Positions 1 to 64,000 of a stretch of DNA of 64,000 nt are shown here, in pieces. Within the stretch, counting starts at the first letter, position 1; every line of letters begins with the position of its first letter. A program made the position numbers and the translations under genes. The notes beneath the pieces are model-generated. The model saw only the letters and a program-made list of their open reading frames with translations, searched no databases and was not told where the DNA came from. Origin of the DNA: Macrostomum hystrix (lineage: Eukaryota; Animalia; Platyhelminthes); the NCBI GenBank assembly GCA_950097015.1, contig CATNEN010000011.1, positions 5,580,001-5,644,000 on the forward strand. The letters are read 5' to 3'.

Positions 1-2509
1 TGCGAGTTCCTTTTAATGTTTACCTGTTCTCATTACATAAAGCTCGGTTACTTCAACTTGATGTGGAGTGTGCTGCTGGAATCGAGTGGGAATGTGAGCC
101 AGCATAATTTTTCAAATTTTTAAGTGCCTAATAATTGCGACCCACATAGCAGCTGGCCGCAAACACGATCATTAATCTTAGGGCCGGGTTTTGGGCGGCG
201 GTGAATTAAGTAGCCGTCGAATCCCTTCTCCCTGGATCTGTCTAGACCCCTGTAGGAATGACTGATCGCGGCCATAGCTTTTATTGTATGAGTAGTTTAG
301 CTCATAATTCCCCTCCAAACCGCGATCAGATATAGGGGATCACTCGGGCGTTATGAGTGATCATTAATTCTTCATGTCCCCACTTCTTTACAGTATTCGA
401 GCCTAGCTCGACTTTATGACCTCCCTCCTTTAGATACATGTAAATGTCACTGTAGGCAGGTCGGCGCCTGCGCTTCCCATTGTCCTGGCGGAGTAACAAT
501 CATTGGCCGACTGCCGACGGCTGTTCGAGCAGAACATCTGTCGTTTCTCGCCGCCGGTTCGTTGGGCAATTGGGGCGGCAATCGCCGCTTCAATTCCTCG
601 ATGACAGGCTGGCGCGAATGTGGGTTGCTTTGATGGATGTCGGGGTTGGCGTGCTGCAGGACTATTTAAGAAAGCGCGCTGCGCTGCTCCCTCTAGGACC
701 TTTTTCTCCCGCCGGCTCTTCCCCTTCTCCCCTGCCGGACTTACTTTTGCCGGGCCGGACTCCCACCGGACCCAGAGCACCTTTCCGGACCCACGTAGGG
801 CATAGACCCCTGAGCCTTGAGCTCCGAGCAGATAGTGCAGGCCAATTGCCTGCTTCCATCCCCTAAGCGCAAGCCACCTCTTTAGGTGAGCTCCAAATTG
901 AGCCTCTGAGCTCCCAGTGTGTTGGCCCCTGCCAACTCGCAGAAGTTTCCTCCCTCTGCCTTACTGTCTTGCCCATCCTTTCTCCCCGAGAACAACGGGA
1001 CTGCAGCACGCGGCCAAACGAGATCCAGCTAAGTAATCCGCGCAGCGGTTTATTATTGTTAATCCTAAGGGACATTTTACTTTTAGTTAGGCGGCATTTA
1101 GTGGGAGGGGAGTTAGGGAAGTTTTCAGCCTAATAAAACCACTTAATCTAAAGCACCTTTAACTTATTGGGCTAATTTTTAACATCAACCTAATTTTTAC
1201 TATGTCTCCTTTTCACCTTTATTTTCTCATTAGACAGCCCTCTACCATGAGTGGCTAATCTATTAGGGGAATGGGTTCTGGCACAGCCGAGCTGAAAGCT
1301 GCGGCAGGAAGGCAATTGTAAGCGCGCATGAGAGTAATATGGAGCTAGGGATTTGTAAGTAAATGCGGAGGGTAGCATGTGCATTTCCTTTCCAGGGGGT
1401 TGGGGGAATCCTTGGCCGGTTTTCCTTCTCCCTCTTGGGTGGGTTCAAGGTACGTGTCGAGCTCCCTTTCCAATGGAGTTTTCCCGCTGTCCCCCTTTCG
1501 CACCTGCGGCCACGGGAACGAGAGTGATGTTCAATTAATCTCACGCTTGCATAATCACTCAGCCAGTGTTCAGCTTAACCTCTCCTGCCTCTGATTTCCT
1601 CAACTCACACAGACTCGGATTGCTAGTTATCTAATGTGTAGGCTGCAGTCTAATGTACCGAATGTGTCTGATGTTTCATGAGTAGGATTCTGGCTATGGG
1701 TTTCTTTTTCGGGTTCTGAGTACCACCTTTCTAGACCACTGTAGCGCAAATTCAGGAATCCCCTGGTGAGGCGTGTCTCGATCCATTCTGGGGTCTTCAC
1801 CCTAGTCTAAAACGGAAGTTACAGAAGGCTCTATTTTTTCGGCTTGTCGAAGATCTGCGTGACAAACTAGGAGCCGCGAGCTCCGGGGACCCAAGTTCCC
1901 AAATGTCTGCGGTGGCCACGTAGGCGCATTGGGTGGTGGCGCTACCCTAGATCATTTTCCGCTTTGCCGATAGCCTTTCCGCATTTCTAAGACAAGAGCC
2001 TAGGCCGAGTCGACCACTGCTACCGAGTTTAGGGGTCAGTTACGAACATGCTACTGATGACAGTAGGCTGCATAGCCCTGTCCTATCCGTCTGCGGGTAG
2101 TCCGACATCTATTTAGACTTTTAGCCGGTTTCGAGCACTGCTTGGGGTAGGCACGGCAGTCATGCCTGTGGCCTATGGGTTGAGTGGGACTGGCCAGCCT
2201 GAGGCCGAGAGGACCACTCCCTGCATCCACTGTCTCTCCCTTCATCTCTCCCTTCATCCCTCTTTCCGCGGCAACTCGCGAGACTTTGCGGTACGACGTC
2301 TGACTCTATCGCCATCCCCACACTCCTTTCCTTCACGAGGACAGATCATCGGATTGCAAACCCGCAGCTATTTCAAACTACAAAATCTAGATTTTACATG
2401 CGCAAATATAATTTTCACTGGGATATTTCAATTCGTAAATTCGTTCTCACAAAGATTTCCTAATTCGCACGTACATTCAGTTCTATGGGGCTCCTTGTAA
2501 GTACATTCA

Positions 2510-2800
2510 TTTGCCCAGTGCGATTTCATTTTACTGGGTTTTCCCGATACGTACATAAATTTCTAAAGGGATTCCCCATACGTACATTTATTTATAAATG
2601 GGGTTCCCCATAAGTATATAAATTTCTAAATGGATTTTTGCCACAAGTAAATTAATTTCTAAAAGCGATTTCCCCAAACGTACATAAACTTCCGATTGGG
2701 ATTTCCCCAGACGTAAATAGACGTAAATAGATGGTTTCCCATTTCTAAATGGGGTTTCCCCATAGGTGCATTTTATTCTTACTGGGATTTCCCTTGAGTG
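2510..2800. repeat. Degenerate minisatellite (TTCCCCA.ACGTACAT..AAATTTCTAAA motif) downstream of the CAP gene
   Basis: Recurring ccccatacgtacat / aatttctaaa blocks. Confidence 0.6.
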
Positions 2801-2891
2801 CATATGTTAACGTAAACAGTTTTATTCTCTTTTCTTATCTGTGTCTCAGCTGTCTCAGCTGCTTTGACGCGGTCCGTATATCACCTCCGCC

Positions 2892-5800
2892 TTAATCATC
2901 AAGGACTCTAAGCAGCAGGCAAGCCAGAGTTGTCAGCATGACAGCCAGCAGGCCGTTGAATAGGCTATTGAAACCTCCGCCACCGCTGTTGCCTCCGCCG
3001 CTGCCGCCGCCACCGCTGCCGCCACCGCCGCTGCCGCCGCCACCGCTGCCGCCACCGCCGCTGCCGCCACCGCCGCTGCCGCCACCACCGCCTGTGCTGA
3101 TGATTGTGCCAAATTGGACATCTGCGACAGACTTGTAGCTGCTGGCGCTGCTGATGCTGACACTGCAGCAGCTGGCAAGACTGCTGGAGATGGTGCTGTT
3201 GGCCGAGTTGATGGTGCCGCTGAGTACAGTCATTGACACGCTGGTTGTGGTCACCACTGAATCATTTTTCGTTGTAAAGTCAACGTAAGGTATCCAGAAT
3301 TAGCCAATTATCCTAAAATTTTCCTTAGATTCTAAACTATCCTCAGATCCGACATTATTCTCAGATGCCAATTTTCCTCTGATCCCTAAATATCCTCAGA
3401 TCCTAAATTATCTACAGATCCTAAATTATACTCAGATCCTAAATTGTCCTCAGATCCTAAATTGTCCCCAGATCCTAAATTATCTACAGATCCTAAATTG
3501 TCCTCAGATCCTAAATTATCTACAGATAATAAATTGTCCCCCAGATCCTAAATTATCATCAGATCCTAAATTATCTCCATCAGAGATCCCACACTCACCC
3601 GCTCGCCTCCGTCTGCGGCCCGGGCTGGCGGGGTTGCAGAGCGCGTTGTCGGATTTGGACGAAGCATAGACAGCCACTCCCAGGTCGCCAGTCGAGTTCA
3701 ACGACACCGAGAAGTCCACATAGCGCATGTCGCCGACAGCCAGAAGGTCGCCCGTGGCGCCGCCAGGTGGCGCGGTTGCTCCCGCGCCGCAGCACTCGGC
3801 GAACTTCCCGACGCTGCGGCAGTAGGAGTTGACGGCGCTGACTAGGGTGGACTGAAGCACCGGCCACACCTGACTGGCGAACTGCGGGGGAAGATCAGGC
3901 CGAGATGTATCAAAAATTGTAAAATTATCCTCAATGGGAAATGTGACTAGCAGGAGAGCTGCGGGCAATGGCGCATCGTTTGATGACACTAGACCCGCAG
4001 CCAGTGGGGAGGCAACGGCGCTCATTCAGCTGACTCCTAAGCACATACTCGCACAGGGGGCGTGTACATCTCCCCTGACTTTCTCATCGTCCGGAAGAGT
4101 ACACTCTCACTGTGCCTGCTTATAATTGTAGTCAGCAACAATAAAGCTAGCCGCTCACAGTCAGTGGTGTGGCGGGCACACTCGTGCACTTTCCATTGCT
4201 GCAGAAGGTGTCTCTGCTCTGCAGTGTCAGGTAGATGGCTCCGTTGTAGGCCTCGCCAGACAGCTGGCACTGGGGCCCAGTGAAATTACCGACGCAGCTG
4301 CAGTTGCAGGTTGAGCTGCCGTTATTCTCGATGCCACCGTTCTGGCAGGGAGTGTTGACCTGCGTGCAGCGGCTGCACTTCGGCTCTGGTGCGCTTGAGC
4401 TTCGGGCTGGAATTGAAGGTATGCTCAGACTCGAACTCAATGCTCGTTTGTATCATCCCAGTCCATTTCTGATCCCTTCATTTCTGATCCCTTCATTTCT
4501 CATCCCTTCATTTCTCTTCCCTAAATTTCTTGACCCTACATTTCCTGACCCTACATTTCTCATCCCTTCAATTCTCATCCCTTCATTTCTCATCCCTTCC
4601 ATTCTAACCCTTTCAATTCTCATCCCTTCATTTCTCATCCCTTCCATTCTAACCCTTTCAATTCTCATCCCTTCATTTCTCATCCCTTCCATTCTAACCC
4701 TTTCAATTCTCATCCCTTCATTTCTCATCCCTTCCATTCTAACCCTTTCAATTCTCATCCCTTCATTTCTCATCCCTTCCATTCTAACCCTTTCAATTCT
4801 CATCCCTTCCATTCTAACCCTTTCAATTCTCATCCCTTCATTTCTCATCCCTTCCATTCTAACCCTTTCAATTCTCATCCCTTCATTTCTCATCCCTTCC
4901 ATTCTAACCCTTTCAATTCTCATCCCTTCATTTCTCATCCCTTCCATTCTAACCCTTTCAAATCTCATCCCTTCATTTCTCATCCCTTCATTTCTCTTCC
5001 CTAAATTTCTTGACCCTACATTTCCTGACCCTACATTTCTCATCCCTTCCATTCTAACCCTTTCAATTCTCATCCCTACATTTCTCATCCCTTCTATTCT
5101 AACCCTTTCAATTCTCATCCCTTCATTTCTTATCCCTACATTTCCCATCCCTACATTTCCCATCCCTACATTTCTTATCCGTACATTTCCCATCCATTTA
5201 TTTCCCATCGCTTATTTTCTCATTCATGTGTTCCTCATATTTCACTTGCTTAATTAATCCCTCTATTTTTCATTTATTTCTCCCAAAGAATAATCTAACA
5301 CCCACTGGAACAGTCCCAGCCGCTGAAGCCGCTTTGACAGGTGCACATGCACAGCGAGGGCTCCAGTCCGATCAGCTCAAGTCGGGTGCCGCAGTTTTTG
5401 CATTGCAGCGAACAAGCTGTCAATCATTTTGGGGGGGGCATTGGTTCGTTAAATTTAAACAGTCTTGATTTTTCTTCAAATTTGAAACTATTAATAAAGT
5501 GGGGGCAACTCACTGACTGTTTTGTTCTTGTTATTAACCAAATCGTCCCGCACGGTTCCGTTGATGCAGAGTCCTTCGTAGCAGAATCCGCCGCCAAGGC
5601 ACGATGAACAGCTCGGCCCGGCTGTGTAGGGCGGCGAGGGCGCCCTTTGATGTTGGATAGAAGCGGATATAGTCGTGGATATGGATGGATAGTCGTGGAT
5701 ATGGATGGATAGTCGTGGATATAGATGGATAGGTGTGGATAAAGATGGATAGGTGTGGATATAGATGGATAGGTGTGGATATAGATGGATAGGTGTGGAT

Positions 5801-8800
5801 AAAGATGGATAGGTGTGGATATAGATGGATAGGTGTGGATATAGATGGATAGGTGTGGATATAGATGGATAGGTGTGGATATAGATGGATAGGTGTGGAT
5901 ATAAATGGATAGGTGTGGATATAGATGGATAGGTGTGGATATAGATGGATAGGTGTGGATATAGATGGATAGGTGTGGATAAAGATGGATAGGTGTGGAT
6001 ATAGATGGGTAGGTGTGGATATAGATGGATAGGTGTGGATATAGATGGATAGGTGTGGATATAGATGGATAGGTGTGGATATAGATGGATAGGTGTGGAT
6101 ATAGATGGATAGGTGTGGATATAGATGGATAGGTGTGGATATAGATGGATAGGTGTGGATATAGATGGATAGGTGTGGATATAGATGGATAGGTGTGGAT
6201 ATAGATGGATAGGTGTGGATATAGATGGATAGGTGTGGATATAGATGGATAGGTGTGGATATAGATGGGTAGGTGTGGATATAGATGGATAGGTGTGGAT
6301 ATAGATGGATAGGTGTGGATATAGATGGATAGGTGTGGATATAGATGGATAGGTGTGGATATAGATGGATAGGTGTGGATATAGATGGATAGGTGTGGAT
6401 ATAGATGGATAGGTGTGGATATAGATGGATAGGTGTGGATATAGATGGGTAGGTGTGGATATAGATGGATAGGTGTGGATATAGATGGATAGGTGTGGAT
6501 ATAGATGGGTAGGTGTGGATATAGATGGATAGGTGTGGATATAGATGGATAGGTGTGGATATAGATGGATAGGTGTGGATATAGATGGATAGGTGTGGAT
6601 AAAGATGGATAGGTGTGGATATAGATGGGTAGGTGTGGATATAGATGGATAGGTGTGGATAAAGATGGATAGGTCTGGATATAGATGGGTAGGTGTGGAT
6701 ATAGATGGATAGGTGTGGATATAGATGGGTAGGTGTGGATATAGATGGATAGGTGTGGATAAAGATGGATAGGTCTGGATATAGATGGGTAGGTGTGGAT
6801 ATAGATGGATAGGTGTGGATATAGATGGATAGGTGTGGATATAGATGGATAGGTGTGGATATAGATGGATAGGTGTGGATATAGATGGATAGGTGTGGAT
6901 ATAGATGGGTAGGTGTGGATATAGATGGATAGGTGTGGATAAAGATGGATAGGTCTGGATATAGATGGGTAGGTGTGGATATAGATGGATAGGTGTGGAT
7001 ATAGATGGATAGGTCTGGATATAGATGGATAGGTGTGGATATAGATGGGTAGGTGTGGATATAGATGGATAGGTGTGGATATAGATGGATAGGTGTGGAT
7101 ATAGATGGATAGGTGTGGATATAGATGGATAGGTGTGGATAAAGATGGATAGGTGTGGATATAGATGGGTAGGTGTGGATATAGATGGATAGGTGTGGAT
7201 AAAGATGGATAGGTCTGGATATAGATGGGTAGGTGTGGATATAGATGGATAGGTGTGGATATAGATGGGTAGGTGTGGATATAGATGGATAGGTGTGGAT
7301 AAAGATGGATAGGTCTGGATATAGATGGGTAGGTGTGGATATAGATGGATAGGTGTGGATATAGATGGATAGGTCTGGATATAGATGGATAGGTCTGGAT
7401 ATAGATGGATAGGTCTGGATATAGATGGATAGGTGTGGATATAGATGGGTAGGTGTGGATATAGATGGATAGGTGTGGATAAAGATGGATAGGTCTGGAT
7501 ATAGATGGGTAGGTGTGGATATAGATGGATAGGTGTGGATATAGATGGATAGGTCTGGATATAGATGGATAGGTCTGGATATAGATGGATAGGTGTGGAT
7601 ATAGATTGGTAGCAAATAACGGAGATGAATTGCCCATCCCACTGAAGGGGATAATAATGCGTTAAAGAACGGAAATTGATAAAAATGAAAAGTGAGCATC
7701 GATTAAGCAATCATGCGCCCTCACGTCTTGTCGTACTCGCAGACAAAAAGATTTCCAGCGCCGCACGCTGCGATGGCGCAGCCGACCTCCCTCACGTTGG
7801 AGCCGACTAGCTGGGTGTAATGACCGCAGACAACAAAATTGAACACATTCGGCCTGTTGCACTGATTTGTAGTGAAATTGTAGGCCAGGTGCTCCATATA
7901 GAACAGGGTGACCATGTCTGAGGTGTTGGTCCTGCCGCCCAGGTACAAATTCTCGCCGAGGCCGGTGTATTCGCCGCCGTAGTTGTGCTCAAATACGCAT
8001 CGATTAGCTGCTGCCTGGGCCAGGCGTTCCAGGCGGGTGTTCCATGTCTGCGGACAGGATTTGGCGTTGAGCTTGACTGTGCTCAATCCGCGATTAGGGA
8101 TTAGGAATTGGGATTAAGGATTATCGGTTAGGAATATGGATTATGGATAAAGGATTAGGGTTTGGATTATAATTATGGGATTTTGAATATTAACTATTTA
8201 TTAAGGATTGAGGATTAGTGTTCGGGGATTGGGGTAAATGAATTGGGTTCTATGACCTGTATACTATAAGGTTTTCGTGAGTGTCAGATCGGTCTATTTA
8301 AGGGGGCGCTGCCGCGGAGGGACGAACATTCAAGGCGCGGTGAAAGTGTTCACTGCCTGACAATGAGAAAGAAAGGACAGATGTACACACCTGTGTGTGC
8401 GTGTGTGCTCTGCTCAGGAGTCAGCGAAATGGGCAGAACTGCCTCCTCGCTGGCTGCTGATCTAGTGTCACCAAATTTGATTGATTAGTAAACGGAGATG
8501 AGAGAACTGAAGTACTCAGGCAAGCTAGCTTACAAGATAGTTCATGTTTCCACCAGTGGGATAGACCGAGGTCCTGAGTCGGTTGTGAGTGTTGAGTGTT
8601 TCAACTTTCTGCTCAGGCGTGAGCACAAGACAGTCAGCTAGATTCATTAGGCTGGACAGGAGAAGCAGACAGACCGGGAATCGAACACAGGACCTCAGCC
8701 TGTTGTCCTCGTTGGACCTATAAAAAAGGAAATTGTAAAAACAAAGGTTGTGTTTCATGTTCTCAAAAAATTTTGAGAAAATAGGGACTTTTTAAACTTA

Positions 8801-8803
8801 CAT
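2892..8803 (-). CDS. CAP/SCP (CRISP/GLIPR-like) protein with 2 EGF-like domains, furin site, Gly-Ser linker and C-terminal GPI/TM anchor; 548 aa; exons 8803-8802, 8717-8534, 8047-7725, 5644-5514, 5416-5306, 4406-4159, 3881-3599, 3256-2892
   Basis: Signal peptide (VCLLLLSSLMNLADC). CAP motifs HNRLR, NMNYL|TWNTRLE, GENL, GHYTQLV, VGCA, LFVCEY and the hinge PYTAGPSCSSC. EGF-like CKNC..CTCQSGFSGWDC and CQNGG..CSCVGNFTGPQC. All seven introns are GT-AG with matching phases; total 1647 nt. Confidence 0.9.
2973..3092 (-). repeat. Coding 15-bp repeat encoding G(GGGGS)6-GGGNS-GGGG
   Basis: Direct translation of the last CAP exon. Confidence 0.9.
3320..3585. repeat. 19-bp intronic minisatellite (AGATCCTAAATTATCTAC-like), CAP intron 7
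   Basis: Tandem copies beginning just after the donor. Confidence 0.85.
3950..4125 (-). mobile_element. SINE family A, 3' part, in CAP intron 6
   Basis: Shares GACACTAGACCCGCAGCC, CTGACTTTCTCATC and CTGCGGGCAATGGC blocks with copies at 8.4, 9.5, 24.1, 43.6 and 44.0 kb. Confidence 0.75.
4465..5220. repeat. 15-bp intronic minisatellite (TTTCTCATCCCTTCA) with 45-bp higher-order unit, CAP intron 5
   Basis: Visible tandem array; lies between phase-compatible exons. Confidence 0.95.
5665..7610. repeat. 20-bp intronic minisatellite (GGATATAGATGGATAGGTGT), about 97 copies, CAP intron 3
   Basis: Highly homogeneous array; a variant block at 6601-6800 recurs 540 bp later. Confidence 0.98.
8090..8235. 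repeat. Degenerate GGATTA-rich short repeat, CAP intron 2
   Basis: Repeated ggatta/ggattg. Confidence 0.6.
8340..8480 (+). mobile_element. SINE family A, 3' part, CAP intron 2
   Basis: GATGTACACACCTGTG..CTCAGGAGTCAGCG..TCTAGTGTCACC matches other copies. Confidence 0.7.
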
Positions 8804-8849
8804 TTTAACTTCGGAAATTTTCAAAATGGATTTTCAGGAACACTCGACA

Positions 8850-9020
8850 AGACGCGCGCGCGCTAAGCATTTGAGGTCATTTCGTCGTCTCGCAAGCCCA
8901 ATTTATCAGCGATCAGGTCTGGAGGGCGGTGTGAAAAAAAACGCGCTGGGTGGCGGGCATGCGTGGGAAGGGTTTGAGGCGGGCGTTGCCATGGTAACAA
9001 GATTCGCGTCGCGTAAAGAA
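8850..9020 (-). promoter_or_regulatory. CpG/GC-box-rich proximal promoter region of the CAP gene
   Basis: GGGCGG/GGCGGG boxes and CGCG runs 50-220 nt upstream of the split ATG. Confidence 0.55.
8985..8998. promoter_or_regulatory. RFX X-box GTTGCCATGGTAAC
   Basis: Exact match to the RFX consensus GTNRCC(N0-3)RGYAAC, about 185 nt upstream of the start codon. Confidence 0.7.
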
Positions 9021-9250
9021 TGAAAAAATAAAATTGTCAGACAATTTTTCTGGCCAATAAGAAGCCGGTGGTGAGGAAGAGAGGATGAGAAAACAAGCCG
9101 CCATTGTCCTTCGTGACTGATTGTGTCTCACCAAACTCTGACTTTTAATTCATCAAAATCTGTCTTGCTGAAAAACTTGCTGCATAAATTTTCTAGGCCA
9201 ATTATTTTTCATAAACATGAAAAAAAACATAAGGTTTTATTTTTGTATGC

Positions 9251-9470
9251 GCGGCGCATCTGAAGGCTGCGTACGACTGTTCAGTCCATGGACTGGGGGG
9301 ACGCCACACCCACCCTCAATTACCCCTAGCTGATGCTGGCACGCATTCAACAGCTGGTTGAACTGAAGCAACGCAGAATTAAGTGCCGTGCTAAAGGATA
9401 CAACTTGTTCCAGTGGAGTCAGGAATCGAACCCATGATATTTAAGTTTTAATTACGATGCCTTAACCACA
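9251..9470 (-). mobile_element. SINE family B (short form), tRNA-like head
   Basis: B-box GGTTCGATTCC on the minus strand; tail CCAGTCCATGGACTGAACAG..CCTTCAGATGCGCCGC shared with 11.3-11.8 and 50.7 kb copies. Confidence 0.75.
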
Positions 9471-9508
9471 AGGGCAAATAATATTCCTCAGAGAGCTGTG
9501 GACACTGG

Positions 9509-9742
9509 CACTAGACCCGCAGCCAGCGAGGAGGCGAATCTGCCCATTCCGCTGACTCCTGAGTTCGTCTGCCCTAACTTTCTCACCATCAGGCTGAACA
9601 CTCTCACTGTACCTTGGCCCTTAAGGTTCTTAATTGGACGACAAGCCCCCAAGCCTTCTCTCTGCGGCTGCGCCCTAAATGAATGTGGCCTCGCTGCGGA
9701 ATCGAGCTCTTGACCTTTGTGCGAGAGGCAAACGCGTTGACT
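9509..9742 (-). mobile_element. SINE family A, near full length
   Basis: Head AACGCGTTTGCCTCTCGC..GAGCTCGATTCCGC (tRNA A/B-box-like) plus the shared body. Confidence 0.75.
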
Positions 9743-10311
9743 GTATAATTACGAGCATAAAGCTTAAGAAAATTTTGTTTTTTTAAACAGACAGAAAAAC
9801 AGCACCAGCCTTCCCCATTCCCCTGTCACACTCACTTGTCAAGTGGATGATTAAATGCTTGTCTGTCAGTGGTGCGGTGTCAGCAACTAATGTTCTAGCT
9901 GTAGTCTGGCATGTTGGTGAGAGTGTACTTGGATGCGGTGTTACATCCACCCCAGTTTTGGCAATAAATATACAGGCGTCAATTTGTTACTTTTTGCAGC
10001 TCAACCCACAGTCACCTGCAGGCCTGTCTCGCGCCATGGCGCCATGGCGCCGTCCTGACAGCCACAATACTAGACATTTTTGATAGTCGCCAACTGACAA
10101 TGGAAAGCTAGTGTAGTAGTCGATGCGACTGCAACAGTCGCAATAAACAGGGTGTTTTCATTGAAGTGAAAACTGACAGAGTAAAAAAAAAGAAGTACAG
10201 TTGGCATTTTTGATATGCTTTAGTTATTTTTGTTAATCCGTTAGAAACTCATTTTCTCCTCGCGATAGAGTTTTTTACAAAACTTAAGTTTGCTAATTCG
10301 TTAAAAATGAT

Positions 10312-11095
10312 TAAACTGTTTACCGCGGATTAAACTGTTTACCGCGGATTAAACTGTTTACCGCGGATTAAAATGTTTACCGCAGATTAAACTGTTTACC
10401 GCAGATTAAGCTGTTTACCGCGGATTAAACTGTGGACCGCAGATTAAACTGTTTACCGCAGATTAAACTGTTTATCGCGATTTAAACTGTGGACCGCAGA
10501 TTAAACTCTTTACCGCAGATTAAACTTTTTACCGCAGATTAAACTGTTTACCGCAGATTAAACTGTTTACCGTGGATTAAACTGTTTACCGCGGATTAAA
10601 CTGTTTACCGCGGATTAAAACGCGGATTAAACTGTTTACCGCGGATTAAACTGTTTACCGCGGATTAAGCAGTTTACCGCGGATTAAACTGTGGACCGCA
10701 GATTAAACTCTTTACCGCAGATTAAACTGTTTACCGCAGATTAAACTTTTTACCGCAGATTAAACTGTTTACCGTGGATTAAACTGTTTACCGCGGATTA
10801 AACTGTTTACCGCGGATTAAACTGTGAACCGCAGATTAAACTGTTTACCGTGGATTAAACTGTTTACCGCGGATTAAACTGTTTACCGCGGATTAAACTG
10901 TGAACCGCAGATTAAACTGTTTACCGCGGATTAAACAGTTTACCGCGGATTAAACTGTTTACCGCGGATTAAACTGTTTACCGCGGATTAAACTGTTTAC
11001 CGCGGATTAAACTGTTTATCGCGGATTAAACTGTTTACCGCGGATTAAACTGTTTACCGCGGATTAAACTGTTTACCGCGGATTAAAACGCGGAT
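10312..11095. repeat. 19-bp minisatellite (GGATTAAACTGTTTACCGC), about 41 copies
   Basis: Tandem array. Confidence 0.97.
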
Positions 11096-11334
11096 CGAAC
11101 AGTTGTACAGTGTTTGTTAAAAAATGACATCAGCTCAGAAGCATTTTAAACAGGAAAAATTATTAACTTAATTGATTGTTTTGAATATTGAATGACATTT
11201 GATTGACAGCCAGTTGGCAAACTGACACTGCTGTAATCCTCAGTTAATGGCCGAAAGAAGTTTGAAGCTTTGCACTAATTAGAGCCACATAACTATTGGT
11301 GGGTAAAAATGAATTTATTGCTATTTACATTCCT

Positions 11335-11820
11335 AGTTGTTAGAGCAACTGTCTCATGAGTTGAAGGTCGGTGGTTCGATTCCCGACTCCACTAGAATAG
11401 TTTTTGTCATTTAGCTAGACAATTAATTATCTTTGCATTGCTTCAGTTCACCCAGCTGTTAAATTTACGCACTAGGAAGCCTAGCATAAGTGCATTGATT
11501 TATGACCAAGTGTGTGTGCGCAAGACCAGCTCCTTCGGCCCATAGACAATACCCGTCTGGGATTTACTACATAGTAGCTCAGAAGAGGGATGGCACGGAG
11601 ATCAAGTAGCCGCACATTTACCGCACAGTTGCCGAATTTACTGCACACTTCAATCTATTTCTTTGATGGCCTTTGGGCCATAAACTATACACGAGCTTGA
11701 GACGTTTATGCACACTTGGTTATATGTCAATGGGTACCAGCATCAGCTGGGGTAATTAAGGGTGGGTGTCGCGTCTTCCCAGTCCATGGACTGAACAGCT
11801 GTACGGAGCCTTCAGATGCG
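11335..11820 (+). mobile_element. SINE family B (long form)
   Basis: Head TGTCTCATGAGTTGAAGGTCGGTGGTTCGATTCCCGACTCCAC (tRNA-Met-like CAT loop, B-box); same tail as the 9.3 and 50.7 kb copies; about 270 nt extra internal sequence. Confidence 0.75.
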
Positions 11821-12282
11821 ATTACAAGATTTGGTCATAGACAAAGGATCTTGGTTAAGAAATTGCACTAAAGTTTTTATGGCATAGCAGCATATGAGTA
11901 TAAGCTAAAAATACTTTGTTATAATCAAAGAACTCAATCAGTGCACAATTTATTGCATAATTCTAGACGAGGTTATTCAGCGAACAGATTGAGAGTACAA
12001 TTAAGCCTCTTGTTCAATGGCAACCCTGGAAAAGCTGGGCATATTTTTGTAATAATAAAAGTGTTTAATTGCCTTTGACCACAGCAATTTGCTGCTCTCG
12101 ATTGCCTATTTTCTTCTGCGTCCGCTGAATTCAATAATTTTTACTAGCAGCGAGAGGTTTATTCAGTCTAGCTCTTATAGAAGTCCTTTTCGCTTTCCTG
12201 GAATTGTCTATAATTATCTTTCTCAAGCTTCAACTTTATTAATTACTAATGCGTGACTAAATGCCTGAGAAGTTTTGAGAGT

Positions 12283-13958
12283 TGAGAGGGGGGAGAGAGA
12301 GTTGCGAGTAGGGAGAGAAAGTTGCGAGAGGGGAGAGAGAGTTGCGAGAGGGGAGAGAGAGTTGAGAGTGGGGAGAGAGTTGAGAGTAGGGAGAAAGAGT
12401 TGAGAGTGGGGAGAGAGAGTTGCGAGTAGGGAGAGAAAGTTGCGAGAGGGGAGAGAGAGTTGCGAGAGGGGAGAGAGAGTTGCGAGAGGGGAGAGAGAGT
12501 TGCGAGAGGGGAGAGAGAGTTGCGAGAGGGGAGAGAGAGTTGCGAGTGGGGAGAGAGAGTTGCGAGAGGGGAGAGAGAGTTGCGAGAGGGGAGAGAGAGT
12601 TGCGAGAGGGGAGAGAGAGTTGCGAGAGGGGAGAGAGAGTTGCGAGAGGGGAGAGAGAGTTGCGAGAGGGGAGAGAGACTTGCAAGAGGGGAGAGAGAGT
12701 TGTGAGAGGGGAGAGAGAGTTGCGAGAGGGGAGAGAGAGTTGCGAGAGGGGAGAGAGAGTTGCGAGAGGGGAGAGAGACTTGCAAGAGGGGAGAGAGAGT
12801 TGTGAGAGGGGAGAGAGAGTTGCGAGAGGGGAGAGAGAGTTGCGAGAGGGGAGAGAGAGTTGCGAGAGGGGAGAGAGAGTTGCGAGTGGGGAGAGAGTTG
12901 AGAGTGGGGAGAGAGAGTTGCGAGAGGGGAGAGAGAGTTGCGAGAGGGGAGAGAGAGTTGCGAGAGGGGAGAGAGAGTTGCGAGAGGGGAGAGAGACTTG
13001 CAAGAGGGGAGAGAGAGTTGTGAGAGGGGAGAGAGAGTTGCGAGAGGGGAGAGAGAGTTGCGAGAGGGGAGAGAGAGTTGCGAGAGGGGAGAGAGACTTG
13101 CAAGAGGGGAGAGAGAGTTGCGGGAGGGAAGAGAGAGTTGCAAGTGGGGAGAGAGAGTTGCGAGAGGGGAGAGAGTTGCGAGAGGGGAGAGAGAGTTGCG
13201 AGAGGGGAGAGAGTTGCGGGAGGGAAGAGAGAGTTGCAAGTGGGGAGAGAGAGTTGCGAGAGGGGAGAGAGAGTTGCAAGTGGGGAGAGAGAGTTGCGAG
13301 AGGGGAGAGAGTTGCGAGAGGGGAGAGAGTTGCGAGATGGTAGAGAGAGTTGCGAGAGGGGAGAGAGTTGCGGGAGGGAAGAGAGAGTTGCAAGTGGGGA
13401 GAGAGAGTTGCGAGAGGGGAGAGAGTTGCGAGAGGGGAGAGAGAGTTGCGAGAGGGGAGAGAGTTTAGAGTGGGGAGAGAGAGTTGCGAGTGGGGAGAGA
13501 GTTGAGAGTGGGGAGAAAGAGTTGAGAGTTGCGAGAGGGGAGAGAGAGTTGCGAGAGGGGAGAGAGAGTTGTGAGTGGGGAGAGAGAGTTGCGAGAGGGG
13601 AGAGAGAGTTGCGAGAGGGGAGAGAGTTGCGGGAGGGAAGAGAGAGTTGCAAGTGGGGAGAGAGAGTTGCGAGAGGGGAGAGAGAGTTGCGAGAGGGGAG
13701 AGAGTTGCGGGAGGGAAGAGAGAGTTGCAAGTGGGGAGAGAGAGTTGCGAGAGGGGAGAGAGAGTTGCGAGAGGGGAGAGAGTTTAGAGTGGGGAGAGAG
13801 AGTTGCGAGTGGGGAGAGAGTTGAGAGTGGGGAGAAAGAGTTGAGAGTTGCGAGAGGGGAGAGAGAGTTGCGAGAGGGGAGAGAGAGTTGTGAGTGGGGA
13901 GAGAGAGTTGCGAGAGGGGAGAAAGAGTTGCGAGAGGGGAGAGAGAGTTGTGAGTGGG
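12283..13958. repeat. 20-bp GA-rich minisatellite (TTGCGAGAGGGGAGAGAGAG)
   Basis: Tandem array. Confidence 0.97.
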
Positions 13959-14932
13959 ATAAGTCTAAAAGGTGGGTACTGTATGCAGGGTTGTTGCAAA
14001 AGTCTGTCTGCCGATTGTGCCTAGTCTATTGTTCTCGGAAATTCCTGAAGTCTGTGCTTCCCTGCAGGCAGGGGCGCTATAAACAGATTTTATGTTGGAA
14101 GCATAAATACAAAAAAGTTGAAGTTCAGTAGAACATTTTAACACCTCAACAGAAAGGTATTTTCAGTCTCACGCGTAACACCCCTGTCGCCCTCGACATC
14201 ATAATCTTCAAATCTTAGCACCCTAAAAGCATTGAAATTTGTTAAAGTATTTTCTCACAATACCTTAGCTAGTACAGTTAAATGTCGTGAAATTTTTTTA
14301 CTCGCGAAATTCGTGACTTTTTCTTGAGATTTCCGACATCTGGGCCTGAGACAGAACTAAAAGAACTTGTATCGCATTAAGCAATTAGTTTTGTCTTTAG
14401 CTCAGGAAAAGAAAGTATGTTTAGAAATATGCAACGAAATTTTAATAAAGAAATGAAATAAATTAAAACTGAAATAGCCGACATGCCTACATGATGAAAT
14501 ATTTGCGAGCAGAAAAGTGACGCTTTTATTTGTGGTTTGTGCCACCAGACACCCCCACGAAAATCGTTGAAAATCTCGACGATGCCGCTGTTTTTGTTAT
14601 TCTGGAAGTTGTTTCATCACAGAAGGGTAAATTTTAGCCGATGTTCGGGATTTTCATAGCGATTGGTTAAAAAAATTTCTATTCATTTCTACTTGTAGAA
14701 GCAAAACTAAAAAACACATATATACAATTTTCTATACATATCGGTTTATTAGAAAAATCTAGCTGTAACGAGCCAAAGGTCAAAAAGTAGAACAATAATT
14801 AGCTTAGATCTAAACAAGCACCCTCACCTCGGAGAACACCTGTCAATCATCTTCTCCAATGCTTTATTCTGTTCCAACATCATTGCTATTTGGAAAAAAT
14901 CACTTTCTCTTCCTCTTTCATTCTATTTTTGC

Positions 14933-14946
14933 CTTGCCATGGAAAC
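14933..14946. promoter_or_regulatory. Imperfect X-box-like site CTTGCCATGGAAAC
   Basis: One mismatch to GTHNYYATRRNAAC; no gene start assigned nearby. Confidence 0.25.
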
Positions 14947-15257
14947 CGACTTGACAATAGCAATTAACAAGAAAAATAAGGAAAGAAATTCTGGACTCCA
15001 ACCTCCTCCTTTGTTCTGCTCTCAGTCCTCAGCTAATCTGCAATGGCAAAAGTTCATTCATGTTTAACCAATCGTCTCTGTGGCCTAAGCTTGCTGGATG
15101 AAGCCTTATCAAATAGTTGAGATTACAAGCTAGTGCTGAGAAGATTAGGGATGCAGCAGTTTAGCCATGACGCATTATAATTTATCACTCATCATTGCAT
15201 TAGAGTAGTCTCTCTTAGATTATCTCTTTTGCGCTTTAAAATTTTCAAACTTCCCAC

Positions 15258-15972
15258 CCTCTCTCTCCCTCCCTCTCTCCACTTCCCTCTCTCTTCTTTC
15301 CTCTCCCCTTCCCTCTCTCTTCTTCCCTCTCTCTCCTTCCCCCTCTCTCCTTCCCCTCTCTCTCCTTCCCTCTCTCTCCTTCCCTCTCTCTCCTGCCCTC
15401 TCTCTCCTTCCCTCTTTCTACTTCACTCTCTCTCCTTCCTCCTCTCTCCTTCCCTCTCTCTCCTTCCCTCTTTCTACTTCACTCTCTCTCCTTCCTCCTC
15501 TCTCCTTCCCCCTCTCTCCTTCCCTCTTTCTACTTCACTCTCTCTCCTTCCTCCTCTCTCCTTCCCTCTCTCTCCTTCCCTCTTTCTACTTCACTCTCTC
15601 TCCTTCCTCCTCTCTCCTTCCCTCTCTCTCCTTCCCTCTTTCTACTTCACTCTCTCTCCTTACCCCTCTCTCCTTCCCCCTCTCTCCTTCCCTCTCTCTC
15701 CTTCCCCATCTCTCCTTCCCTCTCTCTCCTTCCTCCTCTCTCCTTCCTCCTCTCGTCTGGAGTTGCCTTGGTTCGAATCTGGATTTCAATTTTTTCGATA
15801 CATATCGGAATCGATTTCAAATCTAGATTTTTGAAATTTAATGCTCAGTGTGCTCTCTCCTCTCTCCCGCTCTGTCTCTCCCTCTCTCCCCCTTCTCTCT
15901 CTCTCCTTCCCTCTCTCTCCTTCCCTCTCTCTCCTTCCTCCTCTCTCTCCTCTTTCTCTCTCTTCTCTCTCT
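15258..15972. repeat. CT-rich 14-bp minisatellite (CTCTCTCTCCTTCC), two blocks 15258-15755 and 15855-15972
   Basis: Polypyrimidine tandem array. Confidence 0.9.
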
Positions 15973-16214
15973 ATTGTTCAAGTTAATTTCACTTTCACTA
16001 GCGCGCCTCATAATAATGTGTCTGCGTTTTTCAAAGCTTTCCTTGGCTCTGTTAACTGAATGGGAAAAGAACTTTTGGGGATGGGGAGCAAATTTTGTTA
16101 TTCTTCAATTTGTAGTAATCCACAAATTCGCAATTGTGTGGAGAGGCGGGTGAAATAAGGTGGACGTTGAGAAATTGGGAGAAAAGTGCGAGAACAAAGG
16201 GCGAAAGATTTAGG

Positions 16215-18562
16215 AAGTGGGAGAGTAAAGGGGAGAGAGAGTGGGAGAGTAAAGGGGAGAGAGAGTAGGAGAGTAAAGGGGAGAGAGTGTGGGAGAGTAA
16301 AGGAGAGAGAGAGTGGGAGAGTAAAGGGGAGAGAGAGTGGGAGAGTAAAGGAGAGAGAGAGTGTGCGAGTAAAGGGGAGAGAGAGTGGGATATTAAAGGG
16401 GAGAGAGAGTAGGAGGGTAAAGGAGAGAGAGTGGGAGAGTAAAGGAGAGAGAGAGTGAGAGAGTAAAGGAGAGAGAGAGTGGGAGAGTAAAGGAGAGAGA
16501 GAGTGAGAGAGTAAAGGAGAGAGAGAGTGGGAGAGTAAAGGAGAGAGAGAGTGGGAGAGTAAAGGAGAGAGAGAGTGGGAGAGTAAAGGAGAGAGAGAGT
16601 GGGAGAGTAAAGGGGAGAGAGAGTGGGAGAGTAAAGGGGAGAGAGAGTGGGAGAGTAAAGGAGAGAGAGAGTGTGCGAGTAAAGGGGAGAGAGAGTGGGA
16701 TATTAAAGGGGAGAGAGAGTAGGAGGGTAAAGGAGAGAGAGTGGGAGAGTAAAGGAGAGAGAGTGGGAGACTAAAGGGGAGAGAGAGTGGGAGGGTAAAG
16801 GAGAGATAGTGGGAGAGTAAAGGAGAGAGAGAGTGAGAGAGTAAAGGAGAGAGAGAGTGGGAGAGTAAAGGAGAGAGAGAGTGGGAGAGTAAAGGGGAAA
16901 GAGATTGAGAGAGTAAAGGAGAGAGAGTGGGAGAGTAAAGGAGAGAGAGAATGGGAGAGTAAAGGGGAGAGAGAGTGGGAGGGTAAAGGAGAGATAGTGG
17001 GAGACTAAAGGGGAGAGAGAGTGGGAGGGTAAAGGAGAGATAGTGGGAGAGTAAAGGAGAGAGAGAGTGAGAGAGTAAAGGAGAGAGAGAGTGGGAGAGT
17101 AAAGGAGAGAGAGAGTGGGAGAGTAAAGGGGAAAGAGATTGAGAGAGTAAAGGGGAGAGAGAGTGGGAGAGTAAAGGAGAGAGAGAATGGGAGAGTAAAG
17201 GGGAGAGAGAGTGGGAGGGTAAAGGAGAGATAGTGGGAGAGTAAAGGAGAGAGAGAGTAGGAGAGTAAAGGGGAGAGAGAGTGGGAGAGTAAAGGAGAGA
17301 GAGAGTGGGAGAGTAAAGGGGAGAGAGAGTGGGAGAGTAAAGGAGAGAGAGAGTGGGAGAGTAAAGAAGAGAGAGGGTGGGAGAGTAAAGGGGAGAGAGA
17401 TTGAGAGAGTAAAGGAGAGAGAGTAGGAGAGTAAAGGAGAGAGAGTGGGAGAGTAAAGGAGAGAGAGAATGGGAGAGTAAAGGGGAGAGAGAGTGGGAGG
17501 GTAAAGGAGAGATAGTGGGAGAGTAAAGGAGAGAGAGAGTAGGAGAGTAAAGGGGAGAGAGAGTGGGAGAGTAAAGGAGAGAGAGAGTGGGAGAGTAAAG
17601 GGGAGAGAGAGTGGGAGAGTAAAGGAGAGAGAGAGTGGGAGAGTAAAGGGGAGAGAGAGTGGGAGAGTAAAGGAGAGAGAGAGTGTGAGAGTAAATGGGA
17701 GAGGGAGTGGGAGATTAAAGGGGAGAGAGAGTAGGAGGGTAAAGGAGAGAGAGTGGGAGAGTAAAGGAGAGAGAGAGTAGGAGAGTAAAGGGGAGAGAGA
17801 GTGGGAGAGTAAAGGGGAGAGAGAGTGGGAGAGTAAAGGAGAGAGAGTGGGAGAGTAAAGGAGAGAGAGAGTGGGAGAGTAAAGGGGAGAGAGAGTGGGA
17901 GAGTAAAGGGGAGAGAGAGTGGGAGAGTAAAGGAGAGAGAGAGTGTGCGAGTAAAGGGGAGAGAGAGTGGGATATTAAAGGGGAGAGAGAGTAGGAGGGT
18001 AAAGGAGAGAGAGTGGGAGAGTAAAGGAGAGAGAGTGGGAGAGTAAAGGAGAGAGAGTGGGAGACTAAAGGGGAGAGAGAGTGGGAGGGTAAAGGAGAGA
18101 TAGTGGGAGAGTAAAGGAGAGAGAGAGTGAGAGAGTAAAGGAGAGAGAGAGTGGGAGAGTAAAGGAGAGAGAGAGTGGGAGAGTAAAGGGGAAAGAGATT
18201 GAGAGAGTAAAGGAGAGAGAGAGTAGGAGAGTAAAGGAGAGAGAGTGGGAGAGTAAAGGAGAGAGACAATGGGAGAGTAAAGGGGAGAGAGAGTGGGAGG
18301 GTAAAGGAGAGATAGTGGGAGAGTAAAGGAGAGAGAGAGTAGGAGAGTAAAGGGGAGAGAGAGTGGGAGAGTAAAGGAGAGAGAGAGTGGGAGAGTAAAG
18401 GGGAGAGAGAGTGGGAGAGTAAAGGAGAGAGAGAGTGTGAGAGTAAATGGGAGAGGGAGTGGGAGATTAAAGGGGAGAGAGAGTAGGAGGGTAAAGGAGA
18501 GAGAGTGGGAGAGTAAAGGAGAGAGAGAGAGTAGGAGAGTAAAGGAGAGAGAGTGGGAGAGT
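16215..18562. repeat. 20-24-bp GA-rich minisatellite (GTGGGAGAGTAAAGGAGAGAGA)
   Basis: Tandem array. Confidence 0.97.
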
Positions 18563-19042
18563 GCTAGGAATGTGTGAGAAGTATGTCGTGAATAAACAGT
18601 AGAAAATTATAAGTGTTCATAGAAAAGTACCCAAATTAAGCTAGACAAACATTTTCTTGAATGACACGCATGTTTGAAACCTTAGCCAGAAAGACAGACA
18701 GTCAGCTTCATAACCAGTTTGTCTTCGGTTGAGTGTACGCATAGGCAGGTTGTGCTGAGTAGACTGAAAATTGCTCGCCTTTGTTGTTTCACGACGGAGC
18801 AAAGAAATAGATGGAAACAAAGAGATAGCTGCACTAGGAGAGGGAAAAGGTAAGCTTAAAAGGAATTTTGCATTTTTTCTATTGATTTCCGGTGATAAAT
18901 GTTTTTCTTTGACTGTAAATTTGAACAAGCATTTTAGCTTTGCTACACTAAATTTGTATGGAGCTCACAGTCCATTGTTATCCGTTTTTTAAGTATAAAG
19001 GAAACTATAACACATGCGATGGGAAATACTACGGTGTTAGTA

Positions 19043-20312
19043 GAGAGAGGGAAGGAGAGAGAGGGGAGGAGAGAGAGGGAAGGAGAGAGAGGGAAGGAGA
19101 GGGGAGGAGAGAGAGGGAAGGAGAGAGAGGGAAGGAGAGGGGAGGAGAGAGAGGGAAGGAGAGATGGTAGGAGAGAGAGGGTAGGAGAGAGAGGGAAGGA
19201 GAGAGAGGGGAGGAGAGAGAGGGAACGAGAGAGAGGGGAGGAGAGAGAGGGGAGGAGAGAGAGGGAAGGGGAGAGAGGGAACGAGAGAGAGGGGAGGAGA
19301 GATGGTAGGAGAGAGAGGGTAGGAGAGAGAGGGTAGGAGAGAGAGGGTAGGAGAGAGAGGGAACGAGAGAGAGGGAAGGAGAGAGAGGGGAGGAGAGAGA
19401 GGGAAGGAGAGAGAGGGAACGAGAGAGAGAGGGTAGGAGAGAGAGGGAAGGGGAGAGAGGTAAGGAGAGAGAGGGGAGGAGAGAGAGGGGAGGAGAGAGA
19501 GGGAAGGGGAGAGAGGGAACGAGAGAGGGGAGGAGAGAGAAGGAAGGAGAGAGAGGGAACGAGAGAGAGGGAACGAGAGAGAGGGTAGGAGAGAGAGGGA
19601 AGGAGAGAGAGGGAAGGGGAGAGAGGGAACGAGAGAGAGGGTAGGAGAGAGAGGGAAGGGGAGAGAGGGAACGAAAGAGAGGGTAGGAGAGAGAGGGTAG
19701 GAGAGAGAGGGAAGGACAGAGAGGGGAGGAGAGAGAGGGGAGGAGAGAGAGGGAAGGGGAGAGAGGGAACGAGAGAGAGGGGAGGAGAGATGGTAGAAGA
19801 GAGAGGGGAGGAGAGAGAGGGGAGGATGGAGAGGGAAGGAGAGAGAGGGAACGAGAGAGAGGGTAGGAGAGAGAGGGAAGGAGAGAGAGGAAACGAGAGA
19901 GAGGGAACGAGAGAGAGGGTAGGAGAGAGAGGGAAGGAGAGAGAGGGAACGAGAGAGGGTAGGAGAGAGAGGGAAGGGGAGAGAGGGAACGAGAGAGAGG
20001 GTAGGAGAGAGAGGGTTGCAGAGAGAGGGAAGGACAGAGAGGGAAGGAGAGAGAGGGAAGGACAGAGAGGGAAGGACAGAGAGGGAAGCAGAGAGAGGGA
20101 AGGACAGAGAGGGAAGGACAGAGAGGGAAGCAGAGAGAGGGATCGAAGGACAGAGAGGGAAGGACAGAGCGGGGAGGACAGAGAGGGAAGCAGAGAGAGG
20201 GATCGAAGGACAGAGAGGGAAGGACAGAGAGGGAAGGACAGAGAGGGAAGCAGAGAGAGGGATCGAAGGACAGAGAGGGAAGGACAGAGCGGGGAGGATA
20301 GAGAGTGGGAGA
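19043..20312. repeat. 14-bp GA-rich minisatellite (GGGAAGGAGAGAGA), reverse complement of the 15.3-kb array
   Basis: Tandem array. Confidence 0.95.
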
Positions 20313-20871
20313 GAATCTACTCTCCACATGTATTGCCCAATGTCCATCTCATTTCATGCACTCTTCCACACAATGGCATTTATACTATTTGATTAGTAGA
20401 AATGAAAGTGTAACAAAAAGTGGCAGTATTGCATTTAGTCAACAGTGCCAATGAAAGCATTTAAAAAACAAAAAGCCATTATTATGAGGCGCTGGAGAAA
20501 GTGTAATTAACTTGAACAATTATTAGGATAGACTGGGAATTCATACTTCAGTAGCTGCTAGCTTTGAAGTTAATCAAATATTTACCTGCTGGCCTCGCCT
20601 CGCCTCGTATCGACTGAAAGAAATTGCACGAAAAAAAGAGCCAGACGTGTTGCAAACAAACTGCTTTGGCGACATTGTTTGGAAATGTTGCGACTAACTA
20701 ATTGTGTAGAGGTGGCGGTGGCAGGTCAGGAGAGTGGCACGACGGTTGTTAAGACAAGAAAGACAAGAGATTTGGTTTAAAAAATCAGCGAGAAAAGTGC
20801 TGGAGAAAAACTGACTGTTATAAAAAAGAAAATGTAACAAGAACATTGTGGACTGCATATTGAGAAAAAAG

Positions 20872-21825
20872 ATTTAGGTACTGTTTTCTGGGATTTAGGA
20901 ACGGTTTTCTGGGATTTAGGAACGGTTTTCTGGGATTTAGATACGGTTTTGTTGGATTTAGGTACGGTTTTCTGGGATTTAGGTACGGTTTTGTTGGATT
21001 TAGGTACGGTTTTCTGGGATTTAGGTACGGTTTTCTGGGATTTAGATACGGTTTTGTTGGATTTAGGTACGGTTTTCTGGGATTTAGATACGGTTTTGTT
21101 GGATTTAGGTACTGTTTTCTGGGATTTATGTACTGTTTTTCTGGGATTTAGGTACGGTTTTCTGGGATTTAGGTACGGTTTTCTGGGATTTAGGTACGGT
21201 TTTCTGGGATTTAGATACGGTTTTGTTGGATTAGGTACGGTTTTCTGTGATTTAGATACGGTTTTGTTGGATTTAGGTACGTTTTTCTGGGATTTAGGTA
21301 CGGTTTTCTGGGATTTAGATACGGTTTTCTGGGATTTAGATACGGTTTTGTTGGATTTAGGTACGGTTTTCTAGGATTTAGGTACTGTTTTCTGGGATTT
21401 AGGTACTGTTTTCTGGGATTTAGGTACGGTTTTCTGGGATTTAGGTACGGTTTTCTGTGATTTAGATACGGTTTTATTGGATTTAGGTACGTTTTTCTGG
21501 GATTTAGGTACTGTTTTCTGGGATTTAGGTACTGTTTTCTGGGATTTAGGTACGTTTTTCTGGGATTTAGGTACTGTTTTCTGGGATTTAGGTACGGTTT
21601 TGTTGGATTTAGGTACGGTCTTCTGGGATTTAGGTACGGTTTTCTAGGATTTAGGTACTGTTTTCTGGGATTTAGGTACTGTTTTCTGGGATTTAGGTAC
21701 GGTTTTCTGGGATTTAGGTACGGTTTTCTGGGATTTAGGTACTGTTTTCTGGGATTTAGGTACGGTTTTCTGGGATTTAGGTACGGTTTTCTGGGATTTA
21801 GATACGGTTTTGAGGGATTTAGGCA
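20872..21825. repeat. 21-bp minisatellite (GATTTAGGTACGGTTTTCTGG)
   Basis: Tandem array. Confidence 0.97.
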
Positions 21826-22013
21826 GGGTTTTGAGGGCTCTAAAAAATTGGGTTTAGTTTTTCGTATTCATATATATAGCAGAAGTAAAAGCTGGTTTCT
21901 TTAAGGAATTTATAATGCTACTGTTAGTAGTGTTTTGCTTATAATATATGCCCGTTGTAAATAAAAAAAAATTTTGCAAATGTATCTAACAATAAATACT
22001 TTAATTTATTCTA

Positions 22014-22158
22014 ATGACACGGGAGAGGTGAGACACGGGAGAGATGAGACACGGGAGAGATGAGACACGGGAGAGATGAGGCACGGGAGAGATGAGGCAC
22101 GGGAGAGATGAGGCACGGGAGAGATGAGGCACGGGAGAGATGAGGCAAGGGAGAGATG
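22014..22158. repeat. 16-bp minisatellite (GGGAGAGATGAGACAC); related to the array in Nova intron 2
   Basis: About 9 tandem copies. Confidence 0.9.
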
Positions 22159-22199
22159 CTGGACGATATCAAGCTATTCCTATCGAAAACTAAATTCAG

Positions 22200-22714
22200 C
22201 TGTCGATAATGACAGGACATCGACTGTGAATACCAAAACTGTTACCACTGGTCTCATCATTTTGGGAATTTCAGCTCTGGCGCTGGCTTTCATCTTCTTG
22301 TATGCCTATGGCCTAACGAAGCAACCGACGTCACCAACACAGCAACCGACGTCACCAACACAGCAACCGACGTCACCAACACAGCAACCGACGTCACCAA
22401 CACAGCAACCGACGTCACCAACACAGCAACCGACGTCACCAACACAGCAACCGACGTCACCAACACATCAACCGACGTCACCAACACATCAATCGACGTC
22501 ACCAACACAGCAACCGACGCCACCAACACAGCAACCGACGCCACCAACACATCAATCGACGTCACCAACACAGCAACCGACGTCACCAACACAGCAACCG
22601 ACGCCACCAACACAGCAACCGACGTCACCAACACAGCAACCGACGTCACCAACACAGCAACCGACGTCACCAACACAGCAACCGACGCCACCAACACAGC
22701 AACTGAGAGTATAA
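22200..22714 (+). CDS. Putative exon: single hydrophobic helix followed by about 18 x QPTSPTQ mucin-like repeats (type II membrane protein-like); gene context unresolved
   Basis: Acceptor taaattcAG at 22199; TM-like GLIILGISALALAFIFLYAYGL; in-frame 21-bp repeat; weak donor AGA|GTATAA at 22708 or stop at 22712. Confidence 0.5.
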
Positions 22715-23048
22715 TTAGATACTCCTTCTAGAGAGTATCATTTGGGATCTGGGGATTATTGAGAGCATAATTTGGGATTTGGGGATTCTGGAGAGTATAG
22801 TCTGGGGTCTGGGGATCTCGGAAATAATTTAGTACCTGGGGATTTCCGAGAGTACAGTTATTTCAAAGTCGGTATCTCTCAAAAAGTCCCTGAATGTTGT
22901 GGGATCTAATTGAAATGGGTCTCAGTTTTTCGCTTCAGCCAATCCTGTCCGTCATTGGTGAGAATCTGAAATAAAAAAGTTGAATTGAAACTTTCAGACC
23001 GGGAGATATGTGTCGAATGCTTACTGGGAACAAGTGAAAGTGGGAAAA

Positions 23049-23444
23049 ATGACTCAGTCTCAGTCACACGGATTTCGATTGTCACAGTCTGGAAAAATTG
23101 AGAACCCACAGTCAGCAGTTGATCTTGGTTGCTTGAAGAACAGCGAACTCGATCTCCGGTTATGGTTTCCCTACTGTGAATCGGTGCAGCAGCAGCAGCA
23201 GCAGCTTTCGCTTCAACCGTTATCTAGTTCCAACTTTGCCTCGTCCGAATCATTCAACGAGGGACCAATAGATCTGTGAGTCTTCTTAGATAGATTCTTT
23301 ATCCCGATCGGTCACAGCGGGTGCATTCTCAGGGATCCGTACCTAACAAACACTTTCCAATGGAGTTATAGATAAAGACTTCCACAAAAAATATTTCGAT
23401 TTCCAGGCGGCTCAGAAAGCAGCGAGAGCAAGTTCACCGTACAT

Positions 23445-23476
<32 letters not shown>

Positions 23477-23755
23477 GTTCATGCAACTGCGAAAGATTTG
23501 AGAAAAATTTCTGAAAATCTAGAAATACAGATTAGGAATCAGCTTCACCATCAGCAGCATCAGCATCAGCAGCAGCAGCAACATGAGCAGCAGCAGAAGC
23601 ATCAGCATCAGCTGCAATATCAGCAGCAGCAACATCAGCAGCAGCAGAAGCATCAGCATCAGCTGCAATATCAGCAGCAGCAACATCAGCAGCAGCAGAA
23701 GCATCAGCATCAGCTGCAATATCAGCAGCAGCAGAAGCGTGAGCATCGGCAGCAT

Positions 23756-23790
<35 letters not shown>

Positions 23791-23806
23791 TCAGCATCAG
23801 CAGCAA

Positions 23807-23847
<41 letters not shown>

Positions 23848-25323
23848 GCAGAAGCATCAGCATCAGCTGCAATATCAGCAGCAGCAACATCAGCAGCAGC
23901 AGAAGCATCAGCATCAGCAACAACATCAGCAGCAGCAGAAGCGTGAGCATCAGCAGCATCAGCAGCAGCAGCAACAGCATCAGCAGCAGCAGAAGCATGA
24001 GCATCAGCTGCAATATCAGCAGCAGCAGCAGCTTCATCGTTCACGGAAGCAAGGACAGCAGAAAGTGGGTGAGTGGCAGAGCGGTCCAACGTCAAGCACC
24101 AAGGTCCCTGAGCTGGATTCCGCGGCGAGGCCACATTCATTTGGGGCGCAGCGGCGTAGAGAAGGCTTGGGGCTTGTCGTGCAATTTACGTCATTGAGGG
24201 CCATTGTACGTCATTGTGCCTGCGTACAGTATCTGTGTGCGTGTGTGCTCAGGAGTCAGTGAAATGGACACTGGACAGAATTACCTTCTCGCTGGCTGCG
24301 GGTCTAGTGTCACCAAATGATGTGTCATCGCCCGCAGCCCCCTGAAAATATTATTTTTATTATTAAGTCCAGCAGATTCAGCTGCAGCATCCACAGTCGC
24401 AGAAGCTCAGCCACCTGCAGTGTCACCAGTGTGAACGCGAGTTCGCCAGCGTTAGCAATCTTCGCCGTCATGGACAGACTCATCGGAGTTTGGAAAGTGA
24501 GCAGGCAAAAAGTTGCGATCAGTGCGGCAAACTGTACGTGTCCATGTCAGCTCTGGCGATGCACCTGATGACCCACAGCCTGCGGTTCCGCTGCCACCTG
24601 TGCGGCAGGAAGTTCAGCAGAGCTTGGCTTCTTAGTGTACACACCCGGAGTCACACCGGTGAGAGCGTCCTGAATACTGCTGCTTCCATGATCCTTCAGG
24701 GTAGTTGTCCATGATCGTTCAGGGTAGTTGTCCATGATTGTTCAGGGTAGTTGTCCATGATCGTTCAGGGTAGTTGTCCATGATCGTTCAGGGTAGTTGT
24801 CCATGATCGTTCAGGGTAGTTGTCCATGATCGTTCAGGGTAGTTGTCCATGATCGTTCAGGGTAGTTGTCCATGATCGTTCAGGGTAGTTGTCCATGATC
24901 GTTCAGGGTGGCTGTCCATGATCGTTCAGGGTAGTTGTCCATGATCCTTCAGGGTAGTTGTCCATGATCCTTCAGGGTAGTTGTCCATGATCGTTCAGGG
25001 TGGCTGTCCATGATCTTTCATGGTAGTTGTCCATGATCTTTCATGGTAGTTATATAGTCTATATATCCTTCAGGGAAGTTGCCCATGATTCTTCAAGGAC
25101 GTTGTCTGTAGTCCTTCAGGGCGGTTGTCAATGATCCTTTAAGTTGTTTGTCAACGATCCTTCAGGTCATTTTCCAAGTATCCGTCAGGTCTGTTTTTTA
25201 TCCTCTATTTTTTATTATTTTCACATCCACTCCGCAGGTGAGAAACCTTACAAGTGTCCCACCTGTGGCAGGGCATTCGCTGATCGTTCCAATCTAAGAG
25301 CTCATCAGAGAACTCACGGGTGA
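23049..25323 (+). CDS. scrt: Scratch-like (Snail superfamily) C2H2 zinc-finger factor with polyQ/H exon; exons 23049-23275, 23407-24064, 24376-24658, 25238-25323; N-terminus uncertain
   Basis: Fingers ..[45 protein letters not shown]|[16 protein letters not shown]; the HRSLxS linker and YVSMxALAMH are Scratch signatures; phases are consistent. Confidence 0.85.
23440..24035 (+). repeat. CAG-rich coding microsatellite (polyAla then polyGln/His) with 36-bp sub-repeats
   Basis: Direct reading. Confidence 0.9.
24067..24362 (+). mobile_element. SINE family A, full length, filling scrt intron 2
   Basis: A-box GTGGCAGAGCGGT, B-box-like GAGCTGGATTCC, shared body and tail; flanked by CAGCAGA at 24056-62 and 24370-76. 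Confidence 0.8.
24685..25180. repeat. 23-bp intronic minisatellite (AGGGTAGTTGTCCATGATCGTTC), scrt intron 3
   Basis: Tandem array decaying 3'. Confidence 0.95.
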
Positions 25324-25328
25324 AAGAA

Positions 25329-25334
25329 AATAAA
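25329..25334 (+). terminator. Polyadenylation signal AATAAA of scrt
   Basis: AATAAATAAA just after the stop codon. Confidence 0.4.
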
Positions 25335-25424
25335 TAAATGAATCAGCACAGAACTGACTGCAAAACTACAATGAAATGAAAAAGCACAACAATAATTTCT
25401 CTTCTAATATTCCGTTCTCCCATC

Positions 25425-26445
25425 TCCTACCCCCATACTACCCTGTCCTACCCCATTCTACCCTCTCCTACCCCATTCTACCCTCTCCTACCCCATTCTA
25501 CCCTGTCCTACCCCATTCTACCCTGTCCTACCCCATTCTACCCTCTCCTACCCCATTCTACCCTCTCCTACCCCATTCTACCCTGTCCTACCCCATTCTT
25601 CCCTGTCCTAACCCATTCTACCCTCTCCTACCCCATTCTACCCTCTCCTACCCCATTCTACCTGTCCTACCCACATTCTACCCTCTCGTACCCCATTCTA
25701 CCCTCTCCTGCCCCATTCTACCCTGTCCTACCCCATTCTACCCTGTCCTAACCCAATCTACCCTCTCCTACCCCATTCTACCCTCTCCTACCCCATTCTA
25801 CCTGTCCTACCCCCATTCTACCCTCTCGTACCCCATTCTACCCTGTCCTACCCCATTCTTCCCTGTCCTACCCCATTCTACCCTGTCCTACCCCATTCTA
25901 CCTGTCCTAACCCATTCTACCCTCTCCTACCCCATTCTACCCTGTCCTACCCCATTCTACCCTCTCCTACCCCATTCTACCCTCTCCTACCCCATTCTAC
26001 CCTCTCCTACCCCATTCTACCCTGTCCTACCCCATTCTACCCTGTCCTACCCCATTCTACCCTCTCCTACCCCATTCTACCCTCTCCTACCCCATTCTAC
26101 CCTGTCCTACCCCATTCTACCCTGTCCTACCCCATTCTACCCTCTCCTACCCCATTCTTCCCTGTCCTACCCCATTCTTCCCTGTCCTACCCCATTCTTC
26201 CCTGTCCTACCCCATTCTACCCTCTCCTACCCCATTCTACCCTCTCCTACCCCATTCTACCCTGTCCTACCCCATTCTTCCCTGTCCTACCCCATTCTAC
26301 CCTGTCCTACCCCATTCTACCCTGTCCTACCCTATTCTACCCTCTCCTACCCCATTCTACCCTCTCCTACCCCATTCTACCCTGTCCTACCCCATTCTTC
26401 CCTCTCCTACCCCATTCTACCCTCTCCTACCCCATTCTTCCCTCT
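25425..26445. repeat. 20-bp C-rich minisatellite (CCCATTCTACCCTCTCCTAC)
   Basis: Tandem array. Confidence 0.97.
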
Positions 26446-27109
26446 TCTGTCCCCATTGTTCACTTCATTGTCTCATGAATACTATTGTAATAAAATATAA
26501 TTTGCTGCCTCTGTTTACTCATTATTTTTTATGTACTACAAAGTATTCGTATGCTAAAATGGTATAACCAATAGTATTTAAACTTTAACAGTTGACATTT
26601 GCTTTGAAATCTACTTTTTAGTTTACCTGGAGTATTGGAATGTACTTTTTTAAAGTCTCGAACAGAGGTCCTGAGCTCGAATCCCGCAGACGAGCTTTCT
26701 ACTCGTAAAGCAATAACTAAAAGCTTGAGTCTCGAGTCGTAAACAAGTACTCGTAAACAAATTGGTCTCAAACGAAGACACGCGTACAAAATCCCACCCT
26801 AAAGTTCACACGTGCAAGGACATGCCTCACAAGGATGCGGCTGTAAACTAATTCTTACCGGGAACAATTTATGACTGTTATCTGTTTGTAAAGCTACACC
26901 CAAGTCTGAAATTTTTCTCACGATCTGGGAGCAAAAACCCGTGATTTTAAAGCGATTCCAAATTAGGAAATGTGTCGAAGGATTTGCGTGGGAAACGTTC
27001 AATACCAGCATTTCTCCCATGAGTCGTTCTGAAATAAAAAAGCTAAATTTAAACCTTCATAAGCATACATTTTTTTAATTTACGATTCTTTGAAAGTGTG
27101 TTTATGTGA

Positions 27110-30100
27110 ATGAAGGATTCTGTGGCTCTAGGATTCTGTGAATGCGGAATTCTGTGAATGTGGGATTCTGTGAATAAAGGATTCTGTGGCTGTAGGATTC
27201 TGTGAATGCGGGATTCTGTGAATGTGTGATTATGTGAATGAAGGATTCTGTGGCTGTAGGATTCTGTGAATGCGGGATTCTGTGAATGAAGGATTCTGTG
27301 AATGAAGGATTCTGTGAATGTGTGATTATGTGAATGAAGGATTCTGTGAATGCGGGATTCTGTGAATGTGGGATTCTGTGAATGTGGGATTTTGTGAATG
27401 TGTGATTCTGTGAATGCGGGATTCCGTGAAATCGGATTCTGTGAATGTGAGATTCTGTGAATGTGGGATTCTGTGAATTTGAGATTCTGTGAATATGGGA
27501 TTCTGTGAATGTGGGATTTTGTGAATGAAGGATTCTGTGAATGTGGGATTTTGTGAATGTGTGATTCTGTGAATGCGGGATTCTGTGAAATCGGATTCTG
27601 TGAATGTGAGATTCTGTGAATGTGGGATTCTGTGAATATGGGATTCTGTGAATGCGGGATTCTGTGAATGTGGGATTCTGTGAATGTGAGATTCTGTGAA
27701 TGTGGGATTCTGTGAATGTGGGATTTTGTGAATGAAGGATTCTGTGAATGTGGGATTTTGTGAATGTGTGATTCTGTGAATGTGGGATTCTGTGAAATCG
27801 GATTCTGTGAATGTGAGATTCTGTGAATGTGGGATTCTGTGAATGTGAGATTCTGTGAATATGGGATTCTGTGAATGTGGGATTTTGTGAATGAAGGACT
27901 CTGTGAATGTTGGATTTTGTGAATGTGTGATTCTGTGAATGCGGGATTCTGTGAAATCGGATTCTGTGAATGTGAGATTCTGTGAATGTGAGATTCTGTG
28001 AATATGGGATTCTGTGAATGTGGGATTCTGTGAATGTGAGATTCTGTGAATGTGAGATTCTGTGAATGTGTGATTCTGTGAATGCGGGATTCTGTGAAAT
28101 CGGATTCCGTGAATGTGTGATTATGTGAATGAAGGATTCTGTGGCTGTAGGATTCTGTGAATGCGGGATTCTGTGAATGTGGGATTCTGTGAATGCGGGA
28201 TTCTGTGAATGAAGGATTCTGTGAATGAAGGATTTTGTGAATGAAGGATTTTGTGAATGTGTGATTATGTGAATGAAGGATTCTGTGAATGCGGGATTCT
28301 GTGAATGCGGGATTCTGTGAATGTGGGATTTTGTGAAATCGGATTCTGTGAATGTGAGATTCTGTGAATGTGGGATTCTGTGAATTTGAGATTCTGTGAA
28401 TATGGGATTCTGTGAATGTGGGATTTTGTGAATGAAGGATTCTGTGAATGTGGGATTTTGTGAATGTGTGATTCTGTGAATGCGGGATTCTGTGAAATCG
28501 GATTCTGTGAATGTGAGATTCTGTGAATGTGGGATTCTGTGAATATGGGATTCTGTGAATGCGGGATTCTGTGAATGTGGGATTCTGTGAATGTGAGATT
28601 ATGTGAATGTGGGATTCTGTGAATGAAGGATTCTGTGAATGAAGGATTTTGTGAATGTGTGATTTTGTGAATGTGTGATTATGTGAATGAAGGATTGTGT
28701 GGCTGTAGGATTCTGTGAATGCGGGATTCTGTGAATGCGGAATTCTGTGAATGTGGGATTCTGTGAATAAAGGATTCTGTGGCTGTAGGATTCTGTGAAT
28801 GCGGGATTCTGTGAATGTGTGATTATGTGAATGAAGGATTCTGTGGCTGTAGGATTCTGTGAATGCGGGATTCTGTGAATGAAGGATTCTGTGAATGAAG
28901 GATTCTGTGAATGTGTGATTATGTGAATGAAGGATTCTGTGAATGCGGGATTCTGTGAATGTGGGATTCTGTGAATGTGGGATTTTGTGAATGTGTGATT
29001 CTGTGAATGCGGGATTCCGTGAAATCGGATTCTGTGAATGTGAGATTCTGTGAATGTGGGATTCTGTGAATTTGAGATTCTGTGAATATGGGATTCTGTG
29101 AATGTGGGATTTTGTGAATGAAGGATTCTGTGAATGTGGGATTTTGTGAATGTGTGATTCTGTGAATGCGGGATTCTGTGAAATCGGATTCTGTGAATGT
29201 GAGATTCTGTGAATGTGGGATTCTGTGAATATGGGATTCTGTGAATGCGGGATTCTGTGAATGTGGGATTCTGTGAATGTGAGATTCTGTGAATGTGGGA
29301 TTCTGTGAATGTGGGATTTTGTGAATGAAGGATTCTGTGAATGTGGGATTTTGTGAATGTGTGATTCTGTGAATGTGGGATTCTGTGAAATCGGATTCTG
29401 TGAATGTGAGATTCTGTGAATGTGGGATTCTGTGAATGTGAGATTCTGTGAATATGGGATTCTGTGAATGTGGGATTTTGTGAATGAAGGACTCTGTGAA
29501 TGTTGGATTTTGTGAATGTGTGATTCTGTGAATGCGGGATTCTGTGAAATCGGATTCTGTGAATGTGAGATTCTGTGAATGTGAGATTCTGTGAATATGG
29601 GATTCTGTGAATGTGGGATTCTGTGAATGTGAGATTCTGTGAATGTGAGATTCTGTGAATGTGTGATTCTGTGAATGCGGGATTCTGTGAAATCGGATTC
29701 CGTGAATGTGTGATTATGTGAATGAAGGATTCTGTGGCTGTAGGATTCTGTGAATGCGGGATTCTGTGAATGTGGGATTCTGTGAATGCGGGATTCTGTG
29801 AATGAAGGATTCTGTGAATGAAGGATTTTGTGAATGAAGGATTTTGTGAATGTGTGATTATGTGAATGAAGGATTCTGTGAATGCGGGATTCTGTGAATG
29901 CGGGATTCTGTGAATGTGGGATTTTGTGAAATCGGATTCTGTGAATGTGAGATTCTGTGAATGTGGGATTCTGTGAATTTGAGATTCTGTGAATATGGGA
30001 TTCTGTGAATGTGGGATTTTGTGAATGAAGGATTCTGTGAATGTGGGATTTTGTGAATGTGTGATTCTGTGAATGCGGGATTCTGTGAAATCGGATTCTG

Positions 30101-31918
30101 TGAATGTGAGATTCTGTGAATGTGGGATTCTGTGAATATGGGATTCTGTGAATGCGGGATTCTGTGAATGTGGGATTCTGTGAATGTGAGATTATGTGAA
30201 TGTGGGATTCTGTGAATGAAGGATTCTGTGAATGAAGGATTTTGTGAATGTGTGATTTTGTGAATGTGTGATTATGTGAATGAAGGATTGTGTGGCTGTA
30301 GGATTCTGTGAATGCGGGATTCTGTGAATGTGGGATTATGTGAATGTGTGATTATGTGAATGAAGGATTCTGTGAATGAAGGATTTTGTGAATGAAGGAT
30401 TTTGTGAATGTGTGATTATGTGAATGAAGGATTCTGTGGCTGTAGGATTCTGTGAATGCGGGATTCTGTGAATGAAGGATTCTGTGAATGAAGGATTTTG
30501 TGAATGTGTGATTATGTGAATGAAGGATTCTGTGAATGCGGGATTCTGTGAATGTGGGATTCTGTGAATGTGGGATTTTGTGAATGTGTGATTCTGTGAA
30601 TGCGGGATTCCGTGAAATCGGATTCTGTGAATGTGAGATTCTGTGAATGTGGGATTCTGTGAATTTGAGATTCTGTGAATATGGGATTCTGTGAATGTGG
30701 GATTTTGTGAATGAAGGATTCTGTGAATGTGGGATTTTGTGAATGTGTGATTCTGTGAATGCGGGATTCTGTGAAATCGGATTCTGTGAATGTGAGATTC
30801 TGTGAATGTGGGATTCTGTGAATATGGGATTCTGTGAATGCGGGATTCTGTGAATGTGGGATTCTGTGAATGTGAGATTCTGTGAATGTGGGATTCTGTG
30901 AATGTGGGATTTTGTGAATGAAGGATTCTGTGAATGTGGGATTTTGTGAATGTGTGATTCTGTGAATGTGGGATTCTGTGAAATCGGATTCTGTGAATGT
31001 GAGATTCTGTGAATGTGGGATTCTGTGAATGTGAGATTCTGTGAATATGGGATTCTGTGAATGTGGGATTTTGTGAATGAAGGATTCTGTGAATGTTGGA
31101 TTTTGTGAATGTGTGATTCTGTGAATGCGGGATTCTGTGAAATCGGATTCTGTGAATGTGAGATTCTGTGAATGTGGGATTCTGTGAATATGGGATTCTG
31201 TGAATGTGGGATTCTGTGAATGTGAGATTCTGTGAATGTGAGATTCTGTGAATGTGTGATTGTGTGAATGCGGGATTCTGTGAAATCGGATTCCGTGAAT
31301 GTGTGATTATGTGAATGAAGGATTCTGTGGCTGTAGGATTCTGTGAATGCGGGATTCTGTGAATGTGGGATTATGTGAATGTGGGATTCTGTGAATGAAG
31401 GATTCTGTGAATGAAGGATTTTGTGAATGAAGGATTTTGTGAATGTGTGATTATGTGAATGAAGGATTCTGTGAATGCGGGATTCTGTGAATGCGGGATT
31501 CTGTGAATGTGGGATTTTGTGAAATCGGATTCTGTGAATGTGAGATTCTGTGAATGTGGGATTCTGTGAATTTGAGATTCTGTGAATATGGGATTCTGTG
31601 AATGTGGGATTTTGTGAATGAAGGATTCTGTGAATGTGGGATTTTGTGAATGTGTGATTCTGTGAATGCGGGATTCTGTGAAATCGGATTCTGTGAATGT
31701 GAGATTCTGTGAATGTGGGATTCTGTGAATATGGGATTCTGTGAATGTGGGATTCTGTGAATGTGAGATTCTGTGAATGTGAGATTCTGTGAATGTGTGA
31801 TTCTGTGAATGCGGGATTCTGTGAAATCGGATTCCGTGAATGTGGGATTTTGTGAATGTGGGATTCCGTGAATGTGGGATTCTGTGAATGTGTGATTATG
31901 AGAAGTGGGATTCTGTGA
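27110..31918. repeat. 16-bp satellite (GGGATTCTGTGAATGT), about 300 units, with a 1593-bp higher-order repeat
   Basis: Rare variants recur exactly 1593 bp apart (GCGGAATT 27144/28737; GGACT 27897/29490; AAGGATTG 28690/30283). Confidence 0.98.
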
Positions 31919-32321
31919 GTCTATAGTTCATTAGGGGTGAAACTGTTTTTAAAAATTTAACAAGCGCAAGTATGGAAGTTTCTGTATGACAAGTGCCAAT
32001 TTAAAAGTCATTTTAACTTCTAGAAATTTGACTGAAAGCTTTTAATGGAATGGATTGAATTTCGATAAGAAAGTGCAAAGAGATTAGAATTAAAAGTAGG
32101 ATATTTCTCAAATAGATTTCTTATCTATTTCTCAAAGCCAATCGACAGGTAAACACCTGCCTGTGTTGAGTCATCTAAAAGGAGATTGAAAGAGGAAACT
32201 CAAGAACAACACGTGCCGTTTTGTTAAGTGCTGTTTGTTTAAATGGGGTCACCGATTGGGACCCAATAGTGTTTTGCAACTTGCTCTCTCTGCTGCACAC
32301 AAACACGCAATTGGTTTCTAG

Positions 32322-33207
32322 GTGACAGACTGATCTCCATCAGTTTCACAGTGTGACAGACTAAACTTCTTAGAGTGACAGACTAATCTCCTATAGAATC
32401 TCAGAGTGACAGACTAATCTCCCCATAGTTTCTCAGAGTGACAGACTGATCTCCGTCAGTTTCACAGTGTGACAGACTAAACTTCTTAGAGTGACAGACT
32501 AATCTCCCTATAGTTTCTCAGAGTGACAGACTAATCTCCTATAGAATCTCAGAGTGACAGACTAATCACGCCATAGTTTCTCAGAGTGACAGACAAATCA
32601 ACCCATAGTTTCTCAGAGTGACAGACTAATCCCAATAGTTTCTCAGAGTGACAGACTAATCCCAATAGTTTCTCAGAGTGACAGACTAATCCCAATAGTT
32701 TCTCAGAGTGACAGACTAATCCCAATAGTTTCTCAGAGTGACAGACTAATCCCAATAGTTTCTCAGAGTGACAGACTAATCACGCCATAGTTTCTCAGAG
32801 TGACAGACTAATCCCCATAGTTTCTCAGAGTGACAGACTAATCACGCCATAGTTTCTCAGAGTGACAGACTAATCCCAATAGTATCTTAGAGTGACAGAC
32901 TAATCCCCATAGTTTCTCAGAGTGACAGACTAATCCCAATAGTTTCTCAGAGTGACAGACTAATCCCAATAGTTTCTCAGAGTGACAGACTAATCCCAAT
33001 AGTTTCTCAGAGTGACAGACTAATCCCAATAGTTTCTCAGAGTGACAGACTAATCCCAATAGTTTCTCAGAGTGACAGACTAATCCCAATAGTATCTTAG
33101 AGTGACAGACTAATCCCCATAGTTTCTCAGAGTGACAGACTAATCTCCTATAGTTTCTCAGAGTGACAGACTAATCTCCTATAGTTTCTCAGAGTGACAG
33201 ACTAATC
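32322..33207. repeat. 30-bp minisatellite (CTCAGAGTGACAGACTAATCCCAATAGTTT)
   Basis: Tandem array. Confidence 0.96.
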
Positions 33208-34705
33208 ACTCTGCCTTAAGTTGGTATAAAATAAACGCAGACAAAAGCAGAAGGGTGTTTAGTTTGAGAAACGCAACTGAATCACAGCGTTTTATTTAAA
33301 AAGAAGCGCCACGTGCCACAGTATAAAGTTTGTGTTTTTATTATTTTGCTAAACTTTAAAAGTTTCAGAAGCACGAGCTAGTGTTAGCTGGCTTGTAATT
33401 TTAGAAATAATTTTATAGCAAACAAGTGAATATAAGCTAATGACACCGCCATTGGGTTATTACACATATGTAGTAATTGAATTTTACAGCTAAAATGACC
33501 GAATAAATAAATCATGGCTTGGGTTTGTTGTTATAGATGATAAATTTCTAATCTGCCAGTGTGAGTTCGTGAGTCAATGGAGTAGTAGAACTAGGATTAG
33601 GCAAAAATTAAAAATATCAGCAACAACTAAAAAGCAGATCCAGAAATTGTGTTTGAAACTTATTTTTATAAATTCCTATTTTTTAGGTTTCTTTCCTGGC
33701 ACAAAAAAACTGTCGAAAAAACATTAGAATCGTAAAAAAACTATTTCGTCGTTATGTAGGACTTTGCATTTTAAACTGGTGCCAAAGCATAGCCTAACGA
33801 GTGTAAAAGTATAACAAAACCTAAAGAAAAAAACAATTTAACGGACATAGTTCATCATAACCCAGTTCTGAATAGAAATCTTCAGTCAGTGCAGTTCACT
33901 AAGATACTTGTGCTGTAAAATAGTATGCGACAACCGCATTTCATTTTCTAAATAGGGCTAATAAACTTTTGAACACAGATCAACACGAAAATAGATGAAC
34001 AGGCGGATTGCCTGAAAGCACTAAAAAGCAATTGTTGTTTTAATTTATCAATAAAGTTTAAACAGAAAATAACACAAAACAGAACTCAGTTCAACTGGCC
34101 TTAGCAACAACCTCCATTTTCATATGTTGGTCTCGCTTTGCGTTTATACTACTAAGCTACAAACATATGGCCAGTAGTATAGAAAGAGAATCAATTGACA
34201 AAAATAGTTTCTTTTCGAATTGATTCTAGGATTCGCGTTCGCCTCAATGACTGCACTTAAATTTGAATACTTGAAGAAAATAAATTTGAAAAATATATTT
34301 GTTAAACTATTCTGACTTTGACGCTTAAGCACTGCAAAAATGGAGACAAAAATATAAACTATTTTGTTTGCTTGTTTGAAAACACTCAAAGCAAAAATAG
34401 CAACGATAATATGATAGAATCTTTGGGCGCATAATTGTGTCAACTGAAAAACAAATTAGACTAAACCAACAACACGATGCGGGGAGAGAAAAAATGGGAC
34501 TTAGTTCGACTTTTTTTCCTAGAACGATGACAGCTTAAGGAAAAAATAGGGACTAATATGATAGAAAATAATAACAGCAGGGTAACAGAAAGATAGTCCT
34601 ACATCGCCTAGAAACGTCTATAACAATAAATCTATAATTTAAATTTCATCACAAATCAGCGACGCCATTAGAAAACTCGACTACTCAAACGACTGCTCAA
34701 ATCTC

Positions 34706-37700
34706 TTAGAGTTGCGTAGGCGAGACGCCACCGCCGCCGCTAGGGTGTTGCCTTCGTTGGTCCTCCTGTCTGACGCGATGCTGAATGATTCGCTCGGCTT
34801 TGATGACATTCGCCTGCGAACCGCTGATGGTCACGACCCGGTTCCTGGTGTGCGGCTGGTACTCACCGCGCTTGGACACCTGGGAGTGTGGCGTCAGTTA
34901 GGGAAATTCAACTTGCACTTTTGGGAGAACATTTACTTGATGCTGCATATTCACGACAGCTTAGAAAACTTAAAATCTCACCCACACACCTATTGACAGA
35001 CCCTTAATCTCACCCCAAACACCTATTGACAGGTTATTAATCTCACATTCAAACCTATTGACAGGTCCTTAATCTCACCTTCAAACCTATTGACAGGTTA
35101 TTAATCTCACATTCAAACCTATTGACAGGTCCTTAATCTCACCTTCAAACCTATTGACAGGTCCTTAATATCACATTCAAACCTATTGATAGGTCCTTAA
35201 TATCACATTCAAACCTATTGACAGGTCCTTAATATCACATTCAAACCTATTGACAGGTCCTTAATCTCACATTCAAACCTATTGACAGGTTATTAATCTC
35301 ACCTTCAAACCTATTGACAGGTTATTAATCTCACATTCAAACCTAGTGACAGGTCCTTAATCTCACCTTCAAACCTATTGACAGGTCCTTAATATCACAT
35401 TCAAACCTATTGACAGGTTATTAATCTCACCTTCAAACCTATTGACAGGTCCTTAATATCACATTCAAACCTATTGACAGGTTATTAATCTCACCTTCAA
35501 ACCTATTGACAGGTTATAAATCTCACATTCAAACCTATTGACAGGTCCTTAATCTCACCTTCAAACATATTGACAGGTCCTTAATATCACCTCACACACC
35601 TATTGACAGGTCCTTAATCTCACCCCAAACCTATTGACAGGTCCTTAATCTCACATTCAAACCTATTGACAGATCCTTAATCTTACCCCAAACACCTATT
35701 GACAGGTCCTTAATCTCACCCCAAACGCCTATTGACAGGTCCTTAATCTCACCCCAAACACCTATTGACAGGTCCTTAATCTCACCTTCAAACCGATTGA
35801 CAGGTCCTTAATCTCACCCCACACACCTATTGACAGGTCCTTAATCTCACCCCACACACCTATTGACAGGTCCTTAATCTCACCCTTAACACCTATTGAC
35901 AGGTCCTTAATCTCACATTCAAACCGATTGACAGGTCCTTAATCTCACCCCACACACCTATTGACAGGTCCTTAATATCACCCCACACACCTATTGACAG
36001 GTCCTTAATCTCACCCCACACACCTATTGACAGGTCCTTAATCTCACCCCACACACCTATTGACAGGTCCTTAATATCACCCTAAACACCTATTGACAGG
36101 TCCTTTATCTCACCCCACACACCTATTGACAGGTTCAAGCCACAAAGCACTCACCTGAATGTTAGTCTGTGTATTAGTCTGCAATTCGGCAATATCCTTG
36201 CCGCCGGGTCCGATGACAACGCCAACCAGAGCTTCGGGAATCTCCAGTTCGCGCTTGAACTGAACAGACGAATCAACCCAGGATGGCTGGCCGGCGATGG
36301 TTGCAGATGCGGCTGCACCGCCAATGGTCTGGGGCGGCTGGGGCATCGGCCCGGGGGTGGTCGGATAAACGAACGCGTCGGCGCCGGCGAACGAGCCACT
36401 ATAATCGGCGTTAGCAGCGGCGGCGGCGGCGGCTGCGGCAGCTGCTGCGGCGGCGGCGGCCGCAGCTGGATCAGCTGAGAGCGGCATCAGGGCTGACAAT
36501 GAGCCGTGAGACAGATTAAAAGAAGAATGAGGCGATTGCAATAGGGGCACAGCGCCGGCGGCTCCGCCAGCTGTTGGCGGCGGCCCAGGCGAGATGATGG
36601 CAGCAGGCGGAGGCGGCTGATTCTGTGAGCCGAGCGACTGCAGGTTGAAGAACCCATAATTAGCCAGGGTGAGCATGGCGCTAATGATGTCATCCGCGGC
36701 CAGATCCGAATAGCCGCTCTGCCTCAGGGAAGCTCGGAGAGCATCCAGCGAGATTGAACCGGCCGCGGCGCCGAATGAGCAGGCGGAGTTTTGAGACGAA
36801 TTCAAGCTCAAAGGACCGCCGCCGCCGCCAACTCCTCCACCTCCGCCGAGTCCGCTAAGTTGCAAATCGTTGAATCCACCGCCGCTGGCACCCTGAGGCG
36901 AGGAAGCTGAACTGCCGACTCCGCCGTGGACCAGTGCGTAGGGACTGCCTGTGGGGTAGGCGCTGGCCACTGGGCCGCTGATGTTGGCATAGCTGATGTT
37001 CGGGCAGCTGGCTGACTGAGGGTCCTCGGCAATCTTAGCCAGGATCATTGCCGCGGCAGCCCGGTTCTGCTCCGGATCGCCGGCCACCGTCACGCAGCGC
37101 TCCGTCAGGGCCTGCTCCTTCGGCTTCTGGGAGATCTGCACGTAGGCGCCGCTTGCCTCCATGATCTCCTTGATGAAGGCGCCTTTCTTGCCAATGATCA
37201 TGCCAGCTGTGCTGTTAGGTACCAGAATCTTCAGCTGCATGAGTGATAAGTCAGGACGATGCCTGATTAGCGTATCATCCAAAATATTGGTACAACATGG
37301 ATTTGACTGGGATTTCAGTAGAGTAGGATTGGGATTTCAGTATATTAGGATTGGGATTTCAGTAGAGTAGGATTGGGATTTCAGTAGAGTAGGATTGGGA
37401 TTACAGTAGAATAGGATCGGGATTTTAGTAGATTAGGATTGGGATTACAGTATATTAGGATTGGGATTTCAGTAGAGTAGGATTGGGATTTCAGTAGAGT
37501 AGGATTGGGATTTCAGTATATTAGGATTGGGATTTCAGTAGAGTAGGATTGGGATTTCAGTAGAGTAGGATTGGGATTACAGTAGAATAGGATCGGGATT
37601 TTAGTAGATTAGGATTGGGATTACAGTAGAATAGGATCGGGATTTTAGTAGATTAGGATTGGGATTACAGTAGAATAGGATCGGGATTTTAGTAGATTAG

Positions 37701-39865
37701 GATTAGGATTTCAGTAGAATAGGATCGGGATTTTAGTAGATTAGGATTGGGATTACAGTAGAATAGGATCGAGATTTTAGTAGATTAGGATTAGGATTTC
37801 AGTAGATTGGGATTGGGATTTCAGTAGAGTAGGATAGGGATTTTAGTAGATTAGGATTGGGATTACAGTAGATTAGAATTGGGATTTTAGTAGATTAGGA
37901 TCGGGATTTTAGTAGATTAGAATTGGGATTTTAGTAGATTAGGATTGGGATTACAGTAGAATAGGATCGGGATTTTAGTATATAAGGATTGGGCTTTTAG
38001 TTGACTTGGTTGGAAATTAAGTAGATCAACGCAGGTAAGTATGTCACTCACCTGTCTATGACGCTCAACGTTGAGTTTTCCATCGCCAGTCAGTTTGGGA
38101 CTTGGGTCGGGTTTCTCCAGTACGCAATCCATGATATAGTGACAGACGCCTGTGATGGCCTCAACCGTGCCCTGGATCAAACAGATTCGCTCGGTCGTGC
38201 CTGAAAATACAGAAAATTAACGTGCTTAATTGGGCCAACAATTGAATCCGAAAGGCTACAGTGGGCCGGACAACCAGAGGCAGGCATAGGTGATACACAC
38301 ACACATGATAGATAAATCCGAAGAGAAAGGACGATAGAGATGAGAGATGAGACACAGGAGAGATGAGACATGGAAGAGATGAGACAGGGGGAGATGAGAC
38401 AGGGGGAGATGAGACAGGGGAGAGATGGGACACGGAGAGATTAGACATGGTGAGATGATACGTGGAAGAAATGAGACTCGGGAGAGATGAGACACGGAAG
38501 ATCTGAAACATCGGAGAGATCAGACATGGGAGAGGTTGAGACAGCGGAAAGATGTGAAATGGGAGAAATGAGGAACTGCGAGACGAGACAGTGGATATGG
38601 GATGAAAGGTGGCTAGATGAGTGATTCGGGAATCAATACATGCTCGCTAAAGTACATTTACTGTTAGTTTAAAAAAGTAGCATGTTCACCTGGATAGCAG
38701 TCGTTAACTTTAGACATCTTGACTTTAGCTCCATGGTCCTTCTGCACCTGAGCGAGTGCTTCTCCACCCTTGCCAATAATGGCGCCAGCGGCAATGGAAG
38801 GGATCAGAACCTTTAAGTGGACATTGTCCGCTGTGTTGGCAAATTAGAAAGATTGTAAATCAGTATTATCTAGCTAACAATTGCTGGCTAAGTAAAAAAT
38901 GTTTTTTACTTTTGACAAATTATTTTAGTTCTGTATAATATGTTTGTTGACTACAATTATGATGATAATAACAAATAGCAAGCTAACTTTATGATTAGAC
39001 TAAACCTAAAACACTATTTTGCATTTATAGGGCCTAATACCATTTTAATGATTCAAATTTCCTAATAGACATAAATGGAAAATTTCTTTTTCTAGCTAGC
39101 ACATTGGCAATTCATCCCACCTTTGTATATTTCAGTATTTAAGCCCAAGGGCTTACTAGATAAACTAAATGTCATAATAAGAAACACAGCTGCCCTGCCC
39201 CTAATTATGGACACAGAAGCCATGACCTTATATTAGGGAAAATACAGCTATCTATAAATTTAAGCTCATTTTTAATGCCATTAATTTATTGAAATTATAT
39301 ATTCATTTTTTTTGTTTATTCTTTCTAAAAGCTAAATTTATAACAAAAAAATATAAGAATTCTAGCTTGTCCTAATCTATAGCTATTGCAAATGTTACTT
39401 GCAAATTATGCAATAATATATAGGTCTACCTCATAGCTACAATAATCAATATGAATATGGGAGTTTAAGTTAAAATATCTAGGCATTCTTAATTTCAATA
39501 GCATAGAGTTAGGCGGGAATAAGAAGTGAACTTAAAAATATTTATTCTATTAAACACAAGTGTTGCCTTCTTAATATAATGCTGGGATAAATACTACACA
39601 AATAGGTATCTATGTGAGTTTTATAATGTTTTTCAATGCTAATTGATGAATTGTTAATTGACTTACAATTCTATTGTATTTGCACTTTTGTTTACAGCAC
39701 TCATTGGATTTTTTTATATCTGCAATTAGTTTCATATCTTAGAGCTAGCCCTGGTAGCTAGCCTGTAGAAAATTGTCAAATTGCCATAAAAAATTGATTC
39801 ATAGCACATTATATATACTTACACAGTCCAGTTCTCCTCTGGGCATTTTCATTATCTGAATCCAT
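34706..39865 (-). CDS. nova: Nova/pasilla KH-domain splicing regulator, 528 aa; exons 39865-39823, 38830-38690, 38200-38052, 37234-36155, 34879-34706 (an extra upstream coding exon cannot be excluded)
   Basis: KH1 [21 protein letters not shown]|[10 protein letters not shown]; KH2 [33 protein letters not shown]; KH3 [16 protein letters not shown]|[20 protein letters not shown]; polyAla linker; all phases consistent. Confidence 0.95.
34975..36135. repeat. 32-33-bp intronic minisatellite (TTGACAGGTCCTTAATCTCACCCCACACACCTA), Nova intron 4
   Basis: Tandem array. Confidence 0.96.
37300..37995. repeat. 22-bp intronic minisatellite (CAGTAGAGTAGGATTGGGATTT), Nova intron 3
   Basis: Tandem array. Confidence 0.95.
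38335..38625. repeat. Degenerate 16-bp GAGATGAGAC repeat, Nova intron 2
   Basis: Related to the 22.0-kb array. Confidence 0.8.
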
Positions 39866-41879
39866 GATGATGTCTTTATGACATTTCCTATTATCAGATC
39901 TATAATTTAAAACTACCTAGAGATGACCCTAGATACTAAGAGATCAGATAAATATAGCTAAGGACTAACCTCGAACGCTACCTTAACTACAGTTTTACTA
40001 GCCAAGTAAATCAATAAAAACTATATATGTGATGAAAACAGTCCTTTTTGGTGTAAGAACGAAAAATGAACAAAAGAGTTTCCCTATGAGATGATAAATA
40101 TGGAGCGAAAGAAACTCGAAATTACACAAGCACTATCTAATTACTTAATTCATGCTAATTCGAAGGAAAGAAGCAAGAAGCCGCAAGTCGTGATTTTTAT
40201 AACTGAAGTCCGTTTAAAAAGTAAAATTAGTTTCCCGAAATGCAACGAGGAAAGAAAAACATATCATTAGTGCTATGCAAATAAAAATGAGCTTTATATT
40301 TACATTCAGTCGTAAATATTTTCTGGTTTTGTTTTTCTACGCAAACACGATAAGTAAATGACAAAATTTCAAACTAATAGAGTAGCTAATTAAGTCGAAG
40401 GGAAACACAAACTAATGGATTGTAGCCTTTGGGTATCATTAACCCAAAAATATTGGGTTACTACCCTTGTGCTGCAATGGTTCTTATTTATCATTTAATC
40501 CATCTAGTGCAATTTGTTATTCAGCTGTTTCGATACTAATGAATAAACTTAAATTGTTATCATTACAAACAGTTTCCGTAAATTTAATTATTTATGTAGG
40601 TGTTGCAACAAATTAATTAATTATTTTTTTGCTGTATCTGCTTCGTTTAGTTTTCAATACAACGGCTGATACGTGCACAGTTGCACGTAAACATGTTATT
40701 TTTCAACCCGATTGATAACGCGAGCAAGTTGTTTAACGATCTATGGGAATTTCTAACCACAAACTCTGTTATTTCGCTTATTAGCAAAGCAGTGAATAGA
40801 AAATAATAGAATAAAATCAGTAAAGTCATTTCAATACAAAGTACTCGTACTCGTAGTAATGTATGTAAAAAATAGGCAGAAACACGAGTGACTCATCTAT
40901 GAGAATGTATTCTCCAACAATGCAACGGGGAAGCCAGCAAAGCATAAAACCATCGGTACGGAAACCATCCTCTGCACTTGGCTGTCATAATTTCAGCAGC
41001 TGTTTGCTTTGCGATGCTCTGGAGCACGAAAACTTTGACGGAGTAAAGGGTGCAATTATATAGTTTCAACAAACGTGAAATTTATGCAGCACTAGCTCTT
41101 ACTCTAATAGTGCATCGACAGCCATGTCAAACTTTCATAGTCTATCATGTCGTACGGACCCTGTGTTATTTGGTTCTCCCCCTCCTAGAGTCTTCCGTTG
41201 TTACAAAACTCCTGTTAAATTATCTCATCCCTCTTCAGCACTCAAAGGCGATTTCGTGTCAGCACCAATCTCGAGTCGATGAAAAAACACGAAAACGACT
41301 AAATTAGTGCATAATTGGCCATAAATACATAAACCGCAGCTTCATAGTCACCTGTTGTTAGTGAGATCCTTTACGGATGTCTAAAATAGACTTGTAGAGG
41401 AAAGAAAGCAGCAATCAGCAAATACACCGCATTGTGTATTCGTCGCTGCATATTAAATGAAGCGTTTCGTCTTCCATTTTCCACTCCATAATAAACGCGC
41501 GTATGCATCCCCGCCCGGCAGTATCTGTCCATCTGGAACCCATTGCCGCCTGCTGAAACCGATCAATCCTATTGTTCTCTACCCATCCTCTCTCTCTCAA
41601 CCACTGCCTGCCTCTGCAATTTCCCCATCTGTCCTTTGTGCGGTCCAAGCTCTCCAGTCCTGACTTCTCCCAGTCCACCATCCTCACAACCCAGCATCTC
41701 TCCTAGCTGCAGCAGTATTTCAGCAATATCATCAAACTAATCGGCATGGATCATCCCAGCGCCTGCTCTACTACGGTTTGTTGCCTTCTGCACTGCACAG
41801 CAATATCATACTCCGCGTGCTGCAAAAATAGCTTGAGCTTCAAGCTGAAAAGATCTCTCCATTCAGCATTGGATGCGCG

Positions 41880-44800
41880 ATGCCGTCCAACGAATTTTCT
41901 ACTTCCAAGTCTGAAGAGCCTCGACTGGACCTCGAACCCGACGAAATGCCAGGAGCCCCCACAGGGGAGCAGAACCCAACGGAACAATCTGGTACAGCTG
42001 ATGACGTCATTCGCTCCTCAGTTACCGATGGCATAAAGGACATCCTGGTCAATTTGACAGACGACGGTCTGGACAAGCTCTGGCACCTACTGCCGACACT
42101 AACGGAGGCCGAAGTGAACTTCAGGGACAAGAATGGCAACGGATGGCTGCACTGGTTGGCTGTCGCGAAGAATGCTCGCTCGGTGGATCAGAACCGACTA
42201 GTTGGTGTTGTGCACGCTTTATCAGCGGCAGGAATCAACTACAATATGCGGAATCGAACCAAGAACTCTGCGCTGCACTTTGCCGTTGCGTGCTCTGCGC
42301 CTCTGCGCTTCATTAACGCTCTGCTTAAGGTACAGTTAGTGAGGCCACTGGTGAGACAGGGACCACTTGGAGTTGAATGGTCGGGAAACGACGTTTCTTA
42401 GAAAAAGTTTAGCAGGCTGGTTTTCAAAGTACACTGCGGAGATGAGAAATTCTCACTTTTTCACATTAAAATTGTGATCACTCTTGTTTCAAGCAGATCT
42501 AAAGCTCTACTTTTGATTAAAAAAATTACCTAACATTTTTTTCTCCACAGAATTTTACAAAGATATATTCCCCAAAATCTTATCTACAAAACTATCTGCT
42601 CGCTCTACTTGGTCTAACTTGTTCTAAGCATGCAATAATAACTAAGTCATAGGGCCAGACAGTAATTATAGAATTGATAAACCAAAATTAAATTAACTAG
42701 ATTTAAAAAGTGAAAATTTTCTATCCCAGTAGTGAGGGTCAGTGACAGAGCGTTTAACGCGTTTGCTTCTCCCACCAATGTCCATTGCCACTGCCTGCAG
42801 CCCTCCTGCAATCATTATTTTTTCATCTCCGTAGTGTATTTTTCGGCGAAAATCTACCGCCTGAACGTTTTCTAAGAAACATACTTTCTCGTCATTCTTC
42901 TTCCCTGACCCTGTGGCTGAGTCAGTAATGAGGATGTAGATCGTTGTCGAGAGGTTGATGTTAATCAATCAGTTTTCTAAAATCTACTTTCGCATCACCC
43001 AGATCGGCATCGACCCGACCTTCGTCAACGACAAGGGCCGTCGTGCCGCCCAGTGCACGAGCAGTCGGGGTGTCCTGAAGACCCTGGAGATGTTCACGCC
43101 GCCGCTAGATGAAGCGATTCGTCAAGGCGACCTTGAACAGGTGCGCCGGCTGGTATCCTACTGGGTGCGGATCGCTAATTATCACCTGGACCTGGCCAAG
43201 AGGTCGCCGGAGATTCGCCAGCTCCTAGAGACTCGGCAACCGCAGCTGGCCCTCATTCATCGATGCCTGGCTGGCGACGCTCGCTACCTGTCCGAGTCGT
43301 TGGATGCCGATCCGCTGCTGCAGTTGGACAGTACAGATGAGAGCTACATCAACGATGAGGGCAGGTGCCTGAGGCTGCCGCTGCTCTACCAGCTGGTGTC
43401 CTGTCCGTACACTCACTCGGTGGCCGAGCAGCTACTCAGTAGAACAAAACCCGACGTGACCTTCCCGGTGAAATTCAAAGCCGACGGAAAGATGGTGCCA
43501 TTTTGGATATCGTTTAAGGTGCGAAATCATAGAGTGCATTGTAAAGGGCTGGCTATAATAAAAATAATAATTGCAGGAGGGCTGCGGGCAATGGCATATC
43601 AGTTGGTGACACTAGACCCGCAGCCAGTGAGGAGGCGATTGACTTCATTTCGCTGACTCGTGAGCACACACGCACACAGATACTGTACTGTACGCAGGCA
43701 TAGTATCACACAGGTGTGTACATCTGCCCTGACTTTCTCATCATCAGGCAGTGTACACTCTTACTATGCCTTGCAGGTTGGTCCTCAAGGGCGTAAATTG
43801 TACGACAAGCCCCCAAGCCTTCTCTCCGCGGCTAAGCCCCAAACAAATGTGGCCTCGCCGCGGAATCGAACTCATGGACCTTGGCGCGAGAGGCAAACGC
43901 GTTAACCGCTCTAACGTCCCTGAGCAAAGTTGCATTCATTGGTAGCGCATCCACGAAGAGAAGGCTTGGTGGCTTGTCGTGCAATTTAGGCCCTTGAGGG
44001 CCAATCTTTAAGTAAACAGTGAAGTTTTCACTACTTGACGATGGGAAAGTCAGGGCAAATGTACACACCGGTATGAGTGTGTGCTCAGGAGTCAGCGGAA
44101 TGGGCAGAATTGCCTCCGCGGATGGCTGCGGGTCTAGTGTCGCAATTAAAGACTACAGACCCAGCAAATACCAGTAAATTCGGATATTTTTTGAGCTCAT
44201 AGCTTGCATTGGGGGTACTGTTTCATGGCTAGGATCAATTTGGCAAAAAGTTTACCGATGCAATTGTGGGAATTTTTCTGCACTTTTCAAGCTGACATGG
44301 TTTTAACCAATTTAGAATTGGCAAAACTGTAAAGTTTTGTTAGGGCTTGGGTACAGAAAGTTTCATCGGCAATTGAACTATCACTTTTCATAGAATCTAA
44401 TAATTCCTTTAGGTATTCCCTGAAAAACTTAAATCCCATAAGGCATATCCTGTTGATAAGATATCAACAGGTCCAATGTCTCATGACCCACTTTTAAATC
44501 GTAGGATGGAAATTGCATAGAGAGTCAGTAGAAAATTCCATCAGGAATTTGTAGGAAATCCCATAGGTAATCAAAAGGAAATCCCATAGGGAAACAATTG
44601 GAAAACCCATAAACAATCAGTAGGAAATCCCATAGACAATCAGTAGGAAATCCCATAGACAATCAGTAGGAAATCCCATAAACAACCAGTAGGAAATCCC
44701 ATAGACAATCAGTAGGAAATCCAATAGGGAAACAATAGAAAATCCCATAGGGAAACAATAGGAAATCCTATAGAGAACCAGATGGAAATCACATTGGTAA

Positions 44801-47800
44801 TCAGTTGGAAATCCCACAGGGAATCCGTAGGAAATCCTATAGGGAATCAGAAGGGAATCCCACAGGGAATCATTAGGAAATCCCATAGGGAAAAAATAGG
44901 AAATCCCATAGACAACCAGTAGGAAATCCCATCGGGAAAAAATCCCAAAGGTTTCTTAAAAAGGCATCCTAAAGTTAATTAAAATCTCAATAATTGCTGA
45001 AATTTCCCTGCCTTCAGAGCTCCTCGCATCCAGAGAAGGCCACCCTGATGCCCCTAGTGCTCAGCTGTGTGGACTATCAAGCCTCTCTAGGCGCCTTGGA
45101 TCACGAGACCATGCTGGACTTTCTGTCGGAAGAGCCCGACACCTTCAGCCAGCTGATCCAGATGGGCTACAAGTTCTGGAGGCCGGACGCCTACCTCAGA
45201 AATCTGGCGGATCACGCGGCGCTCAGAGAGTTGCAACGACTTGAAAGCCTCGATCCCTCCGCTGTGCTCAAGGCGGTTGAGCAGTTGGACGAAGCCCTGC
45301 TGCCCCGGATCAGACACTGGTCGGTTGAGGAGCTCACAATTGGCTTGAATGCTGGATACTGGCCGTGCCTCTGTCATCGGACACTTCGGCGACTGCGAGC
45401 TAGCGAAGATTCTGACGATCGAAGCTTTTTGGAGAGGCTGGATAGAGTCCACACCATCTGGGTGAGTTCTTTGCTACTCGATTTGGGATCTCATCCATCT
45501 CATTCATTTGGGATCTCATCCATTTAGGATCTTATTCATTTGGGATCTCATCCATTTGGGATCTCATCCATTTGGGATCTTATTCATTTGGGATCTCATC
45601 CATTTGGGATCTCATCCATCTGGGATCTCATCCATTTGGGATCTCATCCATTTAGGATCTTATTCATTTGGGATCTCATCCATTTGGGATCTCATTCATT
45701 TGGGATCTCATTCATTTGGGATCTCATTCATTTGGGATCTCATCCATTTAGGATCTTATTCATTTGGGATCTCATCCATTTGGGATCTCATCCATTTGGG
45801 ATCTCATTCATTTGGGATCTCATCCATTTGGGATCTCATCCATTTGGGATCTCATCCATTTGGGATCTCATCCATTTGGGATCTCATTCATTTGGGATCT
45901 CATCCATTTGGGATCTCATCCATTTGGGATCTCATTCATTTGGGATCTCATCCATTTGGGATCTCATCCATTTGGGAGTTTATCCATCTGGGATCTCATT
46001 CATTTGGGATCTCATCCATTTGGGATCTCATCCATTTGGGATCTCATTCATTTGGGATCTCATCCATTTAGGATCTCATTCATTTTGGATCTCATTCATT
46101 TGGGATCTCATTCATTTGGTATCTCATCCATTTGGGAGTTTATCCATCTGGGATCTCATTCATTTGGGATCTCATCCTTTTAGGATCTCATCCATTTGGG
46201 ATCTCATCCATTTGGGATCTCATCCATTTGGGATCTCATCCATTTGGGATCTCATCCATTTGGGATCTCATTCATTTGGGATCTCATCCATTTGGGATCT
46301 CATTCATTTGGGATCTCATCCATTTGGGATCTCATTCATTTGGGATCTCATCCATTTGGGATCTCATCCATTTGGGAGTTTATCCATTTGGGATTTTATC
46401 CATTTGGGATCTCACTCATTTGGGATTTTATCCATTTGGGATCTCATTCATTTGGGATCTCATCCATCTGAGATCTCATTCATTTGGGATCTCATCCATT
46501 TGGGATCTCATCCATTTGGGATCTCATTCATTTGGGATCTCATCCATTTGGGATCTCATCCATTTGGGATCTTATTCATTTGGGATCTCATCCATTTGGG
46601 ATCTCATTCATTTGGGATCTCATCCATCTGAGATCTCATTCATTTGGGATCTCATCCATTTGGGATCTTATTCATTTGGGATCTCATCCATTTGGGATCT
46701 CATCCATTTGGGATCTCATCCATTTGGGATCTCATCCATTTGGGATCTCATTCATTTGGGATCTCATCCATTTGGGATCTCATCCATTTGGGATCTCATT
46801 CATTTGGGATCTCATCCATTTGGGATCTCATTCATTTGGGATCTCATCCATTTGGGATCTCATCCATTTGGGATCTCATCCATTTGGGATCTCATCCATT
46901 TGGGATCTTATTCATTTGGGATCTCATCCATTTGGGATCTCATCCATCTGGGATCTCATCCATTTGGGATCTCATCCATTTGGGATCTCATCCATTTGGG
47001 ATCTCATCCATTTGGGATCTCATCCATTTGGGATCTCATCCATTTGGGATCTTGTCGATTGAGGATTATAATGATTTGGGATCTTGTCCAATAGTGATCA
47101 AGTCGATTTGGGATTTTAACAAAATTAAAAAATCCTAATGGATTACCTTGATTTAATTCACATTGATTTAACAATAGCAAGCATTTTCAGCTGATTAAAA
47201 CGCAGCCTTTAGTAATGAAGCTAGCTCGTATTTTGCGGAAATATTTTTGTGGAAAAGCTTAGCCAGTTCTTTTTTTAGAAGTTTTGCAGCGCCTCACAAT
47301 CTGTCCACAATTTCCATCCAGAGAAAATTGCCACTAGAGGAAAATTCCTGTCAGGTTTGTAGAGTTAGAGAGAATATAAATGAGACCATGCATTTTTAAT
47401 GGAATAATATTGTCGAAATTCAATTAATCATAAATGACAATGCATTTTCTCTTTTTTCTTGCAGCAACTAAATAATTAAACTATTTTTAAACTCTGAATC
47501 TCCTGTCTATTTGGCAAGCTTTAAACGACTTATTTTTGCTATCTCATCCATTATATGAGATAATAATGATCAAGAATGACCATTTTTGCTATGATCAAGA
47601 ATGACCATTTTTGCTATGATCAAGAATGACCATTTTTGCTATGATCAAGAATGACCATTTTTGCTATGATCAAGAATGACCATTTTTGCTATGATCAAGA
47701 ATGACCATTTTTGCTATCTCATCCATTATATGAGATAATAATGATCAAGAATGACCATTTTTGCTATGATCAAGAATGACCATTTTTGCTATGATCAAGA

Positions 47801-50800
47801 ATGACCATTTTTGCTATGATCAAGAATGACCATTTTTGCTATGATCAAGAATGACCATTTTTGCTATGATCAAGAATGACCATTTTTGCTATGATCAAGA
47901 ATGCTGTTTTTGCAATGATCAAGAATGCCGTTTTTGCTATGATCAAGAATGACCATTTCTGCTATGATCAAGAATGACCATTTTTGCTATGATCAAGAAT
48001 GACCATTTTTGCCATGATCAAGAATGACCATTTTTGCTATGATCAAGAATGCTGTTTCTGCTATGATCAAGAATGCCGTTTTTGCTATGATCAAGAATTA
48101 CCATTCCGCTATGATCAAGAATGATCATTCCGCTATGATCAAGAATGATCATTCCGCTATGATCAAGAATGATCATTCCGCTATGATCAAGAATTACCAT
48201 TCCGCTATGATCAAGAATGACCATATTTGCTATGATCAAGAATGACCATTTTTGCTATGATCAAGAATGACCATTTTTGCTATGATCAAGAATGACCATT
48301 TTTGCTATGCTCAAGAATGACCATTTTTGCTATGCTCAAGAATGACCATTTTTGCTATGATCAAGAATGACCATTTTTGCTATGATCAAGAATGACCATT
48401 TTTGCTATGATCAAGACTGACCATTTTGCTATGATCAAGAATGACCATTTTTGCTATGATCAAGAATGACCATTTTTGCTATGATCAAGAATGACCATTT
48501 TTGCTATGATCAAGAATGACCATTTTTGCTATGCTCAAGAATGACCATTTTTGCTATGCTCAAGAATGACCATTTTTGCTATGATCAAGAATGACCATTT
48601 TTGCTATGATCAAGAATGACTAATGTGTTCACAAAGCAGCCATCTTTGAGTCTAGCCCTCGTCACTAAACTGGTCATCCGCAGCTGCAGTACCGGAAGCT
48701 CCGCCAGCTGACTTGCCTAGGCAACACCAGCGGATTTCGGGATGGCCTCACCGATGAGCTGTGCGAGGTCACTGACAAGAAAAGTCACAGCCTGGCTCAC
48801 TGGGCAGTCATCTTTGAAAGGCGGTTCATACTCAAACACGTGCTGGACAAAAATCCCAAGGCCGTCAACTTGGTGGATTATGTACTCATGATGAGTTTCT
48901 TTTATACGAGTAATCGATTTCAAAATAATCTGTTAATTGAAAATATTTGTTTTTTTTATTTATTATTCATTTTTTAGTGCAATCGCAAAGCCATAGACTA
49001 TTCTCAAGGTGCCGACGAGAAGTTTATGTACCAAAGCTTGCTGAGGGCAGGCGCAGTTGCTGACGAGCAGGCAAACGAGGTTGGCAGCTTAATTACCGTT
49101 GACACCAGCAAATTCCACCGAGCACATTCTAAATCCACCAGACACCTTCTAAATCCATTAAACACCTGTTGAATCCATCAGACACATTCTGATCTACAAT
49201 TAAATCTAAATCTAAATCCATTAGACACTTTATAAGTCCATCAGACACATACTAAATCCATCAGACACATACTAAATCGATCAGACACATACTAAATCGA
49301 TCAGACACATACTAAATCCATCAGACACATACTAAATCGATCAGACACATACTAAATCCATCAGCCACATACTAAATCCATCAGACACATACTAAATCGA
49401 TCAGACACATACTAAATCCATCAGACACATACTAAATCCATCAGACACATACTAAATCGATCAGACATATACTAAATCCATCAGACACATACTAAATCCA
49501 TCAGACACATACTAAATCGATCAGACATATACTAAATCCATCAGACATATACTAAATCCATCAGACACATACTAAATCGATCAGACACATACTAAATCCA
49601 TCAGACACATACTAAATCGATCAGACACATACTAAATCCATCAGACACATACTAAATCTACCAGACACATACTAAATCCATCAGACACATTCTAAATCGA
49701 TCAGACACATACTAAGTCCATCAGACACATACTAAATCCATCAGACACATACTAAATCTACCAGACACATACTAAATCCATCAGACACATTCTAAATCGA
49801 TCAGACACATACTAAATCGATCAGACACATACTAAATCTACCAGACACATACTAAATCCATCAGACACATTCTAAATCGATCAGACACATACTAAATCGA
49901 TCAGACACATACTAAATCCATCAGACACATTCTAAATCGATCAGACACATACTAAATCCATCAGACACATACTAAATACACCAAACACATTCTAAATCCA
50001 TCAGACCCATTCTAAATCTGCCAGACACATACTAAATACACTTAGACACATTCTAAATCCATTAGACACCTGCTGAATCCATCAGACACATTCTGATATA
50101 CAATCAAATCTAAATCTAAGTCCATCAGACACATACTAAATCCTTTAGACACATTCTAAATATACCAGACACATTCTAAATACACCAGACACATACTAAA
50201 TACACCAGACACATACTAAATCCATCAGACACATTCTAAATCCTTTAGACACATTCTAAATATACCAGACACATACTAAATACACTTAGACACATTCAAA
50301 ACACATCAGACGTCTCAACGCCCGGACGAGTCAGCGGCCACCAGAGCCTACTACCGGCAGGCCATACGAGCCGAGCGTCGGGACCCAGCCGTGTTTGCCT
50401 ACAGCCTGCTGCTGCTGCATCTGGGCCTTCAGGACGCCGTTGTGCGAGACAATTCAACGGATTTGGACAGTCTTCTAGCTGAGGCCTGGCCAGATCAGCC
50501 GATAATCTTACTGGAGCAGCTGAACAGAATCTTCCCAAGGCAACCGCACAGATTTCCCAGTCTCATTGGCCTGTGCATTGAGCACGGACGAGAAGACCTG
50601 GGCTGCCGGCTGCTGGCTGCCGGCGTTCCGCCGCCATCCGATGTGAGTTTGAGTCGTCTCAAGAGCTATTGGGTCAGATGTGCAGCCGACAGCACAGTCG
50701 CAGCTATTGGGCGGCGCATCTGAAGGCTGCGTACAGCTGTTCAGTCCATGGACTGGGGGGACGCCGCACCCACCCTCAATTACCCCAGCTGGGTGAACTG

Positions 50801-51453
50801 AAGCGATGCAAAGTTAAGTGCCTTGCTAAAGGGCACAAATTTTTCCAGTGGAGTCGGGAATCGAACCCCCGACCTTCAAGTCGTGAGTCCGACGCTCTTA
50901 CCATTCACCCAGCTGAAAATGTTTACCAGGAGTAGCTGGGGGTGGAAATTAGGGCGGCTGATGCGGCCTCTCCAGTCCATGGACCGAACAGCTGTACACG
51001 GCGTTTGGAAATTCCTTTGAATTACTGTTTGTAAAAACTGTACAACTGTACAAATCCCAATTCCTTCGACCTTCGACTGCCACGCGCCCGCAGCCGTCGA
51101 GGCCGGCCAATGGCGGCCCTGCCGAGCGCCTGGAGCAGCGCGCCCGAGAATCCGGTTTGAACCGGTTGGCAGACGAAATTGTTCGCATACGCCAGGCCGC
51201 AGCGGCAGCGGACGGCGCCGCGTTGGCTGGCGCCCATCTGCCTGGCGACTTCGCCGACGAGGTTGGCACGATTCTGTCTGTTGACACCGTCGACACCTTC
51301 GCTGTGCCAGCAGCTGCACAACAGCCGGGCAAGACAAAGCAGCAGAAGCAGCATCAGGGCAAGGGAGGGAAATCCAAAGGTGGAAGGAAAGCCGCAGCTG
51401 GCAAAGGCAAAGCGGAAGAATCCGGAGGCAGTGAAGTCTGTACAATGCTCTAA
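41880..51453 (+). CDS. Ankyrin-repeat protein with C-terminal polybasic CaaX motif, 800 aa; exons 41880-42329, 43003-43518, 45018-45461, 48684-48881, 48978-49079, 50310-50642, 51094-51453
   Basis: ANK motifs NFRDKNGNGWLHWLA, NMRNRTKNSALHFAV..LLK|IGIDP..NDKG, TDKKSHSLAHWAV..VNLVDY|CNRKAIDY; all six introns are phase 0 GT-AG; ends GKGGKSKGGRK..CTML*. Confidence 0.85.
42782..42822 (+). mobile_element. SINE family A tail fragment, ankyrin intron 1
   Basis: CCATTGCC..GCAGCCCTCCTGCAATCATTATTTT matches the family A 3' tail. Confidence 0.55.
43561..43915 (-). mobile_element. SINE family A, full length, ankyrin intron 2
   Basis: Head AGAGCGGTTAACGCGTTTGCCTCTCGCGCCAAGGTCCATGAGTTCGATTCC (A/B boxes). 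Confidence 0.85.
43931..44142 (+). mobile_element. SINE family A, 5'-truncated, head-to-head with the previous copy
   Basis: GAGAAGGCTTGG..CTTGTCGTGCAATTTA..GGTCTAGTGTC. Confidence 0.8.
44525..44945. repeat. 23-bp minisatellite (CAATCAGTAGGAAATCCCATAGA), ankyrin intron 2
   Basis: Degenerate tandem array. Confidence 0.85.
45478..47110. repeat. 16-bp minisatellite (CATTTGGGATCTCATC), about 100 copies, ankyrin intron 3
   Basis: Tandem array starting about 15 nt after the donor. Confidence 0.98.
47565..48620. repeat. 25-bp minisatellite (GATCAAGAATGACCATTTTTGCTAT), ankyrin intron 3
   Basis: Tandem array. Confidence 0.97.
49125..50310. repeat. 20-bp minisatellite (AATCCATCAGACACATACTA), ankyrin intron 5
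   Basis: Tandem array running up to the acceptor. Confidence 0.97.
50711..50902 (-). mobile_element. SINE family B (short form), ankyrin intron 6
   Basis: Head GGTAAGAGCGTCGGACTCACGACTTGAAGGTCGGGGGTTCGATTCCCGACTCCAC; shared tail. Confidence 0.8.
50903..51003 (+). mobile_element. SINE family B, 5'-truncated, head-to-head with the previous copy
   Basis: CACCCAGCTG..AGCTGGGGG..CCAGTCCATGGACCGAACAGCTGTAC. Confidence 0.7.
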
Positions 51454-51599
51454 AAGTGCGTAATGTTGCAGACCAATTAGAGAAAAACTTATCCGGTTCC
51501 ATTTAATTGAAAGCTTTCACTTTTTGTTTGCCCCAATATAAAGCCTGTCGGATTAATTAGCTCGTTTTAAAGAAAGCAATAAATTAGCACTTACTTGAC

Positions 51600-52378
51600 C
51601 ATGCCATCCGTGCAGACCCAGACCCACCCTAGACATTCCCCGCACCACGTGACCCTGCCATCCACGCAGCCCCAGCATCACCCTAGACATTCCTCACACC
51701 ACGTGACCCTGCCATCCACGCAGACCCAGACCCAACCTAGACATTCCCCGCACCACGTGACCCTGCCATCCACGCAGCCCCAGCATCACCCTAGACATTC
51801 CTCACACCACGTGACCCTGCCATCCACGCAGACCCAGACCCAACCTAGACATTCCCCGCACCACGTGACCCTGCCATCCACGCAGCCCCAGCATCACCCT
51901 AGACATTCCTCACACCACGTGACCCTGCCATCCACGCAGCCCCAGCATCACCCTAGACATTCCTCACACCACGTGACCCTGCCACCCGCGCAGCCCCAGC
52001 ATCACCCTAGACATTCCTCACACCACGTGACCCTGCCATCCACGCAGCCCCAGCATCACCCTAGACATTCCTCACACCACGTGACCCTGCCACCCGCGCA
52101 GCCCCAGCATCACCCTAGACATTCCTCACACCACGTGACCCTGCCATCCACGCAGCCCCAGCATCACCCTAGACATTCCTCACACCACGTGACCCTGCCA
52201 CCCGCGCAGCCCCAGCATCACCCTAGACATTCCTCACACCACGTGACCCTGCCACCCGCGCAGCCCCAGCATCACCCTAGACATTCCTCACACCACGTGA
52301 CCCTGCCACCCGCGCAGCCCCAGCATCACCCTAGACATTCCTCACACCACGTGACTCTGCCACCCGCGCAGCCCCACC
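51600..52378. repeat. 54-bp minisatellite, about 14 copies, each with CACGTGAC
   Basis: Tandem array 3' of the ankyrin gene. Confidence 0.95.
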
Positions 52379-52971
52379 CCCCACCTCAGATATTTTAACG
52401 CTGTTAATTCCTAAATTGTGACGAAGCTTCAGGTACGAAGCCTCATGACAATGGCTTGCTTAGAAATTATTTTCGCCTATTTAAAGCCTGTCTTTTCGTT
52501 GCTCTTTAAAACAACAGATTTTTTGTTATTGATTTCAAGTCAAAGAGATTTTAATTTTTTTAAGCTAGAGCATAGAATGACTAAAATCGTTATTTCCGCA
52601 GAGACGTTTATATGAAGAGATCTGCTTGCTTTGCACTAATTACTGAAATTATTCTTAATTGGTATTCGATACATCCAAGAATTTCATTAATTCTTCAGGA
52701 CTGAAGTGGCTACAGTGCTTTACATTTTTGGTAAATAAAATAAATATTTTTGCACACTATTGTGCAAAAAATGCCTGAATAAACATTTTCCCTCTGATGA
52801 CAACCTGTAATTTTTAAATCATGTGGTTGAAGTTAAGATTATTAATGCAAATCATGCTTCTACACTTAATGAAGTGTCGCATCCATTAAAAAATGATGCA
52901 CTATAAACTAACCTCATGACGGCCGCCTAATAAAATTCCTCGATACGCCTTTCCTAGGCCTACCTCATAGG

Positions 52972-53300
52972 ACACCCACCCCACGCCATTCGCCACCCAT
53001 CTAAAATCCACCCCACGCCATTCGTAACCCATCTGGCATCCACCCACGTCTTTCCTACTCTATCTAACACCCACCCCATGCCTTTCGTACCCCATCTAGA
53101 ACCCACCCCATGCCTTTCGTACCCCATCTAGAACCCACCCCACGCCTTTCCTATCCCATCTGACACCCACCCCACGCCTTTCGTACCCCCATCTGACACC
53201 CACCCCACGCCTTTCCTATCCCATCTGACACCCACCCCACGCCTTTCGTACCCCCCCATCTGACACCCACCCCACGAATTTCCAACCCACAGGACACCCA
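52972..53300. repeat. Degenerate 32-33-bp C-rich minisatellite (TGACACCCACCCCACGCCTTTCGTACCCCATC)
   Basis: Tandem array. Confidence 0.85.
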
Positions 53301-54565
53301 TCTCACGCCACAGATTACTCACTAGTTGTAAGAGACGATAAGCAAAACAATTTTTATGAAACTGCCTAAAAACTTTATTTGATGTTTCAGCTTATCTTAC
53401 TAAAACAAACTTACGGAAGCCAGCACGTTCTAACTAGTTGAGTTCTGGTTAAAAGTAATTTCTAAAAGTGAGCAAATAGGCAACACACGACTTGTTCTCG
53501 GAAAAAAATATTTTTACAATGTTCTTGCAGCAGCAATAAAAAGTACATTTCTACAGGAGCACCAGCTCTAATGGCCTCAGAAACAAAAAAGAAAACGAAA
53601 AACTTAACTACAAGCGTACATAGACGCAGTAAATGAGCATTTTTAACAGTAGAACCAGCTAGCTTTATGGCACACAATTGTTAGCATAAAAAGTCAAATT
53701 AATCGATACACTCAAAAGCTACTAAAATAAAGAAAGTATTTTTACATCATATCACAGTGGTTCGGGTTTCTAACTGTGCAGTTTTCAAAATAAGCAAAGG
53801 CAAAATACGAGCACTCAAAGCTTCCAAAAATTAATTCCGGAAAAAATTGTCACAACGAAACGAAAAAACTGGAAACGCTAAAATTTAATTCGAAAACACC
53901 TTCGCACTTTAGTTAAAAAATAAAGCTAGAAGTAAACGTCAAATTACGAAAACTTAACAGTGCGTTAAAACTTGAAAGATAACTGTTTGTAACCATCAAA
54001 GTGCAACATTGATTAGCAGACAATTTCGTAAATCTTTCAGAAAATTCATAGTAATAAGCAACACCTTTATCATATTTTTTAAGTCAGTAAATGAGTAAAT
54101 TTTATAAATACGAGATAAGATTTCGTAAAAATAAATAAATAAATATGAGCAAATTCAATTGAGTTTCCGTACCTTTCGCCGACCTTGCATTTAATAAAAC
54201 TATTACCTGTACATCCAAGCAATTCAAAATATGTAATTTCAATCAGACACTAAGAATTTTATTTATGGATTCTATAAATAGCAACCCGCTTAAATGTACT
54301 ATATAATGTGCTAAAATAGCACCAAATTGTACTCTAAATAATATCACGCAAGCATGGCGTGTCAGTTGACCTTCAAATGAACCCTCATTGACTTTTGATT
54401 GGCTCTGCATAACTTAGCCTAGCTCTTTCTTTGTTAACATCCTGAGAATCTTCAAGTGCAACGTAATAAAATGTACTTAAAAATGTCCCTTTATAATAAT
54501 CAAAAGTGCATAAAAGCAATAAATAACTCGTATACGCGTCCTAATCTAACTTGTAACACTTGCAA

Positions 54566-57500
54566 CTACAGCTCGCCCTGAGACCGGGGGCTGTTCATGA
54601 GACTGTTTAGTCCGGCGCGCGCTTCCTCCAGATTAATTCGAGCCTGGTGCAGCATTTCGGCGGAGGCACTGCGGGCAGCAAGGTGACGTTTTGGGTGGCT
54701 TAAAATCGGACGAAAGTCTGAAAAACTTGAAAATACATTCAATTTTCTGACAAACATGTAGACAACAGGTGACTCCAATATGTTGTCATTGTGTTTGTAC
54801 GGTTAAGGGATCCTGTTTAACACGTCGGGCGTCGTGTCTAACAGGTATGACGTCATGTCTAACAGATAATGCGCCTTCTCTAACATGTAAAGTGTCGTGC
54901 CTAACAGGTAATGAGTCCTATCTAACAGATAATGCGTCCTGTCCAAACAGGTAAAGTGTCATGTATAACACGTAAAGGTTCGTATCTAACAGACAAGGCA
55001 TTGTGTCAAACAAGGTAAGGCGTCCTTTCTCGGAAGTAAGGCATTCCGTTTAACAGATAAGGTGTCGTGTCTAACAGGTAATGCATAGTGTCTAACAGGT
55101 AAGGTCAGACGTCGTGTCTAACAGGTAAGACGTCATGTCCAACAGGTGGGTAAATTCACCTGTTTGTGGGCTCCATGTTGCGTGGCCTATCAACAGGCAC
55201 CTGCATCTGCCTGTAGCTTTGCCGAAGTTGTCGCAGGTCCTCGTCCACGCTCTGCGCAAAGTTCAGTGGCAAATATAAAAAAATTAATGTGAGAGTTTAG
55301 CATATTAATTCGCGTTCTGAATAAAATTTCGTCTCTCAAAACAATTAGTTCAAAAAGAAATGTTTGCAGTTGTCAAATTTTAATGTGAATTTTAGTATAT
55401 TTACAATTACATGCATCTGGCTAACTCAAACTAGATTCGTTAGTTACTGCAAAAGCTACAAATATATGAAGAACAAATGCTATTGCAATCCGAATCGCAA
55501 TTGGATTGTAGAATTAAAGGAAAATTTAATTTAAAAAAGCTACGACGGTTAATGAAACGACTATGTGTCTGACTCTAGCACTAATGGTATTGAGTTCGAA
55601 TCCGTGCCTAAGAATCAACAGTTTGACTGTTGGCGATGAGAAATTCAGGGCAGATGTACACACCTGTGTGACTTAATGAGCGCGTGTGGGTCGTCATATC
55701 ATACACCGGTGTCCGCAGCTCATTACTGTTTTGTTAGAATTTAGTGCAAAGTTGTTAGCGCTAGGACAACCAAGAACAAAATCAGCAGGTATTCTAAGGC
55801 CGACAGATGTGAAAAAAGTTTGTTCTTGAATTTTGTGTGTTCGGAGCAAATAAAAATGTTCAAGGTAGGTTGTTCTACTGTTAATGGTTCGTACGTTAAG
55901 TCCTCAATCTTATTTTTGAAGAACAAACAGTTTTATTAAGTAGACTTTAGTTCAAACGTCTCTGCACATGTTAATGATCAAGACTTGGTTGTTAATATTT
56001 TGTTAGTCAATTCTGTTTTTCAATTTCCGATCGCATTGCGCTAAGTCAGCGCTGACAAAACCTACACGCGGCTGCAGCTGTCCCCTGTTTCTGTTGGCTG
56101 TCACCAGAGCCGACGCCACAATCTGGCAGTTAATTTTATATGGGCACAATGCGGTCACAAACGTTGGGTCATGATACAATTATGCAATTTTTTCAGTACC
56201 TCCCAAATTATTCAACCAATCACCATGAAAATCCTGACAACTGGTTAACATTTTCCGCTCTATCCGATGACAGAACTTCCAGAATCACAAAACATCAGCT
56301 TCGTCGATATATTCAACGATTCTCGTCGGGGCGGCTGGTGACAAGAACCACAAAAGACATACTTTTTCAGCTCACAAAATTTCATAATGTAATCATGTCA
56401 ATTTTTTCAGATGGTGGAGTTAGTAGGCAGTGGGTATTTGAAATACCCCGGTGGTTTTTTCCCAGGGGGAAAATAGTGGTCTTACTACTGTTAACTATTT
56501 AGCTAGATTGAAAGCAACAGAAAATGTTGGCTGTAACGTAGCTGAAGCGTAAATCAATTAGGAGCAACGATAGCAAGCATTCAAGCTATCAATCAGTCTT
56601 GCGAATATGAAATGTACAAAGCAAATAATTGGCATGAATTTAGACATAAATATGTCGCCAGTAAAGAAAGAAGTAATCTCATCGCGGAAATGCTTCTAAA
56701 CAAGCTCCTCACGACCTGAAGAAACTCACCTGGCTGATTCGAGCCGAGCGATTCAGCGCATCCAAGGCAGACTCAGTCCGGATGGCCGGCCGGCCTTCCC
56801 TGTCCAGATAGGAACCCGCTGCGGCCGCTGGACGACGTGGCAGTCGCGGAGGTCGCGGAACTGCTGCTGCTGGCGAAGCTGAAGCTCCAGGTGTTGATCT
56901 CGGCGATTGGCGGTAATCCTCGACACTGGCGGAGGAGCCGGACCGCGCATATTCGGGTACAGTGGTCGCTGATGATGTCGGAGCGGCTGTCGTAGCCGAT
57001 GCGGTGGCCTGGGGCACTGAAGCTCCCTGAACGATGTTCGGTCGTAGAAGCTTGCTCCGCTCGGCAGTCAGCTTGCGAGCGAGCTCGGACGCACCGGAGC
57101 CGCTGGCGGACGCGCGCGACCCTGCCATTTGGCACTGCGCAAGCAGCCGGGTGGACTCCAGCTGAGAATTAGCGAACTGGCGCTCGCGCTTGAACATTTC
57201 CATCTGGGTGCGAAATTCTTCATTGCGAATCTCCGTTCTCACCTGGCTGCCGCGAGGTGGAATCGGCTGCTGGCCTGCAGACGTAGTAGAATGAGTTTGG
57301 GTTGGTGGTGGACGCGAGCGCGCCGGAGCTCGGTGTACAGTTGTGCGCACAGAAGCGGCAACTTCGATGTTGCGCTGCGACATCTCTGGCTGTGGCTCCG
57401 GAGACGAAGGTCGTGATTGCTCCGGTGAACTATCAACTGTCGCCAGAAGCAGATCAGTTTGACCACGGATGTAGTTTAGCTGCGCCTCAACCATCTCCTC

Positions 57501-60500
57501 CCAGGTGCGGCATCGGTTGAGGTCCAACATGATTAGATCTCTCACAAACCGATCCGATCGAGGAGTGCCCGTCTCAGCATCAGTGGACACGGAAATTTCC
57601 CTAGTGCGGCGCTGAGGAACCTGAGGTTGGGCAGCATCCCTGGGCCTGCCAACAACCAAGGCGTCGATGTGTTCTACAGAACGCGATCGAACCAGCTGAG
57701 ATTCAGAGCCACTAAGTGATGGCGGCAGGCGAGCGAGATCACGAGAAGATTGCGACTGCCGCTCGCTGAAGGGCTGACAACTATTAGGAACAGACAAGGA
57801 GACCGGATCGGCCGCCGTAGTCTCATCAGAATCAGCCAGGCTATCCGGAATGGATAAGGCAGGAACCATTCGTGACGGCTCCGAGACCCCGTCAGGCACG
57901 GAAGCGAACGATGTCCGCCTGGTGGTATCGACAGGCAGATTTTGCATAGACTGGGACAACCGCGTCGCATCCTCCCACTGTTCATTCTCATCACGAACGG
58001 CAGGTGAATCTGTTTGGGTAGCAGACTCAACTAAGGGCATCCTAAGTGCAGGAACAAGTAAAGAATATGTTTGAAGACTCGCAACAGACGGAATGTGAAC
58101 CGGGTCGACCGCATTCGCAGCACGGTCCATCACGGCCTCACTCGGGCATTTCACCTCCTTGACGGCTTGGGCCACCTTGCCCAGAGCGTCTAGCTGCTCA
58201 GCCGTCATCGTGTCGCCGGCCTTCTTGCTCTCCAGGGCGCTCAGCACTGCCAGAGCGGAACTAGCGTCTGCTTCACTAATTCCGAGGCTCTCCGGATTCT
58301 CTTCCAGAACCTTCTTCATGGCTTCACTGCTGGCAGCGAGATCTTCGGCCTGCTTTTCACTCAGCTTCTTGTCTTTGCCGTCGCCAGCGAGACAAGACAG
58401 CGCCTTCAGTTTGCTGGCTGCCTGGCCGACCTCTTCCACAGCGGCGTCCTTCTCTGCCTCACTCGGCGACTTGGACGACTCGGCTTCCTTCTTTTTCGTC
58501 TTGTCAGTCTTCTTCTTTTTTTTGGAGAGCTGAGCGAGCGCCAAGCCGAGCTGCTTCTTTTCAGCGTCCGACAGAGCGTCCAACGGCTTGTCCTTGACGC
58601 TGTGTAGCAGCGCTGCAAGCACTGCCTTTTCCTCCTCGCTGAGTCCACTGTCACCAGAAGCGAGCACGTCATCGATCGCATTCACTGCCTCACTGACCGC
58701 ATTTCGCTCGGATTCAGTTAGTTCGGCAGCCCTGCTTCCGCGACGCTTCAGCACGTTCTCAGCCAGCTTTAATGCGTCTCGAGCGTTCTCATCTAGACCG
58801 GCCTTCTCTGCAGCACTCTTCTCTAATGGACCATCCGATGCCTTTTGCAGTGCATCTCTCAGAGCGGCCTGCTCCTCTGGAGTCAGTGCAACAGTCTTGC
58901 CACTCTGCTCGGCGTCCTCCACCTTCTTCATCGCCTGAGCCAATGCACCTGTCTCGTCAGCAGCAGCGTCTAGGGACTTCTGAAGGGCTTTAGCAATGCC
59001 CTTTGCCGTCTCGGCGTCGACCTGTCCGTCCGTCTTCGCCAGATCCGACAGCGCCTCCTTGCTTGCATCAGCCTGCTTCACCTGCTCTAGGCTCTCCTCG
59101 ACGGCCTTGGCTACCTTGCCCAGAGCGTCTAGCTGCTCAGCCGTCATCGTGTCGCCGGCCTTCTTGCTCTCCAGGGCGCTCAGCACTGCCAGAGCGGAAC
59201 TAGCGTCTGCTTCACTAATTCCGAGGCTCTCCGGATTCTCTTCCAGAACCTTCTTCAAGGCTTCACTGCTGGCAGCGAGATCTTCGGCCTGCTTTTCACT
59301 CAGCTTCTTGTCTTTGCCGTCGCCAGCGAGCCAAGACAGCGCCTTCAGTTTGCTGGCTGCCTGGCCGACCTCTTCCACAGCGGCGTCCTTCTCTGCCTCA
59401 CTCGGCGACTTGGACGACTCGGCTTCCTTCTTTTTCGTCTTGACAGTCTTCTTCTTTTTCTTGGAGAGCTGAGCGAGCGCCTTGCCGAGCTGCTTCTTTT
59501 CAGCGTCCGACAGAGCGTCCAACGGCTTGTCCTTGACGCTGTGTAGCAGCGCTGCAAGCACTGCCTTTTCCTCCTCGCTGAGTCCACTGTCACCAGAAGC
59601 GAGCACGTCATCAATCGCATTCACTGCCTCACTGACCGCATTTCGCTCGGATTCAGTTAGTCCGGCAGCCTTGCTTCCGCGACGCTTCAGCACGTTCTCA
59701 GCCAGCTTTAATGCGTCTCGAGCGTTCTCATCTAGACCGGCCTTCTCTGCAGCACTCTTCTCTAATGGACCATCCGATGCCTTTTGCAGTGCATCTCTCA
59801 GAGCGGCCTGCTCCTCTGGAGTCAGTGCAACAGTCTTGCCACTCTGCTCGGCGTCCTCCACCTTCTTCATCGCCTGAGCCAATGCACCTGTCTCGTCAGC
59901 AGCAGCGTCTAGGGACTTCTGAAGGGCTTTAGCAATGCCCTTTGCCGTCTCGGCGTCGACCTGTCCGTCCGTCTTCGCCAGATCCGACAGCGCGTCCTTG
60001 CTTGCATCAGCATGCTTCACCTGCTCTAGGCTCTCCTCGACGGCCTTGGCTACCTTGCCCAGAGCGTCTAGCTGCTCAGCCGTCATCGTGTCGCCGGCCT
60101 TCTTGCTCTCCAGGGCGCTCAGCACTGCCAGAGCGGAACTAGCGTCTGCTTCACTAATTCCGAGGCTCTCCGGATTCTCTTCCAGAACCTTCTTCATGGC
60201 TTCACTGCTGGCAGCGAGATCTTCGGCCTGCTTTTCACTCAGCTTCTTGTCTTTGCCGTCGCCAGCGAGACAAGACAGCGCCTTCAGTTTGCTGGCTGCC
60301 TGGCCGACCTCTTCCACAGCGGCGTCCTTCTCTGCCTCACTCGGCGACTTGGACGACTCGGCTTCCTTCTTTTTCGTCTTGTCAGTCTTCTTCTTTTTCT
60401 TGGAGAGCTGAGCGAGCGCCTTGCCGAGCTGCTTCTTTTCAGCGTCCGACAGAGCGTCCAACGGCTTGTCCTTGACGCTGTGTAGCAGCGCTGCAAGCAC

Positions 60501-63500
60501 TGCCTTTTCCTCCTCGCTGAGTCCACTGTCACCAGAAGCGAGCACGTCATCGATCGCATTCACTGCCTCACTGACCGCATTTCGCTCGGATTCAGTTAGT
60601 TCGGCAGCCCTGCTTCCGCGACGCTTCAGCACGTTCTCAGCCAGCTTTAATGCGTCTCGAGCGTTCTCATCTAGACCGGCCTTCTCTGCAGCACTCTTCT
60701 CTAATGGACCATCCGATGCCTTTTGCAGTGCATCTCTCAGAGCGGCCTGCTCCTCTGGAGTCAGTGCAACAGTCTTGCCACTCTGCTCGGCGTCCTCCAC
60801 CTTCTTCATCGCCTGAGCCAATGCACCTGTCTCGTCAGCAGCAGCGTCTAGGGACTTCTGAAGGGCTTTAGCAATGCCCTTTGCCGTCTCGGCGTCGACC
60901 TGTCCGTCCGTCTTCGCCAGATCCGACAGCGCCTCCTTGCTTGCATCAGCCTGCTTCACCTGCTCTAGGCTGTCCTTGACGGCTTGGGCCACCATGCCCA
61001 GAGCGTCTAGCTGCTCAGCCGTCATCGTGTCGCCGGCCTTCTTGCTCTCCAGGGCGCTCAGCACTGCCAGAGCGGAACTAGCGTCTGCTTCACTAATTCC
61101 GAGGCTCTCCGGATTCTCTTCCAGAACCTTCTTCATGGCTTCACTGCTGGCAGCGAGATCTTCGGCCTGCTTTTCACTCAGCTTCTTGTCTTTGCCGTCG
61201 CCAGCGAGATAAGACAGCGCCTTCAGTTTGCTGGCTGCCTGGCCGACCTCTTCCACAGCGGCGTCCTTCTCTGCCTCACTCGGCGACTTGGACGACTCGG
61301 CTTCCTTCTTTTTCGTCTTGTCAGTCTTCTTCTTTTTCTTGGAGAGCTGAGCGAGCGCCTTGCCGAGCTGCTTCTTTTCAGCGTCCGACAGAGCGTCCAA
61401 CGGCTTGTCCTTGACGCTGTGTAGCAGCGCTGCAAGCACTGCCTTTTCCTCCTCGCTGAGTCCACTGTCACCAGAAGCGAGCACGTCATCGATCGCATTC
61501 ACTGCCTCACTGACCGCATTTCGCTCGGATTCAGTTAGTTCGGCAGCCTTGCTTCCGCGACGCTTCAGCACGTTCTCAGCCAGCTTTAATGCGTCTCGAG
61601 CGTTCTCATCTAGACCGGCCTTCTCTGCAGCACTCTTCTCTAATGGACCATCCGATGCCTTTTGCAGTGCATCTCTCAGAGCGGCCTGCTCCTCTGGAGT
61701 CAGTGCAACAGTCTTGCCACTCTGCTCGGCGTCCTCCACCTTCTTCATGGCCTGAGCCAATGCACCTGTCTCGTCAGCAGCAGCGTCTAGGGACTTCTGA
61801 AGGGCTTTAGCAATGCCCTTTGCCGTCTCGGCGTCGACCTGTCCGTCCGTCTTCGCCAGATCCGACAGCGCCTCCTTGCTTGCATCAGCCTGCTTCACCT
61901 GCTCTAGGCTCTCCTCGACGGCCTTGGCTACCTTGCCCAGAGCGTCTAGCTGCTCAGCCGTCATCGTGTCGCCGGCCTTCTTGCTCTCCAGGGCGCTCAG
62001 CACTGCCAGAGCGGAACTAGCGTCTGCTTCACTAATTCCGAGGCTCTCCGGATTCTCTTCCAGAACCTTCTTCAAGGCTTCACTGCTGGCAGCGAGATCT
62101 TCGGCCTGCTTTTCACTCAGCTTCTTGTCTTTGCCGTCGCCAGCGAGCCAAGACAGCGCCTTCAGTTTGCTGGCTGCCTGGCCGACCTCTTCCACAGCGG
62201 CGTCCTTCTCTGCTTCACTCGGCGACTTGGACGACTCGGCTTCCTTCTTTTTCGTCTTGTCAGTCTTCTTCTTTTTCTTGGAGAGCTGAGCGAGCGCCTT
62301 GCCGAGCTGCTTCTTTTCAGCGTCCGACAGAGCGTCCAACGGCTTGTCCTTGACGCTGTGTAGCAGCGCTGCAAGCACTGCCTTTTCCTCCTCGCTGAGT
62401 CCACTGTCACCAGAAGCGAGCACGTCATCAATCGCATTCACTGCCTCACTGACCGCATTTCGCTCGGATTCAGTTAGTCCGGCAGCCTTGCTTCCGCGAC
62501 GCTTCAGCACGTTCTCAGCCAGCTTTAATGCGTCTCGAGCGTTCTCATCTAGACCGGCCTTCTCTGCAGCACTCTTCTCTAATGGACCATCCGATGCCTT
62601 TTGCAGTGCATCTCTCAGAGCGGCCTGCTCCACTGGAGTCAGTGCAACAGTCTTGCCACTCTGCTCGGCGTCCTCCACCTTCTTCATCGCCTGAGCCAAT
62701 GCACCTGTCTCGTCAGCAGCAGCGTCTAGGGACTTCTGAAGGGCTTTAGCAATGCCCTTTGCCGTCTCGGCGTCGACCTGTCCGTCCGTCTTCGCCAGAT
62801 CCGACAGCGCCTTCTTGCTTGCATCAGCCTGCTTCACCTGCTCTAGGCTCTCCTCGACGGCCTTGGCTACCTTGCCCAGAGCGTCTAGCTGCTCAGCCGT
62901 CATCGTGTCGCCGGCCTTCTTGCTCTCCAGGGCGCTCAGCACTGCCAGAGCGGAACTAGCGTCTGCTTCACTAATTCCGAGGCTCTCCGGATTCTCTTCC
63001 AGAACCTTCTTCAAGGCTTCACTGCTGGCAGCGAGATCTTCGGCCTGCTTTTCACTCAGCTTCTTGTCTTTGCCGTCGCCAGCGAGCCAAGACAGCGCCT
63101 TCAGTTTGCTGGCTGCCTGGCCGACCTCTTCCACAGCGGCGTCCTTCTCTGCCTCACTCGGCGACTTGGACGACTCGGCTTCCTTCTTTTTCGTCTTGTC
63201 AGTCTTCTTCTTTTTCTTGGAGAGCTGAGCGAGCGCCTTGCCGAGCTGCTTCTTTTCAGCGTCCGACAGAGCGTCCAACGGCTTGTCCTTGACGCTGTGT
63301 AGCAGCGCTGCAAGCACTGCCTTTTCCTCCTCGCTGAGTCCACTGTCACCAGAAGCGAGCACGTCATCGATCGCATTCACTGCCTCACTGACCGCATTTC
63401 GCTCGGATTCAGTTAGTTCGGCAGCCTTGCTTCCGCGACGCTTCAGCACGTTCTCAGCCAGCTTTAATGCGTCTCGAGCGTTCTCATCTAGACCGGCCTT

Positions 63501-64000
63501 CTCTGCAGCACTCTTCTCTAATGGACCATCCGATGCCTTTTGCAGTGCATCTCTCAGAGCGGCCTGCTCCTCTGGAGTCAGTGCAACAGTCTTGCCACTC
63601 TGCTCGGCGTCCTCCACCTTCTTCATCGCCTGAGCCAATGCACCTGTCTCGTCAGCAGCAGCGTCTAGGGACTTCTGAAGGGCTTTAGCAATGCCCTTTG
63701 CCGTCTCGGCGTCGACCTGTCCGTCCGTCTTCGCCAGATCCGACAGCGCCTCCTTGCTTGCATCAGCCTGCTTCACCTGCTCTAGGCTCTCCTCGACGGC
63801 CTTGGCTACCTTGCCCAGAGCGTCTAGCTGCTCAGCCGTCATCGTGTCGCCGGCCTTCTTGCTCTCCAGGGCGCTCAGCACTGCCAGAGCGGAACTAGCG
63901 TCTGCTTCACTAATTCCGAGGCTCTCCGGATTCTCTTCCAGAACCTTCTTCAAGGCTTCACTGCTGGCAGCGAGATCTTCGGCCTGCTTTTCACTCAGCT
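54566..64000 (-). CDS. Giant tandem-repeat protein (5'-incomplete): exon of at least 7.27 kb (64000-56730) with more than 6 x 313-aa repeats, then exons 55251-55160 and 54668-54566
   Basis: Stop-free ORF of more than 2400 codons, including about 475 non-repetitive codons; donor CAG|GTGAGT at 56730; downstream exons SVDEDLRQLRQSY.. and ASAEMLHQARINLEE..* join in phase (0, 2). Confidence 0.85.
54820..55150. repeat. Degenerate ~23-bp repeat (GTGTCTAACAGGTAA) in the last intron of the giant gene
   Basis: Recurring tctaacaggta. Confidence 0.8.
55585..55672 (+). mobile_element. Degenerate SINE family A fragment
   Basis: GAGTTCGAATCC B-box plus GATGAGAAATTCAGGGCAGATGTACACACCTGTG. Confidence 0.5.
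58159..64000 (-). repeat. 939-bp coding tandem repeat, about 6.2 copies in the window, continuing beyond it
   Basis: Homologous positions recur every 939 bp (58996, 59935, 60874, 61813, 62752) with only a few substitutions. Confidence 0.98.

Follow-up and report, generated by a model that had tools for sequence, protein, structure and literature searches.

A giant exon of 44 near-identical 313-residue repeats in Macrostomum hystrix and the helical protein that it is predicted to encode

The window analysed here, a stretch of 64,000 nucleotides from a contig of the flatworm Macrostomum hystrix (coordinates on this contig are prefixed C11), holds the 3' part of a gene whose repeat array is carried by one giant exon of ~47.7 kb and whose product, as predicted from the sequence, would comprise ~15,977 aa (~1.7 MDa). 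We conclude that this is a single-copy, real protein-coding gene. The explanation that best accommodates the observations as a whole is that of a genuine giant helical-repeat gene of Macrostomum, with the layout, the selection, the bundle fold and the rod or spacer role described below, and to this composite reading we assign a chance somewhat better than even. A protein of ~16,000 residues that derives almost wholly from one 47.7-kb exon, is conserved and under selection, and lies outside every described family represents a considerable gap in the cell biology of Macrostomum, which serves as a model for studies of regeneration and reproduction. The features of the gene within the window, in window positions, are the following.

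58155..64000, minus strand: the 3'-most 6.2 units of the 939-bp (313-aa) array, which continues beyond the window to C11:5679701
58488..58523, minus strand: polylysine patch KKKKKTDKTKKK of the last unit, recurring every 939 bp (59427, 60366, 61305, 62244, 63183...)
56730..58154, minus strand: non-repeat C-terminal tail, 475 aa, the end of the giant exon; Ser/Ala/Arg/Pro-rich, ends ...ARISQ, with the GTGAGT donor at 56729-56724
56066..56122, minus strand: small coding exon of 19 aa, IVASALVTANRNRGQLQPR, with a CAG acceptor and a GTAGGT donor
55160..55251, minus strand: small coding exon of 30 codons and 2 bases, SVDEDLRQ...MEPTN, with a CAG acceptor and a GTGAAT donor
54566..54668, minus strand: last coding exon, 1 base and 33 codons, ...NSPRSQGEL, with the TAG stop at 54568-54566

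From position 58155 to the end of the window, direct repeats of 939 bp follow one another at exactly 939-bp spacing and with 98-99% identity, which bears out the near-identical 313-aa super-repeats of a preliminary description of this DNA. The reading frame of the repeat lies on the minus strand, a point on which that description was silent. It had counted more than six copies running past the window; the array indeed runs on through the adjoining DNA to its end at C11:5679701, for a total of 41,547 bp (~41.5 kb), and consists of 44 full 313-aa units and a 225-nt partial unit. Two haplotype classes and a two-unit higher-order pattern are discernible within the array, and a search of the M. hystrix genome found no further array copies outside this single locus. 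The unit is as rich in Ala, Glu, Lys, Ser, Leu and Asp and as poor in aromatic residues and Cys as had been claimed (consensus A61 K42 L38 E36 S31 D25, with F 0, Y 0, W 1, C 0, H 1); the single Trp is replaced by Cys or Tyr in 3 of the 44 units, and Cys occurs 0-1 times per unit. The pI of the unit is 4.9, and Leu and Val make up 17% of it, arranged in amphipathic i, i+3/4 patterns. Capping-box-like motifs, scored as a hydrophobic residue followed by S/T/D, two arbitrary residues and E/D/Q, number nine per unit compared with 3.3 +/- 1.7 in the shuffled unit, in good agreement with the roughly ten helix N-cap motifs noted at the outset. An older sub-repeat of ~30 aa, from which the unit was proposed to have been built, is a different matter: a recurring pattern is visible, but BLAST self-comparison of the unit yields no internal sub-repeat, and profile comparison of its thirds with hhalign gives E values of 0.004-0.02 at a probability <10%, so that such a sub-repeat is at most weakly suggested.

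The proposal that the gene consists of a single exon does not hold, given that the GTGAGT donor after ...ARISQ at 56730 is followed by three small 3' exons; there are thus at least four coding exons, although the whole array does lie within one of them. In addition to the array, the giant exon encodes a 1,572-aa N-terminal region and the 475-aa C-terminal tail, and contains open frames of 8,133 and 5,761 codons in register with the repeat. The predicted layout of the protein starts with ~470 aa of disordered, Ser/Pro/Arg/Gln-rich sequence, followed by ~640 aa of unique sequence that is mostly helical; next come two degenerate copies of the unit, both old, then the 44 near-identical units and a largely disordered C-terminal end of ~560 aa with conserved short blocks, those of the tail being conserved in Macrostomum lignano. 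The degenerate copies, found with the unit HMM at aa 1112-1328 and 1392-1572 of the N-terminal region, can be aligned from end to end, with normal hydrophobic and aromatic residues at the corresponding core positions; they point to an old origin of the repeat module.

At the upstream end, the first in-frame ATG (C11:5684417) is followed by no visible signal peptide, the maximum hydropathy over the first 60 aa being 0.04. A strong 3' splice acceptor is located 33 nt upstream of this ATG, so that there may be an upstream coding exon, possibly one with a signal peptide. Some 7 kb of unassigned DNA separate the ATG from the upstream gene, a conserved neighbour that encodes an FHA-domain protein; the short members of the protein cluster to which this neighbour belongs are unrelated bacterial peptides. 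Could the giant protein then be a secreted or granule-stored product of gland, rhabdite, adhesive or seminal type, with its signal peptide on an unrecognised 5' exon? The acceptor and the ~7 kb of unassigned DNA would leave space for such an exon, and other giant repetitive secreted proteins, Mlig-ap1 (5,407 aa) and Mlig-ap2 (14,794 aa), exist in Macrostomum (PMC6410801). We nevertheless regard this as quite improbable, considering that no signal peptide follows the first in-frame ATG, that the units, unlike the adhesives, are nearly free of Cys and have no vWD, EGF, TSP1 or lectin domains, and that both ends are disordered and Ser/Arg-rich and contain RRxRxxS-like motifs, which are characteristic of proteins of the cytoplasm or nucleus.

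The continuity of the reading frame calls for a separate discussion. In five units located outside the window, the frame is interrupted by six single-base (+1) insertions. The affected units start at C11:5653179, 5654119, 5655059 (with two insertions), 5656000 and 5659757, within C11:5653179-5660696; the insertions cluster 16-26 kb from either unique flank, and each of the six is private to one unit; the remainder of the 47.7-kb frame contains no stop. One interpretation is that these insertions are real and the gene is broken in M. hystrix, in which case only the N-terminal region and ~20 units could be made and the rest would be a decaying remnant. That the insertions lie mostly outside homopolymers, which is unusual for polishing errors, and that some of the intervening open stretches span no more than 170-373 codons would fit this interpretation. 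Against a decaying remnant, however, neither the 5,761 codons that lie downstream nor the tail nor the three 3' exons, whose splice sites are intact, show any stop or other defect, and the tail has a dN/dS of ~0.12 relative to M. lignano. Moreover, all six changes are private insertions clustered around the centre of the array, the part in which polishing can be trusted least, and the M. lignano long-read assembly has similar 1-base gaps in its own units. A broken gene therefore appears unlikely, and the six insertions are probably errors of long-read assembly.

Searches for relatives brought up only two, a truncated "hypothetical protein" of M. lignano and an environmental contig of 1 kb. The gene is known so far from the Macrostomum lineage only. 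The M. lignano protein, BOX15_Mlig008056g1 (PAA77137.1, UniProt A0A267FVN1), is an ortholog: unit and tail are collinear with those of M. hystrix, the 3' exon structure is the same, with each of the three small exons matched exon by exon, and the identity to the M. hystrix protein is 58-61% in the units and 60% in the tail (BLASTP E values of 3e-88 for the unit and 1e-148 for the tail). It has the same polylysine patch and SWLA-DG-DK motif but a unit of 308 aa rather than 313 aa, and the gene model is only 1,320 aa long, given that it begins at a contig edge that falls within the array. Literature searches on its accession numbers found no papers that name it.

Within M. lignano the units are 98.3-100% alike and within M. 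hystrix 98-99%, whereas unit identity between the two species is 67.6% at the nucleotide level and ~58% at the protein level, with dN/dS values of 0.28/1.45 (~0.2) for the unit and 0.29/2.45 (~0.12) for the tail. Unequal crossing-over or gene conversion keeps the units of either species homogeneous and, as judged from the codon substitutions, the protein sequence is under purifying selection between the species. The combination of high identity within species, low identity between species and a dN/dS of ~0.2 therefore amounts to concerted evolution of a functional protein. We are dealing with a clean case of this process in a large coding repeat (98-100% within species, ~58% protein identity between them), in a gene that current annotations miss, the M. 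lignano model being a 1,320-aa stub at a contig edge.

The suggestion that the protein is undescribed withstood all searches, none of which, whether in Pfam, in the PDB or by fold, gave a convincing match; these searches took the exons and open stretches separately rather than a joined spliced model. In Pfam, the unit, the N-terminal region, the tail and four diverged units matched nothing above the cut-off, the best entries, both below it, being ARM_CPL3 (E 0.0023) and DUF5053 (E 0.0008). A resemblance to bacterial DUF1542 or GA-type rod modules, which had been offered as a lead, was not substantiated: DUF1542 (PF07564), GA (PF01468) and FIVAR (PF07554) gave no Pfam match at E <= 1, and the only entry of bacterial surface type was aRib at E 0.049, below its cut-off. 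A scan of 185,579 bacterial and archaeal species, each represented by one genome, detected no relative with the unit alignment, and neither did a scan of metagenomes; the sole "bacterial" match comes from a metagenome bin, as a contig of 1,032 bp. Among the well-known repeat families, no match was obtained at E <= 1 for the spectrin repeat (PF00435, searched with the unit, N-terminal region, tail and four diverged units) or the plectin repeat (PF00681), and the vinculin and talin profiles had neither a Pfam match nor a PDB sequence match. Sequence-profile search of the PDB returned only de novo designed TIM barrels, which we read as a reflection of idealised helix composition. A homologous-protein search with the unit gave no match, its candidates being dominated by low-complexity words, and the same search with the tail matched a single protein. 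Among 1.84 billion representatives, 1,200 aa of the N-terminal region had two HMMER matches, to the degenerate unit only, and its unique 888 aa had none. Feature search of the ESM Atlas retrieved planctomycete hypothetical proteins for the unit at <=0.84, which is chance level, and no usable match for the N-terminal region.

What kind of structure could such a unit adopt? In agreement with the original proposal of an alpha-helical protein, the AlphaFold2 model of two units, computed from a single sequence, is all-helical (pLDDT 72.5, pTM 0.36), with ~12 helices per 313 aa, mostly of 12-20 residues, and low confidence at the linkers, residues 89-100 and 198-211. Model residues 206-322 and 100-207 each match four-helix bundles of ~100 residues in VIA-align with Z of 7-9.9, below the Z of ~13 that is quoted as the level helical bundles reach by chance. 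The same holds for the top match, 1tqg_A (Z 9.9, rmsd 3.4, 104 residues, 10% identity), and for talin VBS3 (7.5), TLNRD1 (7.1) and sponge vinculin (8.0), all of them under that level. Foldseek against the PDB returned nothing at E <= 0.001, its best, weak matches being of the talin, vinculin and alpha-catenin type (E 0.01-0.07, TM <= 0.17). A histidine phosphotransfer bundle (HPt / CheA P1) was considered and rejected, the matched segment 206-322 containing no His and the only His of the unit being residue 164. The model of N-terminal aa 455-1120 was too poor to use (pLDDT 39). With moderate confidence, we take each unit to be a set of ~12 short amphipathic helices that would form a string of small four-helix bundles.

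An alternative to such bundles is that the units are largely disordered or a single-helix polyampholyte, so that the protein would be an entropic spacer or gel former and not a rod of domains. The predominance of Ala, Lys, Glu, Ser and Asp along with the near absence of aromatics is compatible with this possibility, as are the AlphaFold2 scores given above, which are only moderate, and a low language-model recognition score. Yet the 17% of Leu and Val in amphipathic i, i+3/4 spacing is not what would be expected of such a chain, and dN/dS of ~0.2 together with many invariant L, A, G and W residues points to more constraint than composition would impose. The degenerate units, too, align over their full length with normal core residues, and these matching hydrophobic and aromatic cores suggest a folded ancestor. 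All told, we view disordered or single-helix units as rather unlikely, and a chain of small folded bundles remains our preferred model.

The polylysine patch, KKKKKTDKTKKK, occurs once per unit, precisely as the single basic patch of the preliminary description. Residues K191, K192, K194, K195 and D197 are invariant in both Macrostomum species, in the environmental contig and also in the first unit, which is degenerate, and the patch and the SWLA-DG-DK motif are unchanged in four diverged sequences. The net charge of the unit without the patch is -19, and the patch reaches +8 in its most basic 15-aa window. In the model, with moderate confidence, the surface of the unit would be acidic and the conserved patch would sit on a low-confidence linker between bundles. 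A tentative possibility suggested by these features is an intracellular role as a modular rod, spring or spacer of great length, in which the 44 evenly spaced basic patches would engage a partner that is both periodic and acidic (microtubules, acidic membrane lipids or nucleic acid, for example), and the two disordered, phosphorylatable-looking ends would anchor or regulate it. The elastic rod or ruler of the preliminary description fits this anatomy and is close to our own leading idea, whereas the sperm, ciliary rootlet or adhesive structures that it named as possible sites are conjectural. Still more tentatively, the ~310-aa module could represent an undescribed domain family present in 44 copies and serving as a flatworm-specific ruler or spring, with its evenly spaced basic patches attached to an acidic lattice of periodic structure, for instance that of microtubules or the membrane skeleton. 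Should the patches indeed attach to a lattice of the cytoskeleton or membrane, nature would have provided a molecular ruler with identical modules, useful for single-molecule mechanics; if the module is a new domain family, its 44 copies would rank the protein, titin and the adhesive class aside, with the largest in animals.

The patches lend themselves to another reading, in which the protein is a nuclear scaffold associated with chromatin or RNA, whose acidic helical body would present the 44 polylysine patches as signals for nuclear localisation or as sites that bind nucleic acid. The conserved KKKKKTDKTKKK does resemble a classical basic nuclear localisation signal (KKKKK-type), the rest of the unit is strongly acidic (pI 4.9), and both termini are Ser/Arg-rich. 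A product of ~1.7 MDa would, however, be an unusual cargo for nuclear import, and no nucleic-acid-binding or chromatin domain was found in Pfam, so we consider a nuclear scaffold unlikely. It differs from the best explanation in partner and compartment only. Returning to that explanation, a long intracellular rod or spacer, we can ask which known systems it most resembles.

In architecture, analogies are offered by AHNAK, a huge intracellular protein whose repeat region, with a 128-aa repeat, resides in one giant exon, and the trypanosome MARPs, in which dozens of near-identical 38-aa units are thought to bind a cytoskeletal lattice. The analogy is one of architecture only, since there is no sequence relation and both the repeat lengths and the predicted structures differ.

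Within the genus, Mlig-ap2 (14,794 aa) is of similar size. Mlig-ap1 and Mlig-ap2 are giant, lineage-restricted proteins with repeat arrays of ~220-255 aa units (255-aa and 221-aa); they are secreted and Cys-rich, contain vWD, TIL, EGF, C-type lectin, LDL-receptor and TSP1 domains, and have Lys/Arg-rich regions with pI >14 (PMC6410801). In the helical-repeat protein these domains are absent, Cys numbers 0-1 per unit, the unit pI is 4.9, the repeat is 313 aa long and no signal peptide is seen; on these descriptions (PMC6410801), identity with either adhesive protein can be dismissed, and the proteins are clearly different.

Spectrins and plakins, likewise, are long intracellular rods of tandem helical modules of ~100 aa. 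A spectrin repeat, however, has three helices of ~30 residues per ~106 aa, whereas the moderate-confidence model here has four-helix bundles of helices mostly 12-20 residues long, and the spectrin repeats within one protein are diverged while the present units are 98-99% identical. Talin, vinculin and alpha-catenin share no sequence similarity with the helical-repeat protein and yet are built, as is predicted here, as chains of small four- or five-helix bundles joined by flexible linkers; they have ~5-13 differing bundles and no polylysine linkers, whereas the Macrostomum protein is predicted to string together ~130 near-identical ones.

The 939-bp direct repeat that begins at 58155 runs to the window end at a spacing of exactly 939 bp and with 98-99% identity, and the minus strand carries the sole long reading frame in this stretch; its translation yields the motifs noted earlier, including ISEAD, MTAEQ, VDAET, LTPEE and KKKKKTDKTKKK. 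An additional 70 kb past the window end was fetched for tracing the extent of the array, which proved to reach position 5679701 of contig CATNEN010000011.1 (C11) and to comprise 44 full units and a 225-nt partial one (41,547 bp in total). The near-identical 313-aa units do continue beyond the window, and the array is seven times larger than the part visible within it. On the N-terminal side of the array, the frame stays open through a non-repeat region. The 3' exons were located by an exon-by-exon search of the tail of the Macrostomum lignano homolog against the window, the exons being searched separately and never joined. The resulting gene model has the following elements (bare coordinates are window positions):

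C11:5684508, minus strand: in-frame stop upstream of the start
C11:5684417-5684415, minus strand: first in-frame ATG
ending at 56730, minus strand: non-repeat tail of 475 aa, ending ...ARISQ, with GTGAGT directly after
56122-56066, minus strand: small 3' exon, M. lignano homolog match, canonical AG/GT borders
55251-55160, minus strand: small 3' exon, M. lignano homolog match, canonical AG/GT borders
54668-54566, minus strand: last coding exon, M. lignano homolog match, canonical AG border, TAG stop at 54568-54566

A single exon of ~47.7 kb spans the array in full together with the N-terminal region and most of the tail, for a predicted product of ~15,977 aa (six extra bases discounted). Because three small exons lie beyond ...ARISQ, where the M. 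lignano homolog continues, the gene has at least four coding exons, so the 'single-exon' protein of the preliminary description has to be abandoned, the containment of the whole array within one exon notwithstanding. A good polypyrimidine/AG acceptor 33 nt upstream of the ATG suggests that the mRNA may be trans-spliced at this site or may have a 5' exon. In the same region, ~150-300 nt upstream of the ATG, the minus strand of L006 (the DNA beyond the window) at 560-720 resembles by eye an opposite-strand tRNA-derived SINE (GGTTCGATTCC-type box); ARAGORN called no tRNA there. The next same-strand ORF upstream (L006:7517-9355, 612 aa, within L006:7517-9884, minus strand, that is, C11:5691517-5693884 of the M. 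hystrix assembly) has no Pfam match, shares 59% identity with A0A1I8HTB2, an M. lignano 'FHA domain-containing protein', and is part of a gene separate from the giant one. The 90% cluster of that M. lignano protein also contains 42-50-aa peptides from bacterial contigs (DUF6198 neighbourhood), an apparent kinship that we dismiss as a clustering artefact. On the other side, window positions 1-56000 are ~45% minisatellite, with at least 20 distinct arrays of 14-60 bp periods at a TRF score of at least 400, such as 27084-31918 (16 bp x 304), 16216-18562 (24 bp x 100, purine-only strand) and 5675-7606 (20 bp x 97), and these explain why GC skew is extreme in blocks and why so many spurious ORFs appear in several frames. 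A large minus-strand exon at 36110-37282, whose product has a pair of KH domains (Pfam KH_1, E 3.4e-26) and then low-complexity Ala/Gly/Pro sequence, looks like part of a Nova/PCBP-like RNA-binding protein gene.

So is the giant gene intact? On alignment, the full set of 44 units shows six insertions of a single base (on the coding strand, T in five cases and C in one), each private to one unit, in the units that start at C11:5653179, 5654119, 5655059 (two insertions), 5656000 and 5659757; as a result, the frame falls into two long open stretches (8,133 and 5,761 codons) separated by short pieces. Real frameshifts that broke the gene in M. hystrix would be compatible with the location of the majority of the insertions outside homopolymer runs, but the remaining 47 kb of the frame, the splice sites and the tail are free of defects, and the tail is under purifying selection. 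We consider it very likely that all six are assembly errors, given, in addition, that every one is an insertion and is private to a single unit, that reads cannot be anchored at their positions, 16-26 kb away from either unique flank, and that the M. lignano long-read assembly has similar 1-base gaps in its units.

Among the M. hystrix units, 43 of the 939 sites vary (32 non-synonymous, 11 synonymous), with two haplotype classes at the unit 3' end and a two-unit higher-order pattern across units 4-12. Between M. hystrix and M. lignano, the unit is 67.6% identical in DNA and about 58% in protein, with dN/dS of 0.28/1.45 for the unit and 0.29/2.45 for the tail, ratios that are only rough because dS is saturated. 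The array is under concerted evolution, via unequal crossing-over or conversion, imposed on a protein under selection. Furthermore, a profile of the unit detects two copies that are old and degenerate, at N-terminal aa 1112-1328 and 1392-1572, immediately before the array; these align over the full length and possess hydrophobic and aromatic residues of the ordinary sort. The present amplification thus postdates the module, which probably descends from a normally folded domain.

The relatives are few. The M. lignano ortholog, PAA77137.1 ('hypothetical protein BOX15_Mlig008056g1'), consists of 2.2 units of 308 aa followed by the tail, with 58-61% identity to the M. hystrix protein in the units and 60% in the tail; we found no paper that names it. 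On its contig (NIVC01000762.1; L009:1-6670), 7.2 units of 924 bp, 98.3-100% alike and several with 1-base gaps as in M. hystrix, extend to the contig edge. Since the gene model begins within this array, the annotated 1,320 aa are a truncated stub of a protein that is probably many times that length. The second relative, MEE4247509.1 (partial, 343 aa), comes from a contig of 1,032 bp assigned to a metagenome bin labelled 'Kangiellaceae bacterium' and holds 1.1 units of the flatworm repeat, the period being 305 aa. Among 185,579 bacterial and archaeal species, each scanned through a single genome, no relative of the unit appeared, and this protein is accordingly best taken as probably mis-binned animal DNA from a third species. 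Metagenome contigs contributed no further relatives of the unit, nor did protein searches with the tail or with the unit (in the latter case, low-complexity words dominated the candidate list), and a 1,200-aa N-terminal query matched these two proteins alone among 1.84 billion representative proteins (HMMER), in both cases within the degenerate-unit part. There is no second locus of the array in the M. hystrix genome (inbred line SR1, PacBio and Illumina; 220,453,370 bases in 42 contigs; Table 1, PMC10468722).

No known family claims the module. No Pfam family, spectrin, plectin, DUF1542, GA and FIVAR included, scored above cut-off, whether the query was the unit, a diverged unit, the tail or the N-terminal region, so that the unit stands apart from the well-known repeat families, as anticipated, and the suggested link to bacterial DUF1542/GA-type modules, for which the prokaryotic scan provides no relative either, falls away. 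A PDB profile search returned only de novo designed TIM barrels, which we read as a reflection of idealised helix composition. The consensus unit (A61 K42 L38 E36 S31 D25) bears out the Ala/Glu/Lys/Ser/Leu/Asp-rich character initially described: Phe, Tyr and Cys are absent, and there is one His and one Trp, the latter replaced by Cys or Tyr in 3 of the 44 units. The helix N-cap motifs are borne out as well, with 9 capping-box-like motifs per unit in place of about 10, against 3.3 +/- 1.7 in shuffled sequence. AlphaFold2 predicts for two units, from a single sequence, the expected all-helical structure (pLDDT 72.5, pTM 0.36) with ~12 helices per unit, mostly of 12-20 residues, and low-confidence linkers at residues 89-100 and 198-211. 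Foldseek found no match to this model in the PDB at E <= 0.001, the best rows being weak ones to vinculin and alpha-catenin (E 0.01-0.07, TM <= 0.17). In an exhaustive VIA-align search, residues 206-322 resembled four-helix bundles (CheA P1, Z 9.9, rmsd 3.4 over 104 residues) and residues 100-207 other bundles (Z 7-8), values that helical bundles attain by chance; thirds of the unit, compared by hhalign as possible ancient duplicates of one another, gave weak matches (E 0.004-0.02, probability <10%). All that we draw from the model is that two or three small bundles, strung together, probably make up a unit.

The unit is acidic (pI 4.9, net charge -13, or -19 without the polylysine patch), and the charge of the patch peaks at +8 over 15 residues; the second model linker, 198-211, adjoins and overlaps the end of the patch. 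The single basic patch per unit that was noticed at the outset recurs at a regular period and is conserved in the diverged sequences, with K191, K192, K194, K195 and D197 invariant across all four of them, as are S233, L235, A236, D238, G239, D241, K242 and L244 around the single Trp. Ser, Pro, Arg and Ala abound in the first 470 aa and in the tail; for aa 455-1120 of the N-terminal region, AlphaFold2 gives a pLDDT of 39, and some blocks of the tail, among them RRTREISVSTDAETGTPRS and a helical one around IMLDLNRCRTWEEM, are kept in M. lignano. No stretch makes a convincing membrane segment: hydrophobicity peaks at 1.84 over 19 residues, in a window with two Pro. A secreted product, with its signal on a missed 5' exon, would be compatible with the acceptor upstream of the ATG, but no signal peptide is seen after the first in-frame ATG.

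Thus, we have to conclude that the giant gene is real, under selection and lineage-restricted, that its periodic basic patch is conserved and its units are predicted to be helical, and that the protein, by its sequence, lies outside all known families: a giant tandem-repeat structural protein, of a known kind, made of a previously undescribed module. The 'rod or ruler' function proposed initially is a reasonable candidate. The protein could be an intracellular modular rod, spring or spacer, in which the basic patches would dock at regular intervals onto an acidic polymer or membrane and the disordered ends might anchor or regulate it; the alternatives to such a rod include a scaffold acting in the nucleus or on nucleic acids and a polyampholyte that is disordered for the most part. 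Mlig-ap1 and Mlig-ap2, the known giant adhesives of the genus Macrostomum, differ clearly from this protein, being Cys-rich, with vWD, EGF and TSP1 domains, and having repeats of 255 aa and 221 aa or regions with pI >14 (PMC6410801), descriptions from which the present protein is set apart by its 313-aa repeat, unit pI of 4.9 and consensus unit devoid of Cys.
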